A stretch of 64,000 nt of DNA from Cytophagales bacterium (GTDB taxonomy: Bacteria; Bacteroidota; Bacteroidia; Cytophagales; Cyclobacteriaceae), in contig JAFLBR010000011.1 of the NCBI GenBank assembly GCA_017303795.1, positions 94,166 to 158,165 on the forward strand, given 5' to 3'. Shown one piece after another: positions 1 through 64,000 of this stretch. A program made the translations under genes and the position numbers. The notes below the pieces were generated by a model that worked only from the letters and a program-made list of their open reading frames with translations, made no database searches and had not been told where the DNA came from. How positions within the stretch are numbered: the stretch's first letter is position 1; each line of letters opens with the position of its first letter.

Positions 1-2
1 AT

Positions 3-680
3 GAATTGCCCTTCGAATTTGAAAACCGTAGTGGTACTAAAATAAAGGGCGTTAATGCGGCCGGATGGATTAAGGGCAAGACAGACTCGTATATCGTAAT
101 TTCAGCACATTATGATCATGTAGGCGTTCGAAGTGAAAAAATCTATAACGGTGCCGATGATAATGCTTCCGGAACCAGCGCACTTTTTGCAATAGCCGAA
201 TACTTCGGTAAACACAAACCCGAACACAATATTTTAATCGTGGCTTTCGATGCAGAGGAAATGGGTTTGCGAGGCGCAAGTGCATTTGTAGCCTCTCCAC
301 CAGTGCCTTTAGAAAAGATCAAAGTAAACTTGAATATGGATATGGTAGCCCGTGCCGATAAAGGCGAGTTGGTAGCCTGCGGAACATTCTTTTATCCGCA
401 ACTAAAGCCACACCTGGAAGGCCTGACATCCGAAAAAATAAAATTAGTGTTTGGACACGATGATCCTGAAAAGTATAAAGGTCAGGATAACTGGACCTTC
501 TCTTCCGATCATGGCCCATTTCATCGTGCTAAAATTCCGTTCATTTATTTTGGGGTAGAAGATCACAAAGACTATCACCAGCCTACCGATGATTTTGAAT
601 TAGTAAAGCCAGAAATTTATCAAGCCTGTGTAAAGCTGATTATTCAAGCTGCTGACAAAATTGATAAAGGGCTCAAGTAG
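3..680 (+). CDS. M28 family Zn metallopeptidase, 5'-truncated by window edge
   Basis: Frame open from position 3; motifs SAHYDH, GADDNASG, DAEEMGL, NMDM, SDH, YHQPTD. Confidence 0.9.
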   Translation, partial: ELPFEFENRSGTKIKGVNAAGWIKGKTDSYIVISAHYDHVGVRSEKIYNGADDNASGTSALFAIAEYFGKHKPEHNILIVAFDAEEMGLRGASAFVASPPVPLEKIKVNLNMDMVARADKGELVACGTFFYPQLKPHLEGLTSEKIKLVFGHDDPEKYKGQDNWTFSSDHGPFHRAKIPFIYFGVEDHKDYHQPTDDFELVKPEIYQACVKLIIQAADKIDKGLK

Positions 681-704
681 GATTAAGCAGATGACTTACT
701 CATT

Positions 705-1013
705 TTAATACTCTTTTGGTTCTTGTTTTACGTGCCGCATTCGTAAAATAAGGATTTCTTTATCAGAATATTTATAAGCAATTCGGAATGAGTATTTTTC
801 AAAGGCGCGATAATTCCCTGAATTAGCCTTTTTGAACTTATCGGGTGGGTACTTTTCTGGATTATCCGGAAGACTGTCTATTACTTTGATTATTCCGGTT
901 CTTACTTTCTCTGCATTTGAATAAGAATCCTGACAAATAAACTCGTAAACTTTTCGAAAAGAATTAGAAGCTCTAAAACTCCAGACCACAATAGGCTTGG
1001 ATTTTTTCACCAC
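705..1013 (-). CDS. RelE/ParE family toxin (TA module 1)
   Basis: 102 aa basic protein, GTG start overlapping antitoxin stop; RelE/ParE-like pattern (IVVWSxxA...YRAF...FRIAY...ILILRMRH). Confidence 0.8.
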   Translation of the reverse strand: MVKKSKPIVVWSFRASNSFRKVYEFICQDSYSNAEKVRTGIIKVIDSLPDNPEKYPPDKFKKANSGNYRAFEKYSFRIAYKYSDKEILILRMRHVKQEPKEY

Positions 1014-1231
1014 GCCTTCATTTGCTTCTTTAATTCATCCTGAGAAATAAATTCGCCTCTTTTTATTTCTGCTTCGGCTTCATCCAACTCTTGATTGTAC
1101 TGCTCAATACTTATACGGCCTTCATTCTTTAAGCCGTAATGTAACATGGCCTTGATAGCGCGTAACAACGAAAGATCATCAACTTGTTTAAGTTCGTTGA
1201 TAATTAGTGTACGTTCCACATTAATATCCAT
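1007..1231 (-). CDS. Antitoxin of TA module 1
   Basis: 74 aa with acidic C-terminus ending EAEIKRGEFISQDELKKQMKAW, directly upstream of and overlapping toxin. Confidence 0.75.
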   Translation of the reverse strand: MDINVERTLIINELKQVDDLSLLRAIKAMLHYGLKNEGRISIEQYNQELDEAEAEIKRGEFISQDELKKQMKAW

Positions 1232-1250
1232 GGCTCACCTGTTTAAATAC

Positions 1251-1258
1251 CAAATATA
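1251..1258 (-). promoter_or_regulatory. Bacteroidota -7 promoter element (TATATTTG) for TA module 1
   Basis: Exact TAnnTTTG on minus strand, 19 nt upstream of antitoxin ATG. Confidence 0.55.
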
Positions 1259-1305
1259 ACGATTTCAAAAAGAAAATATTTATGCTGATTCTGAAATGGC
1301 CTTGA

Positions 1306-2190
1306 TCAATCGAAGGGCACATGCACATGCCGCTCGGCATGATAGCTTGAACGTACCAGCGGCCCAGACTCTACATATTTAAGTCCGCGCTTCAAACCCT
1401 CTTCTTTATACATGGCGAAGGTATCGGGGTGAATAAACTCAGCCACTTCTAAATGCATTTTAGTAGGCTGTAAATATTGGCCGAGTGTTAAGATCATTAA
1501 TCCATTTGCGGCCAGATCGTCCATCGCTTTAAAAACTTCTTCTTTGGTTTCGCCTACGCCCAGCATAATGCCAGACTTGGTGCGCTTACCTGCTTCGCGA
1601 ATGCGTTTGATCTGTTCCAAACTACGTTCGTACTTAGCTTGTGGTCTTACAATTCTGTAAAGGCGGCCCACGGTTTCCATGTTGTGCGATACCACTTCCT
1701 GTCCGCCTTCAATCATACGATAGAGCGCATCCCAGTTGCCTTTGGTATCGGGAATTAAGGTTTCAATAGTAGTTGCAGGACTAAGTGCTTTGGTTTGTAC
1801 TACCGTTTGATACCACACTTCGGCACCACGGTCTTTTAACTCATCGCGGTTAACGGAAGTAATAACCGCATGTTTTACACCCATTTTTTTAATTGCTTCT
1901 GCAACACGCTGAGGTTCTTCAATATCATATTCGGTTGGTCTGCCGGTAGCCACCGCACAAAAGGTGCAACTACGCGTACACACATTACCCAAAATCATAA
2001 AGGTAGCTGTACCGGCTCCCCAGCATTCGCCCATGTTTGGGCAGTTACCGCTTTCGCAGATGGTATGCAGTTTATTTTCGTCTACCAGTTTACGCACTTT
2101 GGCATACTCAGGCCCTACAGGCAACTTTACGCGCAACCAATCGGGTTTACGCTTTTTTGCTTCGGGCGATATTACGGGTAGTTCAATCAT
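1306..2190 (-). CDS. lipA: Lipoyl synthase
   Basis: CX4CX5C ([12 protein letters not shown]), radical-SAM CX3CX2C (CTRSCTFC) and C-terminal RSSY. Confidence 0.97.
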
Positions 2191-2306
2191 TTAGTAGTAG
2201 TTAGTCTTTAGTAGTTAGTCCTTAGTCTTTAGTAGTTAAGTCCTTAATACAAAATATTTACTCAGGACTAAAGACTATGTACTCAGTACTAACTACTCAA
2301 GACTAA
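2191..2306. repeat. Heptamer-periodic intergenic array with inverted second half
   Basis: TTAGTCT TTAGTAG TTAGTCC TTAGTCT TTAGTAG, then complementary GGACTAA AGACTAT GTACTCA GTACTAA CTACTCA AGACTAA. Confidence 0.8.
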
Positions 2307-2312
2307 CGAAAA

Positions 2313-2693
2313 TTATTTACCAATAAGTTCCTGGTATTGATCTGCACTCAGTAAACCACTGGTTTCGGCTGCGTTGGAAATTTCAACTTTCACCATCCAG
2401 CCATCGCCATACGGATCGCTATTTACTTTTTCGGGACCGCTTTCCAGGGCTTTATTAAATTCAATCACCTTTCCGCTAAGCGGCATAAACAGGTCTGACA
2501 CGGTTTTAACCGCTTCCACGGTTCCAAAAACATCGTGCTGATTAAGGCTTTGGCCAACCGATGAAATGTCTACATAAACAATATCGCCCAACTCGCCCTG
2601 GGCAAAATCGGTAATGCCTACGGTAGCAATGTTGCCATCAATCTTAATCCATTCGTGGTCTTTGGTGTACTTCAGGTTTGCAGGAATGCTCAT
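2313..2693 (-). CDS. gcvH: Glycine cleavage system H protein
   Basis: YTKDHEW start; lipoyl-Lys motif VEAVKTVSD; SDPYGDGW. Confidence 0.97.
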
Positions 2694-2712
2694 GTGGTTC
2701 GATTTAGAAAAC

Positions 2713-2720
2713 CAAAATTA
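2713..2720 (-). promoter_or_regulatory. -7 promoter element (TAATTTTG) for gcvH-lipA
   Basis: Exact TAnnTTTG 19 nt upstream of gcvH ATG. Confidence 0.55.
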
Positions 2721-2726
2721 AGACAA

Positions 2727-2758
2727 TTGTCAGTTGTCAATTACTCAATTGTCAATTA
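2727..2758. repeat. Short heptamer-type array between sprA and gcvH
   Basis: TTGTCAG TTGTCAA TTACTCAA TTGTCAA. Confidence 0.65.
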
Positions 2759-2759
2759 T

Positions 2760-5700
2760 TTATTGAGCCAAATTGAATAGAATCTTAAATCCGGCCCGGG
2801 TGGTGCTGCGCCTGAATGAGTTGGTTACCAGCGGTTCGTTTACACTGCGTTCCATATACGCCTGTACGCGCAGTTTCTGGTTTACCAAATAGCTAACATT
2901 AGGACGTAATTGGAAATTGATATTACCGTTGGTAACGGTGTTTACCTCTGCAATTTTGCGTTGAATGGTTCGGTTGTTGGTTACGCTCATGTTCATCTGG
3001 AAGGTGATATCGTTTTTGAGTGTAATCACACGGCCTTCACTCTTAAACGGCAAACGCATATTGTTTTTGGTATAACCAATATCAACCGACCAATCTTTGC
3101 TGTTGAGTTCCGTTATCTGCGAGTTGGAAATATTAAGTGCAAGATCGCGTTTGGTTTTATATTCAAATTTTAGATTCAGTTTTTTCTTGGTGCGAACATT
3201 AATCCCGATAAGGGGCGAAAACTGTTCGCTTATCATTACCTGACTGATTACATACACCGGAATCAACTCGCCATTTGCATTGGTCTTACTGGCAAATAAA
3301 CCATTGTTGTAATCTTCAATCGGGTTAGTAAGCCCTACCTGATTTTCATTGTACTCAAGCGAGTTTGAATAATTAACAACCGAATAAGAAGATGTGTACG
3401 CATGGTTGATGGTAATGGATTGGAAGATGTCTTTGAGATTACCCATTTTGCCTAACCCGGTGTAATCCACGCGCCAGCTTGGTATAGGCAACCGTGGGAA
3501 AGGTGAGAGGTTGGTGCTCTCTGCTGATTTGCCGGTGTAGGCTGCAAGGAATGCCGGAATCAGTACATCTTGCGAACGACTCTCATAAGAATTACCGGTA
3601 ATCGCTGTAAAGCGAGTTTGCATAATGGCAATGTTTTCTTCAAACTGTTTAAACACCGTTGAGTTTAAACTTTCGTTGTTTCGGAAGGCTGTATTAATAG
3701 TATTGATGGAAATTTTATAAGAACCAATCCGGCTGGGACTTAACGATTCATAAGCAGTGCCTGCCGAATCTAATCTGAAAATTTCCTGAAAGGCCGTGGT
3801 AGAATTTTTCTTTACATCAAGTTTGATGCGCAGTTCTGTTGAAGGCTCAACCGCAGCACTCAAAGTCAAATCTTTCATTTGGTTTTGTGTAAACGGAGTG
3901 GTTAACCGCTGGCTTCGCGTAAGCCAACCGTTTGCTCCAGCTTTTTCCTGAAAGCCCGCCTCCTGCTGACCTAAAACAAAACCCCAACCCGGTGCGCCCC
4001 ACCCTTTATCTAAACCAAACATGTATGGATCGGGTGTAAACCCCGGCAGTATGGTTCCTTGGGTTATGCTGTACGTTCCCGTTACATTTCTCACCGCCAT
4101 AATCAAACGCAACATTCCTTTAAGTGCTTTTAAATCGGGTGGCCTTTTTACTGTGTCGGGCTGTACAGGTTTGGTGGTTGGTGTGCCTGGCCGCGTGGGC
4201 ACTGGCCGTGGTGGTGTATTTACATTTTTAAGGAAACCGATTTTGTTATACAGTTTCACAAAATCAATCCGGCCACTCAGTGCCTGGTCTTGCGTGTTTT
4301 GAATGATGTTACCCAATCGCAACGATTCATCTTTTTCTAATGGCCCGGCTTGCCAGTTGTAACCCACATTGTACCGATACTCTGCACCTAACCAATTGGT
4401 GAGTGGAAGTTTTTCTAATGGTAAGGTATAGTTGGCGGTAATGTTCTGATCAAAATTTTTCATCCGCCCCAGTTTTTTCAGATTGTCTATCACTACCTGA
4501 ATGGAATCGCGATTATCCAGATCGCCATCGGGCTCGTCAATAATGGCATTTACACGCGATGAATAATCGAGACCGAGTGTTTTAGTGATGTCCCAACGTA
4601 CATTGTACTTCCTATTAAACACAAAGAATTTCTCAAAGTTGGGAATAGAACTTTCAGCATCATTGTTCGCATTGCGATAAACCTTTTTTGTAAAAGATCG
4701 ATCCAGATCGCCCTGTATAAAAATTTTGGTAGGCATGGGGTTAAAATTGAAGTCTTTAATCAGTTGTAAAAAGGGCGACTTCAAGCCCTTGGAATCTTTA
4801 AAAGGTTCAAAGCCTTTAAATTTAGGTGTGTATTGCCATGTGATTGCACCTTTATAAGTTCTTACTGTGTTTTCTTTATGATTGAAATTAGTTTGTGTAG
4901 CCTCAGTGAACGCATACGTGAACGAAAAATTCTCAACATCATAAATGTGTGCTACTGCTTCTTTATTGGTTTTTATTTTTCGCACGTTTGCGAAATTTAG
5001 ACTTCGCCTGATACTGCGGTCCTGAATAATTTTTAAATATTCTTCTCGTTCGGCATCGGAGTTAAAGGATTGCAAGGCAGCTTGTATGCGCAAGTCGGGG
5101 TTGGCCGGGTCGTACTTCGGATTAATGATGTTACTCTCATAACTTATAAACATCGGAATCTTTAATCCCGTCCACTGCGGCAATAGTTTATCGATATTCA
5201 GATTAGCCGAAACATCATAGCGGGTTGTTTCACCACGTGCCCGCTCCGAAATTTTAGATTGTACACCACCGTAACCAAAACTAATATGGCGCAGCGAACC
5301 ACTCACGGTACCAAGGTCCGCAAGTTTTGTATTTAACATTACGTTAGCTGCCCAACCCGCGGTACGATCGAAATCGGTTAACCGCATTTCGTTGGCCCAC
5401 AAGCACACATCAAATGTTTTGGCATCATCGGTGCGCGGGTTACGAATACCAATCATCATGGTGCGCACCTGACTTAAATCGGGCCTGCCCAAAATGCGAA
5501 TGCCATGTTTACCGGCAGGCTCGGGCCCGGCTTGTGGATATAAAATGGCAAGATTAAACCCTTCGCGATCGCGCCTTGCCTTTAAGGCATAGAGTTCATT
5601 CAAATCAAGATCAATCTGATTTTGATCGGGCCATACTTCTTCTAAAGATCGTACTCCGGCTGGTGTAATTTTTAGTGGTAGTTCAATCTCATAATAGTGT

Positions 5701-8700
5701 TCATCAAAGTCGGTACCCAATCGTAAAAAAGCAACCAACTCATTATCATCAAGAGATTTGGTAAGGTTGGTGCTATGCGCACTGATAAACATTTTAATGC
5801 GCCCGTAGTTGAAGAAGTCCATCGACACGTTTTTGTAAATAGCCCGCGCATCGCCATCGGGCAAATCGGTTACGCACATTTGTACCGACTGTTCATTTAA
5901 CCTGCGCTGTACAGCCGAAGTATTATCGCGGTCGCGCCTTAGTGGCTCGATGTAACCGGGCTTAATTTCATTCGGGCTACCATTCTCTTCAATGTTTACT
6001 ACCGACACCGAAAAATTATCCAGATTAGGTTCAATAGGTTCACCAAAGCGCGATTCTTCCAGGTTCTCGGTGTATCTTCTCCAGCGGTTACCCACCGCTC
6101 TGAATTTAGCCATGCGCAACACAACCGGTTTATCAAATTCAGTAAGAATCATGCGTGCATACCGAATGGATTTAAAACCATCAATACCACCCACCACGCC
6201 ATCAAACTGCCTTACGGGAATGCGGAACAAATACCACGTTGCATCCGGATTATCGGCCGAGGTAACAGCATCTACAATGTACTTGTTACCTACCTGAAGT
6301 TTGCTGGGCGTTAACTCAATGTTGTAGCTGTAATATTCTTCAAGATCGCTTAATGTATTGTCTTGATTTAAGTCTTCATTATCGGGTATGGTAGTGCCAG
6401 AGATAGCAAAAGCTTCGTTGCCAGTAAGGACAGGCGTGTTGCCTTCCTGATTATTGAAGTTTTTGTAACGTTCCAGAATTTTAGCATCACGGTCATCAAG
6501 ATCGTTACCCAAAAAGTAGTTAAAATCATCGGCTGATGGATCGCGTACTATTGTTTCTTTTGCTTCAGGAGTTAAAACAAGGCTCTTGTTTATTTGATCC
6601 AGAAACTCCCCATCTCGCCCAAGTTTAACCCGTTCATTTATGTTCCCCATTCCATCTAAACCCACATCCTGATTTGGCCGACCAGAAGCATCATTATCAA
6701 ACGCATTGTTGATGTATTGCTTATTGGTAACATAACCCCATGGGTTTTCAGTTACATTAATAGACGAGAGTTCGCCATTGGCGGGTAATCCATTTTCAAA
6801 AGCGTGTTTGCCATCACGGATTACATCTTCTGAAATACTCCCTAAATGAAAAATAAGTTTACCACCACTGGTGTTCGATGCGGGCGGGTTGATACCATCA
6901 TTAATAAATCCTCGTGGGTTGTTGATGAATGGATTCAACAACCAGAATTCAATGTATTCGATGTTAGCCTTATCAAAGTCAACTTCGGTGCGAATGGCAG
7001 TGGTAATACCAGCCCAATTGTCTTTTGGAGAGGGCAACATTCCGGTTGAGGTTAGATTATGATTGTAATTATAAGGCCCCCGTTCTGCCGGATAATAGGC
7101 CACATCAAAAATCTGCTCAAAAAAGTTACCGATATAATTATCGAAGAATGGGAAAATTTCCTGTGGCGATACAGAGCGCACGTAATGATTAGCCAAATCA
7201 TTTTCTGAAATGTTAGATGGTTTGAATCGCCCTCCGGTTCTGTAAAATAAATTATCAACCTGGTACCACGCTAACTTAGCTCTTTTATAGCCAGTCCTAA
7301 GGTCATTTGGTAAGCCAAGGGCATCATCAAAATCGCGTGGCACTGAAGCCAGTTTCCACGCCTGTGGACTAAGTAAACTGTAAGGGGTAGCGGTGTTTTC
7401 AAAGTCATCGATAAACGAAGTGCCATCGCCATCTACAATGTTAGATGTACCCGGTAGCAATTGCGCAAACTCTGCATTAAGTGTTACAGTAGATTGTTCT
7501 TTGGTTTGAAGGAAAGGCAGCGCGTCTACCATCTTGGTTAAGAAGCGCGATTCTTTGCGCATATTAAAATCCAATCCGTATTGAATGTTGCGTGCTGGTT
7601 CAGTACCAATCAGGTTGCGCGATACCAATGGTCGCTCGTTGTAGTACAGGAAAGTAGAACCAATGTTTATGTCGTCATTCAGCTTGTAATCCATGCGTGT
7701 GCCCAGCAACGATCGCGTTTGAAAAGCAAATGGATCTTGTTGTTCGTAGTTAATGTCAATGTCCTTACCCGAAGTAAGAATACCTTCGTTCAGAATGGTA
7801 ACTTTTCCAAACGTATAATCAACCGTATAATCCAGACCTTCCTGTAAAGGCATACCACCGGCATATACTTTTACTGAGCCGGGCGAAATGTTAAAACCCT
7901 GAATGATAATTTCTTTTCCTGACCCTGCCTTGAACGAACCCGTTAAGTAAAATTTGTTTTTAGTTGTTACCAGTTCGGCTTCAGCTTTTGTGGTGCGGTA
8001 TAACGTATCGTACACGTACTTACGCGTTAGCTGATCGCGCAACGCGAGGTTACTTTCTTTGGTAAACAGATCGCGCAAAGCCTTGTTAAAAGGCTCCAGG
8101 TATGGAAATACAATGGTTCCGGTTTCGGAGTTGATGGTTATCTTTTCTACATAGTCGAAGTTACCATCGGGTTGCGGGTCGTTATACGGATTGAGTCGAT
8201 CTAACCCAAACACGCGTATCAATTGTTGCGTGCGCGCGAAGTCGCCCTCTTGTAACTGCGGGTTATCAATACCGGTGCGGTCATCGCGGTAGATTACGCG
8301 CAACTGAAACCCATCGCGGGTAAGGCCACTTACATTCAGGTTGTAAATGTTTTTCATCATCAGATCCCACGTAGGTAGAATTCTACCTTGCTGATCTTTG
8401 ATGGCAATTTTGCGCGGCCGTAATAATTTCAGGTAAGCCACCTCATCTTCAGGTTTGTTACCATAGTCCTCAGAGAGTTCGCCTACTTTATACGCTCGAC
8501 CGTTATACGTGTACTCAAACGCTACGGCAAGGGCCTCATCGTTTTGAAGTTTGCGTTGCAAGGTTAAGTAACCTAGCTCTTTATGGAAGGTGTATTCTGT
8601 TGAGGCAAGCTTACGGGCAGAAGTAATTTTTTCGAAGTCGGTACCGTTTACTAAACCCAAACCTTCTAATGCCTGATTAATCCCATCGGATCCTGCGGAG

Positions 8701-9914
8701 ATTCCGCCCAATAGCGTAAACAAATTATTGACATTGTTGGAAGTGGGTGACGCTGGATTTGCAGTTGAGGTGATTGCATTGTTATAAATTTTTCCTGACT
8801 CGCCCATATCCATTAAGCCCACTACGTTGCGCAGGGTTTGGGTGTCGTTTTGCCGGTTTAAAAGATATACTTCTACGCGCGTAATGTTTACGCCCGAGGT
8901 AATCTGCGGAAGCGTGCTTAACCAGTTTTCAAAATTATCGCGGAAGAACTGGCCTAAGAAGAAGTGTCGGTTTTCATCGTAGTTAGACCCTACAATTTCA
9001 AATGGCCGACCTTGCGAGGCGCCATTCGTGCTGCCATTTACTTTTATGCTGGATTGTTTACCGCGCTGCGTAGTGGCTAAGGTGGTTACAAACAGTTTAC
9101 CAAACTGCATCTGCGCTTTTATACCAAACAGGTTTTGCGAGCCGGTGATCAAACTGTTGTTAAGTGGAAGACTTACGTTACCAATCTCTAACTTTTTAAG
9201 AATGTCTTCTTTAAAGCCGGTGTACTCCACCTTCATATTGTTTTGAAAATCGAAGGAGTTATTGTTATCGAAGTTGGTAGTAACGGCCAGCTTTTCGCCT
9301 ACCTTACCTTGCACACTCAGGTTTATTTGCTGATCGAACTCAAACCCACCGTTGCGCTGCTGGCGGATGGGAATAGAAGGGTTTTCTAACTTTTGAAACT
9401 GTGCCCCAAAGTCAAGATTCACAAATCCCCTTGGAATTAACTCTACATAGCTGCCGCCAAAAATGCGATCGAGTACGGGGCTAACATAAATTTTGGGAAT
9501 TAACCCGCGGCTGCTCACGGCACTTTCGCCATCTAATGCTTTACTGCGCGTTTGCCAATAATCGCGTTTAATAAGTTTATACTGCTCTGCATTAAATTCA
9601 TCGAACGAGATGGACGAGGGCGGGCGGTAATTAAGCGTACCCATCTTCTCGAAAATGGTGTAGTTGCGGCCCGTGTCAATCTGCAAATCGAACCCCAGAT
9701 TTTTAGAGTCTTGCAAAAACAGCGGTGAAAAACTTCGGTAGTTCGAAAACGGGTCGCCATAGCGATCGCGCAAGCGAAAAGTTGGCCTGAAGGGGTTGGT
9801 AATTCTAAACCTGGAGGTATCGGTGCGCACAGTATCCTGCTGCCCCATTGCCAATGGGGAGAGGCCAATAGTCAGGCCCAGGAGGAGCAGGATCTTCCGG
9901 TATCTTACAGTCAA
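2760..9914 (-). CDS. sprA: Type IX secretion system outer-membrane translocon SprA (Sov)
   Basis: 2384 aa, signal peptide, SprA-type segments (FDFQNNMKVEY, YDENRHFFL, IEYIEFW); conserved ruvA-sprA-gcvH order. Confidence 0.95.
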   Translation of the reverse strand: MTVRYRKILLLLGLTIGLSPLAMGQQDTVRTDTSRFRITNPFRPTFRLRDRYGDPFSNYRSFSPLFLQDSKNLGFDLQIDTGRNYTIFEKMGTLNYRPPSSISFDEFNAEQYKLIKRDYWQTRSKALDGESAVSSRGLIPKIYVSPVLDRIFGGSYVELIPRGFVNLDFGAQFQKLENPSIPIRQQRNGGFEFDQQINLSVQGKVGEKLAVTTNFDNNNSFDFQNNMKVEYTGFKEDILKKLEIGNVSLPLNNSLITGSQNLFGIKAQMQFGKLFVTTLATTQRGKQSSIKVNGSTNGASQGRPFEIVGSNYDENRHFFLGQFFRDNFENWLSTLPQITSGVNITRVEVYLLNRQNDTQTLRNVVGLMDMGESGKIYNNAITSTANPASPTSNNVNNLFTLLGGISAGSDGINQALEGLGLVNGTDFEKITSARKLASTEYTFHKELGYLTLQRKLQNDEALAVAFEYTYNGRAYKVGELSEDYGNKPEDEVAYLKLLRPRKIAIKDQQGRILPTWDLMMKNIYNLNVSGLTRDGFQLRVIYRDDRTGIDNPQLQEGDFARTQQLIRVFGLDRLNPYNDPQPDGNFDYVEKITINSETGTIVFPYLEPFNKALRDLFTKESNLALRDQLTRKYVYDTLYRTTKAEAELVTTKNKFYLTGSFKAGSGKEIIIQGFNISPGSVKVYAGGMPLQEGLDYTVDYTFGKVTILNEGILTSGKDIDINYEQQDPFAFQTRSLLGTRMDYKLNDDINIGSTFLYYNERPLVSRNLIGTEPARNIQYGLDFNMRKESRFLTKMVDALPFLQTKEQSTVTLNAEFAQLLPGTSNIVDGDGTSFIDDFENTATPYSLLSPQAWKLASVPRDFDDALGLPNDLRTGYKRAKLAWYQVDNLFYRTGGRFKPSNISENDLANHYVRSVSPQEIFPFFDNYIGNFFEQIFDVAYYPAERGPYNYNHNLTSTGMLPSPKDNWAGITTAIRTEVDFDKANIEYIEFWLLNPFINNPRGFINDGINPPASNTSGGKLIFHLGSISEDVIRDGKHAFENGLPANGELSSINVTENPWGYVTNKQYINNAFDNDASGRPNQDVGLDGMGNINERVKLGRDGEFLDQINKSLVLTPEAKETIVRDPSADDFNYFLGNDLDDRDAKILERYKNFNNQEGNTPVLTGNEAFAISGTTIPDNEDLNQDNTLSDLEEYYSYNIELTPSKLQVGNKYIVDAVTSADNPDATWYLFRIPVRQFDGVVGGIDGFKSIRYARMILTEFDKPVVLRMAKFRAVGNRWRRYTENLEESRFGEPIEPNLDNFSVSVVNIEENGSPNEIKPGYIEPLRRDRDNTSAVQRRLNEQSVQMCVTDLPDGDARAIYKNVSMDFFNYGRIKMFISAHSTNLTKSLDDNELVAFLRLGTDFDEHYYEIELPLKITPAGVRSLEEVWPDQNQIDLDLNELYALKARRDREGFNLAILYPQAGPEPAGKHGIRILGRPDLSQVRTMMIGIRNPRTDDAKTFDVCLWANEMRLTDFDRTAGWAANVMLNTKLADLGTVSGSLRHISFGYGGVQSKISERARGETTRYDVSANLNIDKLLPQWTGLKIPMFISYESNIINPKYDPANPDLRIQAALQSFNSDAEREEYLKIIQDRSIRRSLNFANVRKIKTNKEAVAHIYDVENFSFTYAFTEATQTNFNHKENTVRTYKGAITWQYTPKFKGFEPFKDSKGLKSPFLQLIKDFNFNPMPTKIFIQGDLDRSFTKKVYRNANNDAESSIPNFEKFFVFNRKYNVRWDITKTLGLDYSSRVNAIIDEPDGDLDNRDSIQVVIDNLKKLGRMKNFDQNITANYTLPLEKLPLTNWLGAEYRYNVGYNWQAGPLEKDESLRLGNIIQNTQDQALSGRIDFVKLYNKIGFLKNVNTPPRPVPTRPGTPTTKPVQPDTVKRPPDLKALKGMLRLIMAVRNVTGTYSITQGTILPGFTPDPYMFGLDKGWGAPGWGFVLGQQEAGFQEKAGANGWLTRSQRLTTPFTQNQMKDLTLSAAVEPSTELRIKLDVKKNSTTAFQEIFRLDSAGTAYESLSPSRIGSYKISINTINTAFRNNESLNSTVFKQFEENIAIMQTRFTAITGNSYESRSQDVLIPAFLAAYTGKSAESTNLSPFPRLPIPSWRVDYTGLGKMGNLKDIFQSITINHAYTSSYSVVNYSNSLEYNENQVGLTNPIEDYNNGLFASKTNANGELIPVYVISQVMISEQFSPLIGINVRTKKKLNLKFEYKTKRDLALNISNSQITELNSKDWSVDIGYTKNNMRLPFKSEGRVITLKNDITFQMNMSVTNNRTIQRKIAEVNTVTNGNINFQLRPNVSYLVNQKLRVQAYMERSVNEPLVTNSFRRSTTRAGFKILFNLAQ

Positions 9915-9921
9915 TGGTGGT

Positions 9922-10509
9922 TCAGGCGTTTTTAAGTGCTTGCTTTACGAGCTCTTCTAAACTTATTGTGTTTCCTGACTTCTTCAGGATTGCATCAACA
10001 CTCTTTTCAGCCGCAGCTTTGGCAATGCCAAGCGTAATCAAGGCAGTTAACGCCTCGTGGCGGATGGTATTGTGTATCAGCCCCGGTTTTCCGGTATCGT
10101 CAAAGCCATCTTTGCGCAGTTTATCTTTCAACTCTAACACCAGCCGCTGGGCCGTTTTTCCTCCAATTCCCTTTACGGATTGCAGGGTGGCAACATCTTC
10201 GCGCACAATGGCCGCTTTTAAATCGGTTGGCGATAAATAGGATAAAACCACTAAGGCCGTGTTGGGGCCTACTCCGTTAACCGAGATCAGGTGCTGAAAC
10301 ATTTGTTTTTCGGATTCGCTGGCAAAGCCAAACAAAATGTGGGCGTCTTCGCGCACATGCATGTACGTAAGCAGCGTAAGGTCTTCGCGATCTTTGATTT
10401 CGGAGAATGTATTTAGCGAAATGCTCACCTGGTAGCCAATGCCGTTTACCTCCAACAGCACAAATGTGGGCTCCTTATGTGCGAGCTTTCCTTTTAAGTA
10501 GGCAATCAT
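9922..10509 (-). CDS. ruvA: Holliday junction branch migration protein RuvA
   Basis: MIAYLKG start, GIGYQV, HVREDA, HhH motifs SVNGVGP and VKGIGGKTAQRL. Confidence 0.97.
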   Translation of the reverse strand: MIAYLKGKLAHKEPTFVLLEVNGIGYQVSISLNTFSEIKDREDLTLLTYMHVREDAHILFGFASESEKQMFQHLISVNGVGPNTALVVLSYLSPTDLKAAIVREDVATLQSVKGIGGKTAQRLVLELKDKLRKDGFDDTGKPGLIHNTIRHEALTALITLGIAKAAAEKSVDAILKKSGNTISLEELVKQALKNA

Positions 10510-10576
10510 GGAAAAGCTTAAAAAATAAAATGCAGTTTACGAGGATTTGGGCAGGGATGCAAATGGTAGAAATCGG

Positions 10577-10631
10577 GGTTCAAGGTTGCCAACCTTTGAA
10601 ACCTTGAAACCGTTTTTGAACTTTCAACTTG
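10577..10631. repeat. Degenerate 7-8 nt periodic repeat upstream of ruvA
   Basis: GGTTCAA GGTTGCC ... TTGAAACC TTGAAACC ... TTGAACT TTCAACT. Confidence 0.5.
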
Positions 10632-10650
10632 TAAGCATAATTATATCCAT

Positions 10651-11025
10651 ATGGAAACACCCCGAATAACCGGAACCCGCTATGTATTGGCTGTTAAAGA
10701 CCTGGCTAAGTCCGTTGAGTTTTATAAGAATAAACTGGGCTTTTCTACCCATTGGGAAGATGGCATTGGCTGGCACCAATTGTATCGCGATAACTTTGTG
10801 GTGATGTTGGGCGAGTGTGCCGATGACCGATCGGCCTTTGAAACCCATAATCACTCTTATTTTGCGTATGTAGATGTGCAGAATATTGATGACTTGTATG
10901 CGGAGTTTAGTCGCAAAGAAGTAGAAGTGTTTGGTAAACCCGAAGTCAAACCGTGGGGCCAGCGCGAATTTGCAATTCGTACGGTAGATGGCCATCGCAT
11001 TACATTTGGGCAACCCGTTCAATAA
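10651..11025 (+). CDS. VOC/glyoxalase/bleomycin-resistance family protein
   Basis: LAVKDLAKSVEFYKNKLGF; KPWGQREFAIRTVDGHRITF. Confidence 0.88.
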   Translation: METPRITGTRYVLAVKDLAKSVEFYKNKLGFSTHWEDGIGWHQLYRDNFVVMLGECADDRSAFETHNHSYFAYVDVQNIDDLYAEFSRKEVEVFGKPEVKPWGQREFAIRTVDGHRITFGQPVQ

Positions 11026-11103
11026 ATGTAACAACTCTTTTTATTTCTGCTAAAGAAAGGTTGTAAGCCTTTAAGTAAATACCTTTACAAAAATTTTTTA
11101 GCT

Positions 11104-12117
11104 GTGTTTACACCATCCCGAAATCTCGCTTTTGATATAGGCAACAACAATACGTTGTTGGCCGATCAGCATAATATTTTGCTTTCGCAACCTTCGGTGT
11201 TGGTGATTAACGAACTGAACCATAAAGTGGAGGCCATTGGTGAAAAGGCTTTTGAGATGCTGGAGAAAACACATGCTAATCTTAAATCGGTAAAGCCGCT
11301 AAAGGGTGGTGTAATTTCCGATGGCGAATCGGCCAAAAAGATGGTGAAGGAATTAGTTCATCGTATTGGCAAGCCTTCATTTTTAAGTGGTGGATTTAAC
11401 TATTTGCTTTCTGGCGTTCCGTTCGATACAACTCCGGTTGAACAACGGGCTTTACGCGATACGCTTGAACAATTTACCGCGAGGCATACACATTTAGTAT
11501 ATGAACCTTTGGCAGCCGCACTGGGTATGGGCTTAAATATTCAAGAACCCGAAGGCAAACTGGTGGTTGATATTGGTGGCGGCATAACCGAAGTGGTGGT
11601 TATCTCCCTTTCGGGGATTGCCGCGTTTCAATCGGTGCGCGTAGCTGGCGATGCTATGGATGAAGAAATTCAGGATTATTTCAGAAGAGTTTATAACCTC
11701 GCCATCGGTTTAAAAACGGCCGAACAGGTAAAGAAAAAAATCGGCTGTGTGTTTGAGTCGGTTGCTTCTGCCGATGAAACACTTTTGGTAAAAGGAAAAG
11801 ATTTAATTGAAGGTGTGCCGGTAAGCAAAGCCATTAGTCAGATAGAATTAAGCCGCGTGTTGGAACGGCCCTTTCGGCAAATAGAAGAATGCATTCAGCA
11901 ATCATTAGAAATCTGTCCGCCTGAGTTAGCTGGAGATATTTATAAAAGTGGCATCTACGTTACGGGTGGTAATGCGGTATTAAAAGGTTTGCCGGAGCGT
12001 TTGAGTAAAATTTTCAAATTGCCGGTACACATCGATCCGCAAGCATTGTATTCGGTTAGCCGCGGTGTCCGTACGGTTTTATCGTCACCTGCCAAGTACA
12101 AAGCAATTTTGATGTGA
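11104..12117 (+). CDS. Orphan MreB/Mbl-like actin ATPase
   Basis: GTG start; actin-fold motifs DIGNNNT, PLKGGVISD, EPLAAALG, VVDIGGGITEV, GIYVTGG; no mreC/mreD adjacent. Confidence 0.85.
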   Translation: MFTPSRNLAFDIGNNNTLLADQHNILLSQPSVLVINELNHKVEAIGEKAFEMLEKTHANLKSVKPLKGGVISDGESAKKMVKELVHRIGKPSFLSGGFNYLLSGVPFDTTPVEQRALRDTLEQFTARHTHLVYEPLAAALGMGLNIQEPEGKLVVDIGGGITEVVVISLSGIAAFQSVRVAGDAMDEEIQDYFRRVYNLAIGLKTAEQVKKKIGCVFESVASADETLLVKGKDLIEGVPVSKAISQIELSRVLERPFRQIEECIQQSLEICPPELAGDIYKSGIYVTGGNAVLKGLPERLSKIFKLPVHIDPQALYSVSRGVRTVLSSPAKYKAILM

Positions 12118-12129
12118 GTGCTTAAATGA

Positions 12130-12219
12130 TAACCACATAGAACGCATAGAATTTTTTATCAAACTATATTTTAATGTGTTTAAACTCCGATGAGTCTTGT
12201 TCTATACCCTATGTGGTTA
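12130..12219. repeat. REP-like inverted repeat between convergent genes
   Basis: TAACCACATAG (12130-12140) and CTATGTGGTTA (12209-12219) perfect 11-bp IR plus inner ATAGAA/TTCTAT. Confidence 0.65.
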
Positions 12220-12223
12220 AAGT

Positions 12224-13306
12224 CTAACGCTTAAACTCGAATTTCTTTTTAACCATTACTTCGCCATTAATTACTATCTCCAATACATGCGTGCCGGTGT
12301 GGAGTTTGCGAGTGGTAAAATCCTGAAAGCGTTGTTGTTTTTTTATCGCGATTGTTTCACCTGGTTTTAATACAAGTTCTTTCAGCTTAAATACTTTTGG
12401 CAACTGCACGCCCGATTTTTTACTGTAATGAATCCGGTAGTCAACCATCAGGCGTTGATCGGTTTTCTTTTGCGACATCAAATCAAACTGAAACACCAAC
12501 ACATCGTTAAGGCGCAGCAGGGATTTGTTAAGACTGAATTTTTTGATTGCTACTTGTACATCTTTAGTAAAATTAAAAACCGCCATCGATTTTTTGTCGC
12601 CTTGTTTTAACAACGATCGGCAACCGCGTTTTATAATCCACGCAGTATGCGGATGGCTTTGATCCCAGGTCTTAATTAAATTCAACACATGCGCGGGCGA
12701 ATCTTTTGTAATATCATTCAAATGATTGGCCACCGATTTACGCACGTATAAAGCGTCATCAGCACGCAATGTTTGCAGAATGGGCGTGGTGAGGGAAGGC
12801 TTCTCAATAATAGCATCTAACTTAAACGACCACGGTAAGCGGGGACGACTACCTTCTGATGCCAGACGCCTTACGTGTTCATTCTCATCGTTGGCCCATT
12901 TATACATTTCACTCATCGTTGCTTTTAAATCCTGTTTCAAAAAAGTACGAATGGCAAATTCAGACGAACCAAACTGTGTAAAGTATTTCAGCGCATCCAG
13001 CGAAAGCGAAAAATTAGGTTGCCCAAACTGTGCAACGAAATCTGGAAATACCAGGTTGGTGTAGCCGCCTTTCAATTGTGGGATTACCTCCTTCATAATG
13101 CCAATAGTGGAGACGTAATTTTCAGGAAGATGCTTTTGCAATACTTTGGAAGTATTACGCATGCGCTCGTTCAGTGATAGCGGCTCAAAATTTTCTGTTA
13201 CCTCTTTTACAAATGCCTCGGCTTTAAAAGACTTATGCACGGATCCAAATACCTGCGCCAGGTTCTTATAGTAGGCGCGGTTGAACATTTCTTTTAAAGG
13301 CTCCAT
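12224..13306 (-). CDS. DNA alkylation repair protein (AlkC/AlkD-like HEAT-repeat family)
   Basis: MEPLKEMFN start, SSEFAIRTFL, HVRRLASEGSRPRLPW, YVRKSVANHLNDITK; C-terminal Ig-like domain. Confidence 0.85.
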   Translation of the reverse strand: MEPLKEMFNRAYYKNLAQVFGSVHKSFKAEAFVKEVTENFEPLSLNERMRNTSKVLQKHLPENYVSTIGIMKEVIPQLKGGYTNLVFPDFVAQFGQPNFSLSLDALKYFTQFGSSEFAIRTFLKQDLKATMSEMYKWANDENEHVRRLASEGSRPRLPWSFKLDAIIEKPSLTTPILQTLRADDALYVRKSVANHLNDITKDSPAHVLNLIKTWDQSHPHTAWIIKRGCRSLLKQGDKKSMAVFNFTKDVQVAIKKFSLNKSLLRLNDVLVFQFDLMSQKKTDQRLMVDYRIHYSKKSGVQLPKVFKLKELVLKPGETIAIKKQQRFQDFTTRKLHTGTHVLEIVINGEVMVKKKFEFKR

Positions 13307-13323
13307 ATTTTTTTGATGTAAAG

Positions 13324-13331
13324 CAAAAGTA
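13324..13331 (-). promoter_or_regulatory. -7 promoter element (TACTTTTG)
   Basis: Exact TAnnTTTG 17 nt upstream of the alkylation-repair gene ATG. Confidence 0.55.
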
Positions 13332-13400
13332 CGTTAGTGACAAGAGTATGTCAGTAGGTAAAAAATGGGTTTATTCCACTTTTTTACTACTATGCAAGTT

Positions 13401-13588
13401 AGCCCTGAAGGGCTGAATACATAAAGACAGGGTGAAGCCCTGTCCCTTAAAGAGTGAATTGAGAGCCAGCCCCGAAGGGAGATAGTTGTGGTTTACTTAA
13501 TGTCGCCCTTTCAGGGCTAATTGAACTTTCTGGATTTCAAACACACAGGGCTTCACCCTGCGTTTGTTGATGTCACCCTTTCAGGGCT
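13401..13588. repeat. Nested REP/BIME-like composite palindrome
   Basis: AGCCCTGAAGGG (13401), CAGGGTGAAGCCCTGT (13428-13443) and AGCCCCGAAGGG (13468), mirrored by CCCTTTCAGGGCT (13506), ACAGGGCTTCACCCTG (13545-13560, exact reverse complement) and CCCTTTCAGGGCT (13576). Confidence 0.8.
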
Positions 13589-13681
13589 CAGTAATTATGA
13601 GTAGGAGCTAATTTTCTAAATAGATTATTAAGTCATTCAATTCTCCAAACTTTCATATCGAAAAAAGAAAACGTAGTTCTC

Positions 13682-15961
13682 CTACAATCTGTTATTCTGA
13701 TCGTGCAACTGAGCATCCACCACGGCAATAGCGGCCATGTTAATAATATCGCGGATTGAGCTACCCAATTGTAAAACATGAACCGGCTTTTTCATACCCA
13801 ACAAAATTGGTCCGATTGCTTCCGCACCACCTATTTCCATCAACAACTTGTAAGCAATGTTACCCGAAGCAAGGTTAGGAAAGATTAGCGTGTTGGCTCC
13901 ATCTTTTGCTAAAGAACTAAACGGAAAAATCTGTTGCTGTATGTCGGTATCAAAAGCTACGTTGGCTTGAATATCTCCATCTAAAATCAGCTCGGGGTAT
14001 TTTTGTTTTGCCAGACGAACGGCTTCGCGGGCTTTATCCGGAATCGGGCCTTTGCTCGATCCAAAGTTTGAGTAGGACAACATCGCCACACGCGGTTCAA
14101 TATCAAAAAACTTAACACCGCGTGCCGCCAGCCCAATTATCTCTACCAGATCATTGGCTGAAGGATCAACATTCACAGTACAATCCGCAAAGAAGAATGT
14201 GCCCTTCTTATTCATGATAATGTACATGCCCGCAACCCGATTTACACCTTCGGCCATGCCAATAATCTGCAACGATGGCAAAATGGTTTTAGGATAATCT
14301 TTTGTAAGGCCCGACACCAAGGCATCAGCTTCGCCAAATTCTACCATCATAGCACCAAAAGCATTGCGATCGCGCATTACACGCTCAGCATCTTTATACG
14401 CAATACCTTTGCGTTGTCGTTTCTGATGATATGCTTTAGCGAATTTTTCGGTGCGTTCTTTTTCCTCGCGTGGGTCAATTATTTTGCACTCACTTAAATC
14501 AAGGCCGTGTTCTTGAATCAACTGTTCTATGTCGGTGCGACTACCTAACAAAATTGGGTAAGCAATTTTTTCATCTTGCAATACCTGCGCGGCTTTCAAA
14601 ATTTTAGGATGATCGGCTTCGGCAAATACAATGTGTTTTGGATTTTGTTTGGCGCGTTCTGTTATGCGTGAAGTAAGCTTTTGATCGATGCCTACACGCT
14701 TTAACAAATCCTGATGATATTGTCCCCAATCCGTAATCGGGTGGCGGGCTATACCTGAATCAATCGCAGCTTTAGCTACTGCAGGCGAAACCGTTGTAAT
14801 TAATCTTGGATCAAGTGGTTTTGGAATCAGGTATTCGCGACCAAACTGAATGCGATCAATACCGTATGCCTGAAACACAATATCCGGAACGGGCTCTTTG
14901 GCAAGATCGGCCAACGCATGTACGGCAGCTAGTTTCATGGCTTCGTTTATTTCTGTTGCGCGTACATCCAATGCACCTCTAAAGATATAGGGGAAGCCTA
15001 ACACGTTGTTTACTTGATTAGGATGATCGCTGCGCCCGGTACCCATGATTAAATCGGTGCGGGTTTTCTTAGCAAGGTTATAATCAATCTCTGGGTTTGG
15101 GTTTGCAAGTGCGAACACAATCGGATCTTTTGCCATGTTAAGTACATCTTCGGGAGTAATGGCATCGGCAACAGAAAGACCAACAAATACATCACATCCT
15201 TTCATCGCTTCCTGAAGCGTGTTCAGTTTGCGGGTGGTAATAAACTCAACTTTGGTAGCATCCAGATTAGTGCGCGCTGCATTGATTACACCTTTGCTAT
15301 CGCACATAATCAGGTTTTCTTTTTTTAAACCCAATGCGATATATAGACGTGAACAGGAAACCGCTGCGGCTCCGGCACCATTTACGACCAATACAACTTC
15401 GTCAATTTTTTTTCCTACAATCTCTAAGGCATTAAGTAGCGCTGCGCTGGAGATAATAGCCGTGCCATGCTGGTCGTCATGCATGATGGGAATGTTCATC
15501 TTTTCACGCAACACGGTTTCAATCTTAAAGCATTCCGGTGCTTTGATGTCTTCCAGATTTACACCACCGAATGTAGGCTCTAGTGCTTTTACAATTTTTA
15601 TAAACTCGTCCGGGTCTTCCTGATCAATTTCAATATCAAAACTGTCGATGCCCGCATATTTTTTAAACAACACCGCTTTACCTTCCATTACAGGTTTCGA
15701 AGCTTCAGGGCCAATGTTACCTAAACCCAACACCGCGGTGCCATTGGAAATTACCGCTACCAGATTCCCCTTTGAAGTGTATTTATAAACATCATCTTTA
15801 TTGGCGGCAATTTCTTTACAGGGTTCGGCTACACCGGGCGAGTAGGCAAGAGCGAGATCAAGTTGTGTGCTTAACATTTTGGTAGGCACTACTTCAATTT
15901 TGCCAGGCTGGCCCTGGGTATGATAATTCAGTGCGTCTTGTTTGCGGATTTTAATCGACAT
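13682..15961 (-). CDS. maeB: NADP-dependent malic enzyme with C-terminal PTA-like domain
   Basis: [54 protein letters not shown]; C-terminal phosphotransacetylase fold. Confidence 0.96.
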
Positions 15962-16122
15962 ACAATTGGGTTATTAATTAAAACTAAAGGAAGCAATTTA
16001 CAATTAACCCCTCAGGATGAGGAATTTGGAGGTAGAATTTATTTCATAATTTAAAATGAATCGTATCTTTTTGAAGAAATCACTTACTAAGTCCACACAG
16101 TACTAGTTGATTTCAAATTTGT

Positions 16123-16130
16123 TATCTTTG
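16123..16130 (+). promoter_or_regulatory. -7 promoter element (TATCTTTG) for TA module 2
   Basis: Exact TAnnTTTG 24 nt upstream of antitoxin ATG. Confidence 0.55.
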
Positions 16131-16154
16131 ATTACCTAATAGCAAGAGTAGAAT

Positions 16155-16358
16155 ATGGAAGCAATTACTATACATCCGAAAAGTGTAAAACAATTAAAGA
16201 CTGTAAAGGCTGTACTGCGTGCATTAAGTATTCCTTTTGAGCCACAATCGGCTTCTTTACCAGAGCATGTTTCAAAGAGCATTCGAACCGGGTTAAAACA
16301 ACTTGAGGAGGGGCAATCAATCACACTGGAGGAATTTAAAAACAAGCACTTCAAATAA
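16155..16358 (+). CDS. Antitoxin of TA module 2 (DUF2683-like)
   Basis: 67 aa; MEAITIHPK...VKAVLRALSIPFE...GLKQLEEGQSI; directly upstream of RelE/ParE gene. Confidence 0.75.
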   Translation: MEAITIHPKSVKQLKTVKAVLRALSIPFEPQSASLPEHVSKSIRTGLKQLEEGQSITLEEFKNKHFK

Positions 16359-16359
16359 G

Positions 16360-16650
16360 GTGAATTACAGTATCCGATTTACTCCAGAAGCGGAAGAAAC
16401 ATATGAAGCAATCGTAAGCCAACTAAGACAACGATGGGGATCAGGTTTTGTGAAAAAATTTGAGATTCGGCTTACAAAATCTTTGCAAACCATAACAACA
16501 ACACCCTATCTGTATCCGATTGTTAATGAAGTAACACAAGTAAGGCGATGCTTGCTACATAAAAATTGCTCTTTATTCTATAAGATAATCGAGGATAAAA
16601 TTTTTGTTATCAGCTTTTGGGATAATCGGCAAGACCAACTTTTTAATTAA
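16360..16650 (+). CDS. RelE/ParE family toxin (TA module 2)
   Basis: GTG at 16360, one nt after antitoxin stop; YSIRFTPEA...PYLYP...VRRCLLHKNCSLFYKI...VISFWDNRQ. Confidence 0.82.
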   Translation: MNYSIRFTPEAEETYEAIVSQLRQRWGSGFVKKFEIRLTKSLQTITTTPYLYPIVNEVTQVRRCLLHKNCSLFYKIIEDKIFVISFWDNRQDQLFN

Positions 16651-16659
16651 GGTTGGATT

Positions 16660-17745
16660 TTACTGTTGAGGAGGTATTATCTCAGCACTCGTTTTAAAAG
16701 TATAAAGAATAGTTTCCAGCTCACGCATGATTTCGCGCTGGTCTTTGCCCGGAGAAAATGTAAAACCTTCTATATAATAGAGCATACCCGCGGCTTCATC
16801 AACAAATGCAAATCCAATAAATGGCCCGCCCATAGTGAGATTATTGGTTCTCCAAAGCCCCTTCATTTCAACTGCAAATTTTTTATTGAATGAAATTTCG
16901 CGAATGAGAACCGGCTTATAAGGAACCGAAGTTTCAGTGAGTAAATGCGTTTCGGGCCTTTCGGGATCTTCAAAAAGATATTGTTTACATACGGCATCGC
17001 GAAAAGCAATCAGGCTATCTTTCTGAAACTGTGCTTGCGAGGTATATTTTTTCCGGGCGATAAAAACATCTTTATCATCGGCTGGGTTAATCTGGCGTAC
17101 CCAGAAAAAATCCGACTCCTGTTGTACTAATTGATAACCGAAAGGAATTTTCATTTCGCAATTGAATTCTTTTCTCAACATAGGTGCCATTCCTTTAAGC
17201 TGTCCTGATTTGTAAAGTGATGCCGTTAATCGTTCACGCTCGCGTATATTAAAATATTCTACCAGTTTAGCTTTGTTTGAATTTATATGATCGATGAGTT
17301 CAGTTTCAGTTTGAGCAAACAGAAAAAGTACTTCCTGATTTTTGGCAAACACATCGCGCGCATTCTGACTGAATAAGTTTGGATCAGCTTTAATTTTTTC
17401 GAGCGATTCGGGCGTAAGGGTAGATCGGATTTGCCGTGCGCCTGCTGTTTTTTGATCGAACGTAACGGCATAAATCAGATTTCTGCGTTGCTTTAATACA
17501 AAGTTGAGTTTACGTGGATCGATCCAGCGCATGTGAAAAATTTTCTCTGAACGGGGGAGGCCCTCCATTTCCGCACTAAAGATTGAATCAAGCGTTTTAC
17601 CAAGCGGACCTTTCCATTGTACCGAGTCCATGATCAGAAAAATATCGCCAGTTCGGCCAGAGGCTGGCGGCAGGTTTTCGCTGCCGGGTTCGGTGCACGA
17701 AATAACGGCTATGATGAACAATGCGGGAATAAGAATATATTTCAT
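16660..17745 (-). CDS. DUF4837 family lipoprotein
   Basis: Lipobox VISC after MKYILIP signal; GLWR...MGGPF..., EGFTFSPG; conserved position after mltD. Confidence 0.8.
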   Translation of the reverse strand: MKYILIPALFIIAVISCTEPGSENLPPASGRTGDIFLIMDSVQWKGPLGKTLDSIFSAEMEGLPRSEKIFHMRWIDPRKLNFVLKQRRNLIYAVTFDQKTAGARQIRSTLTPESLEKIKADPNLFSQNARDVFAKNQEVLFLFAQTETELIDHINSNKAKLVEYFNIRERERLTASLYKSGQLKGMAPMLRKEFNCEMKIPFGYQLVQQESDFFWVRQINPADDKDVFIARKKYTSQAQFQKDSLIAFRDAVCKQYLFEDPERPETHLLTETSVPYKPVLIREISFNKKFAVEMKGLWRTNNLTMGGPFIGFAFVDEAAGMLYYIEGFTFSPGKDQREIMRELETILYTFKTSAEIIPPQQ

Positions 17746-17802
17746 GGGAAATGTCTGCATGTGTAATTCAATCAGGCTTAAATCGTCACAACAAATAACC
17801 GG

Positions 17803-19206
17803 TTAGCCAACAATAAGTTTTTGGCCGGGTTGCAGGCTATTGCTTTTCAGGTTGTTCAGACTTTTAATTTTTTCAACGGTAAGGCCAGGTACTTTACGCG
17901 AAATATCCCACAGGGTATCACCTGGTTGCACAATGTAGGTTTTGGTATCGGGCGAGAGCAGTACCGGCTCGGTATTTTTTGCCTGTACTACTTTTTGTGC
18001 AGGGGCATAGATGTTTAATTTCTGACCTGCGTAAATTTTATTTGAGGATAAATTATTCCATTCTTTCAAATCGTTCACACTTACTTTAAAGCGGAGCGCA
18101 ATGCCACCTAATACATCGCCCGATGCCACTTTGTACACCGTGGGAACACCATTAGCTGGAGTGGAGGCATACATCATCACTGCCGATTCTTTTTTACCCA
18201 TGCGCATGGCCGAGTCCAGAATGGCTACCCGGTTTGAATCCAGATTTGCTTTTGCAAACAGTGGAATTTTTACAGCGTATGTTTTTCCGTTTCCGGGAAT
18301 GATGTTGTGCCGGATGGAAGGATTTAATTTTTGTAAATCTTCCAAACAGGTGCCTGTAAGTTTAGCTAACGTACCTAAGTGGAGGTGATGATTTACGGTT
18401 AATGTATCGTAAGGAGGAAATTCTTCGCGAACTGTTTCCAGCATGTTATGATGTTCAGCATAACTCATAGCATAAATAATGGCGATGAACTGGGGCACAT
18501 ACGCACGGGTTTCGCGTGGCAGGTGTGGGTAAACTTCCCAGAAGGATTTTTTATAACCTGATTTTCTAACGGCTTTGCGCACAGTACCAGGGCCAGAGTT
18601 ATACGCAGCAAGGGCAAGTTCCCAATCGCCAAAAATGGTATGGAGTTGTTTGAGATAGCGGCAAGCAGCTTCGGTAGATTTTTCAGGATCCATTCTGTCA
18701 TCGATATACCAATCGGTTTGTAAACCGAAGTAGCGGCCAGTGCCTGGCATAAATTGCCAGAGGCCAACAGCACGCGCACGCGAAATAGCACGTGGGTTAA
18801 GCCCCGATTCAATAATAGATAAATACTTTAATTCATCGGGTAGATTATATTTTTCGAGATACTTTTCGAACAACGGAAAATACAAATCTTTTTTACGTTG
18901 CATGGCCCGCGTATAATCGCGGTTCCGCACTGTGAAATAATCAATAAAGCCGTGTACGGTGGTATTATAGGTAAGTGGAATGTATTGTTGAATGCAAAGA
19001 AGTCGGTCGCTTAACAATTCTGGAGTATCATCTCCCGGAATAAATTCTAACTCGGCAGGAAATACCGGCATCATTTCTACCGTATCTACTTCATCGATAA
19101 TATTCAGTGTATCCGCTAAGGGTAAAGCCAACGTATCGGGCAGGGGATTTTGCGCCCATGAGGGGAAGGCAACAATACTCAATACTAAAACAACAAATAC
19201 CTTCAT
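17803..19206 (-). CDS. mltD: Membrane-bound lytic murein transglycosylase D-like (SLT + 2 LysM)
   Basis: IIESGLNP catalytic Glu, AVGLWQFM, ALAAYNSG, LPRETRAYVP, two C-terminal LysM repeats. Confidence 0.9.
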   Translation of the reverse strand: MKVFVVLVLSIVAFPSWAQNPLPDTLALPLADTLNIIDEVDTVEMMPVFPAELEFIPGDDTPELLSDRLLCIQQYIPLTYNTTVHGFIDYFTVRNRDYTRAMQRKKDLYFPLFEKYLEKYNLPDELKYLSIIESGLNPRAISRARAVGLWQFMPGTGRYFGLQTDWYIDDRMDPEKSTEAACRYLKQLHTIFGDWELALAAYNSGPGTVRKAVRKSGYKKSFWEVYPHLPRETRAYVPQFIAIIYAMSYAEHHNMLETVREEFPPYDTLTVNHHLHLGTLAKLTGTCLEDLQKLNPSIRHNIIPGNGKTYAVKIPLFAKANLDSNRVAILDSAMRMGKKESAVMMYASTPANGVPTVYKVASGDVLGGIALRFKVSVNDLKEWNNLSSNKIYAGQKLNIYAPAQKVVQAKNTEPVLLSPDTKTYIVQPGDTLWDISRKVPGLTVEKIKSLNNLKSNSLQPGQKLIVG

Positions 19207-19232
19207 CTATTAAGGTTAATTAACCGCTATAA

Positions 19233-20657
19233 TTACGCTAAGTTCTGAATTACATTCGAGAACTGAAAGAGGCCAGCTTCATCAAAGTCGTTTGCCGTAA
19301 TCTGTAATCCAATAGGCAAACCCTGCTTATCTTTTCCGCACGGCACAGAGATAGCCGGAACACCCGCCACATTAGCATGAACGGAAAACAAATCTGCCAA
19401 ATACATTTCTACCGGATTATTTGTATGCTCACCAATTTTAAATGCGGTAGTAGGTGTGGTTGGCGATAAAATGAAATTGTATTCGGTTAAGATTTTTTTG
19501 GTCTGTTCCCGAATTAAGCGCCTTACTTTTTGTGCTTTGGTATAATACGCATCGTAATAGCTTGCGCTGAGCACAAAAGTGCCTAACAAAATTCTACGCT
19601 GTACTTCTTTACCAAAACCTTCGGCCCTTGTTTTTTTATACATCGACTGAAGGTCGGTAGTGTTAGGACTGCGTTGACCGTAACGCACACCGTCATAGCG
19701 CGATAGATTAGAACTTGCTTCGGCTGTAGCCAAAATATAATAGGTAGGCAAAACGTATTCGCTTAATGCGAAATCAATTCCTTCCACGGTATGCCCGGCC
19801 GATTTTAACTGATCTATTTTTAATTGAAGGGCAGCTTTTATTTCGGGTTGAACAGCTTCTGAATGCAAGGCATCCTTTAGGTAGGCAATCTTAAATTTTT
19901 TTGATGTTTGTTGTAACGAATCTTCAAAGTGTGGAACCGCTTGTCGCGAAACAGTGCTATCAAATTCATCGGGCCCTGAAATTACTTCCAGCACCGTGGC
20001 CATCGTTTTCAACGATTTGGAAAAGATTCCGATACAATCGAAAGACGAACCATAAGCTACCAAACCATGTCGCGAAATGCGCGAGTAAGTTGGTTTTAGT
20101 CCATAAAGACCACAAAAGGCCGCGGGTTGCCTAACCGAACCACCCGTGTCAGAACCAAGAGATACATCGCACATCTCGGCCATTACCGCTACTGCCGAGC
20201 CGCCTGATGAACCACCCGGTACACGGGTATTATCAATGTCGTTTAGTACAGCACCAAATGCAGAGTTTTCATTGGAAGAACCCATTGCAAACTCATCGCA
20301 GTTTTGCCTACCGATAATGATGGCATCATCGTTGAGCAAACGTTGAACAGCCGTAGCGGTGAACTTTGAAATAAAGCCATTCAGAATTTTACTGCTGGCC
20401 TGCAGCGGATGATTTTCGTAGGCTAATACATCTTTAATGCCTACCACAAGGCCAGCCAACTTGCCTGCCGTGCCTTGTTTGATTTTTTCATCAATCAAAC
20501 GGGCGCGGTCAAGTGCTTCGTTGGTAAACACACTCAAAAAAGCATTGAGGTGTTTTTTACTTTCAATGTTTTGTAAAAAACGGTTAACCCGATCCGTGCA
20601 GGATTGGCCGTTACTAAAATGAGGGTGTGAAGGTGTTACGTTAGCAGAGGTACTCAA
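19233..20657 (-). CDS. gatA: Asp-tRNA(Asn)/Glu-tRNA(Gln) amidotransferase subunit A
   Basis: Amidase signature GIKD, DEFAMGSS, PGGSSGGSA, GSDTGGSVRQPA, YDGVRYG; TTG start. Confidence 0.95.
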   Translation of the reverse strand: MSTSANVTPSHPHFSNGQSCTDRVNRFLQNIESKKHLNAFLSVFTNEALDRARLIDEKIKQGTAGKLAGLVVGIKDVLAYENHPLQASSKILNGFISKFTATAVQRLLNDDAIIIGRQNCDEFAMGSSNENSAFGAVLNDIDNTRVPGGSSGGSAVAVMAEMCDVSLGSDTGGSVRQPAAFCGLYGLKPTYSRISRHGLVAYGSSFDCIGIFSKSLKTMATVLEVISGPDEFDSTVSRQAVPHFEDSLQQTSKKFKIAYLKDALHSEAVQPEIKAALQLKIDQLKSAGHTVEGIDFALSEYVLPTYYILATAEASSNLSRYDGVRYGQRSPNTTDLQSMYKKTRAEGFGKEVQRRILLGTFVLSASYYDAYYTKAQKVRRLIREQTKKILTEYNFILSPTTPTTAFKIGEHTNNPVEMYLADLFSVHANVAGVPAISVPCGKDKQGLPIGLQITANDFDEAGLFQFSNVIQNLA

Positions 20658-20660
20658 TGC

Positions 20661-20870
20661 TTACTTCTCTTCAATCTTCGGTATTTCTTTACCGGCATCA
20701 TCTACCTCTTTCTTTACGTCCTTAACGGCATCTTTGAATTCGCGGAAGCCTTTACCAAGACCTTTTGCAAACTCAGGAATTTTTTTTGCACCAAAGAAAA
20801 TCAGCACGAATAAACCGATTACCACCCACTCGCCCATACCGGGCATCCCGATCAAAAGAATTGCGCTCAT
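20661..20870 (-). CDS. tatA: Twin-arginine translocase TatA/TatE subunit
   Basis: TM helix + FFGAKKIPEFAKGLGKGFREFK. Confidence 0.93.
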   Translation of the reverse strand: MSAILLIGMPGMGEWVVIGLFVLIFFGAKKIPEFAKGLGKGFREFKDAVKDVKKEVDDAGKEIPKIEEK

Positions 20871-20979
20871 AGTGAAATATTAAGAGTGTAAAGATAGATA
20901 AATATGAATAAATGAATAGCTGTGGGGACTTTTGTTATGCCATAATACGATCGAAAAACCCTGATTTTAGCCGTTTAAA

Positions 20980-22188
20980 CTAATTTCGTAGCCATTCCTG
21001 CGGGTTGAGGGCATCAAAGTTCTTTCTAATCTGAAACCGAAGCTCGGAAATACCATCTGCATTAGACTGAACTTTACCCAATACCTGATTGGTGGAAACC
21101 GTTTGGCCTTGTTTAACGGTAATGTCTTTAACACCTGTATAGACAGTAAAAAAATCACCATGTTTTACAATGATGGTCATTCCTAATCCGGGGGTTGGTG
21201 AAACTGCGCTCACCTGACCATTAAAGAGAACATGTACTTCTTCGTTGTTACGGGTTTGAATATTCACGCCATCGTTTTGTATAATAATTCCTTTAAGCAC
21301 CGGGTGTGCCTGGCGCCCAAACCCTTGCGATACAAATCCCGACACAGGCCAGGAAAATTTGTTTTTGTTATCCGCAAAGGAAGCCGAGAGGGCAATGGCT
21401 GCTTCAGATACTTCGCGGCCGCTTTTGTTGCGTTCGCGTTCACGGGCTTCGCGGGCTGCTTTTTCCATTTCTTCTTTAATGATTTTTGCAATCAGGTCTT
21501 CCAGTTCGGCAATAGCCTTTCGGGTTGTTTCCAGATCTTTACGCAATTGCTTTTCTTGTTTTTCGAGATTGCGTACTAGCGTGCGCTGCTTTTGCTTCAG
21601 GTTGGTGAGTTGCTGATTTTCTTTCAGCTCTTCATTAAGTAATGTATTTTTTTCGCTTCGCTTTACTTGTGTTACGCGCACCTGCTCTTTTAAGATGCCC
21701 TGTACTTTTTCAATAGCCACGGCCTGATCTTGCCGTGCTTTGCCATACTGCTCCATGTACTTTAGGCGCATCATCATCTGATCGAACGATTGTGCCGAGA
21801 ATAAAAAGGTGAGCTTATCAATTTTGCCACTTGCCTTTTGGGCAGCAAACAACATGGCCGCGTATTCTTCTTTTAATTTTTTGAGATCGCGCTCCAACGC
21901 ATCAATAATCTGATTGTTTTCGCTGATGTCGTAATCCAGCAATGAAACTTCGCCTTGTATAGATTTGATTAATGATTCTTGTTGCAGAATGCGTTGGTTG
22001 AGGGCATTGAGTTCGCCAAGAGAGTTTTTCTTTTGCTCACCGGTTTCGTCCAGAATGCGCTCGGTCTCCTTTATCTTCTCTAAGTTTCGTTGCTTTTCGC
22101 GCTGCAGTTGGGTTTTAGATTTCTGCGCGTGTACTGAAAAACTCAGAACAAAAAATACTGCTAACGCCAGAAGTTTACCTGCGGTCAT
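20980..22188 (-). CDS. Murein hydrolase activator EnvC-like (coiled coil + degenerate M23 domain)
   Basis: Signal peptide, long coiled coil, C-terminal M23 fold (WPVSG, NDGVNI, V..GQ.V...Q.LG) lacking Zn ligands. Confidence 0.88.
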   Translation of the reverse strand: MTAGKLLALAVFFVLSFSVHAQKSKTQLQREKQRNLEKIKETERILDETGEQKKNSLGELNALNQRILQQESLIKSIQGEVSLLDYDISENNQIIDALERDLKKLKEEYAAMLFAAQKASGKIDKLTFLFSAQSFDQMMMRLKYMEQYGKARQDQAVAIEKVQGILKEQVRVTQVKRSEKNTLLNEELKENQQLTNLKQKQRTLVRNLEKQEKQLRKDLETTRKAIAELEDLIAKIIKEEMEKAAREARERERNKSGREVSEAAIALSASFADNKNKFSWPVSGFVSQGFGRQAHPVLKGIIIQNDGVNIQTRNNEEVHVLFNGQVSAVSPTPGLGMTIIVKHGDFFTVYTGVKDITVKQGQTVSTNQVLGKVQSNADGISELRFQIRKNFDALNPQEWLRN

Positions 22189-22930
22189 ATCGCTTGGGGA
22201 TATTGAATGGGAATTTCAATTCCTTATCACCAATTTCTATTTTGTTATACTCGAAAGTAATGGTGTTATTAATTAACCCGGCTGTTGTTTTATAGAATAC
22301 GCTCACCACTCCGTTATACGGCAGGGTTTTCTCGCCTAATGGCTGAAAGTTGTTGTACGCCAGCATGAGCTTATTGTTGGTGTTCGACTCAACCAATTCT
22401 ACTTTCTCGATTTTGCGGATAATCGGATTGATTAAACTTTTAATAGCAACGGAATTCTCATGTTGAATTAACACATCAAAATCACCTTCGCGACCGATCT
22501 CATCGGTTGTTTGTTTTGGCCGCACCATGTTGCCTAACATCGCAGCTTCCAACACGCTGTAATCAATCTTAAAATTGAAACGCTCGGAAAGTTCTTTGTA
22601 ATCAAACACGTAGTACTCTTTATCTACATTGCTTACTACGGTTATGGAATCTTTGTTGATGAGGGCTTTGCCGCCCTGCACACCCACCACCGAAAAGGTC
22701 ATCCAGATAACGCTGTCTTTACGAATGCGGATATTGGCCTTTACTTCGCGCTCGCGCTTGTCATCACGAAATACCATGCGGGCTTTACCGTGCATAAAAC
22801 CGAAGTCAATCTCTTCTATGTCCAGCGATTTGGGGGCCTGGGGTAATGTAACTACAGGTACAGTCTTGCGTTGGCAGGCTTGCAAGAACACAAGCAATGC
22901 CAGTCCAAAAAGTAAAACGAAACTACGCAT
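22175..22930 (-). CDS. DUF4292 family lipoprotein
   Basis: Lipobox LQAC; IRIRKDSVIWM; conserved TPR-DUF4292-envC order. Confidence 0.85.
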   Translation of the reverse strand: MRSFVLLFGLALLVFLQACQRKTVPVVTLPQAPKSLDIEEIDFGFMHGKARMVFRDDKREREVKANIRIRKDSVIWMTFSVVGVQGGKALINKDSITVVSNVDKEYYVFDYKELSERFNFKIDYSVLEAAMLGNMVRPKQTTDEIGREGDFDVLIQHENSVAIKSLINPIIRKIEKVELVESNTNNKLMLAYNNFQPLGEKTLPYNGVVSVFYKTTAGLINNTITFEYNKIEIGDKELKFPFNIPKRYDRR

Positions 22931-22950
22931 GCACAAAAATTAAAGCCACG

Positions 22951-22958
22951 CAAAGGTA
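22951..22958 (-). promoter_or_regulatory. -7 promoter element (TACCTTTG) for DUF4292-envC
   Basis: Exact TAnnTTTG 20 nt upstream of ATG 22930. Confidence 0.55.
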
Positions 22959-22960
22959 AA

Positions 22961-24733
22961 TTAATTTAGCCTTCGGTTGTTAATTTTTTTATCCAGCCGG
23001 GTATGGTCGGCACTTGATTCGCGAGCCTTTTGCCATTGTTTTACAGCATTATCTACCTCGCCCAGCTTAAAAAGGATGTCGCCATAATGTTCCCAATGGG
23101 TGGATGAAACCTGCGCGCCCTGCACCACTTTCTCAATAACCTTGCGAGCTTCTTTATATTTTTCCTGTGCAAACAGTACCCAGGCATACGTATCGAGGTA
23201 AGATGAATTGTTGGGAAATGCTTTTACAAGTTGAGCGGCCATCTTATCGGCTTTGTCCAGATTTTCTTTGCGAAGGGCTAAGTAATAACTGTAGTTATTC
23301 AAAACAATATCGTTGTTGGGATTATAGGCCAGGGCTTCTTCATAAGCTTTGTCCGACTTAGCATAATCCTTGGCGCCATTGTAACAATCGCCCAACATGG
23401 TATTCAAATCGTTTACAAAGGCTGGGTTGGAAGTGCTGAGCCTTTTGGCTTGCTCAAATGCGTAAGCAGCTTCGCGATATTGTTTCTTTTTCAATAACCC
23501 AAAACCATTAAAATAATAAACCATACTTTGATTGGGAAACAACTCAAGGGCTTGTTCAGCATGATGTATCAGGCTGTCTAACTGATTGACTTGCGACTCC
23601 AGGTAAAGCAGGTTTTGCCAGGCTTCATAATTGCCGGTTCCGTTTTGTATAGCTTGTCTGTATTTTACCAAAGCCTCTTCATCGCGATTCAGAGCCATAT
23701 ATAAATCACCACTTACTATGTATACATTGGCATCGCGGGTATAGTCCGCTTCCAGTTTTTCTATCAGTTGAAGTACAAACTTTTCCATTGCCGGGTTGGG
23801 TGCAGCCTTCTGCGTAAGCGTGGCACTGTATGTACTTACCATAAGTAGTTTGCTATCCAGATTTACCTGTGGATCTTGAATGACATCTAATACATATTGT
23901 TGAGATTTTTCTTCCTGCCCATTATCGCGGTAAAGCCCGGCAAGCAACATTTTTACAGTACCAGCTTCTGAATTTTCTTGCAAATATTTTTCGAGCATGG
24001 AAATAGCCTTGGTGCGATCTCCGGTTTGGGCCAGTAGTTCGGCATACGCCATCATAAACCGTGGTTCCTCCAGGTAGGCGTTGGCAAGTTTTTCACCTTC
24101 GGCCAGAGCATCGGCAATTTTGCCTTTATCTAAATAGATGCGTTGCTTTTGTTGCGATGAAATTTCGTTTACACCTAATACACTCTCCGCGCGGTTGTAG
24201 GTTTTAAGTGCATCTTCTTCACGTTTACTGTACACATAAAGGGCGGCCAGATCGAACAGATGTTCTTCGGTGCCCTTTATTTCTTTCATCATGGTTTCTA
24301 GGGCGGCAGTGGCTTTATCCAGGTTATTAAGGCTGGCATAAATGTTAGAAGCCAATAAATAGAAGTATTTGTTTTTCTTTTCGAGTCGTAATGCATTTTC
24401 AATGCTCATGGCCGCTTGCCGCTGATCTTCGTCTTTTACACCCTTGGCCCACACTTCGGCAATTTTATAATGCACGGTTGCATTTTCAGGTGTAAGCTCT
24501 GCTGCTTTTTGGAAATACAATAATGCTTTCGAGTAATCTTCTAACACAAAAAACTTCTGTCCTTCCGTAAATACAAATTCAGACTCGCGCTGCCGCGCAC
24601 CTTCTGATTTTACTTCAGGTCTGCGTTTTTGTGCAAGGGATAGCTGAAATGAAACAACCAAACACACTAACAAACAATATGTACGAACGTATTTCAAAAA
24701 CTTAAATTTAGATTCGTGTATAATCTCCGGCAT
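22961..24733 (-). CDS. Tetratricopeptide repeat protein (exported)
   Basis: Multiple TPRs; LNNYSYYL and YLDTYAWV motifs; start codon uncertain. Confidence 0.88.
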   Translation of the reverse strand: MPEIIHESKFKFLKYVRTYCLLVCLVVSFQLSLAQKRRPEVKSEGARQRESEFVFTEGQKFFVLEDYSKALLYFQKAAELTPENATVHYKIAEVWAKGVKDEDQRQAAMSIENALRLEKKNKYFYLLASNIYASLNNLDKATAALETMMKEIKGTEEHLFDLAALYVYSKREEDALKTYNRAESVLGVNEISSQQKQRIYLDKGKIADALAEGEKLANAYLEEPRFMMAYAELLAQTGDRTKAISMLEKYLQENSEAGTVKMLLAGLYRDNGQEEKSQQYVLDVIQDPQVNLDSKLLMVSTYSATLTQKAAPNPAMEKFVLQLIEKLEADYTRDANVYIVSGDLYMALNRDEEALVKYRQAIQNGTGNYEAWQNLLYLESQVNQLDSLIHHAEQALELFPNQSMVYYFNGFGLLKKKQYREAAYAFEQAKRLSTSNPAFVNDLNTMLGDCYNGAKDYAKSDKAYEEALAYNPNNDIVLNNYSYYLALRKENLDKADKMAAQLVKAFPNNSSYLDTYAWVLFAQEKYKEARKVIEKVVQGAQVSSTHWEHYGDILFKLGEVDNAVKQWQKARESSADHTRLDKKINNRRLN

Positions 24734-25709
24734 CTACATCCGCGGCAGCGCCATTAAAACTAACGAAATTACCCAGCAGACTATTTTTCATTACTACTCC
24801 GCTAAGCATACAATTTTTTTGCACAATTGAATTACTGATGCGTGAATCGGAAATTTTTGTTTCGGCACCAATAGAAACGTGCGGGCCAATTACGGAGTTT
24901 TCTATTATTACACAATCGGCAATAAACACGGGCTGTATTACTATCGTGTTCTTTAGAGTAGCCTTATCGGAAACCAGTTTCTGATCTTTAATAAACTCGA
25001 GGTAGCGTTGATTGGTTTGCACCATGTTGTCTTTATTACCACAATCGAGCCACTCCTGCACCTGGCCGGGAACAAACTTTGCGCCCTTCTTCTTCATGTT
25101 TTCAAGGGCAGTCGTAAACTGATATTCACCTTTTTCTTTTATGTCATTATCCAAGAGGTATTGCATTTCGGTACGCAACTTCTCGCCATGTTTAAAGAAG
25201 TAGATACCAATAATGGCCAGATCGGAAACAAATGTGGTTGGCTTTTCTATCAACTCGGTAATTTCACCTTGTTCATTTAATTTAACTACACCAAACTGCG
25301 CGGGGTTTTCTACTTGCTGCACCCAGATGGTGCCATCTTTGTTGGTATCAAGTTTAAAATCCGCCCGGAACAGTGTATCAGCAAAAGCTACAATTACTTT
25401 TCCTTCAAATAATTCTTTCGCAAACAACAAAGCATGCGATATGCCCATAGCTTGTTCCTGATAATAGATTTTACCTTCGGCACCTACCGCTTTCGCTACA
25501 GCTTTTAAATCTTCTTCTACCTGTTTGCCAAATGAAGGATGCACAATAAACCCGATATAATTTATTTTCTCAGGACACACGCGTGCAATGTCTTCTACCA
25601 AACGATGCACAATAGGTTTGCCTGCAATGGGCAATAAAGGTTTGGCGGTTGTGAGTGTGTGCGGGCGCAGGCGCTTGCCTAAGCCAGCCATAGGTATAAT
25701 AATGTTCAT
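24708..25709 (-). CDS. Sugar-phosphate nucleotidyltransferase
   Basis: PMAGLGKRLRPHT...KPLL.IAGKPI; WLDCG; C-terminal hexapeptide-like repeats. Confidence 0.9.
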   Translation of the reverse strand: MNIIIPMAGLGKRLRPHTLTTAKPLLPIAGKPIVHRLVEDIARVCPEKINYIGFIVHPSFGKQVEEDLKAVAKAVGAEGKIYYQEQAMGISHALLFAKELFEGKVIVAFADTLFRADFKLDTNKDGTIWVQQVENPAQFGVVKLNEQGEITELIEKPTTFVSDLAIIGIYFFKHGEKLRTEMQYLLDNDIKEKGEYQFTTALENMKKKGAKFVPGQVQEWLDCGNKDNMVQTNQRYLEFIKDQKLVSDKATLKNTIVIQPVFIADCVIIENSVIGPHVSIGAETKISDSRISNSIVQKNCMLSGVVMKNSLLGNFVSFNGAAADVDAGDYTRI

Positions 25710-25733
25710 AGTAGTGTGTGAAGGGTAAATCTA

Positions 25734-27182
25734 CTAAAATTCTGAATGGGTAGATTGGGTCAGATTCTTCTTTTCTATCCAATACACCAACCCTACAAAG
25801 GCGATAATAACAACAACATGAAAGCCAGTTGCCAGCCATTGGCTATCGAATTTGACTCTATTTATAAAAGAAATCAAAGCTCCTGTAAATACGATGTAGC
25901 CTATATCACGCGACATCCAATACGGAATGGGATAATATTTCTGACCTAATGCGAAGCAAATGGCAGCCATTGCGGCATAACACGCTACCGCAGCCATGGC
26001 GCTACCCATAAAGCCGGCAACAGGTATAAGAAAATAATTTCCGGCCACGGTAATAACTGCACCAATTATAGTAATAATGGTACCGTAATGTGTTTTATCG
26101 GTGAGCTTAAACCAAACACTGAAATTGTAGTACATTCCTAAAAACAAATAGGCCAGCAAAAGCACCGGCACAATGTTTAAACCTAACCAGAAATTTTCCC
26201 CGATAATGTATTTCAGTATATCGAGGTTAATGCTAATGCTTAACCACACCAAACAACAGGCGATTACAAAAAAATGGTTTACCTGCGCAAACAGCTTTGG
26301 TGAATTTTTGTCTTGTGCGTTGGAAAAAAAGAAAGGCTCGGCTGCGTACCGAAAGGCTTGAATACCCAGATTCATAAACACCGCAAACTTATACACGGCA
26401 CCAAAAATTCCACCGGCATCTTTTTGCGAAACCCCGTCATAAAAATTTTTGGGTAGCCACCAATCCAGCATACTGCGCGAAAACATTTCGTTTACCATTC
26501 CGGCAAGGCCCGTTATCATTACCGGGTATGCGTACTGAAACATTTGTGGTGAAATGGATTTATCCCACACGGGCCGCCACGCTAAAAGTGTTTTAATAAA
26601 AAAAACAATAAAGAGTGCGTTGGCGATTAACGTGGCCAGAAAAACATAGCCTACACCAATGGCCGGATCGTAACTAAATTTCAGAAAATAATAATTAAGG
26701 CCCAGTACAATAGCTACGTTTAGAATTTTAGCTGTTGCAAACTGAAATGCTTTTTTCTGCAAGCGCAGTTGCGCAAATGGAATGGCAACCAGTGCATCAA
26801 TAAACATGGTAATAACCAGCCACGTAATAAACTGCGAATTACTTGCCTGCAGTGCGGAGGAAATAGGTACTGCGCCTAATAACATCAATAGCGTTAACGA
26901 TCCGCTTATCGCGATAACGCTGGTTTGCGCCAGGTTAAAAATTCGTTTGGGGTCGGCTCCTGGTTTGTTGGCAAACCGGAAGTAAGCGGTTTCCATTCCA
27001 AACATATAGATGATGTTAACCACGGCTACATATGCATAGAGTTTGGTTAGTTCGCCATACTCTGCTTCGCTAAACATATTAATGGTGTGCAGTGGTACCT
27101 GCAGGAAATTAATCATGCGCGGCACAATACTACCTAAGCCATAGAGGGCAGTTTCGCCAGCAAGTCGTTTTAGTTTACTCAC
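25734..27182 (-). CDS. Polysaccharide/oligosaccharide flippase (Wzx/MATE-like)
   Basis: LAGETALYGL start, YMFGMETAYFRF, many TM segments, QAFRYAAEPFFF. Confidence 0.88.
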   Translation of the reverse strand: MSKLKRLAGETALYGLGSIVPRMINFLQVPLHTINMFSEAEYGELTKLYAYVAVVNIIYMFGMETAYFRFANKPGADPKRIFNLAQTSVIAISGSLTLLMLLGAVPISSALQASNSQFITWLVITMFIDALVAIPFAQLRLQKKAFQFATAKILNVAIVLGLNYYFLKFSYDPAIGVGYVFLATLIANALFIVFFIKTLLAWRPVWDKSISPQMFQYAYPVMITGLAGMVNEMFSRSMLDWWLPKNFYDGVSQKDAGGIFGAVYKFAVFMNLGIQAFRYAAEPFFFSNAQDKNSPKLFAQVNHFFVIACCLVWLSISINLDILKYIIGENFWLGLNIVPVLLLAYLFLGMYYNFSVWFKLTDKTHYGTIITIIGAVITVAGNYFLIPVAGFMGSAMAAVACYAAMAAICFALGQKYYPIPYWMSRDIGYIVFTGALISFINRVKFDSQWLATGFHVVVIIAFVGLVYWIEKKNLTQSTHSEF

Positions 27183-27203
27183 CCTATAAAATTAAGAATT
27201 GAA

Positions 27204-28163
27204 TCAAGAAATCAATTCGGGGTGCTTCACCAAATTCTCCAGAATATCTTTTGTCATTTCTTCCAGTCCAAACTGATGCTTCCAATCCCAATCGTGGCGG
27301 GCAGGCGAATCGTCAATTGATTTTGGCCACGAGTCGGCAATGGCTTGCCGGAAATCCGGTTTATACGAAATCTCAAACTCAGGAATATGCTTCTTAATAG
27401 TGGCGGCAACTTGTGCCGGACAAAAGCTCATCGCACCTATGTTATAGCTGGAGCGGATTTTTACTTTTTCAGCCGGAGCCTCCATTAAATCCAAGGTAGC
27501 TTTTACGGCATCGTCCATGTACATCATGGGCAGATACGTATCAGCAGCAAGAAAACATTCATATTTTTTTTCTTTGATGGCTTTGAAATATATATCCACG
27601 GCATAATCGGTAGTGCCGCCACCGGGTGGGGTTTTATATCCAATCAATCCCGGATAACGAAGGCTTCGCACATCCACACCATACCGTCTGAAATAATATT
27701 CGCACCATAATTCGCCCGCCAGTTTGGTAATGCCATACACCGTGGTAGGATCCATAATAGTATCCTGAGGTGTATTTTGTTTAGGCGTAGTTGGGCCAAA
27801 CGCAGCGATTGAACTTGGCCAATACACTTTGTGCAGTTTTAATTCGTGGGCAGCTTCCAACACAAAGAGTAAACTCTCCATGTTTAACTTCCATGCCCAG
27901 CGCGGATCTTTTTCGCCTGTGGCCGAAAGCAATGCAGCCAAATGATAAACCTGGGTAATATCGTGCTTACGCAGAAGTTCAAACAATCGGTCCCGTTGAA
28001 GAACATCAAACTTTTCGTATGGACCTTCTTTTAAAATGCCTTGCGCATCTTTAATGTCCGATGCGATAACGTTTTCCTGGCCGTATATTTTCCAAAGACC
28101 TTGTGTGAGTTCAGAACCTAATTGCCCTCCGGCACCAATCAGCAGAATCTTGGTTTTCTTCAT
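27204..28163 (-). CDS. SDR/GalE-type L-threonine 3-dehydrogenase (NAD-dependent epimerase family)
   Basis: Likely start MKKTKILLIGAGGQLG (ATG 28163); LSATGE, YGITK, LRYPG, PGGGTTDYA; kbl nearby. Confidence 0.85.
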   Translation of the reverse strand: MKKTKILLIGAGGQLGSELTQGLWKIYGQENVIASDIKDAQGILKEGPYEKFDVLQRDRLFELLRKHDITQVYHLAALLSATGEKDPRWAWKLNMESLLFVLEAAHELKLHKVYWPSSIAAFGPTTPKQNTPQDTIMDPTTVYGITKLAGELWCEYYFRRYGVDVRSLRYPGLIGYKTPPGGGTTDYAVDIYFKAIKEKKYECFLAADTYLPMMYMDDAVKATLDLMEAPAEKVKIRSSYNIGAMSFCPAQVAATIKKHIPEFEISYKPDFRQAIADSWPKSIDDSPARHDWDWKHQFGLEEMTKDILENLVKHPELIS

Positions 28164-28191
28164 AAGTAAATTAACGGTGCGAAGATATAAA

Positions 28192-28217
28192 AAGTCCTCC
28201 GAGTTAGCGGAGGACTT
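28192..28217 (-). terminator. Intrinsic terminator of the CocE/NonD gene
   Basis: AAGTCCTCCG/CGGAGGACTT 10-bp stem followed by T-run on minus strand. Confidence 0.7.
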
Positions 28218-28230
28218 AAACTTTGACTTT

Positions 28231-28276
28231 AGTCGTCTGACGGCTGTTTGCTGAAGCATAGAGCCGTCTGACGACT
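28231..28276. repeat. REP-like inverted repeat
   Basis: AGTCGTCTGACGGCT (28231-28245) vs AGCCGTCTGACGACT (28262-28276), 15-bp IR with one mismatch. Confidence 0.6.
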
Positions 28277-28279
28277 TCG

Positions 28280-30151
28280 CTATTTCTTCACCTTCACAAT
28301 CGGCAGTTTAATGCTGCTGGGATATTGCGAGGAGTGATGTATTTTATTATGCGCCACTTTTGCTTCCGATTCATCATAATTTTTTCCACCGGTGTTCAGG
28401 TTGCGATCGAAGCGTGGAAAATTACTGCTCGACACTTCAATGCGAATGCGATGGCCTTTCTCAAAATAGTTGCTGGTACTCATCGGTGTTAAATCCACTT
28501 TATAAACTTTGCCCGCCTCCATAAACACTTCTTTATCGTAGCCTTCGCGGTAACGCACCCGTTGAATGGTTTCATCTAAGTTATAGGCTGTGCCATCGGG
28601 GTACACATCAATCAGTTTAATGGTTACATCGGTATCTTTTACATCCGATGACAGATACAAGGTTGATTCAATAAAACCACTTACTTCAACACCTTCGGCA
28701 AAAGGTTCTGTTGTATAAACCAGAATGTCTTCGCGTTTTTCCATCTCTTGCTGATCGAACGCGCCACCTTGCACCGCATTGCCCGTACAGCACACATTGC
28801 CGCCATGCGAAGTAACCGGATTCATCGGATCATACGTAAATGCATCGGGATTATCTTTGGATGGTTTTTTCGAAACTAATTTTCCATCACCATTTAAAGT
28901 ATTGGCTTTGCCTTTACTCTCTAAGTAATAAGGTGTCATTACGGTGTTGGCTGGTGGCCATACGTCAGACGTTTGCCATTTATTTGCACCCATGGTATAA
29001 TAACGTACGCGCGGCATTTCTTTAAACGCTTCGCCTTTTAACCAATGATCAAACCAACCTGTAATCAACTCATCATAATTCAGGCGGGCATCGCCAACAC
29101 TTCTCTGGCCTACTACGGTGTTTTCGGTAGCGCGTGTATAAGCACAATGTAAAGTGGGTGCTATAACCAAATACTGGCTGTCGCGTACCTTGGGGTCTTT
29201 GGCATTTTTGCGTACGTGATTAAACAGTTCAATGTTGGGGCTTGATGAAACATCGTACCACGATACAAACCAGAAACTGGGTGTATTAAATGGCATGTCG
29301 TCATGATACAAGCCACCTTCAAACCATGCTTTATCGTTTGGTGTGCGTCTGATCATTTTTTCATAAGCACCTACCGGGCCATCCACAGCTTTAATAATAT
29401 CCTGCACAGGCAAATGACTCAGTCCTTCTTTCCAATCTACTTTAGGATAGCGGGGCGCCATATCATAAAACTTTTGAATGCGCTGTAAATCTTCCTGACT
29501 TACATTCTTGGGTAGGTTAGGCTTGGCCACATCGTGTTGTGTACCATAAAGCCAAGCGGTAAAAAGCATTTGTCCCGCACCACCGCGGTACCAGTTGCCT
29601 TGTTCGTTGAATTTGCCTACGCGACCAACACCGGCACCATAACCTTGCGGCACCATAGCGGCTAAGGCCGGATGTTCCAATGATGCTACAGCCATTTGCC
29701 ACTCGGCCGTTGAGGAACAACCCAATAAACCGATTTTGCCATTGCTCCAGGCTTGCTTCGACATCCATTCGAATGCATCGTAACCATCGGTAAGCGGAGT
29801 GCCGAGAATATCCCACTCGCCTTCGCTGAAGAACCGGCCCCGTTCATTTTGCACTACGTATGCATAACCTTTGTTTACCATATCGAGCGCAGTTTGTAAA
29901 GCGCGGGTTACCAACTCGCCATCGCGGTAGCTGTTAAAGTTGTAGGGCGTGCGCGAAAAAATAATCGGGTACTTGCCATTGCCTTTTGGGCGATAAATGT
30001 CTGTGGAAAGCCGGATGCCATCACGCATGGGCATCATTACTTTCTGATCGACCACCGCAACTTTTTTTAGTTGCTCTAAAATGTTTTCCTTTTCCTGCGT
30101 ATAGCCCGCTACCGAAAGTAGCATGACTATAAAGAGCATTTTTAGTTTCAT
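28280..30151 (-). CDS. CocE/NonD family serine hydrolase (X-Pro dipeptidyl-peptidase S15 fold)
   Basis: Signal peptide; [31 protein letters not shown] nucleophile elbow, [16 protein letters not shown]. Confidence 0.92.
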
Positions 30152-30260
30152 AAACACGAATTAATTTGAGAGGTAAGGTATGCAATTGATAAGCAGTTGT
30201 GGCCAAATAAATTATGATCGGTAATTGACAGGTTTAAACCCTGCCTCGCTTAAATTTTTA

Positions 30261-30268
30261 TAGTTTTG
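30261..30268 (+). promoter_or_regulatory. -7 promoter element (TAGTTTTG) about 220 nt upstream of the hypothetical-kbl unit
   Basis: Exact TAnnTTTG. Confidence 0.5.
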
Positions 30269-30399
30269 CTAACCTCAACAAGTCAGCTTTAATTTTTGCT
30301 TATTGGATTCGTAATTTGATTACTCAAATAGCTTTCGAAGCTCAAGTGCGTTGGCCCGACAAAAAGGCGAGGGTGTGGAGGCAATCGCGTGGAAGCATC

Positions 30400-30452
30400 T
30401 TTTTGTCTTGACTTTTTTTGGGTACTTTTTTGTGTCAAGACAAAAAAGTACC
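30400..30452 (+). other. Interlocking hairpin / pseudoknot-capable element (possible ncRNA motif or MITE end)
   Basis: Stem A 30400-30412/30434-30446 (13 bp) and stem B 30421-30432/30441-30452 (12 bp), both perfect and interleaved. Confidence 0.55.
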
Positions 30453-30489
30453 AACAGAAAATTGGAAGATATTTTAAATTGTATTGCGA

Positions 30490-30738
30490 ATGACTTTCAC
30501 AGAATACCTGATCAGCAAAAAAATAGACGGAGCCACCTTTCAGGCTGCAGAACCAGCTTTATGGAATGAGTGGAACAAACTCTTTGAGCAGATGAGCCCG
30601 GCCAGCTTTACTTCGCAAAAGCTTTATCTTATCAATCCAATCCGCAGAAAATACCAGCTAAAAGTGGAGGCATCAGAAACACCAAAGCCTGTTGTTGCCG
30701 CTAAGCCTGTTATGAAACCCAAACCAAAAATTAACTAA
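30490..30738 (+). CDS. Small hypothetical protein
   Basis: MTFTEYLISKKID...FEQMSPASFTSQKLYLINPIRRKY; Pro/Lys tail; 3 nt before kbl. Confidence 0.7.
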   Translation: MTFTEYLISKKIDGATFQAAEPALWNEWNKLFEQMSPASFTSQKLYLINPIRRKYQLKVEASETPKPVVAAKPVMKPKPKIN

Positions 30739-30741
30739 CCC

Positions 30742-31938
30742 ATGTATAAAAGACTTCAACCTGTATTACAAAAAGAATTAGACGCCATTCGCGAAGCCGG
30801 TCTTTTCAAGAAAGAAAGAATTATTACTACCCCACAAGGTGCCGATATAGAAACCAGCGATGGAAAGGAAGTAATTAATTTCTGTGCGAATAACTATCTC
30901 GGACTTTCCTCGCATCCGCGCGTAATTGAAGCAGCCAAACGCGCCATTGATACACATGGCTTTGGTATGTCGTCCGTGCGATTTATTTGTGGTACGCAAG
31001 ACATCCATAAAGAATTGGAAAAAAAGATTTCTGATTTTCTCGGTACGGAAGATACCATTCTATACGCTGCTGCTTTCGATGCCAACGGTGGTGTGTTTGA
31101 ACCCTTGTTGGGCGAGAAGGATGCAATTATTTCAGACGAATTGAATCATGCTTCTATTATTGATGGTGTGCGTTTGTGTAAAGCCATGCGTTATCGCTAC
31201 AAGCATAACGATATGGCCGATTTGAAAACACAATTAGAGGATGCACGCAAAGCCGGAGCGAATCAAATTATGATTGTTACCGATGGTGCCTTTTCAATGG
31301 ATGGCACCATTGCACAGTTAGATAAAATTTGTGATCTGGCCGATCAATACGAAGCATTGGTAATGACAGATGAATGTCACTCTTCTGGGTTTATTGGAAA
31401 AACCGGTCGCGGTGTGCCCGAACATTGTGGGGTGATTGGTCGCGTGGATATTATTACCGGTACGTTGGGTAAAGCGTTGGGTGGTGCATCGGGTGGATTT
31501 ACTTCGGGGCGCAAAGAAATTATTGAAATGCTGCGCCAGCGTTCGCGACCCTATTTATTCTCCAACACGTTGGCACCTTCTATTGTGGGTGCATCCATTG
31601 AAGTATTTAACATGTTATCGGAAACAACCGCTTTGCGCGATAAGCTGGAACAAAGCACAAAGTACTTTCGTGAAAAGATGACAGCTGCCGGTTTTGATAT
31701 AAAACCCGGTGTGCATCCCATTGTGCCGATTATGTTATATGAAGCTCCGCTTGCGCAGAAGTTTGCAGAGCGGTTGCTTGAAAAAGGAATTTATGTAATT
31801 GGATTTTTCTTTCCGGTGGTGGCAAAAGGCAAGGCCCGCATACGCGTACAGATTTCGGCTGCGCACGAACAACATCATTTAGATAAAGCGATAACCGCGT
31901 TTACCGAGGTAGGGAAGGAGTTGGGCGTGTTGAAGTAA
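30742..31938 (+). CDS. kbl: Glycine C-acetyltransferase (2-amino-3-ketobutyrate CoA ligase)
   Basis: [34 protein letters not shown] motif [20 protein letters not shown]. Confidence 0.96.
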
Positions 31939-31956
31939 AGTTTTACCTTAGAGATT

Positions 31957-32130
31957 ATGAATACAGTATCGATTGATAAGAAGAAATTTGTGGTGATTAG
32001 CCAGAAGGAATATGAATCACTACTGACCAAGGCCGCCCGAAAAGCTCCGTTAGCAAAAAAAATGAGCTTGGCTGCCGGAAAAAAGATGGCTTACAAACTA
32101 ATTGATAAGTGGGCAAAAGAAAGGTTGTAA
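31957..32130 (+). CDS. Antitoxin of TA module 3 (57 aa, absent from ORF track)
   Basis: Translated by hand: MNTVSIDKKKFVVISQKEYESLL...AYKLIDKWAKERL; overlaps toxin GTG start. Confidence 0.7.
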   Translation: MNTVSIDKKKFVVISQKEYESLLTKAARKAPLAKKMSLAAGKKMAYKLIDKWAKERL

Positions 32131-32405
32131 TTCTTGAGCCTGCTGTACAAGAGGTCGGTAGAATTGCGTTCTTCATTGAGTCAGAGGGAATGCCAGTAAC
32201 AGCCAAAAGATTTGTTGATCATGCTTTCGCTTTTTTCAAAGCTTTGGCAAGTGAAAAGTTTGTTCACAGACCTTGTTCGTATGAGCCTTGGCTGGTTTTG
32301 AATTACAGATGTGCCACTTTTAAGAAAAAGTATACGGTGGCATATTTGAATAATTCAGATGAAATAGTGATTTGTGACTTCCTTTCGCAAAAGTTAATCA
32401 AGTAA
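32109..32405 (+). CDS. RelE/ParE-like toxin (TA module 3)
   Basis: KVVILEPA...IAFFIESEG...YRCATFKKKYTVAY...IVICDF; size and overlap typical of RelE/ParE. Confidence 0.7.
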   Translation: MGKRKVVILEPAVQEVGRIAFFIESEGMPVTAKRFVDHAFAFFKALASEKFVHRPCSYEPWLVLNYRCATFKKKYTVAYLNNSDEIVICDFLSQKLIK

Positions 32406-32414
32406 ATAAATGTC

Positions 32415-33296
32415 ATGAGACTATTCAGTCTGATTCTCTTTTGCGTTTTTTATCAAAACCTACCAGCTCAAAACATCCCGGTCTTTCAGGTATTATTTGC
32501 CGAGAAAGCATCCTTAAGCAACGGCACACCCTTAAAGAGTTTAGACAAACTTCTGGACGAAACAATTCATGTAGCGGATAGCGGTTATCTGGTATTGATT
32601 CATGAGATGGGAATTCCGGTTGAGTTTAGTGGAGATACAACTATTATACTAAATGAGATTCACTCTATCCTAAAGCCCAAACCAAAGGAAATGGGAAGTT
32701 CTTACCAAAGATCGGTCGGAGCTGATTACTTATTTATTTCACAAGAAGTACAGGCTAAGAAATATCGTCTAAGTAGAACAGGAGCAGTTCACGATGATAG
32801 ATTAGTTCACTCAATATACCCTCCACTAATCAATAGCAGGATTTACTTTGATGACGATGTTAAGATTGTTTGGCAACCAAATTTTCCGGGAATCCAGATA
32901 GAGGTTAAGCTAAGAAATTTATTTGATGAGGAATTGGCTTCTTATAAAGTTGACGATACAGTTGTTCTAATTTCTAAAGAGGATTTAATTTCCGAAGGAA
33001 AAAACTGTTGTATTTTAAGCTTCGCTCGATTCGATGATAAGAAACAAAATCGAAGACGTACAAATTATGAATATTCATTTCTTGTTACTAATTTTTACAC
33101 AGGCAAAATCAATTTTCCCTATTCAGCAAAAATTAAAACTCCTGCGGCTGCGCTGATGGCTGGGTATTTCTATGAGTTGGCAAGTTGGGGTGTTTCGAAA
33201 GAAGCTCAAGCGCATTACGAATTAGCCACTCAACTCTCCGATAAACAATTCTATAAAGAAATGTTGAGTAACTACCTGAAAAGATCGGGGCAATAA
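32415..33296 (+). CDS. Exported hypothetical protein (beta-rich N-terminus, C-terminal TPR-like helices)
   Basis: Signal peptide; GYLVLIH..G; C-terminal AALMAGYFYE...AHYELA; AT-rich DNA. Confidence 0.65.
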   Translation: MRLFSLILFCVFYQNLPAQNIPVFQVLFAEKASLSNGTPLKSLDKLLDETIHVADSGYLVLIHEMGIPVEFSGDTTIILNEIHSILKPKPKEMGSSYQRSVGADYLFISQEVQAKKYRLSRTGAVHDDRLVHSIYPPLINSRIYFDDDVKIVWQPNFPGIQIEVKLRNLFDEELASYKVDDTVVLISKEDLISEGKNCCILSFARFDDKKQNRRRTNYEYSFLVTNFYTGKINFPYSAKIKTPAAALMAGYFYELASWGVSKEAQAHYELATQLSDKQFYKEMLSNYLKRSGQ

Positions 33297-33336
33297 TCTA
33301 CTGTATCATCTTCGGAATCAAAATCCGAGTTTTTGC

Positions 33337-33408
33337 TTAACTACATAGGCACACAGCACACATAAATTGAATTGCATACTAAAGTGTCGTATGTTTCTAT
33401 GTTGTTAA
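33337..33408. repeat. REP-like inverted repeat (same family as 12130-12219)
   Basis: TTAACTACATAG vs CTATGTTGTTAA (one mismatch) between convergent genes. Confidence 0.55.
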
Positions 33409-33419
33409 ACGGCATTAAC

Positions 33420-33845
33420 CTACCGCATCTTCTTCGGAATTAAATCCGAGTCGGAAGGAAAAAGACCAAACATAGCTTGGTTGTTTCCTGCGGGTAAAAA
33501 ATAGATTTTGTTTTTCTTTCCCTTCAGCTTAAGGCAATACATGTTCAGAAAGGGAATGAGTTTTACGCTCTTCACATCATCCCAATCGTAACTCTTTTCT
33601 TTGCCGGGTTTAATCAATTCAATTTTCTTTTTGCTGATAGCTACACGCCTGATGCGGTTGGACAGCAACAGGTGCATCGAAAAAAGAATTAACGCAAGTG
33701 TAAAAAGCGCAAAGGCAACAAATCTGGCTTTAGGTGATTCTCCAAATTGAAGGAGCATAAGTGCTGAGGCCAGTCCTTGTAGCGCGCTAAGCGCCAGAAA
33801 AAAATACCTGGCAAGATAAAATTTAACCGGATTTACTTCTCCCAT
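33420..33845 (-). CDS. Hypothetical membrane protein (2 TM + PH-like domain)
   Basis: Two hydrophobic helices then YDWDDVKSVK basic beta domain. Confidence 0.65.
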   Translation of the reverse strand: MGEVNPVKFYLARYFFLALSALQGLASALMLLQFGESPKARFVAFALFTLALILFSMHLLLSNRIRRVAISKKKIELIKPGKEKSYDWDDVKSVKLIPFLNMYCLKLKGKKNKIYFLPAGNNQAMFGLFPSDSDLIPKKMR

Positions 33846-33906
33846 TCAACATACGTGTTGGTTTACGAAGTACGAAGGTAGGAAAAATTCAGAGCATAAT
33901 TACTAA

Positions 33907-33969
33907 GAGTCAGTTATCGGTGATCAGTAATCAGTGACTATGGACTAACGACTACTAACTATTTACTAA
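33907..33969. repeat. Nine-unit heptamer-periodic array
   Basis: GAGTCAG TTATCGG TGATCAG TAATCAG TGACTAT GGACTAA CGACTAC TAACTAT TTACTAA in exact 7-nt register. Confidence 0.75.
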
Positions 33970-36900
33970 TTCTCAATCACCACCGGAAAATCCTGACCGC
34001 GCGAGAACGTGTAGGGATATTGTGGTTTGCCTTTTAACTTCTGTGTCATTTCCGGAACCTGATCATCGAGGTACGATTTCAACTCGTAGATTGTAACCTT
34101 ACCGTCTTTGGGCGCACCATCGGCATCACCTTGCAAAGCTTTTATTAATAAGTAAGTAAACAACCCATGCCCCAACTCGGCAAACTCGGTTGCAAACTGC
34201 TCGCTGCCAGCCGAAGCCATTACATGAATGCCCGCACTTCGCGAAAGCTGTGCAATGGCTTTTTCTTCGGCAGCACCACGCGTGGCAAGCAACTCAACCG
34301 ATGCACCCGATTGACAGGCATCCATCACAATCAGTTGCTTCAATGCTTTTATGTTTTTCAGTTTGTCTTGCAGCACACTCGCTTCAATCGCTTCTTTTTG
34401 CAGCGCACTTAAATCATACAAGCGACTGCTTTCTGTGGGAATAAAAAAGAATTGGTTGTCAACCATACTACCGTGACCAGCATAATAAAAAATGAAAACA
34501 TCTTCCTGATGGATTTTACCCGCGAGCTCATCCAGCTTTTTTAGAATATTAACCCGCGAGGCATCTTCATCATATAAGTTATGAAGTTCAATGCCTTTGA
34601 ATAAACTTCCTTTTTCATCTAGCACTTTTCCAAACGATTCGGCATCGGGCTTCGCGTAGTTCAACATCATCTTTGGATTTTTGTATTGATTAATGCCGAC
34701 CGATAAAATATAACACACACTGCTTTTGCCACCATGATCGGCCACAATCTCTACCGACTGCGGATCGGATTCAATTTTTTCTTTATTGATGGCGGAGGCA
34801 GAAATGGTGTTAGTGCCATTAACCAGTGTTAGTGCGTGGCGATAAGTTGTACTTTCTCCATTACGCAATGGAAGCGCAAGGTTTGACTTTTCGATGGGAA
34901 CACTTTTGCCATTGTGAAAAAGTTTGAGGGCTTCAATATTGCTGCCGGTGTTGGTAATTCGTACAAGCACTTCTGTCTTTGTAGCATCATCGCCCGGAAG
35001 GGTTGCAATTTTTACACCGGGTGGCGGTGCACTGTTTAGTTTACCTTGAATGCCTTTCAGATTATCGTTACCGCGACTTTGAAAAATTTTAGGTAACAAA
35101 TCGGGGCGATAGAATTCATGAAAGAATTGATCTACTCCGTAAGTTTTTAACCCATCAACAAAATGGATGTATTGGCGTGCGCCTTCGGTTCCATTAAAAT
35201 ATCCTTCCGGATTTTTAACCATCCATTCCTTTTCGCCAAAGTGTATGTGTTCGAAAAATTCTTTACCCGAAGTTAAATCCCAAAATTTTGTTACACCATC
35301 CAGACTGTGGCTGATCAGCATTTTTTCATCGGGTGTTAATATGAGCGATGTTATTTCTGCTAAGTGACCTTCGTAATTTTTTAAAACCTTTCCGGTGTTC
35401 ACGTCCCAAAAACGAATTACCCGATCTGCACCCGCGCTATAAATTCCGGTTTCTGCGTTGTTAAAAAGTGCCACATGCACCGCGCCAGTGTGTGTGGTAA
35501 ATTTCTTTTCAGCTAAACCGGTAGCAATATTCCAAAGCCTGATGGTGCCATCCCAACTGGCTGAGAGCAATTGTTTGCCATCTTTGGATTGCGTAAGCGA
35601 AACCACTGCATCGGTATGGCCTTCAAACGTGCGTACAATTTTCTTTGAATCAATTTCGCGCATCTGAAGTTTGTCAGTGTTATCGCCCAGCGTGGCTGTA
35701 AACACATACAAATCGTTTTTGCTGAATAACGAAACATAAGCTGAACCTTCTTCCGACTCGATGTAGTGCAAGCGTTTACCGGTTTTGGCATCGTGAATTT
35801 TTACGGTGCCATCCCAACTGCTGCTTATGATTTGGGTTTCATCGCTGTTGAAATGAACATCGAATACCGGTTGGTTGTACGACTTAATCGTAAAAACCGT
35901 ATCGCCTTTTTCTGCATTCCATAAGATGAGTGCACCATCGCCACCACCGGTTAATAGTTTTTTTCCATCGGCAGAATACTGATAACACAATGCTGCTTTT
36001 TCATGGCCGGTAAATTCCATTTTGGTTTTACCGGTGGCGATGTCCCAACTTTTAACCTTGTTACTGAACTTGCCTTTCAACAACGTTTTTCCATCGCGAC
36101 TCAGCAACAAATTATTCTTATACCGAACATACCGCGCGATGTAAGAATCCCAGTATGAATTTGGATCGTATGTCAATCCGCCCTTATCACGTTGATTTAA
36201 AAATCCGGTTAACTCATTTTTCTTTTTTCCGGTTGAGGCATCATAAATCTGTACAATGTTATGATCGCTTGCTATCAGCACTTCCGTTCCTGAATGATTG
36301 AACCGGGCTTGCGTAAGTTCACCTTCCAGTTTGGGATCAATACTAAATAACGAATCGCCTTTGTCGGAATAAAGTGTTACCAGTTTTTCAGTGCTGGTTA
36401 AAATTCTTTTTCCGTTGTCGCTAATATCTACGGAAGTAAGATCATCGATGTGTTGGCTGAACGTAGTGATGGGCTTTGCTTGCGCGAGATCATATTTCAC
36501 AACTTCCTGTCGTGTGGCTTTTATAATAAAACGATTGTCGGGAGTAAAAACATGATCGGCAAAGCAGCCGCCACAAGATGAATATGCACGCGGCTTAATG
36601 GTATGAACTTGTTTCCAGTCTTTTGTAGTGTACACATCCACCGTAGCATCGGTACCAACCGCCAGCCATTGGCCATCGGCACTTAGCGATAAACTTTCAG
36701 CGCCACGATTTCCTTGCGCAACCATCCACGATTTAATTTTCTTACCACTGGGAAACTCCCATACGTGTATCATCTGCCCAAGTGTAACAAAATATCTTCC
36801 TTTCGGATCGAAGGCTACATCATTAATGCGCTCCTGGCCAGAACCATATTTTTTGTTGTACGATTCGGTATCGTCAAGCACAATGGATAGAACTTGCTTG

Positions 36901-37208
36901 CCGGTGTTAACTTCCCAAAGTTTTACGGTGTGATCGTTTCCACCGGTGAGCAGATGTTTTCCATCGCGACTAAAATCCAGACTGATAACCGAAGCCTGAT
37001 GGCCCAAAAAGCTGCGCACTTCGCGGCCCGTGTTTAATTCCCAAAGTTTAGCCGATTTATCGCGACTGGCGGTTGCTACATAATTGCTGTCGGGACTTAT
37101 GGCAACAGCCACCACGGCAAGCTCATGTCCTTTCTGAATAATGGTTTCGATTGACTGGCCAAAGGCAAGTGTTGATGATGCCAGAATAAGTAGAAAGATT
37201 CGGATCAT
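33966..37208 (-). CDS. Exported WD40-repeat protein with C-terminal caspase-family (C14) peptidase domain
   Basis: Signal peptide; many GH...WD repeats; Ig-like linker; catalytic dyad FYYAGHG and MDACQSG; GHGLFTY. Confidence 0.9.
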   Translation of the reverse strand: MIRIFLLILASSTLAFGQSIETIIQKGHELAVVAVAISPDSNYVATASRDKSAKLWELNTGREVRSFLGHQASVISLDFSRDGKHLLTGGNDHTVKLWEVNTGKQVLSIVLDDTESYNKKYGSGQERINDVAFDPKGRYFVTLGQMIHVWEFPSGKKIKSWMVAQGNRGAESLSLSADGQWLAVGTDATVDVYTTKDWKQVHTIKPRAYSSCGGCFADHVFTPDNRFIIKATRQEVVKYDLAQAKPITTFSQHIDDLTSVDISDNGKRILTSTEKLVTLYSDKGDSLFSIDPKLEGELTQARFNHSGTEVLIASDHNIVQIYDASTGKKKNELTGFLNQRDKGGLTYDPNSYWDSYIARYVRYKNNLLLSRDGKTLLKGKFSNKVKSWDIATGKTKMEFTGHEKAALCYQYSADGKKLLTGGGDGALILWNAEKGDTVFTIKSYNQPVFDVHFNSDETQIISSSWDGTVKIHDAKTGKRLHYIESEEGSAYVSLFSKNDLYVFTATLGDNTDKLQMREIDSKKIVRTFEGHTDAVVSLTQSKDGKQLLSASWDGTIRLWNIATGLAEKKFTTHTGAVHVALFNNAETGIYSAGADRVIRFWDVNTGKVLKNYEGHLAEITSLILTPDEKMLISHSLDGVTKFWDLTSGKEFFEHIHFGEKEWMVKNPEGYFNGTEGARQYIHFVDGLKTYGVDQFFHEFYRPDLLPKIFQSRGNDNLKGIQGKLNSAPPPGVKIATLPGDDATKTEVLVRITNTGSNIEALKLFHNGKSVPIEKSNLALPLRNGESTTYRHALTLVNGTNTISASAINKEKIESDPQSVEIVADHGGKSSVCYILSVGINQYKNPKMMLNYAKPDAESFGKVLDEKGSLFKGIELHNLYDEDASRVNILKKLDELAGKIHQEDVFIFYYAGHGSMVDNQFFFIPTESSRLYDLSALQKEAIEASVLQDKLKNIKALKQLIVMDACQSGASVELLATRGAAEEKAIAQLSRSAGIHVMASAGSEQFATEFAELGHGLFTYLLIKALQGDADGAPKDGKVTIYELKSYLDDQVPEMTQKLKGKPQYPYTFSRGQDFPVVIEN

Positions 37209-37245
37209 GGATTTAATTAAATCGATTGTTAAAAAGAAAATGTAA

Positions 37246-37280
37246 TTGACAACTACTGAACTACTGCCAACTGTAAACTA
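37246..37280. repeat. Degenerate heptamer-type array between cdaA and WD40-caspase
   Basis: TTGACAA CTACTGAA CTACTG CCAACTG TAAACTA. Confidence 0.45.
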
Positions 37281-38138
37281 CGGTGTTTTAATTTCCTCAA
37301 CGGATTCAGTTTCTTCCGGCATTTCTTCCCAGGTTTTGGGTTCTTCGTTGTGCAGGTATTCCAGAATGCGTTGCTCCACCTGTTTTAATTTTAAGCTGCG
37401 CAGATATTTACCATTGCGGGCCAGAATTAAACGGCCGGTCTCTTCCGAAATGGCCAGCACCAACGTATCGGTAACTTCGCTCATTCCCATAGCTGAACGA
37501 TGCCGCATGCCAAAGTAAGAAGGCAGGTTGTCATTCTCGCTAACCGGAAGCACACAGCGTGCAGCTTTAATGCGACCTTTATATATAATGATGGCACCAT
37601 CGTGCAACGGGCTTTGTTTATTGAAAATAGAAAGCAAAATTTTCTTATTCACTTTCGCGTCTAGATCATCGCCTGTTTCAGCATAAAACTTTAATTCTAT
37701 ATCGCGCGAAAAAACAATTAGTGCTCCGGTGCGCGTGGCTTTTAATGTTTTTAATGCTTCTATTAATTCATGAATATCAAAATCGTCATGGTGTTCGTTG
37801 CGCCAGTTGGTTATGTTCTTAAAAATATTGTCGCGATTAAGGTCGGTACTGCGGCCAATCAGCAATAAAAATTTTCTGATCTCCGGCTGAAACAAAATAA
37901 TCATGGCCAAAACGCCCACCCCCATAAACTGACCGAGTATGGTTGTGAGTAATTCCATTTGAGCGGCACGAACAATTAAATAGATGAGGTACAATGAAAG
38001 AATGCCCAGAAAGATTTTTACAGCAATACTTCCGCGTATAAGTTTATAAATCTGATAAAGCAGAATGGCAACCAGGCTGATGTCCACCAGATCAACCCAC
38101 GTAACTTCCAGAAACCCTATTTTAAAAGCGAAGATCAT
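37278..38138 (-). CDS. cdaA: Diadenylate cyclase CdaA (DisA_N domain, 3 TM)
   Basis: ATG 38138; ILFQPEIRKFL, SPLHDGA, GMRHRSA, ISEETG. Confidence 0.92.
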   Translation of the reverse strand: MIFAFKIGFLEVTWVDLVDISLVAILLYQIYKLIRGSIAVKIFLGILSLYLIYLIVRAAQMELLTTILGQFMGVGVLAMIILFQPEIRKFLLLIGRSTDLNRDNIFKNITNWRNEHHDDFDIHELIEALKTLKATRTGALIVFSRDIELKFYAETGDDLDAKVNKKILLSIFNKQSPLHDGAIIIYKGRIKAARCVLPVSENDNLPSYFGMRHRSAMGMSEVTDTLVLAISEETGRLILARNGKYLRSLKLKQVEQRILEYLHNEEPKTWEEMPEETESVEEIKTP

Positions 38139-38144
38139 GCAGAA

Positions 38145-38152
38145 CAAAGGTA
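38145..38152 (-). promoter_or_regulatory. -7 promoter element (TACCTTTG) for cdaA
   Basis: Exact TAnnTTTG ending 6 nt before ATG. Confidence 0.55.
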
Positions 38153-38171
38153 ATAAAACGGCCTTGGTATT

Positions 38172-39020
38172 TTAGGTTAATTGCGAAGTGAGTGCAATTG
38201 CCTCGCGTGCTGCTTTTACATCGTGTACGCGAAGAATGGAAGCGCCTTTTAGTAAGGCGATGGTATTTAGTACAGATGTTCCGTTCAGGGCGTGTTCAGC
38301 GGTTGTCTGCAACGTGCGCCAGATCATCGACTTGCGCGATAGCCCAACCAACAGTGGTTTTTCAAGAATGCGAAACGAATCGAGGTTGCTCAACAGTTCA
38401 AAATTCTGAGCCGTAGTTTTTGCAAATCCAAAACCCGGATCAATGAGTACATCTTTTACTCCGGCCTGTTTCAGTTTTTCTAATCGTACATGAAAGTAAT
38501 CTATCATTTCGCGCACCAAATCATCGTACTGCGTTAATTGATTCATAGTTTGAGGAGTGCCTCGCATGTGCATCATCACATACGGAGCTTTGGTATGTGC
38601 TGCAACTGCGTACATCTTGGTATCGCCTCCGGTAATATCGTTAATCAGATCCGCGCCAGCGTACAGTGCTGACTGGGCCACCTCGCTGCGAAATGTATCA
38701 ATGGAAAGAATTGGTTCCGGAAATTCTTTTCGAAGTGCTTCAATAACCGGCACCACGCGCTTTAGTTCTTCAGATTCTGAAATGTCGGTTGCTCCAGGCC
38801 GCGAAGAGTAACCACCGACATCCAGCAGCTCAGCACCTTCGTGCAGCATGGCTTCGGCTTTCTTAATAACAGCAGCAACTTCACTTACCCGGCTGCCTGC
38901 ATAAAAACTGTCGGGCGTAATATTAAGTATGCCCATTACCTTGGGTGTGGAAAGATCTACCAGCCTGCCATTGAGATGCAGTGTTTTGTTGACTGAAAAT
39001 ATTTTATTTTGCACCACCAT
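38172..39020 (-). CDS. folP: Dihydropteroate synthase
   Basis: Likely start MVVQNKIFS (39020); MGILNITPDSFY, DVGGYSSRPGA, SIDTF, DPGFGFAK, GLSRKS, LRVHDV. Confidence 0.96.
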   Translation of the reverse strand: MVVQNKIFSVNKTLHLNGRLVDLSTPKVMGILNITPDSFYAGSRVSEVAAVIKKAEAMLHEGAELLDVGGYSSRPGATDISESEELKRVVPVIEALRKEFPEPILSIDTFRSEVAQSALYAGADLINDITGGDTKMYAVAAHTKAPYVMMHMRGTPQTMNQLTQYDDLVREMIDYFHVRLEKLKQAGVKDVLIDPGFGFAKTTAQNFELLSNLDSFRILEKPLLVGLSRKSMIWRTLQTTAEHALNGTSVLNTIALLKGASILRVHDVKAAREAIALTSQLT

Positions 39021-39561
39021 GAATGATAAAACCGCCCACGAATATAAAGAGGTGATTGCCACGTGCAAAGAACTATTCGCCCGCAAAACACACGATTATG
39101 GCACCGCCTGGCGGGTGTTGCGGTTGCCTTCCATTACCGATCAGATTTTTATCAAAGCGCAACGCATTCGCAGTATTCAGGAAAAAGGCACCCAAAAAGT
39201 GGACGACCCGATAAAAGATGAATTTATCGGCATTATTAATTATTGTCTTATTGCTATGATTCAGTTGCGGTTGGAAGCATCAGACAAGCTCGAGATGAAC
39301 TTCAAAGAACTGGAACCGCTTTACGATCAGGCTGTAACCGAAACATTCGAGTTGCTTCAAAACAAAAATCACGACTACGATGAAGCCTGGCGCGAGATGC
39401 GTGTAAGCTCCATGACAGACATAATTCTTATGAAATTGTTAAGAGTGAAACAAATTGAAGACAATCAGGGTAAAACGTTAGCAAGTGAAGGTGTGAAAGC
39501 CAACTATCAGGATATGATTAATTATGCGGTGTTTTGTATGATTAAGTTATCAGCAGTTTAA
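39019..39561 (+). CDS. DUF1599 domain protein (nucleotide-modification-associated domain 1, tandem)
   Basis: Likely start MNDKTAHEY (39019); KTHDYGTAWRVLR, KNHDYDEAWREMR, YQDMINYA. Confidence 0.85.
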   Translation: MNDKTAHEYKEVIATCKELFARKTHDYGTAWRVLRLPSITDQIFIKAQRIRSIQEKGTQKVDDPIKDEFIGIINYCLIAMIQLRLEASDKLEMNFKELEPLYDQAVTETFELLQNKNHDYDEAWREMRVSSMTDIILMKLLRVKQIEDNQGKTLASEGVKANYQDMINYAVFCMIKLSAV

Positions 39562-39613
39562 CCTCAATAGCCATAACCGATATTGTAAACTATTATTTCA
39601 AGTCAATCTAATC

Positions 39614-39641
39614 TAACTATGGACTATCGACCATAGACTAA
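39614..39641. repeat. Four-unit heptamer array
   Basis: TAACTAT GGACTAT CGACCAT AGACTAA. Confidence 0.6.
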
Positions 39642-39646
39642 AAAAT

Positions 39647-40753
39647 ATGTTCAAAAAAATCATCGATCAATTTTCGCGGTTCTTTGTGGGCGGCCTGTTG
39701 ATATTCTCAGGGCTTATCAAACTCAACGACCCCATTGGCACACAAATTAAAATGGAAGAATACTTCGAAGTGTTTGCTGAAGACTTCGGATCGTTTTTTC
39801 ATCATTTCATTCCGTGGGCATTGGAGATTGGCATGTTGATGATTGTGCTCGAATTGATGTTGGGTATTGCCATCCTGATTTTCTGGCGCATGAATCTCAC
39901 CGCATGGTTGTTATTGCTCATGATGACCTTCTTTACATTCCTCACGTTCTACTCAGCTTATTTTAATAAAGTAACAGATTGTGGTTGCTTTGGCGATGCG
40001 ATTAAGCTCACTCCGTGGGAATCATTCACCAAAGATGTTATTCTGATGGTATTCGTGCTGCACCTGTTTTGGTATAGAAAAAGTTACAAGCCTGCCTTGC
40101 GCACCCGAACAGGAAATGCTTTGGTGATTGGCACGGTTGTAATCAGTTTTGTATTGGGCATCTATGCAATCAGGCATTTGCCATTCATTGATTTCCGCGC
40201 ATATAAAATCGGAAATAGCATTCCGCAGCAGATGATACCGCCCGAACAGCCCATAATTGAATATGTATTTGAGAAGGATGGCAAAGAAGTGCGCGACACA
40301 AAATTTCTGTCGGATGCCGATGGGTACAAATATGTTTCTTCGCATGTAGTAAATGCAGATAAAATCAAACCTAAAATAACAGATTACTCTATCAGTAGTC
40401 CCGAAGGCGATGACAAGACTCAATACACCTTTGAGGGCAACCGATTGTTGATTGTGATGTTTGATGTAAAAAAAGCTTCAACAAAAAACATTGCCCAAGT
40501 GCGCGAGTTAACCCGCCAACTGGAAGGCAAAGTAGATTGTTTTATTCTTACCTCTTCCAGTGCAGAAGCAATTGAAGCGTTTCGACACGAACATCAATTG
40601 GCAGTGCCTTATTATTATGCCGATGCTACCGTGTTGAAAACCATTATTCGATCTAACCCTGGTATTGCGTTGTGGAAAAATGGTACGGTACTGGGTAACT
40701 GGCATCATAACGATACCCCTGCGGCCAGCACCGTGGTGGAATTACTACAATGA
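39647..40753 (+). CDS. DoxX/MauE family membrane protein with thioredoxin-like C-terminal domain (BT_3928-like)
   Basis: FSGLIKLNDP.G, VTDCGCFGDAIKLTPW, DATVLKTIIRSNPG. Confidence 0.82.
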   Translation: MFKKIIDQFSRFFVGGLLIFSGLIKLNDPIGTQIKMEEYFEVFAEDFGSFFHHFIPWALEIGMLMIVLELMLGIAILIFWRMNLTAWLLLLMMTFFTFLTFYSAYFNKVTDCGCFGDAIKLTPWESFTKDVILMVFVLHLFWYRKSYKPALRTRTGNALVIGTVVISFVLGIYAIRHLPFIDFRAYKIGNSIPQQMIPPEQPIIEYVFEKDGKEVRDTKFLSDADGYKYVSSHVVNADKIKPKITDYSISSPEGDDKTQYTFEGNRLLIVMFDVKKASTKNIAQVRELTRQLEGKVDCFILTSSSAEAIEAFRHEHQLAVPYYYADATVLKTIIRSNPGIALWKNGTVLGNWHHNDTPAASTVVELLQ

Positions 40754-41253
40754 AAATTTTTCTGATTGGTCTGCCAGGCTGCGGCAAATCCACATTGGGT
40801 AAACAATTAGCCCGGCACTTAAATGTGTCGTTTATCGATCTCGATCAGGAAATAGAAAAATCAGTTGGCTTACCTGTGCGCTCGATTTTTAAAAAATATG
40901 GCGAGATTTTTTTTCGCAAGCAGGAATCGGAAACGCTACGAACGCTCAGTGAAACAGAAACTGATTTTGCAATGGCAACTGGTGGTGGCGCACCCGTATT
41001 TCATGATAACATGAAGTTTATGAATGCTACCGGTAAAACTGTTTTTCTGGATGTACCTACACGTGAAATCACTAATCGTATTATACAATCCAACAAAGAA
41101 GAAAGGCCTTTGCTTGCATCGCTGGCGCCCGATGAATTGAAAGATAAAATTGAGTTTCTTCGCTCGCAGCGAATTTCGTTTTATAGTCAGGCTCAAGTTA
41201 CACTCACAGGAGTTGTGGTGCTATCGGATTTAACTGCGGCAATCAAAAATTAA
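40750..41253 (+). CDS. aroK: Shikimate kinase
   Basis: P-loop GLPGCGKST, FIDLD, GEIFFR..E, ATGGGAP, RPLL. Confidence 0.93.
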   Translation: MKIFLIGLPGCGKSTLGKQLARHLNVSFIDLDQEIEKSVGLPVRSIFKKYGEIFFRKQESETLRTLSETETDFAMATGGGAPVFHDNMKFMNATGKTVFLDVPTREITNRIIQSNKEERPLLASLAPDELKDKIEFLRSQRISFYSQAQVTLTGVVVLSDLTAAIKN

Positions 41254-42812
41254 AACGGAAATCCCACCGTAACCATACCAAAAGTGGTTTTGTTATCCAT
41301 AGTTACTAATGGACTGCTGGCCATGTTTACACGATATGGGCGGTAGGTGTTTGCTCCTTGGCTAAATACCAGGGCAAAGTCCACATAAAATTTTTGGGTG
41401 CGATAGCCTAAGCCACCCGATACAGAAGTTATAGCACGACTACTGTTGTTCTGTTCGGTACGAAAAGGATCGGCCATGTATGAGCCACCAGCCCGGAATC
41501 TTAATTTGTCCAATCGAAACTCACCACCTAACCGCACATTTGTGGTAGTCTGGTAAGCATTTTTAATGTTTTCATTATCCGAGTCGAATGGAATACCACT
41601 TATGCCGGAAGAATAGCGCGCGCCCGAATAGTTAATCACATCTACATCGGCAGAGATAAAACCAGACTTACCCAGAAAAACGGTCGCTCCCGCGCTTAAT
41701 TTCCCAGGTGTACGTAGCGAATATTCAGAAATGATTTCGTCTGTGTATTCATTTTCCGTGTTCAGAATGGTTTGGCCATCGCCATAGTAATCGAAGTTAT
41801 TCCATGCCGTTGTGAGTTCGGCACGATACACGTCTGTTACACTTAACAAGGTTGGTGTGGTGTATGACAGGCCAACCTGAACAATATCCAGCGGTCGGTA
41901 AATGGCTCCCAGAGTAGCATTTATACCCGATGCCCTTATCTGAAGTTCTTCTATTAGATCAAGCCTTTCTAATGGATTATAGGTTGGATCTAATTCAAAG
42001 AAGTAATCAGATTCTGAATATTGTTTTTCACTGCGGTAACGGACTGTTGAAAGCCCGAGTCCAGCACCCAGAAAAAGTTTATCGCCCATGTTGGCTCCGT
42101 ACGAAAGATTCCATTGGCTTTGTGTGCCTTCAGTACGTATGGTTTCATTTTGATTAACTCTCCGAATATCATCTGGATCACCAAAGGTTTGAAGAGGCGA
42201 ACCATAGATGTCATTTCCATTCTGATCCTGATCCACGTTGTCAATTAAATACGTGTTGTAGGCAAGTCCTGGAAGTGAGTTAAAGTAACTGTTATCACCA
42301 CCATTCTGATAATCGAAGTTTGCTGGGTTTATTCCATAAGCGTCATCCATAAAAAAATCAATAATCGAATTATTGGAATTAGTGCCACTATATGAAAATG
42401 TCTGATTAAAATTATTGATCCGGTTATAACTCACCGCAAACGTACCGCTTAAAAAACCTTTGCGTCCATCTTGCTCAGTTTGAAACACCAGACTAAAGCC
42501 GGGTATGTGTAAATTGGTTTTTGAATTAGAAGATTTATTGCCGAGGTACTCGCTATTTACATTTGCTCCGTAAAAGCCAGGCGAAATAGTAAACTCAGAC
42601 CGGTTAAACATTCCTAAGCCTGCCGGATTGGATAAGGCAGAACTATAATCGCCACCCAAACTGGTTTGCACACCGCCCATGCTCATAATGCGCGCACTGC
42701 CAGCAGGTTTTACTCGACTAAACATAAGCGCAGTTTCGGTAAAACTTTGTGCCATAACCAGCCCCGGTAAAAGCATGGCAATGCCAGCGAGCACTTTGCT
42801 CATTATTTTCAT
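41250..42812 (-). CDS. OmpP1/FadL/TodX family outer-membrane beta-barrel
   Basis: Signal peptide; GSARIMSMGG...LGGD.S....NPAGL N-terminal plug motif; C-terminal aromatic F. Confidence 0.85.
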   Translation of the reverse strand: MKIMSKVLAGIAMLLPGLVMAQSFTETALMFSRVKPAGSARIMSMGGVQTSLGGDYSSALSNPAGLGMFNRSEFTISPGFYGANVNSEYLGNKSSNSKTNLHIPGFSLVFQTEQDGRKGFLSGTFAVSYNRINNFNQTFSYSGTNSNNSIIDFFMDDAYGINPANFDYQNGGDNSYFNSLPGLAYNTYLIDNVDQDQNGNDIYGSPLQTFGDPDDIRRVNQNETIRTEGTQSQWNLSYGANMGDKLFLGAGLGLSTVRYRSEKQYSESDYFFELDPTYNPLERLDLIEELQIRASGINATLGAIYRPLDIVQVGLSYTTPTLLSVTDVYRAELTTAWNNFDYYGDGQTILNTENEYTDEIISEYSLRTPGKLSAGATVFLGKSGFISADVDVINYSGARYSSGISGIPFDSDNENIKNAYQTTTNVRLGGEFRLDKLRFRAGGSYMADPFRTEQNNSSRAITSVSGGLGYRTQKFYVDFALVFSQGANTYRPYRVNMASSPLVTMDNKTTFGMVTVGFPF

Positions 42813-42851
42813 AACCAGAATTTTTTGTTGTTTAACGAACCCCGACCTTTT

Positions 42852-43991
42852 TTAATTGCGACCTCTTGAGCCTCCTGATGAAGAACTTCCACCACCAGAT
42901 GAAGAGCCACTGCTTCGGCTTCCACCACTGTTGCCACTGGAGAATCCGCTTGAGCTACGCGAAGAACTTCCACTGCTGCTATTGTCAAGCCAGGTAGAGC
43001 GATTTGAACTTCTGCTGCTGTTATTGAAAGTAGAACCAGTGCTTCTGCTACCAGAAGTTGAGTTGTTCCATACCGGGCGGGTTGAAGTGTTTTCAGGATT
43101 ATTTCTCCAGCCGCGCTGATAATAATTTTCGTTTGCAGAAGCAGTGCGAGCTGTGCTTCTGGAATTGCTTCCACCACGGGTATCATTTTGAATTGCTGCA
43201 GACTGGCGACTGCCGCCACCGGTGTTAACATTGTTATTCATATCGCTTGAGCGTGATGATCTTTTGCCATACACAACCCGGTTAGCACCATCGCCACCAC
43301 CTACAATAATTACAGTAGGTCTGTTCCACGAATTCCAACCCCAGTTGTTCCAGCCCATGCCCATATTGTTTCCCCAACCCCAGTTGTTGAATGAATTGTA
43401 TCCGTAAGGATCCCACGCCATTGAATTCCAACCCATATTATTCCAGCCCATGTTATTCCATGGTGAATAACCCCATGAGTTACCCCAGCCCATACCCATA
43501 CCCAACGACATGTTGAAGCCTGGTCTGTAAAAGCCGTTGTTAAATCCATTATTAAATCCGTAAGGGTCCATTCCCCATGCATTACCATAAGGATTATAAC
43601 CACCAACCATGTAGGGATTCATTCCACCCATCATGTAGGGATTATTCATGCCGTAATAATTCCAGTTTGCACGGTTGTTATAAAGATTCTGATTAACTGC
43701 AGTAGGCACATAGTCCGCATAGAAGTAACTAACCTGCTGTTGCGGAGCAGCACCATTAACCGATTGCGAGATGTACTCCGGATTAACATTGCGTGCAGAG
43801 TAACTATCCGTAGGGTTAATAGGAGTTTTAATTTCCGATTGACGGGATGATAATTCTGATAATGGTTTTGAAGCTGCAATTTTTGCACGATCGCTCGCTC
43901 TGAAATACATGTCATCAAATTCTGCCTGTGCGCTCACTCCAACTACTGCTGTTACCATTAGCAGGCCCATAAAAATGATTCTTGATTTCAT
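42852..43991 (-). CDS. Exported low-complexity (N/G/W/M-rich, S/G/R tail) hypothetical protein
   Basis: Signal peptide MKSRII...; EFDDMYF motif; GWNN repeats; co-oriented upstream of FadL gene. Confidence 0.75.
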   Translation of the reverse strand: MKSRIIFMGLLMVTAVVGVSAQAEFDDMYFRASDRAKIAASKPLSELSSRQSEIKTPINPTDSYSARNVNPEYISQSVNGAAPQQQVSYFYADYVPTAVNQNLYNNRANWNYYGMNNPYMMGGMNPYMVGGYNPYGNAWGMDPYGFNNGFNNGFYRPGFNMSLGMGMGWGNSWGYSPWNNMGWNNMGWNSMAWDPYGYNSFNNWGWGNNMGMGWNNWGWNSWNRPTVIIVGGGDGANRVVYGKRSSRSSDMNNNVNTGGGSRQSAAIQNDTRGGSNSRSTARTASANENYYQRGWRNNPENTSTRPVWNNSTSGSRSTGSTFNNSSRSSNRSTWLDNSSSGSSSRSSSGFSSGNSGGSRSSGSSSGGGSSSSGGSRGRN

Positions 43992-44165
43992 ATGCTTTAA
44001 ATTTTGGTTCAACAATCTATTTAACGCTTAAGTCCCTTTCGGGGATATATCTGTAACAAGTTTAACGCTTAAATCGTGCAAATTCCAGCAATTTTATACT
44101 GGTAGTTATGCCATTTTTTATAGGTTAATTTTCAAACCCCTCGCCACAACCAGCTAAACCTCGTC

Positions 44166-44173
44166 TATATTTG
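44166..44173 (+). promoter_or_regulatory. -7 promoter element (TATATTTG) for proS
   Basis: Exact TAnnTTTG 40 nt upstream of ATG. Confidence 0.55.
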
Positions 44174-44213
44174 CCGATTAATTCAAATTTACGAAAATTT
44201 TTAGGTTTATCCG

Positions 44214-45692
44214 ATGGGAAAAGAGATAACAAGCCGAAGCGAAGATTACGCACAATGGTATATTGATCTGGTAAAAAAAGCCGACCTGGCCGAGAATTCT
44301 GATGTACGGGGATGTATGGTTATAAAACCGTATGGTTACAGCATCTGGGAAAAAATGCAACAGGCCCTGGACAAGATGTTTAAAGAAACCGGCCACACCA
44401 ATGCTTACTTCCCGTTGTTTGTTCCTAAAAGCATGTTTGAGGCTGAGGAAAAAAATGCCGAAGGATTTGCCAAAGAGTGTGCTATTGTAACCCATTATCG
44501 GTTAAAGAACGATCCGCAAAACAAGGGTAAACTAATGGTTGACCCTGAAGCGAAACTGGAAGAAGAACTGGTGGTGCGCCCAACCAGCGAAGCCATTATC
44601 TGGAGTACCTATAAAAAATGGATTCAATCGTATCGCGATTTGCCTTTGCTGATTAACCAATGGGCTAACGTGGTGCGTTGGGAAATGCGCACGCGATTGT
44701 TTTTACGTACAGCCGAATTTCTTTGGCAGGAAGGCCACACCGCGCATGCAACTGCAAAAGAAGCGGTAGAAGAAACCGAACGCATGCTGGGTGTGTATGC
44801 CGAGTTTGCCGAAACTTTTATGGCCATGCCGGTTGTAAAAGGCCGTAAATCTGAAGGCGAACGTTTTCCAGGTGCAGTTGATACGTATTGTATTGAAGCC
44901 ATGATGCAGGATGGCAAGGCATTGCAGGCTGGCACTTCGCATTTTTTGGGACAAAATTTTGCCGATGCGTTTAATGTGCAATTCACCAATAAAGAAGGCA
45001 AACTGGAAAAAGTGTGGGGTACTTCGTGGGGAGTGAGTACCCGTTTAATGGGCGCGCTTATTATGGCACATTCCGATGATGATGGCTTAGTGCTGCCACC
45101 AAAGCTGGCACCTATTCACGTGGTGATTGTTCCGATCTTTAAAACCGCAGAAGAGTTAGAACGCATTTCTGAACAGGCCAATAAAATTGCCGATGCAATT
45201 CGCAAGCAAGGCTATTCCGTTAAGTTCGATAATCGCGATACGCACAAGCCAGGCTTTAAATTTGCCGAATATGAATTGAAAGGTGTGCCGGTGCGCATCG
45301 CCATCGGGCCGCGCGATTTGGAAAACAAAACGGTGGAGGTAGCCCGAAGAGACACCAAAGAAAAACAAGTTATGGCTTTAGACGCCATTGCTACTACCAT
45401 ACCAACCCTGTTGGATGAGATTCAACAGAACATTTACCAGAAGGCGCTTGCATTCAGAACGTCTATGATTACACCGGTAGATTCCTATGCCGACTTTAAA
45501 AAAGTGCTGGATGAAAAAGGTGGGTTTGTGTCTGCCCACTGGGATGGCACTGCCGAATCGGAGGCGGCTATTAAAGACGAAACCAAAGCTACTATCCGGT
45601 GCATTCCGTTGGATGCAAAGGAAGAAGCCGGAGTTTGTGTGTATTCGGGTAAACCTTCAACAAAACGGGTACTTTTTGCACGGGCTTATTAA
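44214..45692 (+). CDS. proS: Proline--tRNA ligase (archaeal/eukaryal type)
   Basis: [56 protein letters not shown]. Confidence 0.97.
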
Positions 45693-45699
45693 TATCGTA

Positions 45700-45746
45700 A
45701 AACCTTTCAGGTCTTTATAACGATGCTAAAAAGACCTGAAAGGTTT
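45700..45746. terminator. 17-bp perfect inverted repeat after proS (REP-like / terminator)
   Basis: AAACCTTTCAGGTCTTT / AAAGACCTGAAAGGTTT with 13-nt loop. Confidence 0.7.
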
Positions 45747-45797
45747 GCTAACCTAATTTTAAGTACTTTTATAGGTTGTGAATAAATTCAGAAGCAA

Positions 45798-46268
45798 GTG
45801 ATAGAGTGGGTAACTGTAATTAGTCTGATCTTGTTTGGGCTTGCCCTGGTGGTAGCCGAAATAATTTTTATACCGGGCACCACGGTGGTGGGTATTGTCG
45901 GATTTATTTTCCTGATAGCCGGGATTGCTTTTGGGTTTAAATACTTTGGCAGCGAAACCGGTTGGGTATTAGTAGGTGTAACGGCTGTTATTTCAGGATT
46001 GGTGTTTTACTTTTCTTTTAAGACAAATGTGTGGGGCCGGTTTTCATTAAAATCATCTATCGACAGTAAAGTAAATGAAGGCAATCTCAACTCGCTTGTT
46101 GTAGGACTGGAAGGAAAAACTACTTCTTCACTTCGGCCTGTTGGCAAAGCACAGTTGGGCGATAAAGAATATGAAGTAAAAACAGTTGGCGACTATTTAG
46201 ATAGCGGCAGCGCAATACGCATTGTTAAAATAAATTCAAATCAAATAATCGTAGAACCTATAAACTAA
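45798..46268 (+). CDS. NfeD family protein (short form)
   Basis: GTG start; EIIFIPG..VVG TM region; C-terminal OB fold LRPVGKA. Confidence 0.85.
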
Positions 46269-46272
46269 CACT

Positions 46273-47247
46273 ATGGAAGGCTTAGCATTTATCTTTATTA
46301 TTTTTATTGGCATTGTCGGGTTCTTTATGTTCCTCTACTTTGTGCCAGTAGGGTTGTGGATTACCGCAATCTTTGCCGGAGTTAAAGTAACCATTGGATC
46401 ATTGATCGGGATGCGAATCAGAAAGGTTCCACCTGGGGTAATCGTAAATTCACTCATTACGGCTAACAAGGCTGGTATTCCAATTACAACTAACGAACTT
46501 GAAACTCACTACCTGGCGGGCGGTAACGTACCGAATGTAATTAGGGCACTCATCTCAGCAGAGAAAGCCAATATCAATCTCGACTTTAAACAAGCCACGG
46601 CTATCGACCTTGCCGGTCGCGATGTGTTTGAGGCGGTACAGATTTCGGTAAACCCGAAAGTAATTACTACACCCAAAGTTGCAGCAGTAGCGGCCGATGG
46701 CATTCAACTTATTGCCATTGCGCGCGTGACCGTGCGGGCCAGCATTGCACAATTGGTTGGGGGTGCTGGTGAAGATACAATTCTTGCCCGTGTAGGCGAA
46801 GGTATTGTAACCTCAATTGGTTCGGCTAAGTCACACAAAGAAGTGTTGGCTAACCCCGATAAAATTTCGAAGCTGGTATTATCACGTGGATTGGATGCGG
46901 GTACGGCATTTGAAATTCTCTCTATTGATATTGCCGATGTAGATGTGGGTGCAAACATTGGTGCAAAACTTCAGATTGATCAGGCCTCGGCCGATTTAAA
47001 AGTAGCAGAAGCAAGGGCTGAAGAAAGAAGAGCTATGGCGGTTGCCTTAGAACAAGAAATGATCGCGAAAGCGCAAGAAGCAAAAGCGAATGTAATTCAG
47101 GCCGAAGCCGAAATTCCTAAAGCCATTGCAGAAGCATTCTCGAAAGGAAATCTTGGTGTAATGGATTATTACAAAATGCAAAACGTACAAGCTGATACGG
47201 ATATGCGTCAATCTATTTCAGGATCGGGTAAGACTAAGTCCGAATAG
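46273..47247 (+). CDS. floA: Flotillin-like protein FloA (YqfA)
   Basis: [38 protein letters not shown]; follows nfeD. Confidence 0.93.
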
Positions 47248-47266
47248 TTGAAATAAATTTTTAGCG

Positions 47267-47304
47267 AACAGGCTGCTTTGAAATTTCAAGGCAGCCTGTT
47301 TTTG
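47267..47304. terminator. Bidirectional intrinsic terminator between floA and WG-repeat gene
   Basis: AACAGGCTGC...GCAGCCTGTT stem followed by T-run. Confidence 0.75.
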
Positions 47305-47319
47305 TTATGGACTATTACA

Positions 47320-49416
47320 TCAGTTCAGAGTTTTCCACTCAGCCTTTTGCAGCACGAGGTATTGATTTTTTTCGGAGTAATAATATAGTGCATCGTAGAT
47401 AATCGGAATGATGCTAAGACCTTCAGCAGAGATTACGCCCGACTTCTGAGTATGTATAACCTTAACTGCTCCATTAGCAAGTATTGCCAATTGATTAAAT
47501 CGCGGCTCAATCAAAATTTTGCCGGAAGCATCGGCCAAACCGGTTAATCCATTTTTATACAATCTGAATTTATTCAAGTCGCTTGCGATAGAGTCATACT
47601 CGAGACTCAGTATAAATTTTCCTTGCTTGTCGATAACTCCGGCTTTTCCGTTGCGGGTAACTACGCACAATCCATTGTAGAATTGTGCTACTTTATCGTA
47701 GTTGGGGTTAATTACAATCTGATCTTGCGCATTAATAAAACCCCACCGGCCAATCAGTTTTATAGCAGCCATGCCTTCGCTGAAATTACCAATGCCATCG
47801 TAACGATTGGCAATACGCAATCTTCCGCGCACATCAATAAACCCATATTTGCCATCGCGTTTGATGCCGCGAAGACCTTCATGTTCTTCAAAAACAGCTT
47901 CTACTTTATCAACTTGTGGCGGTTCCTTGCGATTAATGAGACGGCCGTGGTAGTCTAATTTTTTAATGGTGCCATCCGGTAAAAACTCCGTAAAGCAATC
48001 TGCACCAAAATCAATTTTGTTATCCGTAAAGTAGATTACGTTTCCGTCAAATGATTTTAAAAACAGGTTGGCGGGTTCTAGTTGCACGTAAATCGAATCA
48101 TTAACCAATTTTAATGGATGCGCTTGTGGTGCAACAATCCATTCTTCGCGCGGAGAAACAATACCATACTGGCCTTTAAACTTTACAACCACATATTTAT
48201 TCGAAATTTCAATCAGCGAATCGTACACGCAATGAACGGTTTCTTCGCCTTGTGTTGTAAGCGCGCCCCAATACTGATTGCTTTTTGCAGGAAACAATCC
48301 GTGTTGTGGGGCATCTATTCGCGAATAAGTTTTAAACGAAGTGAATGTTCGGTTAATGTCGGTTAGCGCCCAACCCGAACGCGAAAGCGTACGCACCTGC
48401 GGATAATTCACTACAATTGAATCGTATTGTAAAGGGATGATTGGCTTATTTTCAGAGGTAATAATTCCGGTTTTGTTATTCTTCTGTGCCAGAAATAAAT
48501 TATCCTGAAGGTAAGTCAGGTTTTGATATTGGGCAGGCAGCGTTACGTTCCAGGTTCCATCCATCAAACCAAAATGCCCGGAGAATTGATAAATATTAAT
48601 TCCGGGTGCGGCTGGTAAAATATTTTCGGCTTGAAAATTTTGTTGAGTTTTATTGGAAGCATCTAACACTACCCATTGATGATGTGGTAAAACCGAAATC
48701 CGATCGTCTTCAACTTTTACATTCTGGTAGCGGGCTTCGACCAACACATTGCCTTCGCGATCGAGCAAGCCTTTGTTGGTATTGATGTAGAAAAATGCTT
48801 TACCATTTTGAAACATAGAAATGCTATCGATGGTAAATGGTGTAATGGCGCGGCCATCTTCCGCGTACAAGGCAATTTTTCCGCTGTCGTTTTGTACAGC
48901 ATAACGCAGTGTGCCCAATGGCAAAATGCCTGAATAGTTTGCCGGTATAATCAACTTGTTTTGCAGATCGGCTAATCCATATTGATAACGACCATTACTT
49001 AAATTGACCACAATCGCGCGAAGCCCATGCAGTTGAATATCATCATACACAAATGGAATCTGAACTTCGCCCCGCAGATTAAGGCATCCGGTTTTCCGCT
49101 GCGCGGGATTAATCTTTTTCTTTACCACGACATACTCACCACCGCCATACACCAGGCTTTCGTATTCAGCTTTGGTAATAAATTCTTTTTTGAGATTAAG
49201 TATTCCCCAATGGTTGTTTTGGCGATAGCCGGTTACGTTTCCAATCACTGAAAAACTTCCGTCCGACCAACCCAGGGCTTCGAATGAAGCCGGCAGTACC
49301 ACTTTCCCCTCCTGGTTTTTAAGCCCCACTTTCCCATTCTCTTCAAAAGTTTGAAAAGAATCGGCCCATCCCGTAAGGGAAGTGATTAGCAAACAAACCA
49401 GTAGGGCGATTTTCAT
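47320..49416 (-). CDS. WG (KWG Leptospira) repeat-containing exported protein
   Basis: Signal peptide; repeated K.G.I...G...I...YD units; GKYGFID, GRWGFIN, FSEGMA. Confidence 0.88.
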   Translation of the reverse strand: MKIALLVCLLITSLTGWADSFQTFEENGKVGLKNQEGKVVLPASFEALGWSDGSFSVIGNVTGYRQNNHWGILNLKKEFITKAEYESLVYGGGEYVVVKKKINPAQRKTGCLNLRGEVQIPFVYDDIQLHGLRAIVVNLSNGRYQYGLADLQNKLIIPANYSGILPLGTLRYAVQNDSGKIALYAEDGRAITPFTIDSISMFQNGKAFFYINTNKGLLDREGNVLVEARYQNVKVEDDRISVLPHHQWVVLDASNKTQQNFQAENILPAAPGINIYQFSGHFGLMDGTWNVTLPAQYQNLTYLQDNLFLAQKNNKTGIITSENKPIIPLQYDSIVVNYPQVRTLSRSGWALTDINRTFTSFKTYSRIDAPQHGLFPAKSNQYWGALTTQGEETVHCVYDSLIEISNKYVVVKFKGQYGIVSPREEWIVAPQAHPLKLVNDSIYVQLEPANLFLKSFDGNVIYFTDNKIDFGADCFTEFLPDGTIKKLDYHGRLINRKEPPQVDKVEAVFEEHEGLRGIKRDGKYGFIDVRGRLRIANRYDGIGNFSEGMAAIKLIGRWGFINAQDQIVINPNYDKVAQFYNGLCVVTRNGKAGVIDKQGKFILSLEYDSIASDLNKFRLYKNGLTGLADASGKILIEPRFNQLAILANGAVKVIHTQKSGVISAEGLSIIPIIYDALYYYSEKNQYLVLQKAEWKTLN

Positions 49417-49421
49417 TTGTG

Positions 49422-49429
49422 CAAAGGTA
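49422..49429 (-). promoter_or_regulatory. -7 promoter element (TACCTTTG) for WG-repeat gene
   Basis: Exact TAnnTTTG ending 5 nt before ATG. Confidence 0.55.
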
Positions 49430-49490
49430 ACTGGCTGTTGCAGTTTTTGTGAACTTTTTCAACAACAGGTTAACAATTGCTTTGGGCGAA

Positions 49491-50075
49491 TTATTTATTC
49501 GACAGATGCAGCAAGTCTTGCGGAGTGTCAAGGTCAATCTCACCATTTTCGAATGCTACGGTGTACACCTGATTGGAAAATTGTTGGATGATTTTACGGG
49601 CACCCGCCTCGTTAGAAACTTGTAACAGGTTAGTAAAAAGTTCTTTTCTGAAAATCGCGGGCACGCCAACCGTATCGGCATAAGCCGAAGCAATAATGGG
49701 TTGACTTTCGGTGTAAAGCTTACTTAATAAAGTATTCAAATGGGTTGTGGTAAGATAAGGTTGATCGCACACCAACACCAGTACAGCCTGTAACTCAGAC
49801 GATTTTTTTAATAAGGTAGTAAGACCAGTCTTCAACGAACTACCCATACCCAACCGCCAATCAGGGTTTAGTACAACTTCGGTTTTAAGATCGGCTATTA
49901 CTTTTTGATGCGCTTCGGCATTGGCGCCCAACACAACTACTACCGGGCAATTGGTTTGCAAGGCTACTTCGGCAGATTTGCGTAGCAGCGGTATTCCATC
50001 TACTTCAACCAATTGTTTGGATTGACCGAGGCGCGAACTATTACCGGCTGCCAGCAAGATGATACCAACCTGCAT
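49491..50075 (-). CDS. Molybdenum cofactor cytidylyltransferase-like (MocA/MobA-like NTP transferase)
   Basis: LLAAGNSSRLGQSKQL, NPDW..GMGSSL, CDQP, DLDTP.D; in unit with xdhC. Confidence 0.85.
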   Translation of the reverse strand: MQVGIILLAAGNSSRLGQSKQLVEVDGIPLLRKSAEVALQTNCPVVVVLGANAEAHQKVIADLKTEVVLNPDWRLGMGSSLKTGLTTLLKKSSELQAVLVLVCDQPYLTTTHLNTLLSKLYTESQPIIASAYADTVGVPAIFRKELFTNLLQVSNEAGARKIIQQFSNQVYTVAFENGEIDLDTPQDLLHLSNK

Positions 50076-50570
50076 TTAGTTAATGGGTTTAGCGGCCTGA
50101 AAATCTTTTTCGCTAATAGTACCATTCTCACTGGAATCTGTATCGACCAGAATTTTCCAAATACCATTTTCTTTGCGAAGCACCACATGAAAGCGCCCGA
50201 AGTAATCCATGGTTTTGCCATCGGCTAACAGGTAAGAAGTTTTATAAACCCCAACTTCTACCGCGAGGTCATTGCTTGCAATGCGTTCAGTAAATCTTAA
50301 CGTAAGTGTGCGTTTGCGTTTTGCATTCAGATCATCCTGATCGCCTTCGGTTTGTGATTTTTTATATTCATCCCAATTCCAAACGGTTTTACCATCGCGG
50401 GCTGAGCGTACCACATCTTTTGAATGTACCGCCATAAACGCATCGGCCTGATGATTATTGAACGATGCAATAAAAGGTTCCCATACATGTTTGTTGATTT
50501 CGGCTTGTGGGGTTTGGGCTTGTACTAATGATGAAAAAAACAAGCAGAGGCAGACGATCCATGTTTTCAT
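50076..50570 (-). CDS. Exported NTF2/SnoaL-like (DUF4440-like) protein
   Basis: Signal peptide; AVEVGVY...GRFHVVLRKENG.WKILVD. Confidence 0.75.
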   Translation of the reverse strand: MKTWIVCLCLFFSSLVQAQTPQAEINKHVWEPFIASFNNHQADAFMAVHSKDVVRSARDGKTVWNWDEYKKSQTEGDQDDLNAKRKRTLTLRFTERIASNDLAVEVGVYKTSYLLADGKTMDYFGRFHVVLRKENGIWKILVDTDSSENGTISEKDFQAAKPIN

Positions 50571-50616
50571 TTTGCGATTGGGTTAATACATCCAAAACGG
50601 AAAGAAAGATTTTGGG

Positions 50617-51762
50617 TTACCGATACACCTGTTTAAATACCTGATCGCTGCCGGGTTCGCGTTGATGGATGGGGCCGTGGTGATCTTTTAAAAATCCGCC
50701 TTCGCGCGTAGTAAATTTTGTTTGGATCTCCGAAATAATGGAAAGGGCAATTTCATCGGGTGCTTCTGCGCCAATGTCCAATCCGATAGGAGCATGAATG
50801 CGTTCAAAATCTTTTTCGGTTAGCGTAATGCCTTCAGCTTTATACTCGGCCAGCATTTTATCGAAACGCTTGCGCGGACCTAAGATGCCAATATAAGGTG
50901 TATGAGACTTCAATAATTTTTTTAACACATCGCGGTCGTACTCATAATTGTGCGACATTAATACGCAGGCCGTGTAGGGTGTAATGTTAAAATCACGATC
51001 AATAAACTCGCGTTGGCATAATGAAAGTTTATCGGCTGTAGGAAAAAAGATAGGGGCAATGTGGGCCACACATTCATCGGTAACGCTCACATTCCAGCCC
51101 AATGTTTTGGCCAGTTCACTTACAGGTCGGGCATCAAAGCCTCCACCAAAAATAATTACCGAAATAGAAGGTTGAATTAATTCGATAAACACTTCTTGCT
51201 CTATACCATGTGCCAGATACTTGTTTGCCTGCGATTTTTTCGAAGTAAAAATTTTCTGCAAGTCAGGCTTTACCAGCGCAGTAAGTTCAGCGCTTTGAAA
51301 TGTGTTTCGGGCTTCACCGGTTTCGGTAAGTAAAAGTTTTTCGCCTACGGCCAATCCATTAAAGATGGTTGCCAATGCCAGAGGTGTTTGCGTTTCCGCG
51401 AAAGCGGCAAATTGCTTAATGGCCTGCGTGTCGTTTACATCTAAAGGTTCAATCAGCACATCGATTACACCATTACAACCTAACCCAATACCCAGGTTTT
51501 GATTGCTCTCTTCGCGGGTATCGTATATAACGGTTACAGGTTTTTTGTCGGCCATTACCTGCCGGGCTTTACGCAAGGCATCGCCTTCCAGGCAACCACC
51601 ACTAATAGAGCCCACCCAGCGGCCATCATCGGTAATGAGCATCCGTGCACCAGGGCTACGGTACGATGACCCGCGTACTTTTACCACGGTGGCCAATGCA
51701 GCTTTGCGTTGGCCGAAGTCTACATTTTTATAAGCTGCTACAATTGCTTTAAAATCCTTCAT
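50617..51762 (-). CDS. XdhC/CoxI family molybdoenzyme maturation factor
   Basis: LATVVKVRGSSYRSPGARM, GSISGGCLE, GLGCNG, MSHNY..D, YIGILGP, PIGLDIGA..P.EIALSI. Confidence 0.93.
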   Translation of the reverse strand: MKDFKAIVAAYKNVDFGQRKAALATVVKVRGSSYRSPGARMLITDDGRWVGSISGGCLEGDALRKARQVMADKKPVTVIYDTREESNQNLGIGLGCNGVIDVLIEPLDVNDTQAIKQFAAFAETQTPLALATIFNGLAVGEKLLLTETGEARNTFQSAELTALVKPDLQKIFTSKKSQANKYLAHGIEQEVFIELIQPSISVIIFGGGFDARPVSELAKTLGWNVSVTDECVAHIAPIFFPTADKLSLCQREFIDRDFNITPYTACVLMSHNYEYDRDVLKKLLKSHTPYIGILGPRKRFDKMLAEYKAEGITLTEKDFERIHAPIGLDIGAEAPDEIALSIISEIQTKFTTREGGFLKDHHGPIHQREPGSDQVFKQVYR

Positions 51763-51769
51763 GTATTAA

Positions 51770-52177
51770 TCATTTCCCCTCCAGTTCTTCGTCTTCTTCA
51801 TTGTGCGAAAAGTAATCGATACCTAATAAATCGCCACTGTATTCTTTAAAGTGTAAAGTATCGCCCACGTGTTTAATCTCGTAATGATCGGAGTGGCAAT
51901 TTACTTTTAAAATTTTGCCATCATCAACTTTAACAAACGCAATCCATTGTTCGTGTTGTTCGGCCTGAATGGCATAATCGTAAGACCGATATTTGCCGTA
52001 GGGCAGGGCATGGGGCCCGGCATTGTTTTTACTGGGCACAAAAACCTTATCTACTATAACGCCCTGCATCAGGTGTGGTTTTGAGAACAAGACATCATAC
52101 ACCACAAGCCCTACCAGAACAAGTGCGCCTACAATTGCCACTAATGCAACACCGGTGGTTAGTCTGTTGGATGCCAT
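51770..52177 (-). CDS. Hypothetical membrane-anchored protein
   Basis: Single N-terminal TM helix then beta-rich domain. Confidence 0.6.
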   Translation of the reverse strand: MASNRLTTGVALVAIVGALVLVGLVVYDVLFSKPHLMQGVIVDKVFVPSKNNAGPHALPYGKYRSYDYAIQAEQHEQWIAFVKVDDGKILKVNCHSDHYEIKHVGDTLHFKEYSGDLLGIDYFSHNEEDEELEGK

Positions 52178-52389
52178 AAGTATGAAGTTTAATTAGAAAG
52201 ATACTTAATAATTTCCAGACCCGAAGCCATGTTTTATCCGGTTTCAGATGCGGTCGTTAAAGCAATCTCCAAACCTAAGGGTTTAATTACAAACGATTGC
52301 AAGAGAGAATTCGCCCTCAACTGAATATTTCTGCACTTGCAATTGGCCGCCATTTGTTACTTTCGCACCCCGTAAAAGATTCAGTAAAC

Positions 52390-54084
52390 ATGATAAAGAC
52401 CTCAGACCTGTTCTCGTACAAAATTGATAAGAAGTATAGCAAACCCGCGGCTTATTTTTCGATGGAGTTTGGTATTGATCAGGCTTTAAAAATTTACAGT
52501 GGCGGCCTTGGTTTTCTGGCGGGTTCGCACATGCGCAGTGCTTACGAGCTTAAACAAAATCTGATTGGCATCGGAATTTTGTGGAAGTATGGCTATTACG
52601 ATCAGGAAAGAAATCAGGACGGAACTTTAAAAGCAGGGTATGTAGAAAAGAACTATTCTTTTCTTACCGATACAGGCATTGTGTTTCCGATTACCATTCA
52701 CAACCACGAAGTGCATGTAAAAGCCTGGTTGCTGAAGCCTGAGGTATTTCATACAGCCCCCATGTTTTTGTTAAGTACCGATTTGCCTGAGAACGACCAC
52801 CTGGCACAAACCATCAGCTATCGGTTGTACGATAGCCACGAGTCGGCCCGCATTGCGCAGTCCATATTATTAGGTAGTGGCGGTGCAAAGCTGTTGGATA
52901 TTTTAGAACGCGAAACAGAGGTGTATCACATGAATGAAGGCCATGCGCTACCGCTGTGCTTTTATTTATTGAATAAATACAATAACGATCTGGAAGAAGT
53001 GCGCAAGCGGGTAGTGTTTACTACGCACACGCCTGAAAAAGCTGGCAATGAAGAACACGGAATTTCATATTTAGATGTGATGAGTTTTTTCCACGGTGTG
53101 CCGAAAGAAACGGTACTGGAATTAGCCGCACCCGATACCAATAATTTAAGTTATACACTGGCTGCGTTGCGCATGTCGCGCATCTCAAATGGAGTTTCGT
53201 CTTTGCACGGGGCGGTGTCGCGTAAAATGTGGACAGGCTTTGATGGCATTTGCGAGATTACTTCCATTACCAATGCGCAGAACAAAACCTTTTGGATGGA
53301 TGCTGCATTGGAAGAACATCATAAGCAAGGAAACGATAAAGGATTAACGCTTCGTAAAAAAGAAATGAAGCGCGAACTCTTTCGCGTGGTGGCAAACCAA
53401 ACCGGTAAAATTTTTGACGAGAACGTAATTACGATTGTATGGGCCAGACGTTTTGCGGCTTATAAACGCGCTAACTTATTGCTTCGCGACTTCGAGCGTT
53501 TTCTTAAGTTGGTAAACAATGCTGAATTTCCAGTGCAAGTGATCTGGGCTGGTAAACCTTACCCGGAAGATTTTGGTGCGATTGGAATCTTTAATGATAT
53601 CTATTGGAAAACAAAAGACTTACCTAATTGCGCTATTCTTACCGGTTACGAAATGGAGCTTTCCGGTTTGCTGAAGCGCGGTTCTGATTTGTGGCTCAAC
53701 ACGCCAAAAATGTTCCGCGAAGCCTCGGGTACTTCGGGCATGACAGCCGCTATGAATGGAAGTGTAAATCTTTCTATTCCCGATGGTTGGATTCCGGAGT
53801 TTTCGAAGCACGGAAAAAATTGCTTTATTATTTCGCCAGCCGAAGCGGATGACGCTGCGGAGCAGGATCGCATCGAAAATGATAACCTGCTTACGTTATT
53901 AGAAAATGAAATTGTGCCGATGTATTACAAAAAGCCGAAACAATGGGTGGCTGTTGTAAAACAAAGTATGGAAGATGTTGTGCCCGCGTTTGACAGCAAC
54001 CGCATGGCGCGTGAGTACTACGAGAAGTTGTATGCTACAACTGAAACGAAGGCTAAGAAAGCAAAAGAGCTGGAGGTGATTTAA
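52390..54084 (+). CDS. glgP: Alpha-glucan phosphorylase family protein (short form), PLP-Lys replaced by Thr
   Basis: Likely ATG 52390; YFSMEFG, YSGGLGFLAG, HMNEGH, FTTHTP, WARRFAAYKRA, EASGTSGMTAAMNG. Confidence 0.88.
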   Translation: MIKTSDLFSYKIDKKYSKPAAYFSMEFGIDQALKIYSGGLGFLAGSHMRSAYELKQNLIGIGILWKYGYYDQERNQDGTLKAGYVEKNYSFLTDTGIVFPITIHNHEVHVKAWLLKPEVFHTAPMFLLSTDLPENDHLAQTISYRLYDSHESARIAQSILLGSGGAKLLDILERETEVYHMNEGHALPLCFYLLNKYNNDLEEVRKRVVFTTHTPEKAGNEEHGISYLDVMSFFHGVPKETVLELAAPDTNNLSYTLAALRMSRISNGVSSLHGAVSRKMWTGFDGICEITSITNAQNKTFWMDAALEEHHKQGNDKGLTLRKKEMKRELFRVVANQTGKIFDENVITIVWARRFAAYKRANLLLRDFERFLKLVNNAEFPVQVIWAGKPYPEDFGAIGIFNDIYWKTKDLPNCAILTGYEMELSGLLKRGSDLWLNTPKMFREASGTSGMTAAMNGSVNLSIPDGWIPEFSKHGKNCFIISPAEADDAAEQDRIENDNLLTLLENEIVPMYYKKPKQWVAVVKQSMEDVVPAFDSNRMAREYYEKLYATTETKAKKAKELEVI

Positions 54085-54980
54085 TGTCTGGGAGTTACGA
54101 TTGTAAATACTCTTGAAATCGTAAACCCAAACCGAATATCACCTTTAAAAAAGTTACCGGTTGTTTCGGAAATGAAGGAACGCTCAGTCATGCCTGTTGA
54201 ATTAGTTACATTCAATTGAAAAACGTGGCCACCGGTTTCAATATCAAATCCTAACGCAAGCGAGTTAGTGGTGCCTGAAATCTGATGCCCTGGAATCTGG
54301 TAGTAGTATTCAGCATTTAAGCTTACCCGCTTATTAAGTTTCATTCTTCCACCGGCACCTACTGAAAAAACATCGTTTGGATCGTTAATGCCAGTTGCCA
54401 GGTTGTAGTGAATAAGTGTAGGCATAAGTTGAAGCGAAAGACTTTCGCTAAACTTTCTTCCAATTAAGAGCTGCGCAGAATAGTACATTTTGGAGGTCAG
54501 GAAATTTTCGCGATCGGGCGTATCAAATTTTAATGACTTATACATAATACCAGCGGCTGCACTTACAGTTATGGGCATGCCACCACTAACCTGGCTTAGT
54601 AGTTTATACTTGGTAAACCCATCAAATTGTTTTTGATAGGTACTTCTACCCACACCAATCATCCAGCGTTTTGTAAGTCCATAATCAAAGCCCATGCGCA
54701 TGGAGGCCTGATCCAATCCAAACAGTTCATAAGCACCATCGCTTAAAAAACCAAACCGGTGCGAGATTCTGAAATCAAGAACTCCTTTCGCCACATTCTC
54801 AACGGAGTGACCATTGATCAAACGCGTGGTTTTGAAAGTGGCTGTTACGTAATCTGGTTTACTTTGCTTTTCTGTTTCCTTATCAAGCATGTCCATTAAA
54901 TCCTGACCATAGCTTGTGGCATGTAGCGATGAAACAAAAAGCAGAATGCCAATGAGTGATAACTTATTATTTAGGCGCAT
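54081..54980 (-). CDS. DUF5777 family outer-membrane beta-barrel
   Basis: Likely start MRLNN (54980); ATFKTTRLINGHS, FRISHRFG, LFGLD, ETGGHVFQL, FGFTISRVF. Confidence 0.85.
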   Translation of the reverse strand: MRLNNKLSLIGILLFVSSLHATSYGQDLMDMLDKETEKQSKPDYVTATFKTTRLINGHSVENVAKGVLDFRISHRFGFLSDGAYELFGLDQASMRMGFDYGLTKRWMIGVGRSTYQKQFDGFTKYKLLSQVSGGMPITVSAAAGIMYKSLKFDTPDRENFLTSKMYYSAQLLIGRKFSESLSLQLMPTLIHYNLATGINDPNDVFSVGAGGRMKLNKRVSLNAEYYYQIPGHQISGTTNSLALGFDIETGGHVFQLNVTNSTGMTERSFISETTGNFFKGDIRFGFTISRVFTIVTPRH

Positions 54981-55515
54981 AAATACAATTGACATTAATC
55001 TCAACGGTTTTGGAAATTTTTTCAGCAACAAGTGCCGGTATTTCAATTTTGTGATCGGATAGTTTGATCACAAACTTCGAGCTTGCTTCAAGTTTGTCAG
55101 GCGAAACGATGATTGTACCCGTTGCTGTCTGGTATTGTTTTACGCCATGTATCGTGAGATCACCCCCAACTTCAATTTCGTAGGTTCCACTAACTTTAAA
55201 GTTCACCTTGCTTAGGTTTAATATTTTTCCGTTGAAGGTGGCTTTGGGGTATTTTGTTGACTCCAGATAGTTTTCATTAAAATGTTCTTCCATGAGTGCT
55301 TTATCGAAGCGAAAACTTTTAACCAGCACGGCAAAAACCAATTCACCTTTTTCTATATCTAGCAGACTCGTTACCTCATTGTTGGTTGCTTCTATGTTTT
55401 CTATTGGTGTTTTCGAAAAGAAAGAGATCTTTCCATTTCTGGTCATGAACACCGGCTGGGCAAAAGAACTCACGCTAATGGCGTAGAGCAATACACTAAC
55501 TAAAACCTGTTTCAT
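54967..55515 (-). CDS. YceI family (polyisoprenoid-binding) exported protein
   Basis: Signal peptide; ISFFSKTP.E.I.A, F.F.KALMEEHFNENY.ES..YPKATF, G.LTIHG. Confidence 0.88.
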   Translation of the reverse strand: MKQVLVSVLLYAISVSSFAQPVFMTRNGKISFFSKTPIENIEATNNEVTSLLDIEKGELVFAVLVKSFRFDKALMEEHFNENYLESTKYPKATFNGKILNLSKVNFKVSGTYEIEVGGDLTIHGVKQYQTATGTIIVSPDKLEASSKFVIKLSDHKIEIPALVAEKISKTVEINVNCIYAPK

Positions 55516-55531
55516 ATCTAAATTTAATTTG

Positions 55532-55894
55532 TTAATTGTTTAAAGCGCCAGCATCAATCCAGGCTTGAATTTTTTGAATATCGCAAGCCGACATTTTACC
55601 GGAATTTTTAGGCATAGCTGAATAACCAGAACTAAAATTGATGCTGCCCATCAGGCTACCATCGTTTACATATTTCATTACGGCCGTATGAGTGTTAAGT
55701 GCAATTCCGGCTGATGGACTGTTACCACCGTGGCAATTGTTACATCGGTTGTTAAGCAAAGGCAGCACATTGCCACTAAATGTACTTGTAGTTAATGGTG
55801 TACAGTTTGCTGATTCCGGATAAAGCGTGGCTTCGTTATCGTAATAACATCCGGTTAGCAAGAGTAAGGCAAACAAAGAGATCTTATTCATCAT
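55532..55894 (-). CDS. Monohaem c-type cytochrome lipoprotein
   Basis: Lipobox LTGC; CNNCH; distal AMPK; ends WIDAGALNN. Confidence 0.85.
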   Translation of the reverse strand: MMNKISLFALLLLTGCYYDNEATLYPESANCTPLTTSTFSGNVLPLLNNRCNNCHGGNSPSAGIALNTHTAVMKYVNDGSLMGSINFSSGYSAMPKNSGKMSACDIQKIQAWIDAGALNN

Positions 55895-55904
55895 ACCAAA
55901 GAAG

Positions 55905-56621
55905 TTAATTGTTAAGTGCCCCGGCATTTATCCAGGATTTGATCTGATTAATCTCGCACTCAGAAAGTTTAGTGCCTTGTGGCATGGGCGAAAAGCCAGT
56001 AGCATGCGTAATGCTTCCCACTAATTTTCCATTTGTAACCTGCGCTTTAATGGAGGTATAATCGGCCAGGTTTATATTGCCACCTAACGAGCCGGGTTTA
56101 TGGCAACCCACACATTGGTTGTTTATGATGGGCTTAACAGTTAATGCGAACGTAAATTGATCTGGATTACATGCGCAATTACAGTTTACGGTGTTTTTAG
56201 CGCCTTGGTTAATCCACGCAGCAATGGAATCTTTTTGTGCTTGTGTAAGTGGAGCATCGGGTGGCATTCTATCTTCACCTGATTCAAAAAGTACTTTATA
56301 CAATTTACTTTTACTGGCATTGCCTGGAGAAATTCCTTTTCTGACAATATTGTTGTAATTGTTTAGCGTGTAACCTTCTTTATGCGAGGTAGCATCATGA
56401 CACTTACTTCGGGCGCAAGATGAAATGAAGATGGGGAGTACACTACTTTCAAAACACACGTTTCCATCTGTTACACACCCCGGAGTGTTTGGCTCGCCCT
56501 CGTTTAACGTGGTTGGATCAATAAAAGGATCATGAACGCAACCGTTAAGTAAAACCAGAATCAAGACCAATAAACCAATGCTAATTCTAAAGCCATAGAC
56601 TAGTTTGGATTTCGCTTTCAT
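55905..56621 (-). CDS. Dihaem c-type cytochrome lipoprotein (planctomycete-type domain + second domain)
   Basis: Lipobox LNGC; CARSKCH (CX4CH) with RMPP; CVGCH with PMPQ; ends WINAGALNN. Confidence 0.85.
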   Translation of the reverse strand: MKAKSKLVYGFRISIGLLVLILVLLNGCVHDPFIDPTTLNEGEPNTPGCVTDGNVCFESSVLPIFISSCARSKCHDATSHKEGYTLNNYNNIVRKGISPGNASKSKLYKVLFESGEDRMPPDAPLTQAQKDSIAAWINQGAKNTVNCNCACNPDQFTFALTVKPIINNQCVGCHKPGSLGGNINLADYTSIKAQVTNGKLVGSITHATGFSPMPQGTKLSECEINQIKSWINAGALNN

Positions 56622-56632
56622 ACTGTTAAGAA

Positions 56633-57040
56633 TCATTTTTTGATTTGAGCAACACTTGTATTTGTTATAATTACATCTGAGAGAAATCCCTTGCAGATTC
56701 CTTTCAGCATTACAAATTCATTTTTCTTAAGATTGGCTTTTGAATCTTGCATGGTGCATTGGACACCAAACCCATCACCTTCTGCCGCAAGCATTACAAC
56801 CGGAATATTTTCCTGATTGTGTGTGATGTTTACAATCTTGCCAGACACCACAACTGTTTTGTCGAGGTAAAGTAGGTTGGCAGAATCTTCGTTAAGCTGG
56901 AATTGCCTGAGAAGTTCGGCTGCGGAAATTGCTATTCCCTGCTCGTCCTCAGGATTGCGGTGTGGTTTGTTATAGGTTATATAAACCGAGAAACTAATAG
57001 CCAGCAGAACAAACAAGGCAATACTACTTCTAGCTTTCAT
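56633..57040 (-). CDS. Membrane-anchored OB-fold protein (tRNA_anti-like)
   Basis: N-terminal TM; YNKPHR, ISA.EL...F..NE..AN..YLDK.V.VSGKI, V.LKG.C.G. Confidence 0.78.
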   Translation of the reverse strand: MKARSSIALFVLLAISFSVYITYNKPHRNPEDEQGIAISAAELLRQFQLNEDSANLLYLDKTVVVSGKIVNITHNQENIPVVMLAAEGDGFGVQCTMQDSKANLKKNEFVMLKGICKGFLSDVIITNTSVAQIKK

Positions 57041-57090
57041 TTTGAACCGATCAAAACCTTTTGGCTTTGATTTTCAAAGAATGAAAATGA

Positions 57091-57130
57091 TTCTGAATTG
57101 ATCTTGAATTAATTCTGAATGGATTCTCAA
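57091..57130 (-). promoter_or_regulatory. Four 11-bp-phased direct repeats (putative OmpR/PhoB-family binding site)
   Basis: Plus strand TTCTGAA (57091), TCTTGAA (57102), TTCTGAA (57113), TTCTCAA (57124). Confidence 0.7.
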
Positions 57131-58398
57131 GAATTAGCGGAAAAGCAAACCTGAAAATGATGCCTTGAATTGGAGTAATAATAGTTTATTGAAAAACTTT
57201 CGACTTCACAGATTTTTTTCAGAATGGCCAACCCAAGACCACTTCCCTGCGAGCTTCTTGATTCCTGATTAAACCGATTGAAGATTTTTTCGGGCGACTT
57301 AAGTGGCGAGCCATTATTAAGTACGGTTAAAGTTTCTTTTTCGATTTTAATCAACACATCGGTTTTAAAAGTAGCGTACCGTAGGGCATTTGAAATCAGG
57401 TTGCTAATTAAAATTTCGAAGAGTATGGGGTTTGCTTTGATAACTAAATCTTTAGCCACATCTACAGTAATATTTATTTCGCGTGTAAATGCAAGTTGTT
57501 GATAGTCCTCAATGGTTCGATTCAGCACAGCAAGCACTGAAACTTCGTCTGTAGCTATAAATTGCCGGTTTTCTATTTTCGATAGCAAGAGAAGATTTTT
57601 ATTCAATCTTGCAATCCGATCGGTTGTATCCAGCAGGTTGCTGATTAATTCTGCTTGTTCTTTAGTGAGCGGTGTGGTTTGAATCAGCAGTTCCAGTTTC
57701 GATCGGAAAATGGCAATTGGAGTTTGTAATTCATGCGAAGCATTTTCGGTAAATTCTTTTTGATTGAGATAGGCATCTCTACTTTTGTTCACCAATAAAA
57801 CAACTGCTTTACTCAGATCGCGAAATTCGGTAGTGGAAGAATGTGGAAGGCTAATAAAAGTATCTTCATCGATTTTATATTGCTTAAGCTTGTCTAGAAT
57901 TTTATAGAATGGATCCCAAACTTCATGCGATAGCTTTCGATTAATCAGGACAAAGCCGGTAAGCATGAGAATGAGTAAAACAACCTGAATAGCTACAATT
58001 GCAGTAACCAACCGCGTGTTACCGACAATCGACTCGCGAATAATTAGTTCGTAGTTTTTATTTTGAATTTGAATGCCGGTGCGAAGCGCCCTGAAGGGAA
58101 TGTTTATACCTTCCAGACTATCGTATTGAGTATAAGTGTAAACTGAATCAGAAACCGGCCATGCTTTAGCTTCCGATAATTTAAATTCTTCGTTAATTAA
58201 TTGAAAGAGCTGAATCTCCTTTTCTGTTTCCAACTGTTTTACAATATGATTGAAGTTAGCTTTGTGATGAAAAAGCTCTTCCTCCATTTCGTGAATAAAA
58301 AGTTGGCGGATAGCGATGTAAAAGAGCGGGGTGCTAACAACTAATAGGAGCGTGGAATAGAGGATATAATTTTTTACCGTCCGCTTGAGCAGCTTCAT
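57127..58398 (-). CDS. Sensor histidine kinase
   Basis: Two TM helices; H-box NASHELQTP; N-box NLISNALRY; G-box GSGLGLAI. Confidence 0.95.
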   Translation of the reverse strand: MKLLKRTVKNYILYSTLLLVVSTPLFYIAIRQLFIHEMEEELFHHKANFNHIVKQLETEKEIQLFQLINEEFKLSEAKAWPVSDSVYTYTQYDSLEGINIPFRALRTGIQIQNKNYELIIRESIVGNTRLVTAIVAIQVVLLILMLTGFVLINRKLSHEVWDPFYKILDKLKQYKIDEDTFISLPHSSTTEFRDLSKAVVLLVNKSRDAYLNQKEFTENASHELQTPIAIFRSKLELLIQTTPLTKEQAELISNLLDTTDRIARLNKNLLLLSKIENRQFIATDEVSVLAVLNRTIEDYQQLAFTREINITVDVAKDLVIKANPILFEILISNLISNALRYATFKTDVLIKIEKETLTVLNNGSPLKSPEKIFNRFNQESRSSQGSGLGLAILKKICEVESFSINYYYSNSRHHFQVCFSANS

Positions 58399-59069
58399 AC
58401 TTCAAATTTATAACCTAATCCGTAAATAGTTTTGATATAGTCTGCACATCCGGCCTCGGTTAATTTTTTCTTTAGGTTTTTCATGTGTGCATAAATGAAG
58501 TCGAAATTATCAAATACTTCAGCTACATCGCCAGACAGATGTTCGGCTATAGCATTTTTTGAAACCACCCGGTTTTTGTTCGAAACCAAAAATAACAGCA
58601 GGTCATACTCTTTTCGGGTAAGATCAACCAGCGTTTCGTTTACCGATACAACTTTACCCAATAAGTCGATGATTAACTCATGGAGCGTAAGGAGATTATT
58701 ACCACCAAATCGTTTGCGCCTGATTACGGCTGAAATGCGGGCTCCAAGTTCTGACAAATGAAAGGGTTTTACCAGATAATCATCGGCACCAAGGTTTAAG
58801 CCTTTAATCTTATCGTCAAGCGAATTTCGGGCAGAGATAATGATTACGCCATCTGCCTTCCCATCTATTTTCAGGGCCTCCAAAACAGTTAACCCGTTTC
58901 CATCGGGCAGGTTAATATCAAGTAGAATACAGTCATAATCGTGAAGCACAATTTTTTCAGTTGCCTGTTGGGCGGAATAGGCCACTTCGCACACGTAGCT
59001 TTCCTGCCGCAGATATTGAACTATGCTTTTTGCAAGCTCACGTTCGTCCTCAACAATTAGTACTTTCAT
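58395..59069 (-). CDS. OmpR/PhoB family response regulator
   Basis: VEDE, LLDINLPDG, GADDYLVKPF, LTRKEYDLL, IKTIYGLGY. Confidence 0.96.
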   Translation of the reverse strand: MKVLIVEDERELAKSIVQYLRQESYVCEVAYSAQQATEKIVLHDYDCILLDINLPDGNGLTVLEALKIDGKADGVIIISARNSLDDKIKGLNLGADDYLVKPFHLSELGARISAVIRRKRFGGNNLLTLHELIIDLLGKVVSVNETLVDLTRKEYDLLLFLVSNKNRVVSKNAIAEHLSGDVAEVFDNFDFIYAHMKNLKKKLTEAGCADYIKTIYGLGYKFEV

Positions 59070-59108
59070 AATTTATCTTTTGATAGATGTATTTATACAT
59101 CTCATAAC

Positions 59109-61073
59109 TCATTTTTTTAGCAAACCTTTTTTAAATGCTAAACTAGAATTTTGATACCAACTTATTGCTTCTTTGGTCACTCGTAGTGTATTTAAGGAGT
59201 CTGTTAAGCTCTGAGTAAAATCACCTTTCTGGTTTAACAAATGTAGCTCTACTTTTTGTTGTGGCTTAAGAACAGTCAGACTATCTCCTCTTAAATAGCC
59301 CAAGGTCTGGTAGGTGCTGATGAAGGCCCGCGCTTCATCGGGATTGATCCTGAAAATATCATAACCATAGAACTTGCTTTGGTATGAAAAATTTAAGAGG
59401 CCCAGTATTGTGGGGGCAACATCAATCTGACTCATTAATGCATTGTTAACCTGTGGGCGGACGTTACCCGGCCCCCAAATCATCATAGGTATCTTGTATT
59501 TGTTTGGAGGTAAATCAACCTTGCCTGCGCTGGACGCACAATGATCGGCAACAATGATAAACAGTGTGTTTTTGTACCATGGTTTAAGGCTTGCCTCTCG
59601 TAAAAACTTGCCAATAGCATAGTCTGTATATTTAACAGCTCCATCGCGATTTGTGTGAGAGGGGATGTCGATTCTTCCTTCCGGGTAGGTATAGGGCCTA
59701 TGATTGGAGGTTGTCATAATATGGGCAAAAATGAGTTGATTTTCGTTTGCAGATTTATCAATTTCCTTGATGCTCAACTCAAACAGATTTTCATCGGCAA
59801 CCCCCCAGATATTTTCATAATCAATCTCGTTATCTGGTATGGCTGTCCGGTCAATTACTTCGTAACCATTTTTTTCAAAGAAGTAATTCATATTATCAAA
59901 ATATCCGTAACCACCATATATGTATTTACAGTGATAACCTTTTTCCCGAAAGACACTGCCAAGTGAAAACAAATTTTCATTGTTTGGTCTACGAACAATC
60001 GACTGACCGGGTGTTGGGGGGATTGATAGCGTTAAGGCCTCCAGGCCACGTACGGTTCGGGTTCCGGTTGCAAACAGGTTTGTAAACACTGTGCTGTGTG
60101 CAGCTAGCGAGTCTAAGTGAGGTGTAATTCTCTTTTTGTTGCCAAATAGTCCTAGAAATTCAGCGCTAAGACTTTCAACACTTATAAGTACTACATTCCA
60201 TTTATTTTCATGGTTCTTATTGATTACCTGATGCAGTGGGAATTTTTTTTGAAATTCATTAGTGGATGAGTATTCAAATTTTGATTGCAAAATTGCAGTG
60301 GCCTCGTTGCTATCAATGTTTGCGTAGAATTCTTCATAGTTTAATTCGTTGTTCCGGTAGGCAGCAAAAAGATCATAGATGCCATTGCCAGAAAGTTCAT
60401 TCACATACCGATTGGTGGAGAACCGATGCGTGTTTACATCTACAGTAAAAAACACCAAAACAACAATCCCTGTCCAGAGAGCGGTTAAGGCACCGCGTTG
60501 CCAAAAATCTGGTTCTGAGTATGAAACTATTTTTTTTAAAAAACGATGAACTTGCCAGGTCAATAGGAGAACTATAGTAAGTTGGCCAGGTACGATCCAT
60601 TCAATTGGGTATGATTGTTTGATATTACCAATCACCTCGGTGGTGTAAATTAGATAATCAACAGCAATAAAGTTGAAGCGTGAATTAAACTCGCTCCAGA
60701 AAAAATATTCAGCCCCTGCTGAAAATACGATGATGAAAGCTAACAAGAAGTATAAGAAAAGTTGAGTATAGTAAAGCCCCTTGCTTCGTACGAAGCTGTC
60801 CGGAGTTAACCACAGGAGTACTATAATTGGAAGAAAAAAATAGCTTGCGTTAGCTAAATCAAAAAACAGTCCGACCAATAGTATAAGCAACACATTGGAA
60901 ATAGATCCATCCAGTTGACTCCATGAACTAATCATTAAAACCAGTCGGACAATAAATGATATAGCAATGAGGGTGATTAGGAGAGCAAGAACTAACCGAT
61001 AACGTTTGGTTTGCATTAGCCCCAATAGCAGTCCTGGGCTTATTGCTTTTTTTGTTTGATTCAGACCTTTCAT
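59109..61073 (-). CDS. LTA-synthase-family / alkaline phosphatase-superfamily membrane transferase
   Basis: About 5 TM helices then VESLS, ATGTRTVRG (catalytic Thr), TTSNHRPY, VADH; start may be 61073 or 61016. Confidence 0.88.
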   Translation of the reverse strand: MKGLNQTKKAISPGLLLGLMQTKRYRLVLALLITLIAISFIVRLVLMISSWSQLDGSISNVLLILLVGLFFDLANASYFFLPIIVLLWLTPDSFVRSKGLYYTQLFLYFLLAFIIVFSAGAEYFFWSEFNSRFNFIAVDYLIYTTEVIGNIKQSYPIEWIVPGQLTIVLLLTWQVHRFLKKIVSYSEPDFWQRGALTALWTGIVVLVFFTVDVNTHRFSTNRYVNELSGNGIYDLFAAYRNNELNYEEFYANIDSNEATAILQSKFEYSSTNEFQKKFPLHQVINKNHENKWNVVLISVESLSAEFLGLFGNKKRITPHLDSLAAHSTVFTNLFATGTRTVRGLEALTLSIPPTPGQSIVRRPNNENLFSLGSVFREKGYHCKYIYGGYGYFDNMNYFFEKNGYEVIDRTAIPDNEIDYENIWGVADENLFELSIKEIDKSANENQLIFAHIMTTSNHRPYTYPEGRIDIPSHTNRDGAVKYTDYAIGKFLREASLKPWYKNTLFIIVADHCASSAGKVDLPPNKYKIPMMIWGPGNVRPQVNNALMSQIDVAPTILGLLNFSYQSKFYGYDIFRINPDEARAFISTYQTLGYLRGDSLTVLKPQQKVELHLLNQKGDFTQSLTDSLNTLRVTKEAISWYQNSSLAFKKGLLKK

Positions 61074-61110
61074 ACTTGCGAGCAGAATATCACGCAAGGA
61101 AAAGTCAAAT

Positions 61111-61127
61111 TCTGAAGAAAGTCTGAA
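61111..61127 (-). promoter_or_regulatory. Two 11-bp-phased TCTGAA repeats upstream of LTA-synthase gene
   Basis: TCTGAA at 61111 and 61122; same motif and orientation as 57091-57130. Confidence 0.6.
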
Positions 61128-61205
61128 TTGGACTCACCTTACGGGTAAGCCTTGTCAGACTGCTATATGTATTAGATGGTTTTATCGGCCACTATGCTAA
61201 ACTTA

Positions 61206-61739
61206 CTACTTCACCATGTGGGCTGTCACATTCAATTTAACCAACACCTCATCGGCCATACCTAAATTATTGCCACCCACCTTAAAGTGTTGACGGTTCA
61301 GGGTAAACTCACCTTTAAATATTTTAGTGGTGGTTCCGGTTGTTGTAAACGAAATGATTATCTCTTTCTTAATTCCCTTTATTGTGAGCGTTCCGATCAA
61401 CTGACTTGGCGCACCATTTTTACCGATAGTAAATTGATTTGATTTAAATGTAATAACTGGAAATTTTTCGGTGAAAAAATACTCTTCTTTCTTCAGGTGT
61501 TTATTTCGTAGGCCTATTCCGGTATTGATGGTATTGGCGTCCACTTGAATATTGAAGTAACTACTTTCAGGTTGTAGTTCATTAATGTAAATCTCACCTT
61601 TCAAACCGTGTAAAGTTCCTTCTACCGATACACCGAAGTTTTTAATTACAAACTGCACTGCTCCAATGCTATCAACCGGAGTGTAATGTTGCGCTGACGC
61701 TTGAATGCATAAAAGCAGAAAAATCCAAATTAAACGCAT
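61206..61739 (-). CDS. YceI family exported protein
   Basis: Signal MRLIWIF...ASA; VQFVIKNFG..V.G, INTGIGLRNKHLK.E.YF...FP.I.F, G.LTIKG; alternative GTG start 61766. Confidence 0.88.
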   Translation of the reverse strand: MRLIWIFLLLCIQASAQHYTPVDSIGAVQFVIKNFGVSVEGTLHGLKGEIYINELQPESSYFNIQVDANTINTGIGLRNKHLKKEEYFFTEKFPVITFKSNQFTIGKNGAPSQLIGTLTIKGIKKEIIISFTTTGTTTKIFKGEFTLNRQHFKVGGNNLGMADEVLVKLNVTAHMVK

Positions 61740-61765
61740 CAGGTTGGTGAGCGTAAAAGAATACA

Positions 61766-62179
61766 CTAATTCAACATGGCTCTGGCAAACTCAACCGAGA
61801 AAGCCTCGCACCAGATGTGCGCGTAGGGATATTCGCTTAGATTAATGTTGGCTGGTAATGCGTAAGATTGTTTTCCGGTTGTGGATTTAAGAACGCCTAA
61901 CCGGATAAAAGTTTTAGCGCCTATATCTTTGCTTAGATACACTTTTAAGTCGGGGCCGTTTTGCGATTGAAATGGATCCAGCACCAAGGTATATTTTCCA
62001 TCTTGTTCATAAATGGTGGCGGTTCCGCTTACGGTATGATTAACGCCCATAATCACACCCATGTTAATTTTTGTGGCCATGCCGGTCATAAAATTATCAT
62101 CTACAGGCGTTGTGGGAGTAACTTCTTCCACTCCACAACCTAACGCAAGTACAAAAATGAGTATTGAAAGTTTTTTCAT
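61766..62179 (-). CDS. DM13 domain lipoprotein
   Basis: Lipobox LALGC; HTVSG.A, NGPDLKVYLS, LG.LK...G.Q.Y, IWCEAFSV.F. Confidence 0.88.
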   Translation of the reverse strand: MKKLSILIFVLALGCGVEEVTPTTPVDDNFMTGMATKINMGVIMGVNHTVSGTATIYEQDGKYTLVLDPFQSQNGPDLKVYLSKDIGAKTFIRLGVLKSTTGKQSYALPANINLSEYPYAHIWCEAFSVEFARAMLN

Positions 62180-62184
62180 AACAG

Positions 62185-62880
62185 TTAAAAATTTTTATAA
62201 AGGCCAAATGCAAACAACAAAGATTTATCGCGAAAGCGGCTGTTGGGTTCTGGTGTTTGTTGCACTTCGGTGTCGGTAGTGTATTCGGTAAACAAAAATT
62301 GAAGTCCGCTTTTTATGCCCCAGTTGTCTTTCAATTGGTATTTTAGAAACAACTCTGAGTTTAAGGAACCGAGATCGTTATCGCTTATCAGTAATGCATT
62401 AAAAGCTGTTGGTTTGGCTTGTTCCTGCTGGCCGAACACACCATTGATGTAGCTTCCGCTTTTCTTGCTTCCAAAGGAAAAACCAAGTGCATCAATATTA
62501 AACCCAACCGAAATTTTGTTTGACACCTGATACCCTAAATGAATGGCGATATTCAAGGCATTAACCTGTGGCGATTGAATAAGAAATGTATCGATGTTAG
62601 CGGCAATATTTTCTTTAAAGATTACCAGAGGTCCGGTACTGCCGGAGGTGAGTTTTGCCGGTGCAGTAATGTAATACTGATTCTGGCCCAGGTAAGTGGT
62701 AAACCGACCCGCAATTCCGATTTCAAATTTTTTCTTTGCGCCTAATTGCCAGGCGTACGTGTACATAGCAGATAATGAACCTTCCCGATGGCCAACAGCT
62801 CCGGTTACATCTCCATACTTTATCTGACTCCATGAAAGAAATGGAACAAGTGAAATCAGGAGGATCAATACTTTCTTCAT
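62185..62880 (-). CDS. Hypothetical small outer-membrane beta-barrel protein
   Basis: Signal MKKVLILL...SWS from ATG 62880; amphipathic strands; C-terminal LYKNF. Confidence 0.7.
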   Translation of the reverse strand: MKKVLILLISLVPFLSWSQIKYGDVTGAVGHREGSLSAMYTYAWQLGAKKKFEIGIAGRFTTYLGQNQYYITAPAKLTSGSTGPLVIFKENIAANIDTFLIQSPQVNALNIAIHLGYQVSNKISVGFNIDALGFSFGSKKSGSYINGVFGQQEQAKPTAFNALLISDNDLGSLNSELFLKYQLKDNWGIKSGLQFLFTEYTTDTEVQQTPEPNSRFRDKSLLFAFGLYKNF

Positions 62881-62925
62881 ACCACTAAATATAGATTGAA
62901 AGTAAAGGGTAGGCGGCTTTTGTGA

Positions 62926-62941
62926 TGTCGTGGTACCGACA
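62926..62941. promoter_or_regulatory. Crp/CooA-type operator TGTCG-N6-CGACA
   Basis: Perfect 5+5 palindrome TGTCG TGGTAC CGACA, 45 nt upstream of ATG 62880 and 4 nt past the Crp stop. Confidence 0.7.
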
Positions 62942-62945
62942 AAAG

Positions 62946-63620
62946 TCACTTCAAACTCTCCAAATCCCGAATTAAAATTTTCTTCCTGTCGAAGTTGATC
63001 AGGTTTTTTTCTTTCAATTCGTTTAGAATGGTGGTAACCGTTTGGCGTGAGGTTCCTGTAAGGGCTGCAATGTCTTTGTGTGTAAGGCGCGTGGGGATCA
63101 TGGTTTCGTAACCAACTTTCTTTCCTTTCCACGCTGCAGTGTCTTTTAAAAATTCAATCACACGGGTGCGGGCATCTTTAAATACCAGCAACTCAAGTTT
63201 GCGCTCTAATTTCATCAGGCGTAAGCCAATCAACTTAAGTAGTTTAAAGCTAAGCTCTTTGTTCTCCTTCATCAGGTTTTTTAATTCTTCCAGACTTAAC
63301 GGGCAAATAGTGGTGTTCTCCATCGCTTGCGCGAAATCTTTACGTTGGTCTTCACCTGCCAATGCTAACTCTCCAAAAATTTCTCCCGTGGTAAGTATGG
63401 AAGTAATTACTTCAGTTCCGGTTTCCTGATAATGACCAATCCGCACCCGGCCATTCACAATCATGTAAATGTGTGTGGCTTGTTCGCTGGGAAAATAAAT
63501 GTATTGATCTTTTTTATACGTGTTATACGTATGCTTTTCGGCCATTGTCTTTACCTTGTGGGGGCAAAGAATCTGGTACAGGTTTACGCTTTCAAAATAC
63601 CAAAGTGCCGAAGTATTCAT
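62946..63620 (-). CDS. Crp/Fnr family transcriptional regulator
   Basis: cNMP domain GEIFGELAL...R; HTH LTHKDIAALTGTSRQTVT; N-terminal LCPHK. Confidence 0.93.
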   Translation of the reverse strand: MNTSALWYFESVNLYQILCPHKVKTMAEKHTYNTYKKDQYIYFPSEQATHIYMIVNGRVRIGHYQETGTEVITSILTTGEIFGELALAGEDQRKDFAQAMENTTICPLSLEELKNLMKENKELSFKLLKLIGLRLMKLERKLELLVFKDARTRVIEFLKDTAAWKGKKVGYETMIPTRLTHKDIAALTGTSRQTVTTILNELKEKNLINFDRKKILIRDLESLK

Positions 63621-63664
63621 ATTCAAACTGAGTGTTAATTACGGAAATTTAAAAGAGAAAGTTA

Positions 63665-64000
63665 ATGTCTTCACTAATCTTAAGTGAAATCTGGATTTAT
63701 CCGATCAAATCGTTTGCCGGCATTCGTGTAAAACAAGCCAGTGTTAAACAAAAAGGATTGGAGCACGACAGAAGGTGGATGCTGATTGATGAAGCTGGCC
63801 GATTTATTACGCAACGCGAACATCCGCAAATGGCGTTGTTCGATCTTGCTATCAATAATCAACAACTAACGGTTACAAATCGGGAAAATTCACAGCACTT
63901 AACGTTTCCGGTTAGTGTACCTGCCGGACAAAATCATCAGTCAGTTGTTTGGGATGATGTAATAACCACAGTGGAACCCAACCCCGCTTACAGTAACTGG
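63665..64000 (+). CDS. MOSC domain protein (YcbX-like), N-terminal part, 3'-truncated (absent from ORF track)
   Basis: Translated by hand: MSSLILSEIWIYPIKSFAG...GLEHDRRWMLID...FITQREHPQMAL. Confidence 0.88.
   Translation, partial: MSSLILSEIWIYPIKSFAGIRVKQASVKQKGLEHDRRWMLIDEAGRFITQREHPQMALFDLAINNQQLTVTNRENSQHLTFPVSVPAGQNHQSVVWDDVITTVEPNPAYSNW

Follow-up and report, generated by a model that had tools for sequence, protein, structure and literature searches.

A conserved Bacteroidota gene cluster joining a DUF5777 barrel to c-type cytochrome lipoproteins and a YceI protein, and its possible redox role at the outer membrane

Genomic organization of the cluster

Analysis of a 64,000-nucleotide stretch of contig JAFLBR010000011.1 from a Cytophagales bacterium (hereafter the window) recovered all five of the packed, co-oriented genes that a preliminary description of the same DNA had placed at 54081–57040. 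They lie on the minus strand and are given here in operon order:

56633–57040, minus strand: OB-fold protein, tRNA_anti-like (PF12869, E-value = 4e-22), first gene of the operon
55905–56636, minus strand: dihaem c-type cytochrome lipoprotein (Pfam PSCyt1, E-value = 7e-07; Cytochrome_CBB3, E-value = 1e-10)
55532–55894, minus strand: monohaem c-type cytochrome lipoprotein (weak Pfam CBB3/PSCyt1 matches)
54967–55515, minus strand: YceI-family protein of a lipid-binding family, predicted periplasmic (PF04264, E-value = 1.9e-15)
54081–54980, minus strand: DUF5777 outer-membrane beta-barrel (PF19089, E-value = 8e-94)

The last two matches bear out the YceI protein and DUF5777 barrel described earlier behind the cytochromes. 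The true start of the monohaem lipoprotein is most likely the ATG at 55894 (MMNKISLFALLLLTGC...) and not the upstream ATG at 55927, and that of DUF5777 is most likely the ATG at 54980 (MRLNNK...) and not the TTG at 55046; gene callers elsewhere place the dihaem start 5 codons later. With the revised starts, the first two genes of the operon overlap by 4 nt, gaps of 10 nt and then 16 nt follow, and the last two genes overlap by 14 nt; low-level transcript fragments from wastewater metatranscriptomes bridge two gene junctions. To the earlier account of the OB protein we add a hydrophobic anchor at its N-terminus; its sole structural relative by sequence is 3f1z (E-value = 0.015). The YceI protein carries an ordinary type I signal peptide and no lipobox. 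The gene content of the cluster includes neither a membrane quinol dehydrogenase gene nor a cytochrome b gene.

The cytochrome lipoproteins

The dihaem lipoprotein (lipobox LLNGC) consists of two PSCyt1-like domains. The first has a CX4CH motif (CARSKCH), a putative haem site, and the second a CXXCH motif (CVGCH); in both, an invariant MP(P/Q) and a W..G helix come after the motif. Both motifs had been proposed to bind haem; CARSKCH departs from the CXXCH pattern, but its spacing is kept: 49 of the 64 dihaem homologues pair CX4CH with CX2CH. Conservation reaches at least 95% for the lipobox Cys, the haem motifs and the Met. The sole annotation of the homologues is “cytochrome c”, and some Bacteroidales members have an FN3 spacer. 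The monohaem lipoprotein has the haem motif CNNCH and a Met in AMPK, and its invariant residues are C16, C51, C54, H55, M94, P95, W112 and G116 (alignment A4). Directly after the lipid Cys it bears an acidic, almost invariant N-terminus, CYYDxEExLYP...C. Its profile matches cytochrome c6 (3dr0, E-value = 3e-4) with the CXXCH and the Met ligand aligned. The Met of MPP, MPQ and MPK is invariant and coincides in the profile alignment with the axial Met of cytochrome c6, in agreement with the suggestion that the downstream Met residues (RMPP, PMPQ, AMPK) are plausible axial ligands, and the lipoboxes assigned to the two proteins held as well, their Cys being invariant among homologues. Judged by sequence, both proteins appear to be true class-I c-type haem proteins, anchored by lipid.

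The DUF5777 barrel

The AlphaFold2 model of DUF5777 has 12 strands (pLDDT 83.6, pTM 0.76) and the mature barrel comprises ~270 residues; barrel size and polarity are taken from this model. Model and conservation together give a polar lumen lined by invariant Asp, Glu, Arg, Lys and Gln, and the conserved segments likely plug the barrel. His 74, 191 and 252 are invariant. The same applies to an N-terminal segment and to the ETGGHVFQ periplasmic turn, as expected for a docking surface. In the literature searched DUF5777 found no mention, consistent with the earlier remark that no functional characterisation of it was known. Foldseek returned FapF, NanC (TM 0.70 on target), the COG4313 channel and autotransporter barrels as best matches, with TM-scores of about 0.5 being generic for 12-stranded barrels. 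DUF5777 thus equals NanC/KdgM, FapF, COG4313 (Pput2725) and autotransporter beta-domains in strand number and size, although sequence comparison found no similarity to NanC/KdgM, FapF, COG4313 or autotransporter barrels. Unlike typical porins, it is far more conserved and operonic with cytochromes.

The likeness to the polypeptide-conducting 12-stranded barrels FapF and autotransporters, the invariant Lys and Arg of the lumen and the almost invariant CYYDxEExLYP tail could be combined in a very unlikely reading, in which DUF5777 would be a dedicated device for assembling or anchoring the cytochrome lipoproteins, by a logic like that of Slam translocons or barrel-threaded lipoproteins, with the acidic tail of the monohaem lipoprotein sitting in the basic lumen. 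That reading is purely conjectural, meets structural matches that are generic in score, and leaves the YceI protein and the regulation of the cluster unexplained.

The barrels of MtrCAB, PioAB and Pcc have about 20–26 strands (26 in MtrB) and sheathe deca- or multihaem cytochromes. As in these systems, an outer-membrane barrel gene adjoins cytochrome lipoprotein genes in the DUF5777 cluster, on which the preliminary description had based an analogy to MtrAB and Pcc. A true conduit of that kind would wire periplasm to surface by a chain of haems inside the barrel. We consider such a conduit scarcely credible. The barrel has 12 strands and the cluster three haem motifs in total, two plus one on two small proteins; the lumen is filled by conserved polar and charged residues; and no similarity to the MtrB or PioB families was found. 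The 12 strands of the model and the total of three haems rule out an Mtr/Pcc-type sheath, the structure model by itself largely refuting it. The analogy is not supported, and the earlier conduit reading as a whole gains support only in part. The accompanying caveat on the low haem count is borne out, three haems suiting a single substrate better than a wire.

Conservation of the cluster

The locus survey was entered via DUF5777 alone and covered the best 80 of at least 597 genome hits, with relatives at least 49% identical. In several Bacteroidota lineages a cytochrome gene adjoins DUF5777 (76/80 loci); YceI does so in 72 loci, the monohaem lipoprotein gene is present in 71, and an OB gene is found beside DUF5777 in 67, its place in the cluster varying. 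The association of DUF5777 with cytochrome and YceI genes, which had been named beforehand as one of the points on which the proposal should stand or fall, was thus found in the great majority of loci. The arrangement is far beyond chance. Gene order is shuffled among the 80 loci and linkage is nevertheless kept, which indicates selection for linkage. YceI is absent beside DUF5777 in 8 of the 80 loci, several of them truncated contigs, and in a fusion variant described below; therefore the invariant core is the pair of cytochrome and barrel, and not YceI. Compared with their counterparts in the window, the proteins show a median identity of 53% for DUF5777, the slowest-evolving component, 46% for YceI, 37–39% for the cytochromes and 32% for OB. 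Cluster-bearing Bacteroidota are widespread in soil, sludge and freshwater, and genomes of Bacteroidales and Lentimicrobium have the cluster too, in some cases with no YceI. These data support the five genes as a conserved functional unit across Bacteroidota.

In one lineage (variant P0390) a choice-of-anchor-V/Reeler-like domain with a CTECH (CXXCH) motif is naturally fused to the N-terminus of DUF5777. The fusion was recovered from independent assemblies, and genes for such a domain lie within or beside the cluster at two further loci (L063, L016). The tie of DUF5777 to haem proteins is supported, and the fusion of a CXXCH domain adds weight to it. The genomes show directly which genes the cluster contains and how far it is conserved, along with the motifs for haem and its ligands, the linkage to regulators and this fusion.

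Regulation and neighboring genes

Upstream of the operon, and beyond it, the window contains the following features:

57085–57130, minus strand: direct repeats (A/C)TTCAGAAT, 3–4 copies with 11-bp spacing, between the kinase stop and the OB start
57127–58398, minus strand: sensor histidine kinase (HisKA and HATPase_c), directly upstream
58395–59069, minus strand: OmpR/PhoB-family response regulator (Response_reg and Trans_reg_C; NCBIfam)
61108–61128, minus strand: two TTCAGA-type boxes with 11-bp spacing, before the LtaS/OpgB-like gene at 59109–61097
61206–62880, minus strand: second module (barrel-like/DM13/YceI), behind a Crp-family regulator (62946–63626)
61206–61766, minus strand: second YceI (Pfam YceI, E-value = 5e-28)
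61766–62179, minus strand: DM13 lipoprotein of the second module (Pfam DM13, E-value = 2e-18)
62185–62880, minus strand: unannotated barrel-like protein of the second module, matching no Pfam family

The adjacent OmpR-family regulator is predicted to bind the TTCAGAAT array before the operon. An array of this type stands at the matching place in L001, L005 and L007, and the window has 5 exact copies of ATTCAGAAT where 0.75 would be expected. The kinase scores 413 bits against the NCBIfam PorY-family model (cutoff 350) and has partial matches to heavy-metal sensor kinases below their cutoffs; the best partial matches of the regulator are CtrA, PmrA and RppA, the PmrA-type match being below family cutoffs. 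The regulator–kinase pair also precedes the cluster in L001, L002, L005 and L007, while 35 of the 80 DUF5777 loci have a YceI, a propeller kinase and a LytTR regulator. The flanking two-component systems are dedicated to the cluster, which is a real, conserved, uncharacterised and separately regulated unit. The TTCAGA-type boxes stand before the LtaS/OpgB-like gene that heads the regulator and kinase genes, and are conserved in L001; by sequence they suggest autoregulation and co-regulation with an envelope-modifying enzyme. The barrel-like protein of the second module was traced to 69 metagenome loci; its immediate neighbours include DM13 in 48 of them and YceI in at least 19. Genes for SCO1/SenC and MOSC lie close by in related contigs.

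Related systems and possible function

Cyc2, the fused cytochrome-porin of iron oxidisers, has one haem motif per barrel. Variant P0390 resembles it in joining a CXXCH domain to the barrel N-terminus, whereas the window encodes its haem proteins as lipoproteins apart from the barrel, and DUF5777 is a smaller barrel of a family unrelated by sequence. This Cyc2-like layout in one lineage, the lumen with its invariant Asp, Glu, Arg, Lys and Gln, the three invariant His, the partial kinase matches and the SCO1/SenC and MOSC genes could point to redox-coupled handling of a small polar or metal substrate. DUF5777 would then be a selective channel for Fe(II), Mn(II), Cu(I) or a small oxyanion, and the tethered cytochromes would alter the oxidation state of the substrate at the periplasmic mouth, as in Cyc2 but with the parts separate. 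We regard this as rather improbable: YceI and the YceI-linked sensor kinases are left without a role, the kinase similarity is generic, and no metal-binding motif was found by Pfam or NCBIfam search.

Cbp2D and Cbp2E of Cellvibrio japonicus and Saccharophagus degradans combine a YceI-like X158 domain that binds ubiquinone-8 with c-type cytochrome domains (PMC8981238). They share with the cluster the YceI-like and small c-type cytochrome domains and, with some Bacteroidales dihaem homologues, the FN3 spacer, and they serve extracytoplasmic electron transfer; however, each is one secreted protein of several domains, a cellulose-binding CBM2 among them (PMC8981238), whereas the cluster has separate genes, no carbohydrate-binding module and an added barrel. 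Profile matches to PDB sequences included no solved cytochrome of the Cbp2D/Cbp2E kind. Their activity outside the cell is a precedent for extracellular electron transfer by shuttle, in which periplasmic cytochromes would reduce a small diffusible or lipid-bound quinone that crosses the outer membrane at DUF5777 and passes its electrons on to a surface enzyme or to external Fe(III), Mn(IV) or humic substances. This corresponds to the quinone-shuttle reading of the preliminary description. The Reeler-like/DUF5777 fusion and the nearby DM13 module are in line with such a shuttle, both domain types accompanying eukaryotic extracellular ferric reductases (PMC10691727), and the monohaem lipoprotein has at its N-terminus an acidic stretch partly like the signal for surface export in Bacteroidota (PMC5080379), although its CYYD(N/V)E differs from the canonical C-x-K-(D/E)2 or SDDDD. 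Given a seemingly plugged barrel, a cluster with neither a terminal reductase nor a multihaem protein, and tight control by its regulator with no link to respiratory genes, we hold out only a small chance for it.

The pairing of a YceI-family lipocalin with a haem protein defines BcnA and the cytochrome b561 LcoA of Burkholderia cenocepacia (yceI-yceJ in E. coli), a widely conserved pairing for which cycling of a bound isoprenoid quinone has been proposed, ubiquinone-8 being bound by a YceI homologue (PMC9113575). This pairing and Cbp2D/E are the nearest analogies known for the cluster. In both BcnA–LcoA and the cluster, the gene for a periplasmic lipid binder of the YceI family is firmly tied to that of a haem protein for electron transfer. 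The partner of BcnA is an inner-membrane dihaem b561, whereas the DUF5777 cluster has two lipid-anchored c-type cytochromes and no b561 gene, and adds an outer-membrane barrel and an OB-fold protein. A Bacteroidota counterpart of BcnA–LcoA would be an envelope antioxidant system quenching lipid peroxyl radicals or other oxidative damage of the outer membrane: YceI would hold quinol or catch oxidised lipid, the c-type cytochromes would re-reduce it in place of b561, and DUF5777 would open access to outer-membrane lipids. The LtaS/OpgB-like envelope-modifying enzyme in the predicted regulon of the window, the resemblance of the regulator to PmrA-type envelope regulators (below family cutoffs) and the wide occurrence in soil, sludge and freshwater agree with this proposal. 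Still, we judge it unlikely, as the cluster is devoid of cytochrome b561, Bacteroidales and Lentimicrobium have the system in part without YceI, and the polar barrel lumen offers no obvious lipid path.

The role of the cluster is most likely redox chemistry at the outer membrane, and the form of it that we favor, with a probability of roughly 45%, is an inducible redox module attached to that membrane and not a haem wire. Here, two small class-I (His/Met) c-type cytochromes, the dihaem protein with its CX4CH site and the monohaem protein, would be held by lipid anchors, and the periplasmic YceI may bear a lipophilic redox-active ligand, for which isoprenoid quinone is the precedent. DUF5777, as a small and largely plugged 12-stranded barrel, would give the module a fixed place in the outer membrane for docking and gating, and the OB-fold protein, itself membrane-anchored, probably holds or arranges the assembly from the side of the inner membrane. 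Single electrons would be exchanged between the general pool of periplasmic cytochromes and a target lying in the outer membrane or just outside it, carried by a small molecule and not by a haem chain. The operon would be induced by its dedicated two-component system, with the OmpR-type regulator acting on the TTCAGAAT repeats in the Cytophagales genome; in many other lineages the inducer would be a propeller-domain kinase paired with its own YceI. In this scheme we infer where the proteins lie and which of them touch, what YceI binds, which way the electrons flow and what the target is. A quinone-shuttle variant is plausible by analogy with ubiquinone-8-binding YceI proteins that work with cytochromes (PMC9113575; PMC8981238). 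The invariant charged lumen is a better fit for a polar or ionic substrate, or for a plug, than for passage of a lipid-like carrier.

Gene Content of the Operon

The operon comprises five genes on the minus strand, which are listed here from the OB-fold gene to the DUF5777 gene:

56633-57040, minus strand: OB-fold gene, 135 aa, tRNA_anti-like (PF12869, E-value = 4e-22), N-terminal hydrophobic anchor
55905-56636, minus strand: dihaem lipoprotein, lipobox LLNGC, two PSCyt1/CBB3-like cytochrome c domains
55532-55894, minus strand: monohaem lipoprotein, lipobox LLTGC, a single PSCyt1/CBB3-like domain
54967-55515, minus strand: YceI protein (PF04264, E-value = 1.9e-15), ordinary signal peptide
54081-54980, minus strand: DUF5777 protein (PF19089, E-value = 8e-94)

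If the likeliest start codons are taken, which for the monohaem and DUF5777 genes are internal to the longest ORFs, the first two genes overlap by 4 nt, gaps of 10 nt and 16 nt follow at the next two junctions, and the YceI and DUF5777 genes overlap by 14 nt. These junctions and the Pfam assignments confirm the five packed, co-oriented genes reported in the preliminary description, which had been made from the sequence alone. DUF5777 scored 313.9 bits against PF19089 (gathering cutoff 23.1) and YceI 58 bits against PF04264 (cutoff 23.7), so that both belong to their families; the equivalog model of the E. coli YceI matched the latter weakly. The dihaem protein reached 42 bits with the Pfam CBB3 model (cutoff 27). 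Homologues are annotated merely as hypothetical or “cytochrome c.” Searching the sequences of solved structures yielded nothing useful for the OB, YceI and dihaem proteins, and the OB profile had 3f1z as its sole, weak match.

Conservation of the Cluster

Using two conserved DUF5777 peptides as query against one genome per species, at least 597 stretches encoding a relative were detected. The best 80 of them (49–86% identical to the DUF5777 protein of the window) were taken with 9-kb flanks, and their six-frame ORFs were searched with the window proteins. They originate from Cytophagales, Chitinophagales, Saprospiraceae, Lewinellaceae, Flavobacteriales, Sphingobacteriia and Bacteroidales (including Lentimicrobium). 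The co-occurrence of DUF5777 with cytochrome and YceI genes that the preliminary description expected in other genomes was found at these closest 80 loci (at least 49% identity), as a cytochrome gene adjoins DUF5777 in 76 and a YceI gene is present in 72, together with the monohaem type in 71, the OB gene in 67 and the dihaem type in 62; several of the misses are truncated contigs. The commonest gene order is dihaem-monohaem-OB-YceI-DUF5777, while the OB gene leads in the window and its relatives and comes last at some loci. Since linkage is kept despite the rearranged order, the genes appear to form a functional unit. The cluster is present in at least about 600 species-level genomes, with Segetibacter koreensis DSM 18137, Taibaiella koreensis and Adhaeribacter terreus as cultured carriers. 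One locus, L017 (CALRQJ020000005.1), is labeled as the betaproteobacterium ‘Methylophilus rhizosphaerae’ and bears a Chitinophagaceae-type cluster with a barrel 57% identical to that of the window and the same neighbors as Chitinophagaceae loci; this record is probably a mislabeled or mis-binned MAG.

The DUF5777 Barrel

An AlphaFold model based on 29 close sequences (pLDDT 60, generic fold search) was superseded by one built on a 126-sequence alignment, which has a pLDDT of 83.6, a pTM of 0.76 and 12 beta-strands, preceded by an N-terminal helix at residues 28–37 and a conserved N-terminal segment. Foldseek matched this model with 12–14-stranded barrels, namely FapF, NanC (TM 0.70 on target), the COG4313 channel, a Vibrio oligogalacturonate porin and autotransporter beta-domains; no enzyme was among the matches, and the DUF5777 profile found no relative among the sequences of solved structures. 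A PagL-like lipid A deacylase, suggested by a Pfam hit below the cutoff (E-value = 9e-4), was rejected, as DUF5777 has neither the His-x-Ser pair nor a structural match to PagL.

For an outer-membrane protein, DUF5777 shows a striking degree of conservation, with a mean column identity of 60% and 61 invariant positions in the 126-sequence alignment. Concerning the whole operon, the barrel is the slowest-evolving component (median identity to the window protein 53%, compared with 46% for YceI, 37–39% for the cytochromes and 32% for OB). Strand parity places on the lumen side the invariant residues Asp69, Arg75, Arg95, Asp99, Asp120, Lys124, Lys126, Gln170, Lys176, Gln184, Arg212, Lys214, Asn222, Glu224, Asp246, Glu248 and Gln255 along with many glycines. 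Such a charged lumen speaks for a polar or metal substrate whose handling is coupled to redox chemistry, a reading that leaves YceI without explanation and that we consider unlikely. Conservation extends to the ETGGH turn on the periplasmic side, to loops 1 and 6 on the extracellular side and to the N-terminal residues 47–66. Judging from the model, DUF5777 resembles a barrel that is selective or plugs itself and offers a fixed docking face to the periplasm, and not an open porin. That it is a barrel dedicated to the anchoring of lipoproteins seems to us quite improbable.

The exhaustive DUF5777 profile search led to 2,445 clusters at 50% identity, 818 of them at E ≤ 1e-30. One of the proteins found (P0390, 456 aa; positions 959-2329 of locus L085) is a natural fusion of an N-terminal choice-of-anchor-V/Reeler-like domain with DUF5777. 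The N-terminal domain matches NCBIfam NF041895 (E-value = 8e-29) and Pfam Reeler (3e-08) and contains CTECH. The fusion recurs in independent assemblies, where the genes directly before it encode a dihaem protein (truncated at the edge of the contig) and a monohaem lipoprotein; YceI and OB genes are absent from the interval. Additionally, free-standing genes for Reeler-like domains with CXXCH were detected inside the cluster of locus L063 (5378-6295) and beside that of L016 (5407-6627). The fusion suggests that the pairing of a haem-motif protein with DUF5777 is the invariant core, and that the partner site is the periplasmic N-terminus of the barrel. In eukaryotic ferric reductases, Reeler domains are found alongside DOMON and cytochrome b561 (PMC10691727). 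Another protein of the same search, P0346 (615 aa, on two JGI contigs), harbors tandem DUF5777 domains, which represent either a duplication-fusion or a gene-calling merge.

The Cytochromes

The lipobox cysteine is invariant in the alignments of both families, which by this pattern are lipoproteins, and both haem motifs, the MP(P/Q/K) methionine and a C-terminal W..G helix are likewise invariant or nearly so. The haem motifs proposed at the outset stood in part: CVGCH and CNNCH are CXXCH motifs, while CARSKCH in the first dihaem domain is CX4CH and only a candidate haem site. CVGCH...MPQ and CNNCH...MPK are invariant in homologues, giving the CXXCH plus distal Met of class I. The monohaem profile matches cytochrome c6 (3dr0, E-value = 3e-4), cytochrome bc1 c subunits and CcoP, and in its alignment to c6, CXXCH coincides with the Cys-Cys-His that binds haem and the invariant Met with the Met ligand, which argues for class-I, His/Met-type carriers and against catalytic multihaem proteins. 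The CX4CH spacing (consensus CAxSGCH) is conserved, and CX4CH plus CX2CH is found in 49 of 64 dihaem homologues; CX4CH is also present in 24 of 71 monohaem-type proteins, and CX6-8CH in a few homologues.

In the dihaem family, the lipid-bearing cysteine begins the motif C-(K/V)-H-(E/D)-P, and a variable Gly/Thr/Asp/Pro-rich linker comes next, followed in some Bacteroidales proteins by an FN3 domain. Bacteroidales versions are about 350 aa long (L052, 7529-8578; L055, 7523-8569), and in L052 an FN3 domain lies within the linker. The monohaem family carries CYYDxEExLYP...C, which is almost invariant. The acidic surface-export signal (LES) of Bacteroidota lipoproteins, located at +2 to +6 from the lipid-bearing cysteine, has been described as C-x-K-(D/E)2, SDDDD or SDDFE (PMC5080379). 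Compared with these, the monohaem protein of the window (C-Y-Y-D-N-E; homologues CYYDVEEE) has a partial likeness and no exact match to the consensus, and the dihaem protein (C-V-H-D-P; homologues CKHEP) has no exact match either (PMC5080379).

Regulation of the Cluster

An OmpR-family regulator and a kinase, which scores over the cutoff of the NCBIfam PorY-family model, are located directly upstream of the cluster in the window and in the related loci L001, L002, L005 and L007. Three to four (A/C)TTCAGAAT boxes with 11-bp spacing lie in the interval that separates the kinase stop from the OB start (57085-57130). L001, L005 and L007 keep the sequence and the placement of the array in a spacer that has otherwise diverged; direct repeats of this kind are found at approximately 5690-5730 and 1750-1770 of L001, 6860-6895 of L005 and 6700-6750 of L007. 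A two-box copy (61108-61128), conserved in L001, precedes the gene that heads the regulator genes:

59109-61097, minus strand: LtaS/OpgB-like membrane protein of the sulfatase superfamily, between the second YceI gene of the window and the regulator genes

Its product is closest to LtaS/OpgB phosphoglycerol transferases and the uncharacterized Vibrio protein VP1736 (3lxq, E-value = 1e-69); L001 has the gene too, and the near-identical contig L002 lacks it at this place. To judge by their arrangement, the TTCAGAAT direct repeats are probably binding sites of the adjacent OmpR-family regulator. We infer that this regulator controls the operon directly, with co-regulation of an envelope-modifying enzyme.

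At 35 of the 80 loci (within L011-L019 and L024-L082) the cluster is accompanied by a different kinase, which is about 965 aa long and combines Reg_prop propellers and Y_Y_Y with a His_kinase domain of the LytS type. An extra YceI gene stands immediately upstream of this kinase in 29 of these 35, and in 32 the gene that directly follows the kinase encodes a LytTR regulator. The gene arrangement suggests that the YceI, kinase and LytTR trio may be a YceI-assisted sensor; no paper in the searched literature links YceI with LytTR systems. Two unrelated sensor types on one cluster, one with its own YceI, suggest that expression responds to a specific signal, which is possibly lipophilic. A sigma-70 promoter and terminator scan gave fewer promoter-like matches than in shuffled sequences, its consensus being unsuited to Bacteroidota. 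Wastewater metatranscriptomes contained low-depth operon fragments, with contigs spanning the OB/dihaem and YceI/DUF5777 junctions; these show presence and not regulation, and DNA carry-over is possible.

Comparison with Known Systems and Proposed Role

The preliminary description had likened the operon to Mtr/Pcc porin-cytochrome systems, an analogy that fails in all but gene adjacency. In the latter, a large barrel of about 20–26 strands (26 in MtrB) encloses the cytochrome, and the periplasmic chain is multihaem (8 or more); here the barrel is modeled with 12 strands and could not sheath a cytochrome in the manner of MtrB, and the two cytochromes of the operon have two haem motifs and one, respectively. 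An Mtr-type sheath is ruled out by the number of strands together with that of haems, and a true haem-wire conduit is accordingly the least probable of the readings considered, with hardly any weight left to it. What is shared is a barrel gene beside a cytochrome gene. Compared with Cyc2, in which haem domain and barrel form one polypeptide, the window genes are unfused, although the relative P0390 is a fusion.

Concerning YceI, a homologue in the BcnA-cytochrome b561 system binds ubiquinone-8, and quinone cycling has been proposed (PMC9113575). A b561 gene is linked to YceI in BcnA-LcoA, whereas none was found among the DUF5777 cluster genes or their recurrent neighbors. Cbp2D/E join a ubiquinone-8-binding YceI-like domain, FN3 and c-type cytochrome domains (PMC8981238), and the FN3 domain in the linker of the L052 dihaem protein resembles the FN3 spacer of Cbp2D. 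By analogy with these systems, the quinone-shuttle idea of the preliminary description may be kept as a reasonable hypothesis. We consider shuttle-based extracellular electron transfer as improbable as the handling of a polar or metal substrate. DUF5777 had no mention in the literature searched, and a search for YceI with cytochrome c in Bacteroidetes returned just an iron-limitation transcriptome listing a YceI gene.

The preliminary interpretation is borne out in part, for the module as such and for its redox character. The unit is real, widespread and uncharacterized, and is best placed as a variant within two known kinds, barrel-plus-cytochrome and YceI-plus-cytochrome modules. It fits an inducible redox unit fixed at the outer membrane, for which we favor a general carrier-based model with a probability of roughly 0.45: the lipid-anchored class-I cytochromes would dock on the small conserved barrel, and YceI would carry a lipophilic redox ligand. 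An antioxidant role for outer-membrane lipids is rather unlikely, though it ranks ahead of the other alternatives. Equally speculative is a third, phylum-wide architecture with YceI-dependent two-component sensing, in which reducing power would pass across or into the outer membrane by way of a small, plugged barrel together with either a lipophilic carrier bound to protein or a single docked haem, replacing the Mtr/Pcc wire or the Cyc2 fusion. Bacteroidota dominate soils, sludge, waters and guts, and we know of no outer-membrane redox machinery described for them. If electrons do pass to or through the outer membrane by this unit, it would provide a genetic handle on how these bacteria cope with oxidants, metals or humic substances, would give a function to DUF5777, the CX4CH cytochrome family and the tRNA_anti-like OB family, and would bring the YceI-plus-cytochrome theme, known from the inner membrane, to the outer one.

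Surroundings and Second Module

Upstream of the operon lies a second module, and further genes flank the operon on its other side:

61206-63626, minus strand: Crp-family regulator, barrel-like protein, DM13 ("electron transfer") lipoprotein and second YceI
47320-52177 and 52297-54084: WG-repeat protein, MobA-like NTP transferase, DUF4440, XdhC/CoxI, a small unannotated membrane protein and a glycogen-phosphorylase-like protein

The barrel-like protein (62185-62880; 231 aa, ending in ...GLYKNF) had no Pfam or NCBIfam match. It led to 69 metagenome loci, of which 48 have DM13 and at least 19 have YceI next to it. A common origin with DUF5777 was rejected (hhalign probability 0.9%), and the two YceI paralogues of the window are remotely alike. 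With this module beside the operon, a shared theme appears twice within the window. The glycogen-phosphorylase-like gene is convergent to DUF5777 and overlaps its stop by 4 nt. The source organism, which is Cytophagales-like, comes from activated sludge. In the related contigs L001 and L002, SCO1/SenC and MOSC genes are located beyond the Crp gene.

What the first reader, a model, noticed from the sequence alone, without database searches (positions are those of the whole stretch)
53719..53757. Glucan phosphorylase lacking the PLP Schiff-base lysine
Seen: DNA gaa gcc tcg ggt act tcg ggc atg ACA gcc gct atg aat encodes EASGTSGM-T-AAMN. Established: the phosphorylase signature is E-A-[SC]-G-x-[GS]-x-M-K-x2-[LM]-N, and that Lys (K680 in muscle phosphorylase) anchors the catalytically essential PLP. 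The other active-site motifs (GGLG, THTP, RR...YKR) are intact and the protein is short (564 aa). Inference: non-covalent PLP use, a PLP-independent GT35 activity, or a pseudo-enzyme. AAA to ACA is a single base change, so a sequencing error or strain mutation must be excluded.
Basis: partly seen in the sequence, partly recalled or inferred. Interest (0 to 1): 0.66.

Follow-up and report, generated by a model that had tools for sequence, protein, structure and literature searches.

The report
Lysine-less short glycogen phosphorylase
This gene encodes a short glycogen-phosphorylase-type enzyme that really lacks the lysine that normally holds the vitamin-B6 cofactor. The loss is the rule for a large bacterial branch described in 2025-2026 papers, so this is one more member and not a new kind.

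Summary
The + strand gene at 52390-54084 (564 aa) reads EASGTSGM-T-AAMN at 53719-53757. Thr452 (ACA, 53743-53745) aligns with the PLP Schiff-base Lys609 of the solved Segatella copri enzyme.

It is neither a sequencing error nor a private mutation. All 121 close homologues, 80 of 80 genome loci and every member of one well-supported clade of about 550-aa proteins carry T, S, G or A at this site. All Thr and Ser codons are in use.

The rest of the catalytic set is kept. The AlphaFold model is confident (pLDDT 95) and matches glycogen phosphorylases. This is the only GT35 gene in a complete genome that also has GlgB and GH57.

The literature already covers the case. Nat Commun 2026 reports Lys-to-Thr/Gly/Ala phosphorylases in Cytophagia, Flavobacteriia, Chitinophagia, Akkermansia and Gastranaerophilales. 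The Lys-to-Thr enzyme of Methanococcus maripaludis was shown to be active and PLP-free.

Most likely this is a working, cofactor-free alpha-glucan phosphorylase.

One point goes beyond those papers. A lysine on the neighbouring helix (Lys429) is invariant in the lysine-less clade and absent elsewhere. It is lost again in a Giovannonibacteria subgroup that regained the motif lysine.

I could not test whether the archaeal enzyme belongs to the same clade.

The parts
52390..54084 (+). Gene for a 564-aa short alpha-glucan (glycogen) phosphorylase of the lysine-less type, stop codon included
   Evidence: ORF and start choice. TIGR02094 at 447 bits against a cut-off of 191.7, and PF00343. AlphaFold2 pLDDT 95.1, Foldseek best match ScGP 9l6i with TMq 0.86.
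53719..53757 (+). Phosphorylase signature EASGTSGM-T-AAMN (the finding)
   Evidence: aligned with EASGTSGEKAEMN of ScGP.
53743..53745 (+). Thr452 codon (ACA) at the place of the PLP Schiff-base lysine (ScGP Lys609; rabbit Lys680 from memory)
   Evidence: T, S, G or A in the whole clade. Codon spectrum.
53674..53676 (+). Lys429 codon (AAG): clade-specific invariant lysine on the preceding helix, reciprocal with the motif lysine
   Evidence: K in 21/21 lysine-less representatives, 80/80 loci and 121/121 close homologues; 0/117 in lysine-bearing relatives. Lost (Q or S) in the six sequences that regained the motif Lys.
53662..53664 (+). Ser425 codon: one helical turn before Lys429; Ser (rarely Asn) in the lysine-less clade, Ala/Gly in lysine-bearing relatives
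53437..53469 (+). VWARRFAAYKR. The phosphate-binding Arg353/Arg354, Tyr358 and Lys359 are kept. The clade-specific Val350-Trp351 replaces the Gly-Phe of lysine-bearing relatives.
   Evidence: (ScGP R507, R508, K513).
53020..53034 (+). TTHTP with the catalytic His213 (ScGP His316)
52501..52512 (+). GGLG glucose-1-phosphate/cofactor-positioning motif

Best explanation
The gene encodes a functional cytoplasmic alpha-1,4-glucan (glycogen/maltodextrin) phosphorylase. It belongs to the roughly 550-aa lysine-less branch of the TIGR02094 ('GP1') phosphorylases, and it is the only phosphorylase of this Cyclobacteriaceae-like genome. It most likely works without pyridoxal phosphate. The glucan site, the substrate-phosphate site and the anion site that normally holds the PLP 5'-phosphate are all intact. 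The cofactor lysine is replaced by Thr452, and the former pyridoxal pocket is re-lined by clade-specific residues (Ser425, Lys429, Val350-Trp351, Pro390).

Shown here: the substitution, its fixation in a monophyletic clade, retention of the catalytic set, the phosphorylase fold, and the reciprocal Lys429 / motif-Lys pattern.

Taken from papers: a Lys-to-Thr phosphorylase (M. maripaludis) is active and PLP-free, and its authors propose a second orthophosphate in the PLP-phosphate subsite as the acid/base.

Inferred: this protein works the same way, with Lys429, together with Ser425 and Thr452, filling or charging the vacated pocket.
For: The family and fold are established. TIGR02094 scores 447 bits. 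The AlphaFold2 model has pLDDT 95.1 and pTM 0.93. Its best Foldseek matches are ScGP (TMq 0.86) followed by E. coli, rabbit and plant phosphorylases.

Thr452 aligns with ScGP Lys609. The equivalents of ScGP H316, R507, R508 and K513 are conserved.

The substitution is fixed. Close homologues read 118 T and 3 A out of 121. Genome loci read 60 T, 18 S and 2 A out of 80. Four Thr codons, six Ser codons and two Ala codons are in use.

The lysine-less sequences form one clade, with 100 support in FastTree and in IQ-TREE SH-aLRT when the motif columns are masked.

Catalytic and phosphate-subsite residues are invariant or nearly so in that clade.

This is the only GT35 gene in a 100%-complete genome that has GlgB, GH57 and GH13 genes. 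In the sampled class, genomes carry either the short type or a long type, never both. One relative lies beside a GT5/GT4 glycogen-synthase-like gene and a fragment matching an isoamylase C-terminal domain (PF21156).

Literature: MmGP (Lys to Thr) is active and PLP-free by absorbance, fluorescence, cyanohydrin assay and mass spectrometry. Lys-to-Thr/Gly/Ala enzymes are reported in Cytophagia, Flavobacteriia, Chitinophagia, Akkermansia and Gastranaerophilales, in a roughly 550-aa clade that also holds archaeal sequences.

Lys429 is reciprocal with the motif lysine in two separate events.
Against: No member of the bacterial lysine-less clade has been assayed, as far as the searchable library shows.

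I could not obtain any Methanococcales phosphorylase sequence. None of the lysine-less representatives that carried a source name was archaeal. The archaeal loss may therefore be independent, and its biochemistry may not transfer.

The aromatic residues that stack on the pyridoxal ring in classical enzymes (Trp302 and Tyr420; the mapping to rabbit W491 and Y648 is from memory) are still conserved. That would also fit retained PLP.

Lys429 could in principle form the Schiff base instead.

Confidence: 0.62

Rival explanations
1. The enzyme still uses PLP. The cofactor would be bound either non-covalently in a largely preserved pocket, or through a relocated Schiff-base lysine (Lys429) that reaches in from the neighbouring helix.
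For: Lys429 is invariant exactly where the motif lysine is missing, and it disappears where the motif lysine returns. Trp302, Tyr420 and the PLP-phosphate subsite (Arg353, Lys359, Thr448, Ser449) are conserved. The relation of this clade to the PLP-free archaeal enzyme was not tested here.
Against: Two clade members have Arg at position 429 (P0458, P0470). Arg keeps the charge but cannot form a Schiff base. The clade-specific changes include several small-to-large replacements next to the phosphate-binding strand and helix (G to V, F to W, A to P, A to S, V to K), as expected if the pocket is being filled. MmGP, with the same Lys-to-Thr change, holds no PLP, and its authors argue against non-covalent binding.
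Confidence: 0.2
2. The protein has shifted to another reaction on the same fold. One possibility is net alpha-glucan synthesis from glucose-1-phosphate. Another is use of an NDP-glucose whose diphosphate occupies the substrate-phosphate and vacated PLP-phosphate sites.
For: The genome has no GlgC (best 29 bits against a cut-off of 425). It has only a half-size GlgA-like frame (N-domain only), yet a full GlgB, so the synthetic route is unclear. ADP-glucose and UDP-glucose bind MmGP tightly and compete with phosphate.
Against: All residues that bind orthophosphate and the glucan in phosphorylases are kept. MmGP performs ordinary phosphorolysis with ordinary kinetics. Nucleotide-sugar inhibition is also known for classical phosphorylases.
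Confidence: 0.1
3. The protein is a catalytically dead pseudo-enzyme, for example a glucan-binding or regulatory protein.
For: It lacks the residue regarded as essential in all classical phosphorylases. A few distant clade members also have degraded signatures (for example EACEDCWIS and EATETSGIS).
Against: Catalytic residues are invariant over a deep, multi-phylum clade. It is the sole GT35 gene in the genome. It is mutually exclusive with lysine-bearing types across genomes. The Lys-to-Thr archaeal enzyme is active.
Confidence: 0.04
4. The Thr is a sequencing error or a private AAA-to-ACA mutation of this strain.
For: ACA is one base away from AAA.
Against: All 121 close homologues, 80 of 80 genome loci and the whole clade lack the lysine, and all Thr and Ser codons are in use.
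Confidence: 0.01

Closest known systems
Lysine-less sub-clade of 'GP1 clade VIII' (about 550-aa glycogen phosphorylases), described in Nat Commun 2026;17:5756 (PMC13324651)
   Same: Same length class. Same replacement of the Schiff-base Lys by Thr/Gly/Ala (Ser as well in my sample). Same taxa: Cytophagia, Chitinophagia, Flavobacteriia, Akkermansia, Gastranaerophilales. The window's protein falls inside this clade in my own trees.
   Different: Nothing essential; this is one more member. The paper reports the loss only at motif level. It does not mention the compensating Lys429/Ser425, the Campylobacterota and CPR members, or the Giovannonibacteria re-gain seen here.
Methanococcus maripaludis glycogen phosphorylase MmGP (UniProt Q6LXX5); bioRxiv 10.1101/2024.09.29.615707, FEBS J 2025 doi 10.1111/febs.70182
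   Same: Short phosphorylase with Thr in place of the PLP lysine and the other active-site residues conserved. Shown to be active on glycogen and free of PLP.
   Different: It is archaeal. I could not test whether it shares the clade, or the Lys429 and Ser425 residues, with this protein. Its authors name Phe26 as the pocket filler, which I could not map. No biochemistry exists for the bacterial protein.
Segatella copri glycogen phosphorylase ScGP (PDB 9L6I), 'clade 2' / TIGR02094 type
   Same: Closest solved structure (phmmer E 1e-78, Foldseek TMq 0.86, about 30% identity). Same catalytic His, Arg-Arg and Lys, and the same EASGTSG motif.
   Different: ScGP is 852 aa with extra N- and C-terminal domains. 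It is pentameric and carries PLP on Lys609. At the clade-specific positions ScGP has Ala/Ile/Gly-Phe/Ala where this protein has Ser425/Lys429/Val-Trp/Pro.
Classical GT35 phosphorylases (rabbit muscle GP, E. coli GlgP/MalP; TIGR02093, 'GP2')
   Same: Same GT-B fold and same reaction chemistry expected (Foldseek TMq 0.75-0.79).
   Different: Only 15-18% identity. They are about 800 aa with regulatory N-terminal parts, carry PLP on Lys680 (rabbit, from memory) or Lys662 (E. coli GP), and are dimers or tetramers.

Membership tests
GT35 / TIGR02094 alpha-glucan family phosphorylase | Profile match above the curated cut-off | tested here: met
   TIGR02094 at 447.1 bits against a cut-off of 191.7; PF00343 at 47.1 bits against 27.
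GT35 / TIGR02094 alpha-glucan family phosphorylase | Two-Rossmann-domain (GT-B) phosphorylase fold | tested here: met
   AlphaFold2 pLDDT 95.1, pTM 0.93. The top 50 Foldseek matches in the PDB are all glycogen, starch or maltodextrin phosphorylases.
GT35 / TIGR02094 alpha-glucan family phosphorylase | Catalytic His, phosphate-binding Arg/Lys pair and Lys, GGLG, Glu-Ala-Ser-Gly-Thr | tested here: met
   His213, Arg353, Arg354, Lys359, GGLG 38-41 and Glu444-Thr448 align with ScGP H316, R507, R508 and K513.
GT35 / TIGR02094 alpha-glucan family phosphorylase | Schiff-base lysine for PLP in the signature (E-A-[SC]-G-x-[GS]-x-M-K) | tested here: not met
   Thr452 aligns with ScGP Lys609. By homology the protein is a member of the family, but not of its PLP-lysine-bearing majority.
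Lysine-less sub-clade of GP1 clade VIII (PMC13324651) | About 550 aa with the Lys replaced by Thr/Gly/Ala | tested here: met
   564 aa; Thr452.
Lysine-less sub-clade of GP1 clade VIII (PMC13324651) | Groups phylogenetically with the Bacteroidota, Akkermansia and Gastranaerophilales lysine-less sequences, apart from lysine-bearing short forms | tested here: met
   The split has 100 support in two trees with the motif masked. Named relatives are listed.
PLP-independent glycogen phosphorylase (MmGP type) | Lys-to-Thr at the PLP site with the other active-site residues kept | tested here: met
   compare the paper's description.
PLP-independent glycogen phosphorylase (MmGP type) | Purified protein contains no PLP and still phosphorolyses glycogen | not testable with these tools
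   Needs expression, spectroscopy, mass spectrometry and enzyme assay.
PLP-independent glycogen phosphorylase (MmGP type) | Common descent of the lysine loss with MmGP (same clade) | not tested
   No Methanococcales phosphorylase sequence could be fetched. PMC13324651 says only that 'Archaea' sit in the same sub-clade.

The most novel reading that the evidence does not exclude
Ser425, Lys429 and Thr452 may form a switchable substitute for the Lys-PLP cofactor. In this reading the amino group of Lys429, coming from the neighbouring helix, occupies the vacated cofactor pocket. It supplies what PLP supplied, either directly or by holding a second orthophosphate in the intact PLP-phosphate subsite. 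The exchange has run both ways in evolution. The motif Lys was lost, with gain of Lys429, at the base of the clade. The motif Lys was regained, with loss of Lys429, in Giovannonibacteria. If so, the cofactor requirement of a textbook enzyme would depend on few residues, these three among them (other clade-specific changes exist).
Probability: 0.3. Interest if true: 0.6.

Novelty: new member of a known kind. Interest (0 to 1): 0.33.

Why it matters
Glycogen phosphorylase is the textbook case of an enzyme that uses PLP for its phosphate group. A natural branch that dispenses with the cofactor changes that picture, but the discovery has already been published (2024-2026).

This window adds a well-behaved bacterial member from a complete genome in which it is the only phosphorylase. 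That makes it a reasonable candidate for the first biochemical test of the bacterial clade.

The reciprocal pattern between Lys429 and the motif lysine also gives a concrete, cheap mutational hypothesis for how the cofactor was replaced.

Tried and rejected
1. Sequencing error or private mutation: rejected by the comparative data.

2. Fetching a Methanococcales phosphorylase to test common descent with MmGP. A taxon name is not accepted by the genome search. That record cannot be used as a genome handle or centre, and no W handle exists. None of the 20 looked-up lysine-less cluster representatives that bore a source name was archaeal.

3. Measuring the distance from Lys429 to Thr452 and to the phosphate subsite: the model's coordinates are not exposed to the Python box.

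4. Gene neighbourhood as a clue to function. In the window the gene is an orphan between unrelated genes. Only 5 of 80 related loci have GlgB within 6 kb, and one relative lies beside a GT5/GT4 glycogen-synthase-like gene. This support is weak.

5. Sigma-70 promoter and terminator scans around the gene gave no more hits than shuffled sequence.

6. No supplementary files of the two key papers are held, and the FEBS J version is not held.
Full report
Numbering. Residues are numbered from the Met at 52390, so the protein is 564 aa. My scripts used P0001, which has one extra leading residue, so their numbers are one higher (for example T453 there is Thr452 here).

Observation. Bases 53719-53757 read gaa gcc tcg ggt act tcg ggc atg aca gcc gct atg aat. 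They translate in frame as EASGTSGMTAAMN inside a + strand ORF. Homologue N-termini place the start at the ATG at 52390, and the stop is at 54082-54084. GGLG, TTHTP and ARRFAAYKR are present. In the phmmer alignment to the solved Segatella copri phosphorylase (9l6i), the Thr aligns with Lys609. The structure paper identifies Lys609 as the PLP-bearing residue. The equivalents of its H316, R507, R508 and K513 are conserved here as His213, Arg353, Arg354 and Lys359.

Identity of the protein. It scores 447 bits on NCBIfam TIGR02094 (alpha-glucan family phosphorylase, cut-off 191.7), and it passes Pfam PF00343. An AlphaFold2 model built on a 63-sequence alignment is confident (pLDDT 95.1, pTM 0.93). 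Its best PDB matches are ScGP (TMq 0.86), followed by E. coli, Dorea, rabbit, human and plant phosphorylases. By homology and fold it is a true GT35 protein.

Not an error. All 121 closest homologues in the 5.8-billion-protein collection (72-97% identity, several named Cyclobacteriaceae) read Thr (118) or Ala (3) at this site. Eighty genome loci from named species read Thr (60), Ser (18) or Ala (2). They use all four Thr codons, all six Ser codons and two Ala codons. The state is therefore old and maintained, and it is not a recent AAA-to-ACA slip.

A clade, not a case. Among the best 150 representatives at 50% identity, 118 of 143 usable sequences have Lys at this site. The 24 aligned ones without Lys (Ser 14, Thr 8, Gly 2) are all 529-574 aa long. 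The motif columns were masked before building trees. The lysine-less sequences then form one side of a branch with 100 support in FastTree (142 rows) and in IQ-TREE SH-aLRT (72 rows).

Named members come from several groups:
- Bacteroidota: Cytophagales, Chitinophagales, Flavobacteriales, Sphingobacteriales.
- Campylobacterota: Sulfuricurvum, Sulfurimonas.
- Akkermansia and other Verrucomicrobiota.
- Gastranaerophilales and Vampirovibrio.
- CPR bacteria: Sungbacteria, Paceibacterota.
More than 600 stretches matched in species genomes.

What is kept and what changed. The following are invariant or nearly so in the lysine-less clade: Glu26, GGLG, His180, Asn182-Glu183, TTHTP, Asn267, Thr294-Asn295, Trp302, Arg353, Arg354, Tyr358, Lys359, Arg360, Lys389, Tyr420, Glu444, Thr448, Ser449, Asp465-Gly466 and Glu470. 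From my memory of the rabbit sequence, these include the counterparts of H377, N484, W491, K568/R569, Y573, K574, Y648, E672 and T676. That covers the glucan site, the substrate-phosphate site and the subsite that binds the PLP 5'-phosphate.

The clade-specific switches at positions nearly invariant in lysine-bearing relatives are:
- Gly-Phe to Val350-Trp351, directly before the Arg-Arg.
- Ala to Pro390.
- Ala/Gly to Ser425.
- Val/Thr/Ile to Lys429.
- Asp/Asn to Gly419.
- Trp to Phe479.
- Trp to Met/Ile468.
- Asp to Ser/Gly46.
- Glu to Ser158.
- His to Asp/Asn298.

A compensating lysine. Lys429 (AAG, 53674-53676) is Lys in 21 of 21 lysine-less representatives, 80 of 80 loci and 121 of 121 close homologues. 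It is Lys in 0 of 117 lysine-bearing relatives. The only lysine-bearing sequence inside the clade (P0270) led, on searching, to a group of six cluster representatives. Those that carry a source name are Candidatus Giovannonibacteria. They read EASGTSGMK[AG]--NGA, have Gln or Ser at position 429 and Met at 425, and keep the clade hallmarks Trp351 and Pro390.

In the IQ-TREE tree this group (support 99) is nested deep inside the lysine-less clade (supports 93 to 100 on the path). It is therefore a secondary re-gain of the motif lysine coupled with loss of Lys429. The coupling has now been seen in two events. This is suggestive but statistically thin. Two lysine-less sequences have Arg at 429, which argues for a charge role and against a Schiff base.

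In the model, residues 422-431 form the helix that follows Tyr420. Residues 449-455 form the next helix, which carries Thr452. Positions 425 and 429 lie on one face of the first helix. From memory, rabbit Ala653 on that face is a PLP neighbour and Ile657 is one turn below it. I infer that the Lys429 side chain reaches into the space left by the missing Lys-PLP. I re-derived it independently and added the reversal.

Genome context. In the window the gene stands alone, between XdhC/MobA-like genes and a DUF5777 barrel, YceI and cytochrome c genes on the other strand. It is the only TIGR02094 or PF00343 gene in a 100%-complete genome. That genome has a full GlgB with GH57 and GH13 genes on another contig. 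It has no GlgC and only a half-size GlgA-like frame.

In a sample of 151 genomes of the phylum, 12 genomes of the window's class (the window's own among them) carry the short two-piece-matching type and 5 carry a long type. None carries both. This fits one type standing in for the other. Few relatives sit next to glycogen genes: 5 of 80 have GlgB within 6 kb, and one lies beside a GT5/GT4 glycogen-synthase-like gene and a fragment matching an isoamylase C-terminal domain (PF21156).

Literature. Gonzalez-Ordenes et al. (bioRxiv 10.1101/2024.09.29.615707; cited as FEBS J 2025) found Thr or Ser in place of the lysine in Methanococcales. They purified the M. maripaludis enzyme, showed glycogen phosphorolysis with ordinary kinetics, and found no PLP by absorbance, fluorescence, cyanohydrin assay and mass spectrometry. 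They propose a second orthophosphate in the PLP-phosphate subsite as the acid/base, and argue against non-covalent PLP.

The 2026 Nat Commun paper on E. coli GP/HPr (PMC13324651) describes a roughly 550-aa clade ('GP1 clade VIII'). One of its sub-clades (Bacteroidota, with Melainabacteria, Archaea and Verrucomicrobiota) has the lysine replaced by Thr, Gly or Ala. The paper names Flavobacteria, Chitinophagia, Cytophagia, Akkermansia and Gastranaerophilales, and cites MmGP as proof that the lysine is dispensable. The phenomenon, and its occurrence in this very class of bacteria, is therefore published. I found no biochemical study of a bacterial member.

Explanation and rivals.
- Most likely (about 0.6), this is a working, cofactor-free glucan phosphorylase, with the Ser425/Lys429/Thr452 set re-lining the former cofactor pocket.
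- PLP may still be used, bound non-covalently or on Lys429 (about 0.2). This is favoured by the conserved Trp302/Tyr420 and by the untested link to MmGP. It is disfavoured by the Arg429 variants, the bulkier pocket residues and the MmGP data.
- A shifted reaction, such as synthesis from glucose-1-phosphate or an NDP-glucose donor, is possible (about 0.1), given the missing GlgC and GlgA.
- A pseudo-enzyme (about 0.04) and a sequencing error (about 0.01) are unlikely.

Limits.
- I could not fetch any Methanococcales phosphorylase. Common descent of the loss with MmGP, and the presence of the Lys429 equivalent in MmGP, remain untested.
- Model coordinates and raw reads were unavailable.
- Rabbit-enzyme residue equivalences are from memory.

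Verdict. The protein is a further member of a recently described lysine-less phosphorylase branch. The Lys429 / motif-Lys reciprocity and the Giovannonibacteria re-gain are the only points that go beyond the published motif-level description.

Noticed in passing
P0270, P0408-P0412 (relatives; not in the window): A subgroup nested inside the lysine-less clade has regained a Lys in the signature (EASGTSGMK[AG]--NGA, with a 2-residue deletion) and lost the clade's invariant Lys429 (now Gln or Ser). It keeps Trp351 and Pro390. Members that carry a source name are Candidatus Giovannonibacteria. This may be a return to PLP use.
   Followed up: partly
own genome: G000:C24:58897-59565 (L103), G000:C21:38000-49000 (L090-L095): The complete genome has no ADP-glucose pyrophosphorylase (GlgC best 29 bits against a cut-off of 425). 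It has only a half-size GlgA-like frame (PF08323 N-domain, 320-aa frame), but a full GlgB next to GH57 and GH13 genes. How it makes alpha-glucan is unclear.
   Followed up: partly
The genome search sample of the phylum: In the window's class, 12 genomes (the window's own among them) carry the short lysine-less-type gene and 5 carry a long (about 860-1400 aa frame) full-match TIGR02094 gene. None carries both and at least 20 carry neither. Outside the class, the long types (about 700-900 aa frames) dominate.
   Followed up: no
P0458, P0470 (relatives): Two lysine-less sequences carry Arg instead of Lys at the Lys429 column. Several distant CPR members have degraded signatures (for example EACEDCWIS and EATETSGIS), which may be decaying copies.
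   Followed up: no
window 54081-54084: The phosphorylase stop codon overlaps by 4 nt the 3' end of the convergent DUF5777 outer-membrane barrel gene (54081-55046, - strand). There is no room for a terminator between them.
   Followed up: no
L018, L026, L038, L083 (Sulfuricurvum, Sulfurimonas and other Campylobacterota) and L024, L030, L063 (MAGs labelled Sphingomonadales or Bosea): Lysine-less phosphorylases 54-57% identical to the window's protein occur in Campylobacterota and in MAGs labelled as Alphaproteobacteria. This points to horizontal transfer, or to mis-binned contigs for the latter.
   Followed up: no
window 47320-49416 (-): A 698-aa protein made largely of WG beta-repeats (PF14903, 174 bits) lies upstream of the XdhC/MobA pair. 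It is unrelated to the finding.
   Followed up: no

Follow-up and report, generated by a model that had tools for sequence, protein, structure and literature searches.

In the genome of a Cytophagales bacterium of activated sludge and wastewater, the genes of a two-component system are followed on the same strand by an operon for an OB-fold protein, two c-type cytochromes, a YceI protein and a DUF5777 beta-barrel. The gap between the kinase gene and the OB-fold gene is 86 bp, and a regular array of four heptamers is found in this region. OmpR/PhoB-family regulators bind tandem direct repeats with units of 6-7 bp and a period of 10-11 bp. This raises the question whether the two groups of genes are merely neighbours or whether the adjacent response regulator controls the operon directly through the repeats, as had been claimed in an earlier note on this DNA. 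In the following, the window denotes the whole stretch of 64,000 nucleotides (64 kb) that was analysed; its features are compiled in Table 1, and related loci from other genomes and metagenomes are cited by their numbers (L001 and so on).

All genes around the array are encoded on the minus strand. The regulator has the canonical acidic pocket (E7/D8) as well as D51 and K101, and the last 4 bp of its gene, at the stop codon, are also the first 4 bp of the kinase gene. The gene order of the cytochrome operon is the same in L001-3, L009, L081, L083, L088-91 and in dozens of further loci. For the sulfatase-family protein, the open reading frame extends from 59109 to 61097 and the first in-frame ATG is at 61073. 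Its only Pfam domain is Sulfatase, and its best matches are to LtaS/phosphoglycerol transferase models, far below their cut-offs. The surroundings in the window also code for a DM13 protein, a second YceI protein and a Crp-family regulator (62946-63626), and close relatives additionally code for SCO1/SenC, MOSC and a further cytochrome c.

Table 1. Features of the heptamer array, its putative promoters and the adjacent genes (positions in the window).
Feature	Position	Strand	Remark
Heptamer 1 (distal), TTGAGAA	57124..57130	-	one mismatch to TTCAGAA; contains the kinase stop TGA (57129-57127)
Heptamer 2, TTCAGAA (consensus)	57113..57119	-	pair of heptamers 1 and 2: 22.2 bits
Heptamer 3, TTCAAGA	57102..57108	-	two mismatches; identical in L081/L083
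Heptamer 4 (promoter-proximal), TTCAGAA	57091..57097	-	proximal pair (heptamers 3 and 4): PWM score 20.0 bits
Putative -7-like box, ATTCTTTG	57075..57082	-	8 nt after heptamer 4
Predicted stem-loop, TCAAAGCC-AAAA-GGTTTTGA	57051..57070	-	predicted mRNA 5' end; overlaps the palindrome CTTTGA-AAA-TCAAAG
Target operon (whole)	54081..57040	-	five genes
OB-fold tRNA_anti-like protein	56633-57040	-	first operon gene; Pfam
Two-domain cytochrome c	55905-56636	-	Pfam
Second cytochrome c	55532-55927	-	Pfam
YceI	54967-55515	-	Pfam
DUF5777 beta-barrel	54081-55046	-	Pfam
Sensor histidine kinase	57127..58398	-	HisKA and HATPase_c; NCBIfam 'PorY family'
OmpR/PhoB-family response regulator	58395..59069	-	Response_reg 95.5 bits; Trans_reg_C (winged-helix) 63.1 bits
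LtaS/phosphoglycerol-transferase-like sulfatase-family membrane protein	59109..61073	-	heads the regulator operon
Putative -7-like box, TTCCTTGC	61094..61101	-	8 nt past the autoregulatory box; geometry as at the cytochrome operon
Putative autoregulatory box, TTCAGAC-tttc-TTCAGAA	61110..61127	-	strongest PWM site of the window, 28.4 bits

On the plus strand, the heptamers read TTCTGAA (57091), TCTTGAA (57102), TTCTGAA (57113) and TTCTCAA (57124). Inspection of the sequence showed that the coordinates and the strict 11-bp phase given in the earlier note are exact. The note had quoted the heptamers by their plus strand letters, and these are correct, but as the genes are on the minus strand the functional reading is TTGAGAA-tcca-TTCAGAA-ttaa-TTCAAGA-tcaa-TTCAGAA (57130 to 57091), with two of the four heptamers being imperfect. 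The array had been placed between the kinase stop and the OB-fold start, which holds for most of it and fails for the distal heptamer, which overlaps the kinase stop. Past the array, the coding strand continues with tcattttc-ATTCTTTG, and a further 34 nt lead to the ATG at 57040.

The array stands out from the remainder of the window. Tandem Repeats Finder (TRF) reports it as an array at 57088-57127 with a period of 11, 3.6 copies and a score of 52. Its identity at a lag of 11 (24 of 33 nt) is the top value of the 64 kb and exceeds the maxima of all 200 window sequences simulated with a first-order Markov model (mean maximum 19.5, sd 1.0), while the remaining lags give 10-17 identities in the array region. 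When TTCAGAA-N4-TTCAGAA is searched with up to two mismatches, the window has 8 matches where 0.89 are expected, a number reached in none of 100 shuffles.

The heptamer pair as read from the window was then scanned in 80 related loci with a response regulator and a histidine kinase (RR-HK loci), which were taken from reference genomes, comprise 882 kb and have kinase identities of 32-73%. With at most one mismatch, 38 matches were found, all 38 on the gene strand and none on the opposite strand, and control scans with the reversed or complemented motif gave 0-1 matches. The spacer is equally well defined, a length of 4 yielding the 38 matches and each other length from 0 to 14 only 0-2. A site with at least 12 bits is located within 150 bp before the regulator ATG in 41 of 75 loci, mostly at -39 to -55, where about 0.2 such loci are expected from the background rate. 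Orthologous boxes are thus found upstream of the regulator gene in L081, L083, L001-3 and many others. In loci that have no site before the regulator gene, the site is found before the upstream gene of the operon, which codes for the sulfatase-family protein in L009 and L017 and for an HD-domain protein in L019 and L065. The motif accompanies the RR-HK pair throughout the Cytophagales and Chitinophagales, independently of which genes are next to it.

When the position weight matrix (PWM) that resulted from the related loci was applied to the window, only two strong places were found, both of them flanking the two-component genes. One is the site at 61127-61110, which is also among the 8 motif matches mentioned above and precedes the sulfatase gene, the first of the regulator operon, by about 40 nt; the other is the array, which scores 20-22 bits in three overlapping registers. 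The next best score is 13.3 bits. The weaker motif matches in the window (3773, 11669, 45776, 56691, 57206 and others) do not exceed this value and were treated as chance occurrences. Those that were inspected are in coding sequence or are not followed by a downstream box.

Several properties of the box are informative about its recognition. At up to two mismatches, 25 matches on the minus strand were obtained, and these were considered as divergent sites but rejected, since they are mirror images of perfect plus-strand sites that arise because ATTCnGAAT is nearly palindromic. Despite this near-palindromy, the central base of the heptamer is A on the sense strand in every match, so that recognition must be directional, as would be expected of head-to-tail dimers of winged-helix regulators. 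The flanks of the 41 anchored sites contain about 0 bits of information, and the box is therefore a phylogenetic footprint and not a residue of overall similarity. In divergent regulator clades, the box has drifted, to TTCAAAA/TTCCAAA in Dyadobacter and to TnCAACA in another group, and the recognition helix of the regulator varies alongside (FDNFDFIYAH vs FDNHDFVYAH vs FDNYDFVYSH). Dyadobacter, Chitinophaga, Terrimonas and Puia, which include cultured carriers, have a form of the box each. As far as can be judged by comparison of the loci, such a pattern is classically taken in comparative genomics to mark an autoregulated response regulator together with its operator.

When the 41 sites were aligned on their last heptamer, a second conserved block, nnnnTTT(G/A), became evident exactly 8 nt further downstream, with peaks of 1.3, 1.6 and 0.9 bits. 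Its distance to the start codon is highly variable, from 4-5 nt (L042, L064) up to about 190 nt (L089). As the distance to the heptamer is fixed and that to the ATG is not, the block is tied to transcription rather than to translation. In Flavobacterium psychrophilum, the sigma-A -7 box is TAnnTTTG and is located at -12 to -5 (PMC9723704). By its sequence, the conserved block is a match to this Bacteroidetes sigma-A -7 box, with the TA missing in most of the Cytophagales promoters examined. The conserved CTTTG was also considered as a -33 element. This was rejected because the ATG is only 31-33 nt past the last heptamer in L005 and L009, and it is also excluded by the start codons 4-5 nt past TTTG in L042 and L064, so that only the -7 box fits. 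In the anchored promoters, no consistent TTG was found at the -33 position, and the 18-bp box is predicted to span about -38 to -21 and to take the place of the -33 element.

For the cytochrome operon, the start of transcription is predicted at about 57068-57070, some 30 nt before the ATG. For the regulator operon, the equivalent geometry predicts a start at about 61087-61089, roughly 15 nt before the ATG. Public RNA data cover parts of the locus only by scattered Logan contigs from wastewater and plankton metatranscriptomes; coverage is patchy and contig ends do not cluster near the predicted start. One RNA contig covers the 3' end of the kinase gene together with the repeats, and this could be due to read-through or to DNA in the library. 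Between 56900 and 57300 there is no match to a sigma-70 promoter, a consensus that does not apply to Bacteroidetes. An intrinsic terminator between kinase and operon was not found in this range either, and part of the operon expression may thus stem from an upstream promoter.

The box is found in front of the OB-cytochrome-YceI-DUF5777 operon in 11 related lineages (L001, L002, L003, L009, L021, L081, L083, L088-L091). With the window included, the proximal heptamer pair is retained in all 12 operon promoters of the clade. In L001-3, L009, L021, L081 and L083, the sequence around the proximal pair cannot be aligned, except for that of the closest relatives, L081 and L083. An independent sample was anchored on the operon and consisted of 80 metagenome loci with relatives of the two-domain cytochrome. 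The operon itself proved to be widespread in this sample, but the box occurs only in the clade with at least 62% cytochrome identity (L088-L091, 19-29 bits). It is absent from all 55 operon copies with up to 58% cytochrome identity (best score 2.9 bits), and no two-component system was found within up to about 4 kb upstream of these 55 distant copies. On this comparison, recruitment of the operon into the regulon is a clade-specific event.

Two loci separate the box from the kinase gene. In L090, a Rieske-protein gene and a gene for a 676-aa protein put 3 kb between kinase and operon, and the box is directly before the OB gene. In L091, no homologue of the regulator or the kinase was found in the 3 kb upstream of the operon, and the box is present 57 nt before the ATG. 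As the box stays with the operon in both cases, it belongs to the operon promoter and not to the kinase 3' end.

The same box with the same geometry at the regulator's own operon indicates that the system is autoregulated and that the cytochrome operon is a directly wired member of its regulon. A cognate regulator, direct repeats, autoregulation, conservation and a fixed promoter register, the characteristics of an OmpR/PhoB-type site, were all found. The earlier note had proposed that the adjacent regulator controls the operon via sites of pho-box geometry, and the orthologous motif, its orientation, its spacing and its link to the operon argue for this proposal on comparative grounds. We thus consider it likely that the heptamers are sites for the adjacent response regulator in the promoter of the cytochrome operon. 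Provided that the regulator binds there, binding probably activates transcription, which we hold with somewhat less confidence.

Under this reading, the kinase would phosphorylate the regulator, and dimers would then occupy TTCAGAA-N4-TTCAGAA. The four heptamers would suffice for two head-to-tail dimers and would constitute the upstream half of an activator-dependent promoter. The proximal pair (57108-57091), 8 bp from ATTCTTTG (57082-57075), would cover the usual location of the -33 element, and the regulator bound there would recruit sigma-A RNA polymerase in a PhoB-like manner, so that transcription would begin at the predicted start. The distal pair (57130-57113) would contribute cooperative occupancy. 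The same arrangement would drive the regulator's own operon, sulfatase-RR-HK, from the box at 61127-61110. Regulator binding, activation rather than repression, and the start sites are all deduced from DNA sequence.

Repression is the alternative that survives best, although we regard it as unlikely. In this case the regulator would bind to the heptamers but block RNA polymerase over -38 to -21, or stop, as a roadblock, polymerases that read through from the kinase gene, and the signal would relieve this block. The predicted site indeed overlaps the core promoter region, and a roadblock is conceivable as no terminator separates kinase and operon. However, more than 40 genomes show the identical geometry at the promoter of the regulator itself, and autoregulation of two-component systems from a site that replaces the -35/-33 element is typically positive, as for PhoB and PmrA. 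In addition, these promoters lack a consistent -33 TTG that a repressor could occlude.

It might also be that the repeats are bound by a different protein, either a paralogous regulator of the OmpR family or the nearby Crp/Fnr-type regulator (62946-63626), and that the adjacency of the two-component genes is incidental. A Crp-family gene is not only close by in the window but is found directly upstream of the regulator gene in L083, and TTGA/TCAA palindromes occur downstream of the box. A paralogous regulator with the same specificity could be encoded beyond the 64-kb window. Crp/Fnr dimers, however, bind a palindrome and not a directional direct repeat with a period of 11 bp. As described above, the motif tracks the RR-HK pair across Cytophagales and Chitinophagales regardless of the neighbours and co-varies with the recognition helix of the regulator. 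We therefore consider binding of another protein improbable, more so than repression.

The number of heptamers is variable, and most relatives have the proximal pair only. Four heptamers are found in the window, L081, L083 and L009, and three to four in L001. In L081 and L083, which are 93-97% identical to the window, there is no mismatch to TTCAGAA in the distal heptamer; the kinase ORF of these relatives is 6 codons longer, extending through two heptamers (7269-7290) and ending in …SSESIQN*. In the window, a sense-strand change from C to G (TCA to TGA) weakens the distal heptamer and at the same time removes 6 residues from the kinase. The allele with TTCAGAA and the longer kinase (57128 C>G on the plus strand) is found in a contig of a wastewater library that is labelled as RNA. 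The kinases of more distant relatives end upstream of the repeats, and encoding a tail can therefore not be the purpose of the repeats. A neutral origin of the array, as a tandem duplication or a by-product of encoding the C-terminal tail of the kinase and without any regulatory role, is very improbable: although two heptamers are inside the kinase ORF in the closest relatives, the region is AT-rich and TRF reports 22 other short arrays in the window, the lag-11 signal tops the window and exceeds 200 of 200 simulations, the heptamers persist as DNA where more distant kinases stop earlier, the box is retained before the operon where 3 kb separate operon and kinase or where a 3-kb search revealed no kinase, and the orientation, the spacing and the interval up to the TTTG box do not vary.

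The best-known site of this type is the pho box of E. coli, CTGTCAT-N4-CTGTCAT, at which PhoB takes the place of the upstream promoter element. Both systems have an OmpR/PhoB-type winged-helix regulator and 7-bp direct repeats with a 4-bp spacer (11-bp period), with one or two boxes in tandem, and in both the box stands in for the upstream promoter element, with a short and constant interval to the downstream one. They differ in that the sequence here is TTCAGAA and not CTGTCAT, that the promoter is of the Bacteroidetes -7/-33 type, and that pst or pho genes are not involved. Direct-repeat units of 11 nt have also been described for PhoP of Streptomyces (PMC2275107). Membership in a Pho regulon was rejected, as the regulator scores 149.2 bits with the Bacteroidetes PhoB model (cut-off 270) and 143.6 bits with TIGR02154 (cut-off 296.2).

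The gene order of the regulator operon resembles that of enterobacterial pmrCAB (eptA-basRS), which is autoregulated, has boxes with an 11-bp period and codes for a sulfatase-superfamily transferase, the OmpR-type regulator PmrA/BasR and a kinase. In both cases, the gene for a sulfatase-superfamily membrane transferase, the regulator gene and the kinase gene form one autoregulated operon with direct-repeat boxes of 11 bp. The BasR structures 4s04 and 8jo2 are the second-best solved relatives of the regulator. Here, however, the transferase is LtaS-like, its gene is missing in the closest relatives, and the box has a different sequence. A domain and model search found no EptA N-terminal domain in the sulfatase-family protein. 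Membership in the PmrAB system was therefore rejected, with a transferase that is not EptA-type and a score of 164.5 bits for the PmrA model (cut-off 330).

The sulfatase-family gene within the regulator operon is present in the window, L009, L017, L088 and L089, and it is absent from the closest relatives L081 and L083. In these two, the same box is directly before the regulator gene (L081, 5179-5329; L083, 5244-5329) with no sulfatase gene in between. Judged by this distribution, the gene has been gained or lost inside the regulator operon.

CpxR binds the direct repeat GTAAA-N5-GTAAA and has degP among its targets. There is a resemblance to the CpxR and BaeR systems insofar as, in relatives, the box precedes genes for an HtrA/DegP-type protease, for outer-membrane beta-barrels and for envelope enzymes just past the kinase gene; by contrast, the targets in the window are periplasmic electron-transfer proteins. 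Orthology to CpxR (114 bits) or BaeR (132 bits) was rejected, both scores being far under the cut-offs.

A different relationship is suggested by the kinase. With 413.2 bits (cut-off 350), the whole window kinase is covered by the NCBIfam model NF052314 ('PorY family sensor histidine kinase'), and this is the feature that it shares with the PorXY system. PorY of P. gingivalis is the kinase of the PorXY regulatory system for type IX secretion (PMC4800418, PMC10951265), and PorX has a PglZ/alkaline-phosphatase effector domain and is encoded at a locus separate from that of PorY (PMC10951265). In contrast, the partner of the window kinase is a classical DNA-binding OmpR-type regulator encoded by an overlapping gene, as in all related loci examined, and an OmpR-type regulator gene directly precedes the kinase gene in all 79 related loci that contain upstream sequence. 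No T9SS gene was found among the box-preceded genes of the window and the related loci. Membership in the PorXY system was rejected because of the OmpR-type partner and because the box-preceded genes code for cytochromes, YceI, DUF5777, DUF3570, HtrA, HD-domain and LtaS-like proteins. The 'PorY family' label probably over-reaches, or else P. gingivalis PorY is a derived orphan. The automatic 'PorY family' label on such kinases should thus not be equated with control of type IX secretion.

In relatives, the box is also found in front of other genes. It precedes a gene for a DUF3570 protein (L005, L008, L009), an HtrA/DegP-type protease directly after the kinase (L035, L058, L067), the HD-domain protein (L019, L065), the LtaS-like sulfatase-family protein (L068, L009, L017 and the window) and a 280-aa signal-peptide protein without a Pfam match (L004). 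DUF3570 proteins are extracytosolic redox proteins that are flavinylated by ApbE (PMC8238504). Depending on the lineage, the slot just past the kinase gene is occupied by a different gene that is presumably box-driven. Going by their annotation, these genes point jointly to periplasmic electron transfer and to maintenance of the envelope. The signal of the kinase may be extracytoplasmic redox or envelope stress.

More tentatively, TTCAGAA-N4-TTCAGAA could be the operator code of a Bacteroidota-wide system of a 'PorY-family' kinase and an OmpR-type regulator that governs an electron-transfer and envelope regulon and has an exchangeable target slot; we think of this as a possibility that is rather doubtful at present. 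If true, the regulon would comprise the cytochrome c/YceI/DUF5777 proteins, flavinylated DUF3570 proteins, Rieske proteins, HtrA and the LtaS-like transferase, and P. gingivalis PorY, now an orphan, would represent a derived form from which the OmpR-type partner has been lost.

In the literature on the heptamer, on DUF5777/YceI operons and on RprY/PorY binding sites, we found no earlier account of the box or of the regulation of the operon. The switch is very probably of an ordinary type, a predicted OmpR/PhoB tandem-repeat activator site, and is new for a widespread, unstudied system of the Bacteroidota. It does not change the understanding of how regulators of the OmpR/PhoB class work. It does provide a testable operator sequence, a promoter layout and an autoregulatory loop for a system that occurs in hundreds of Cytophagales and Chitinophagales genomes. 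It also links this system to a conserved, uncharacterised periplasmic module (OB-fold protein, two c-type cytochromes, YceI and the DUF5777 barrel), for which it is a first regulatory handle. With the box, the full regulon can be read off any complete genome of the group, which is the quickest path to guessing the signal.

The region between the putative -7-like box and the OB-fold gene has further symmetries. The segment 57041-57082 is rich in TTGA/TCAA symmetry, including TTTTGA-tcggt-TCAAAA just before the ATG, and a stem-loop is predicted at the mRNA 5' end. RNA folding of 126 nt gives a z-score of -2.77, and a G to A change in L083 turns a G·U pair of the stem into A-U. These symmetries might serve as a hairpin at the 5' terminus of the mRNA or as an operator to which a second regulator binds; the Crp-family gene at 62946-63626 has already been mentioned. 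Other clusters reported by TRF in the window, with units of 7, 14 and 21 bp (2195-2307), at 2724-2758, and with units of 15 and 24 bp (43425-43645), are unrelated to TTCAGAA.

Some rearrangements were noted in individual relatives. In L021, a relative of Chryseolinea, the operon is rearranged (7296-10512), with the order cyt-cyt-DUF5777-YceI followed by the two-domain cytochrome, and there are two boxes (7296 and 9646), one ahead of each transcription unit. In L090, the Rieske [2Fe-2S]-like gene between kinase and operon (1052-3899) is on the minus strand, and a minus-oriented box-like site is found at 1697, about 235 bp upstream of it. The 676-aa protein from this locus consists of about six tandem repeats of about 75 aa and has a C-terminal cytochrome-like domain with CSGSSCH.

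In the alignment of the two-domain cytochrome (55905-56636), an invariant CXXCH (CVGCH) and the motif C-A-(R/K)-S-(K/G)-C-H-D with CX4CH spacing are found, together with an invariant NCNC(x)C cysteine cluster between the domains. The N-terminal part also matches the model of the Leptospira lipoprotein LIC11213. In a relative with 97% identity, which was recovered from two separate metagenome samples (L081, 7360-7765; L082, 1930-2337), the OB-fold gene is apparently frameshifted. Only a C-terminal piece of 72 aa is called, there is no ORF of at least 100 aa from the conserved ATG, and apart from this gene the operon is intact.
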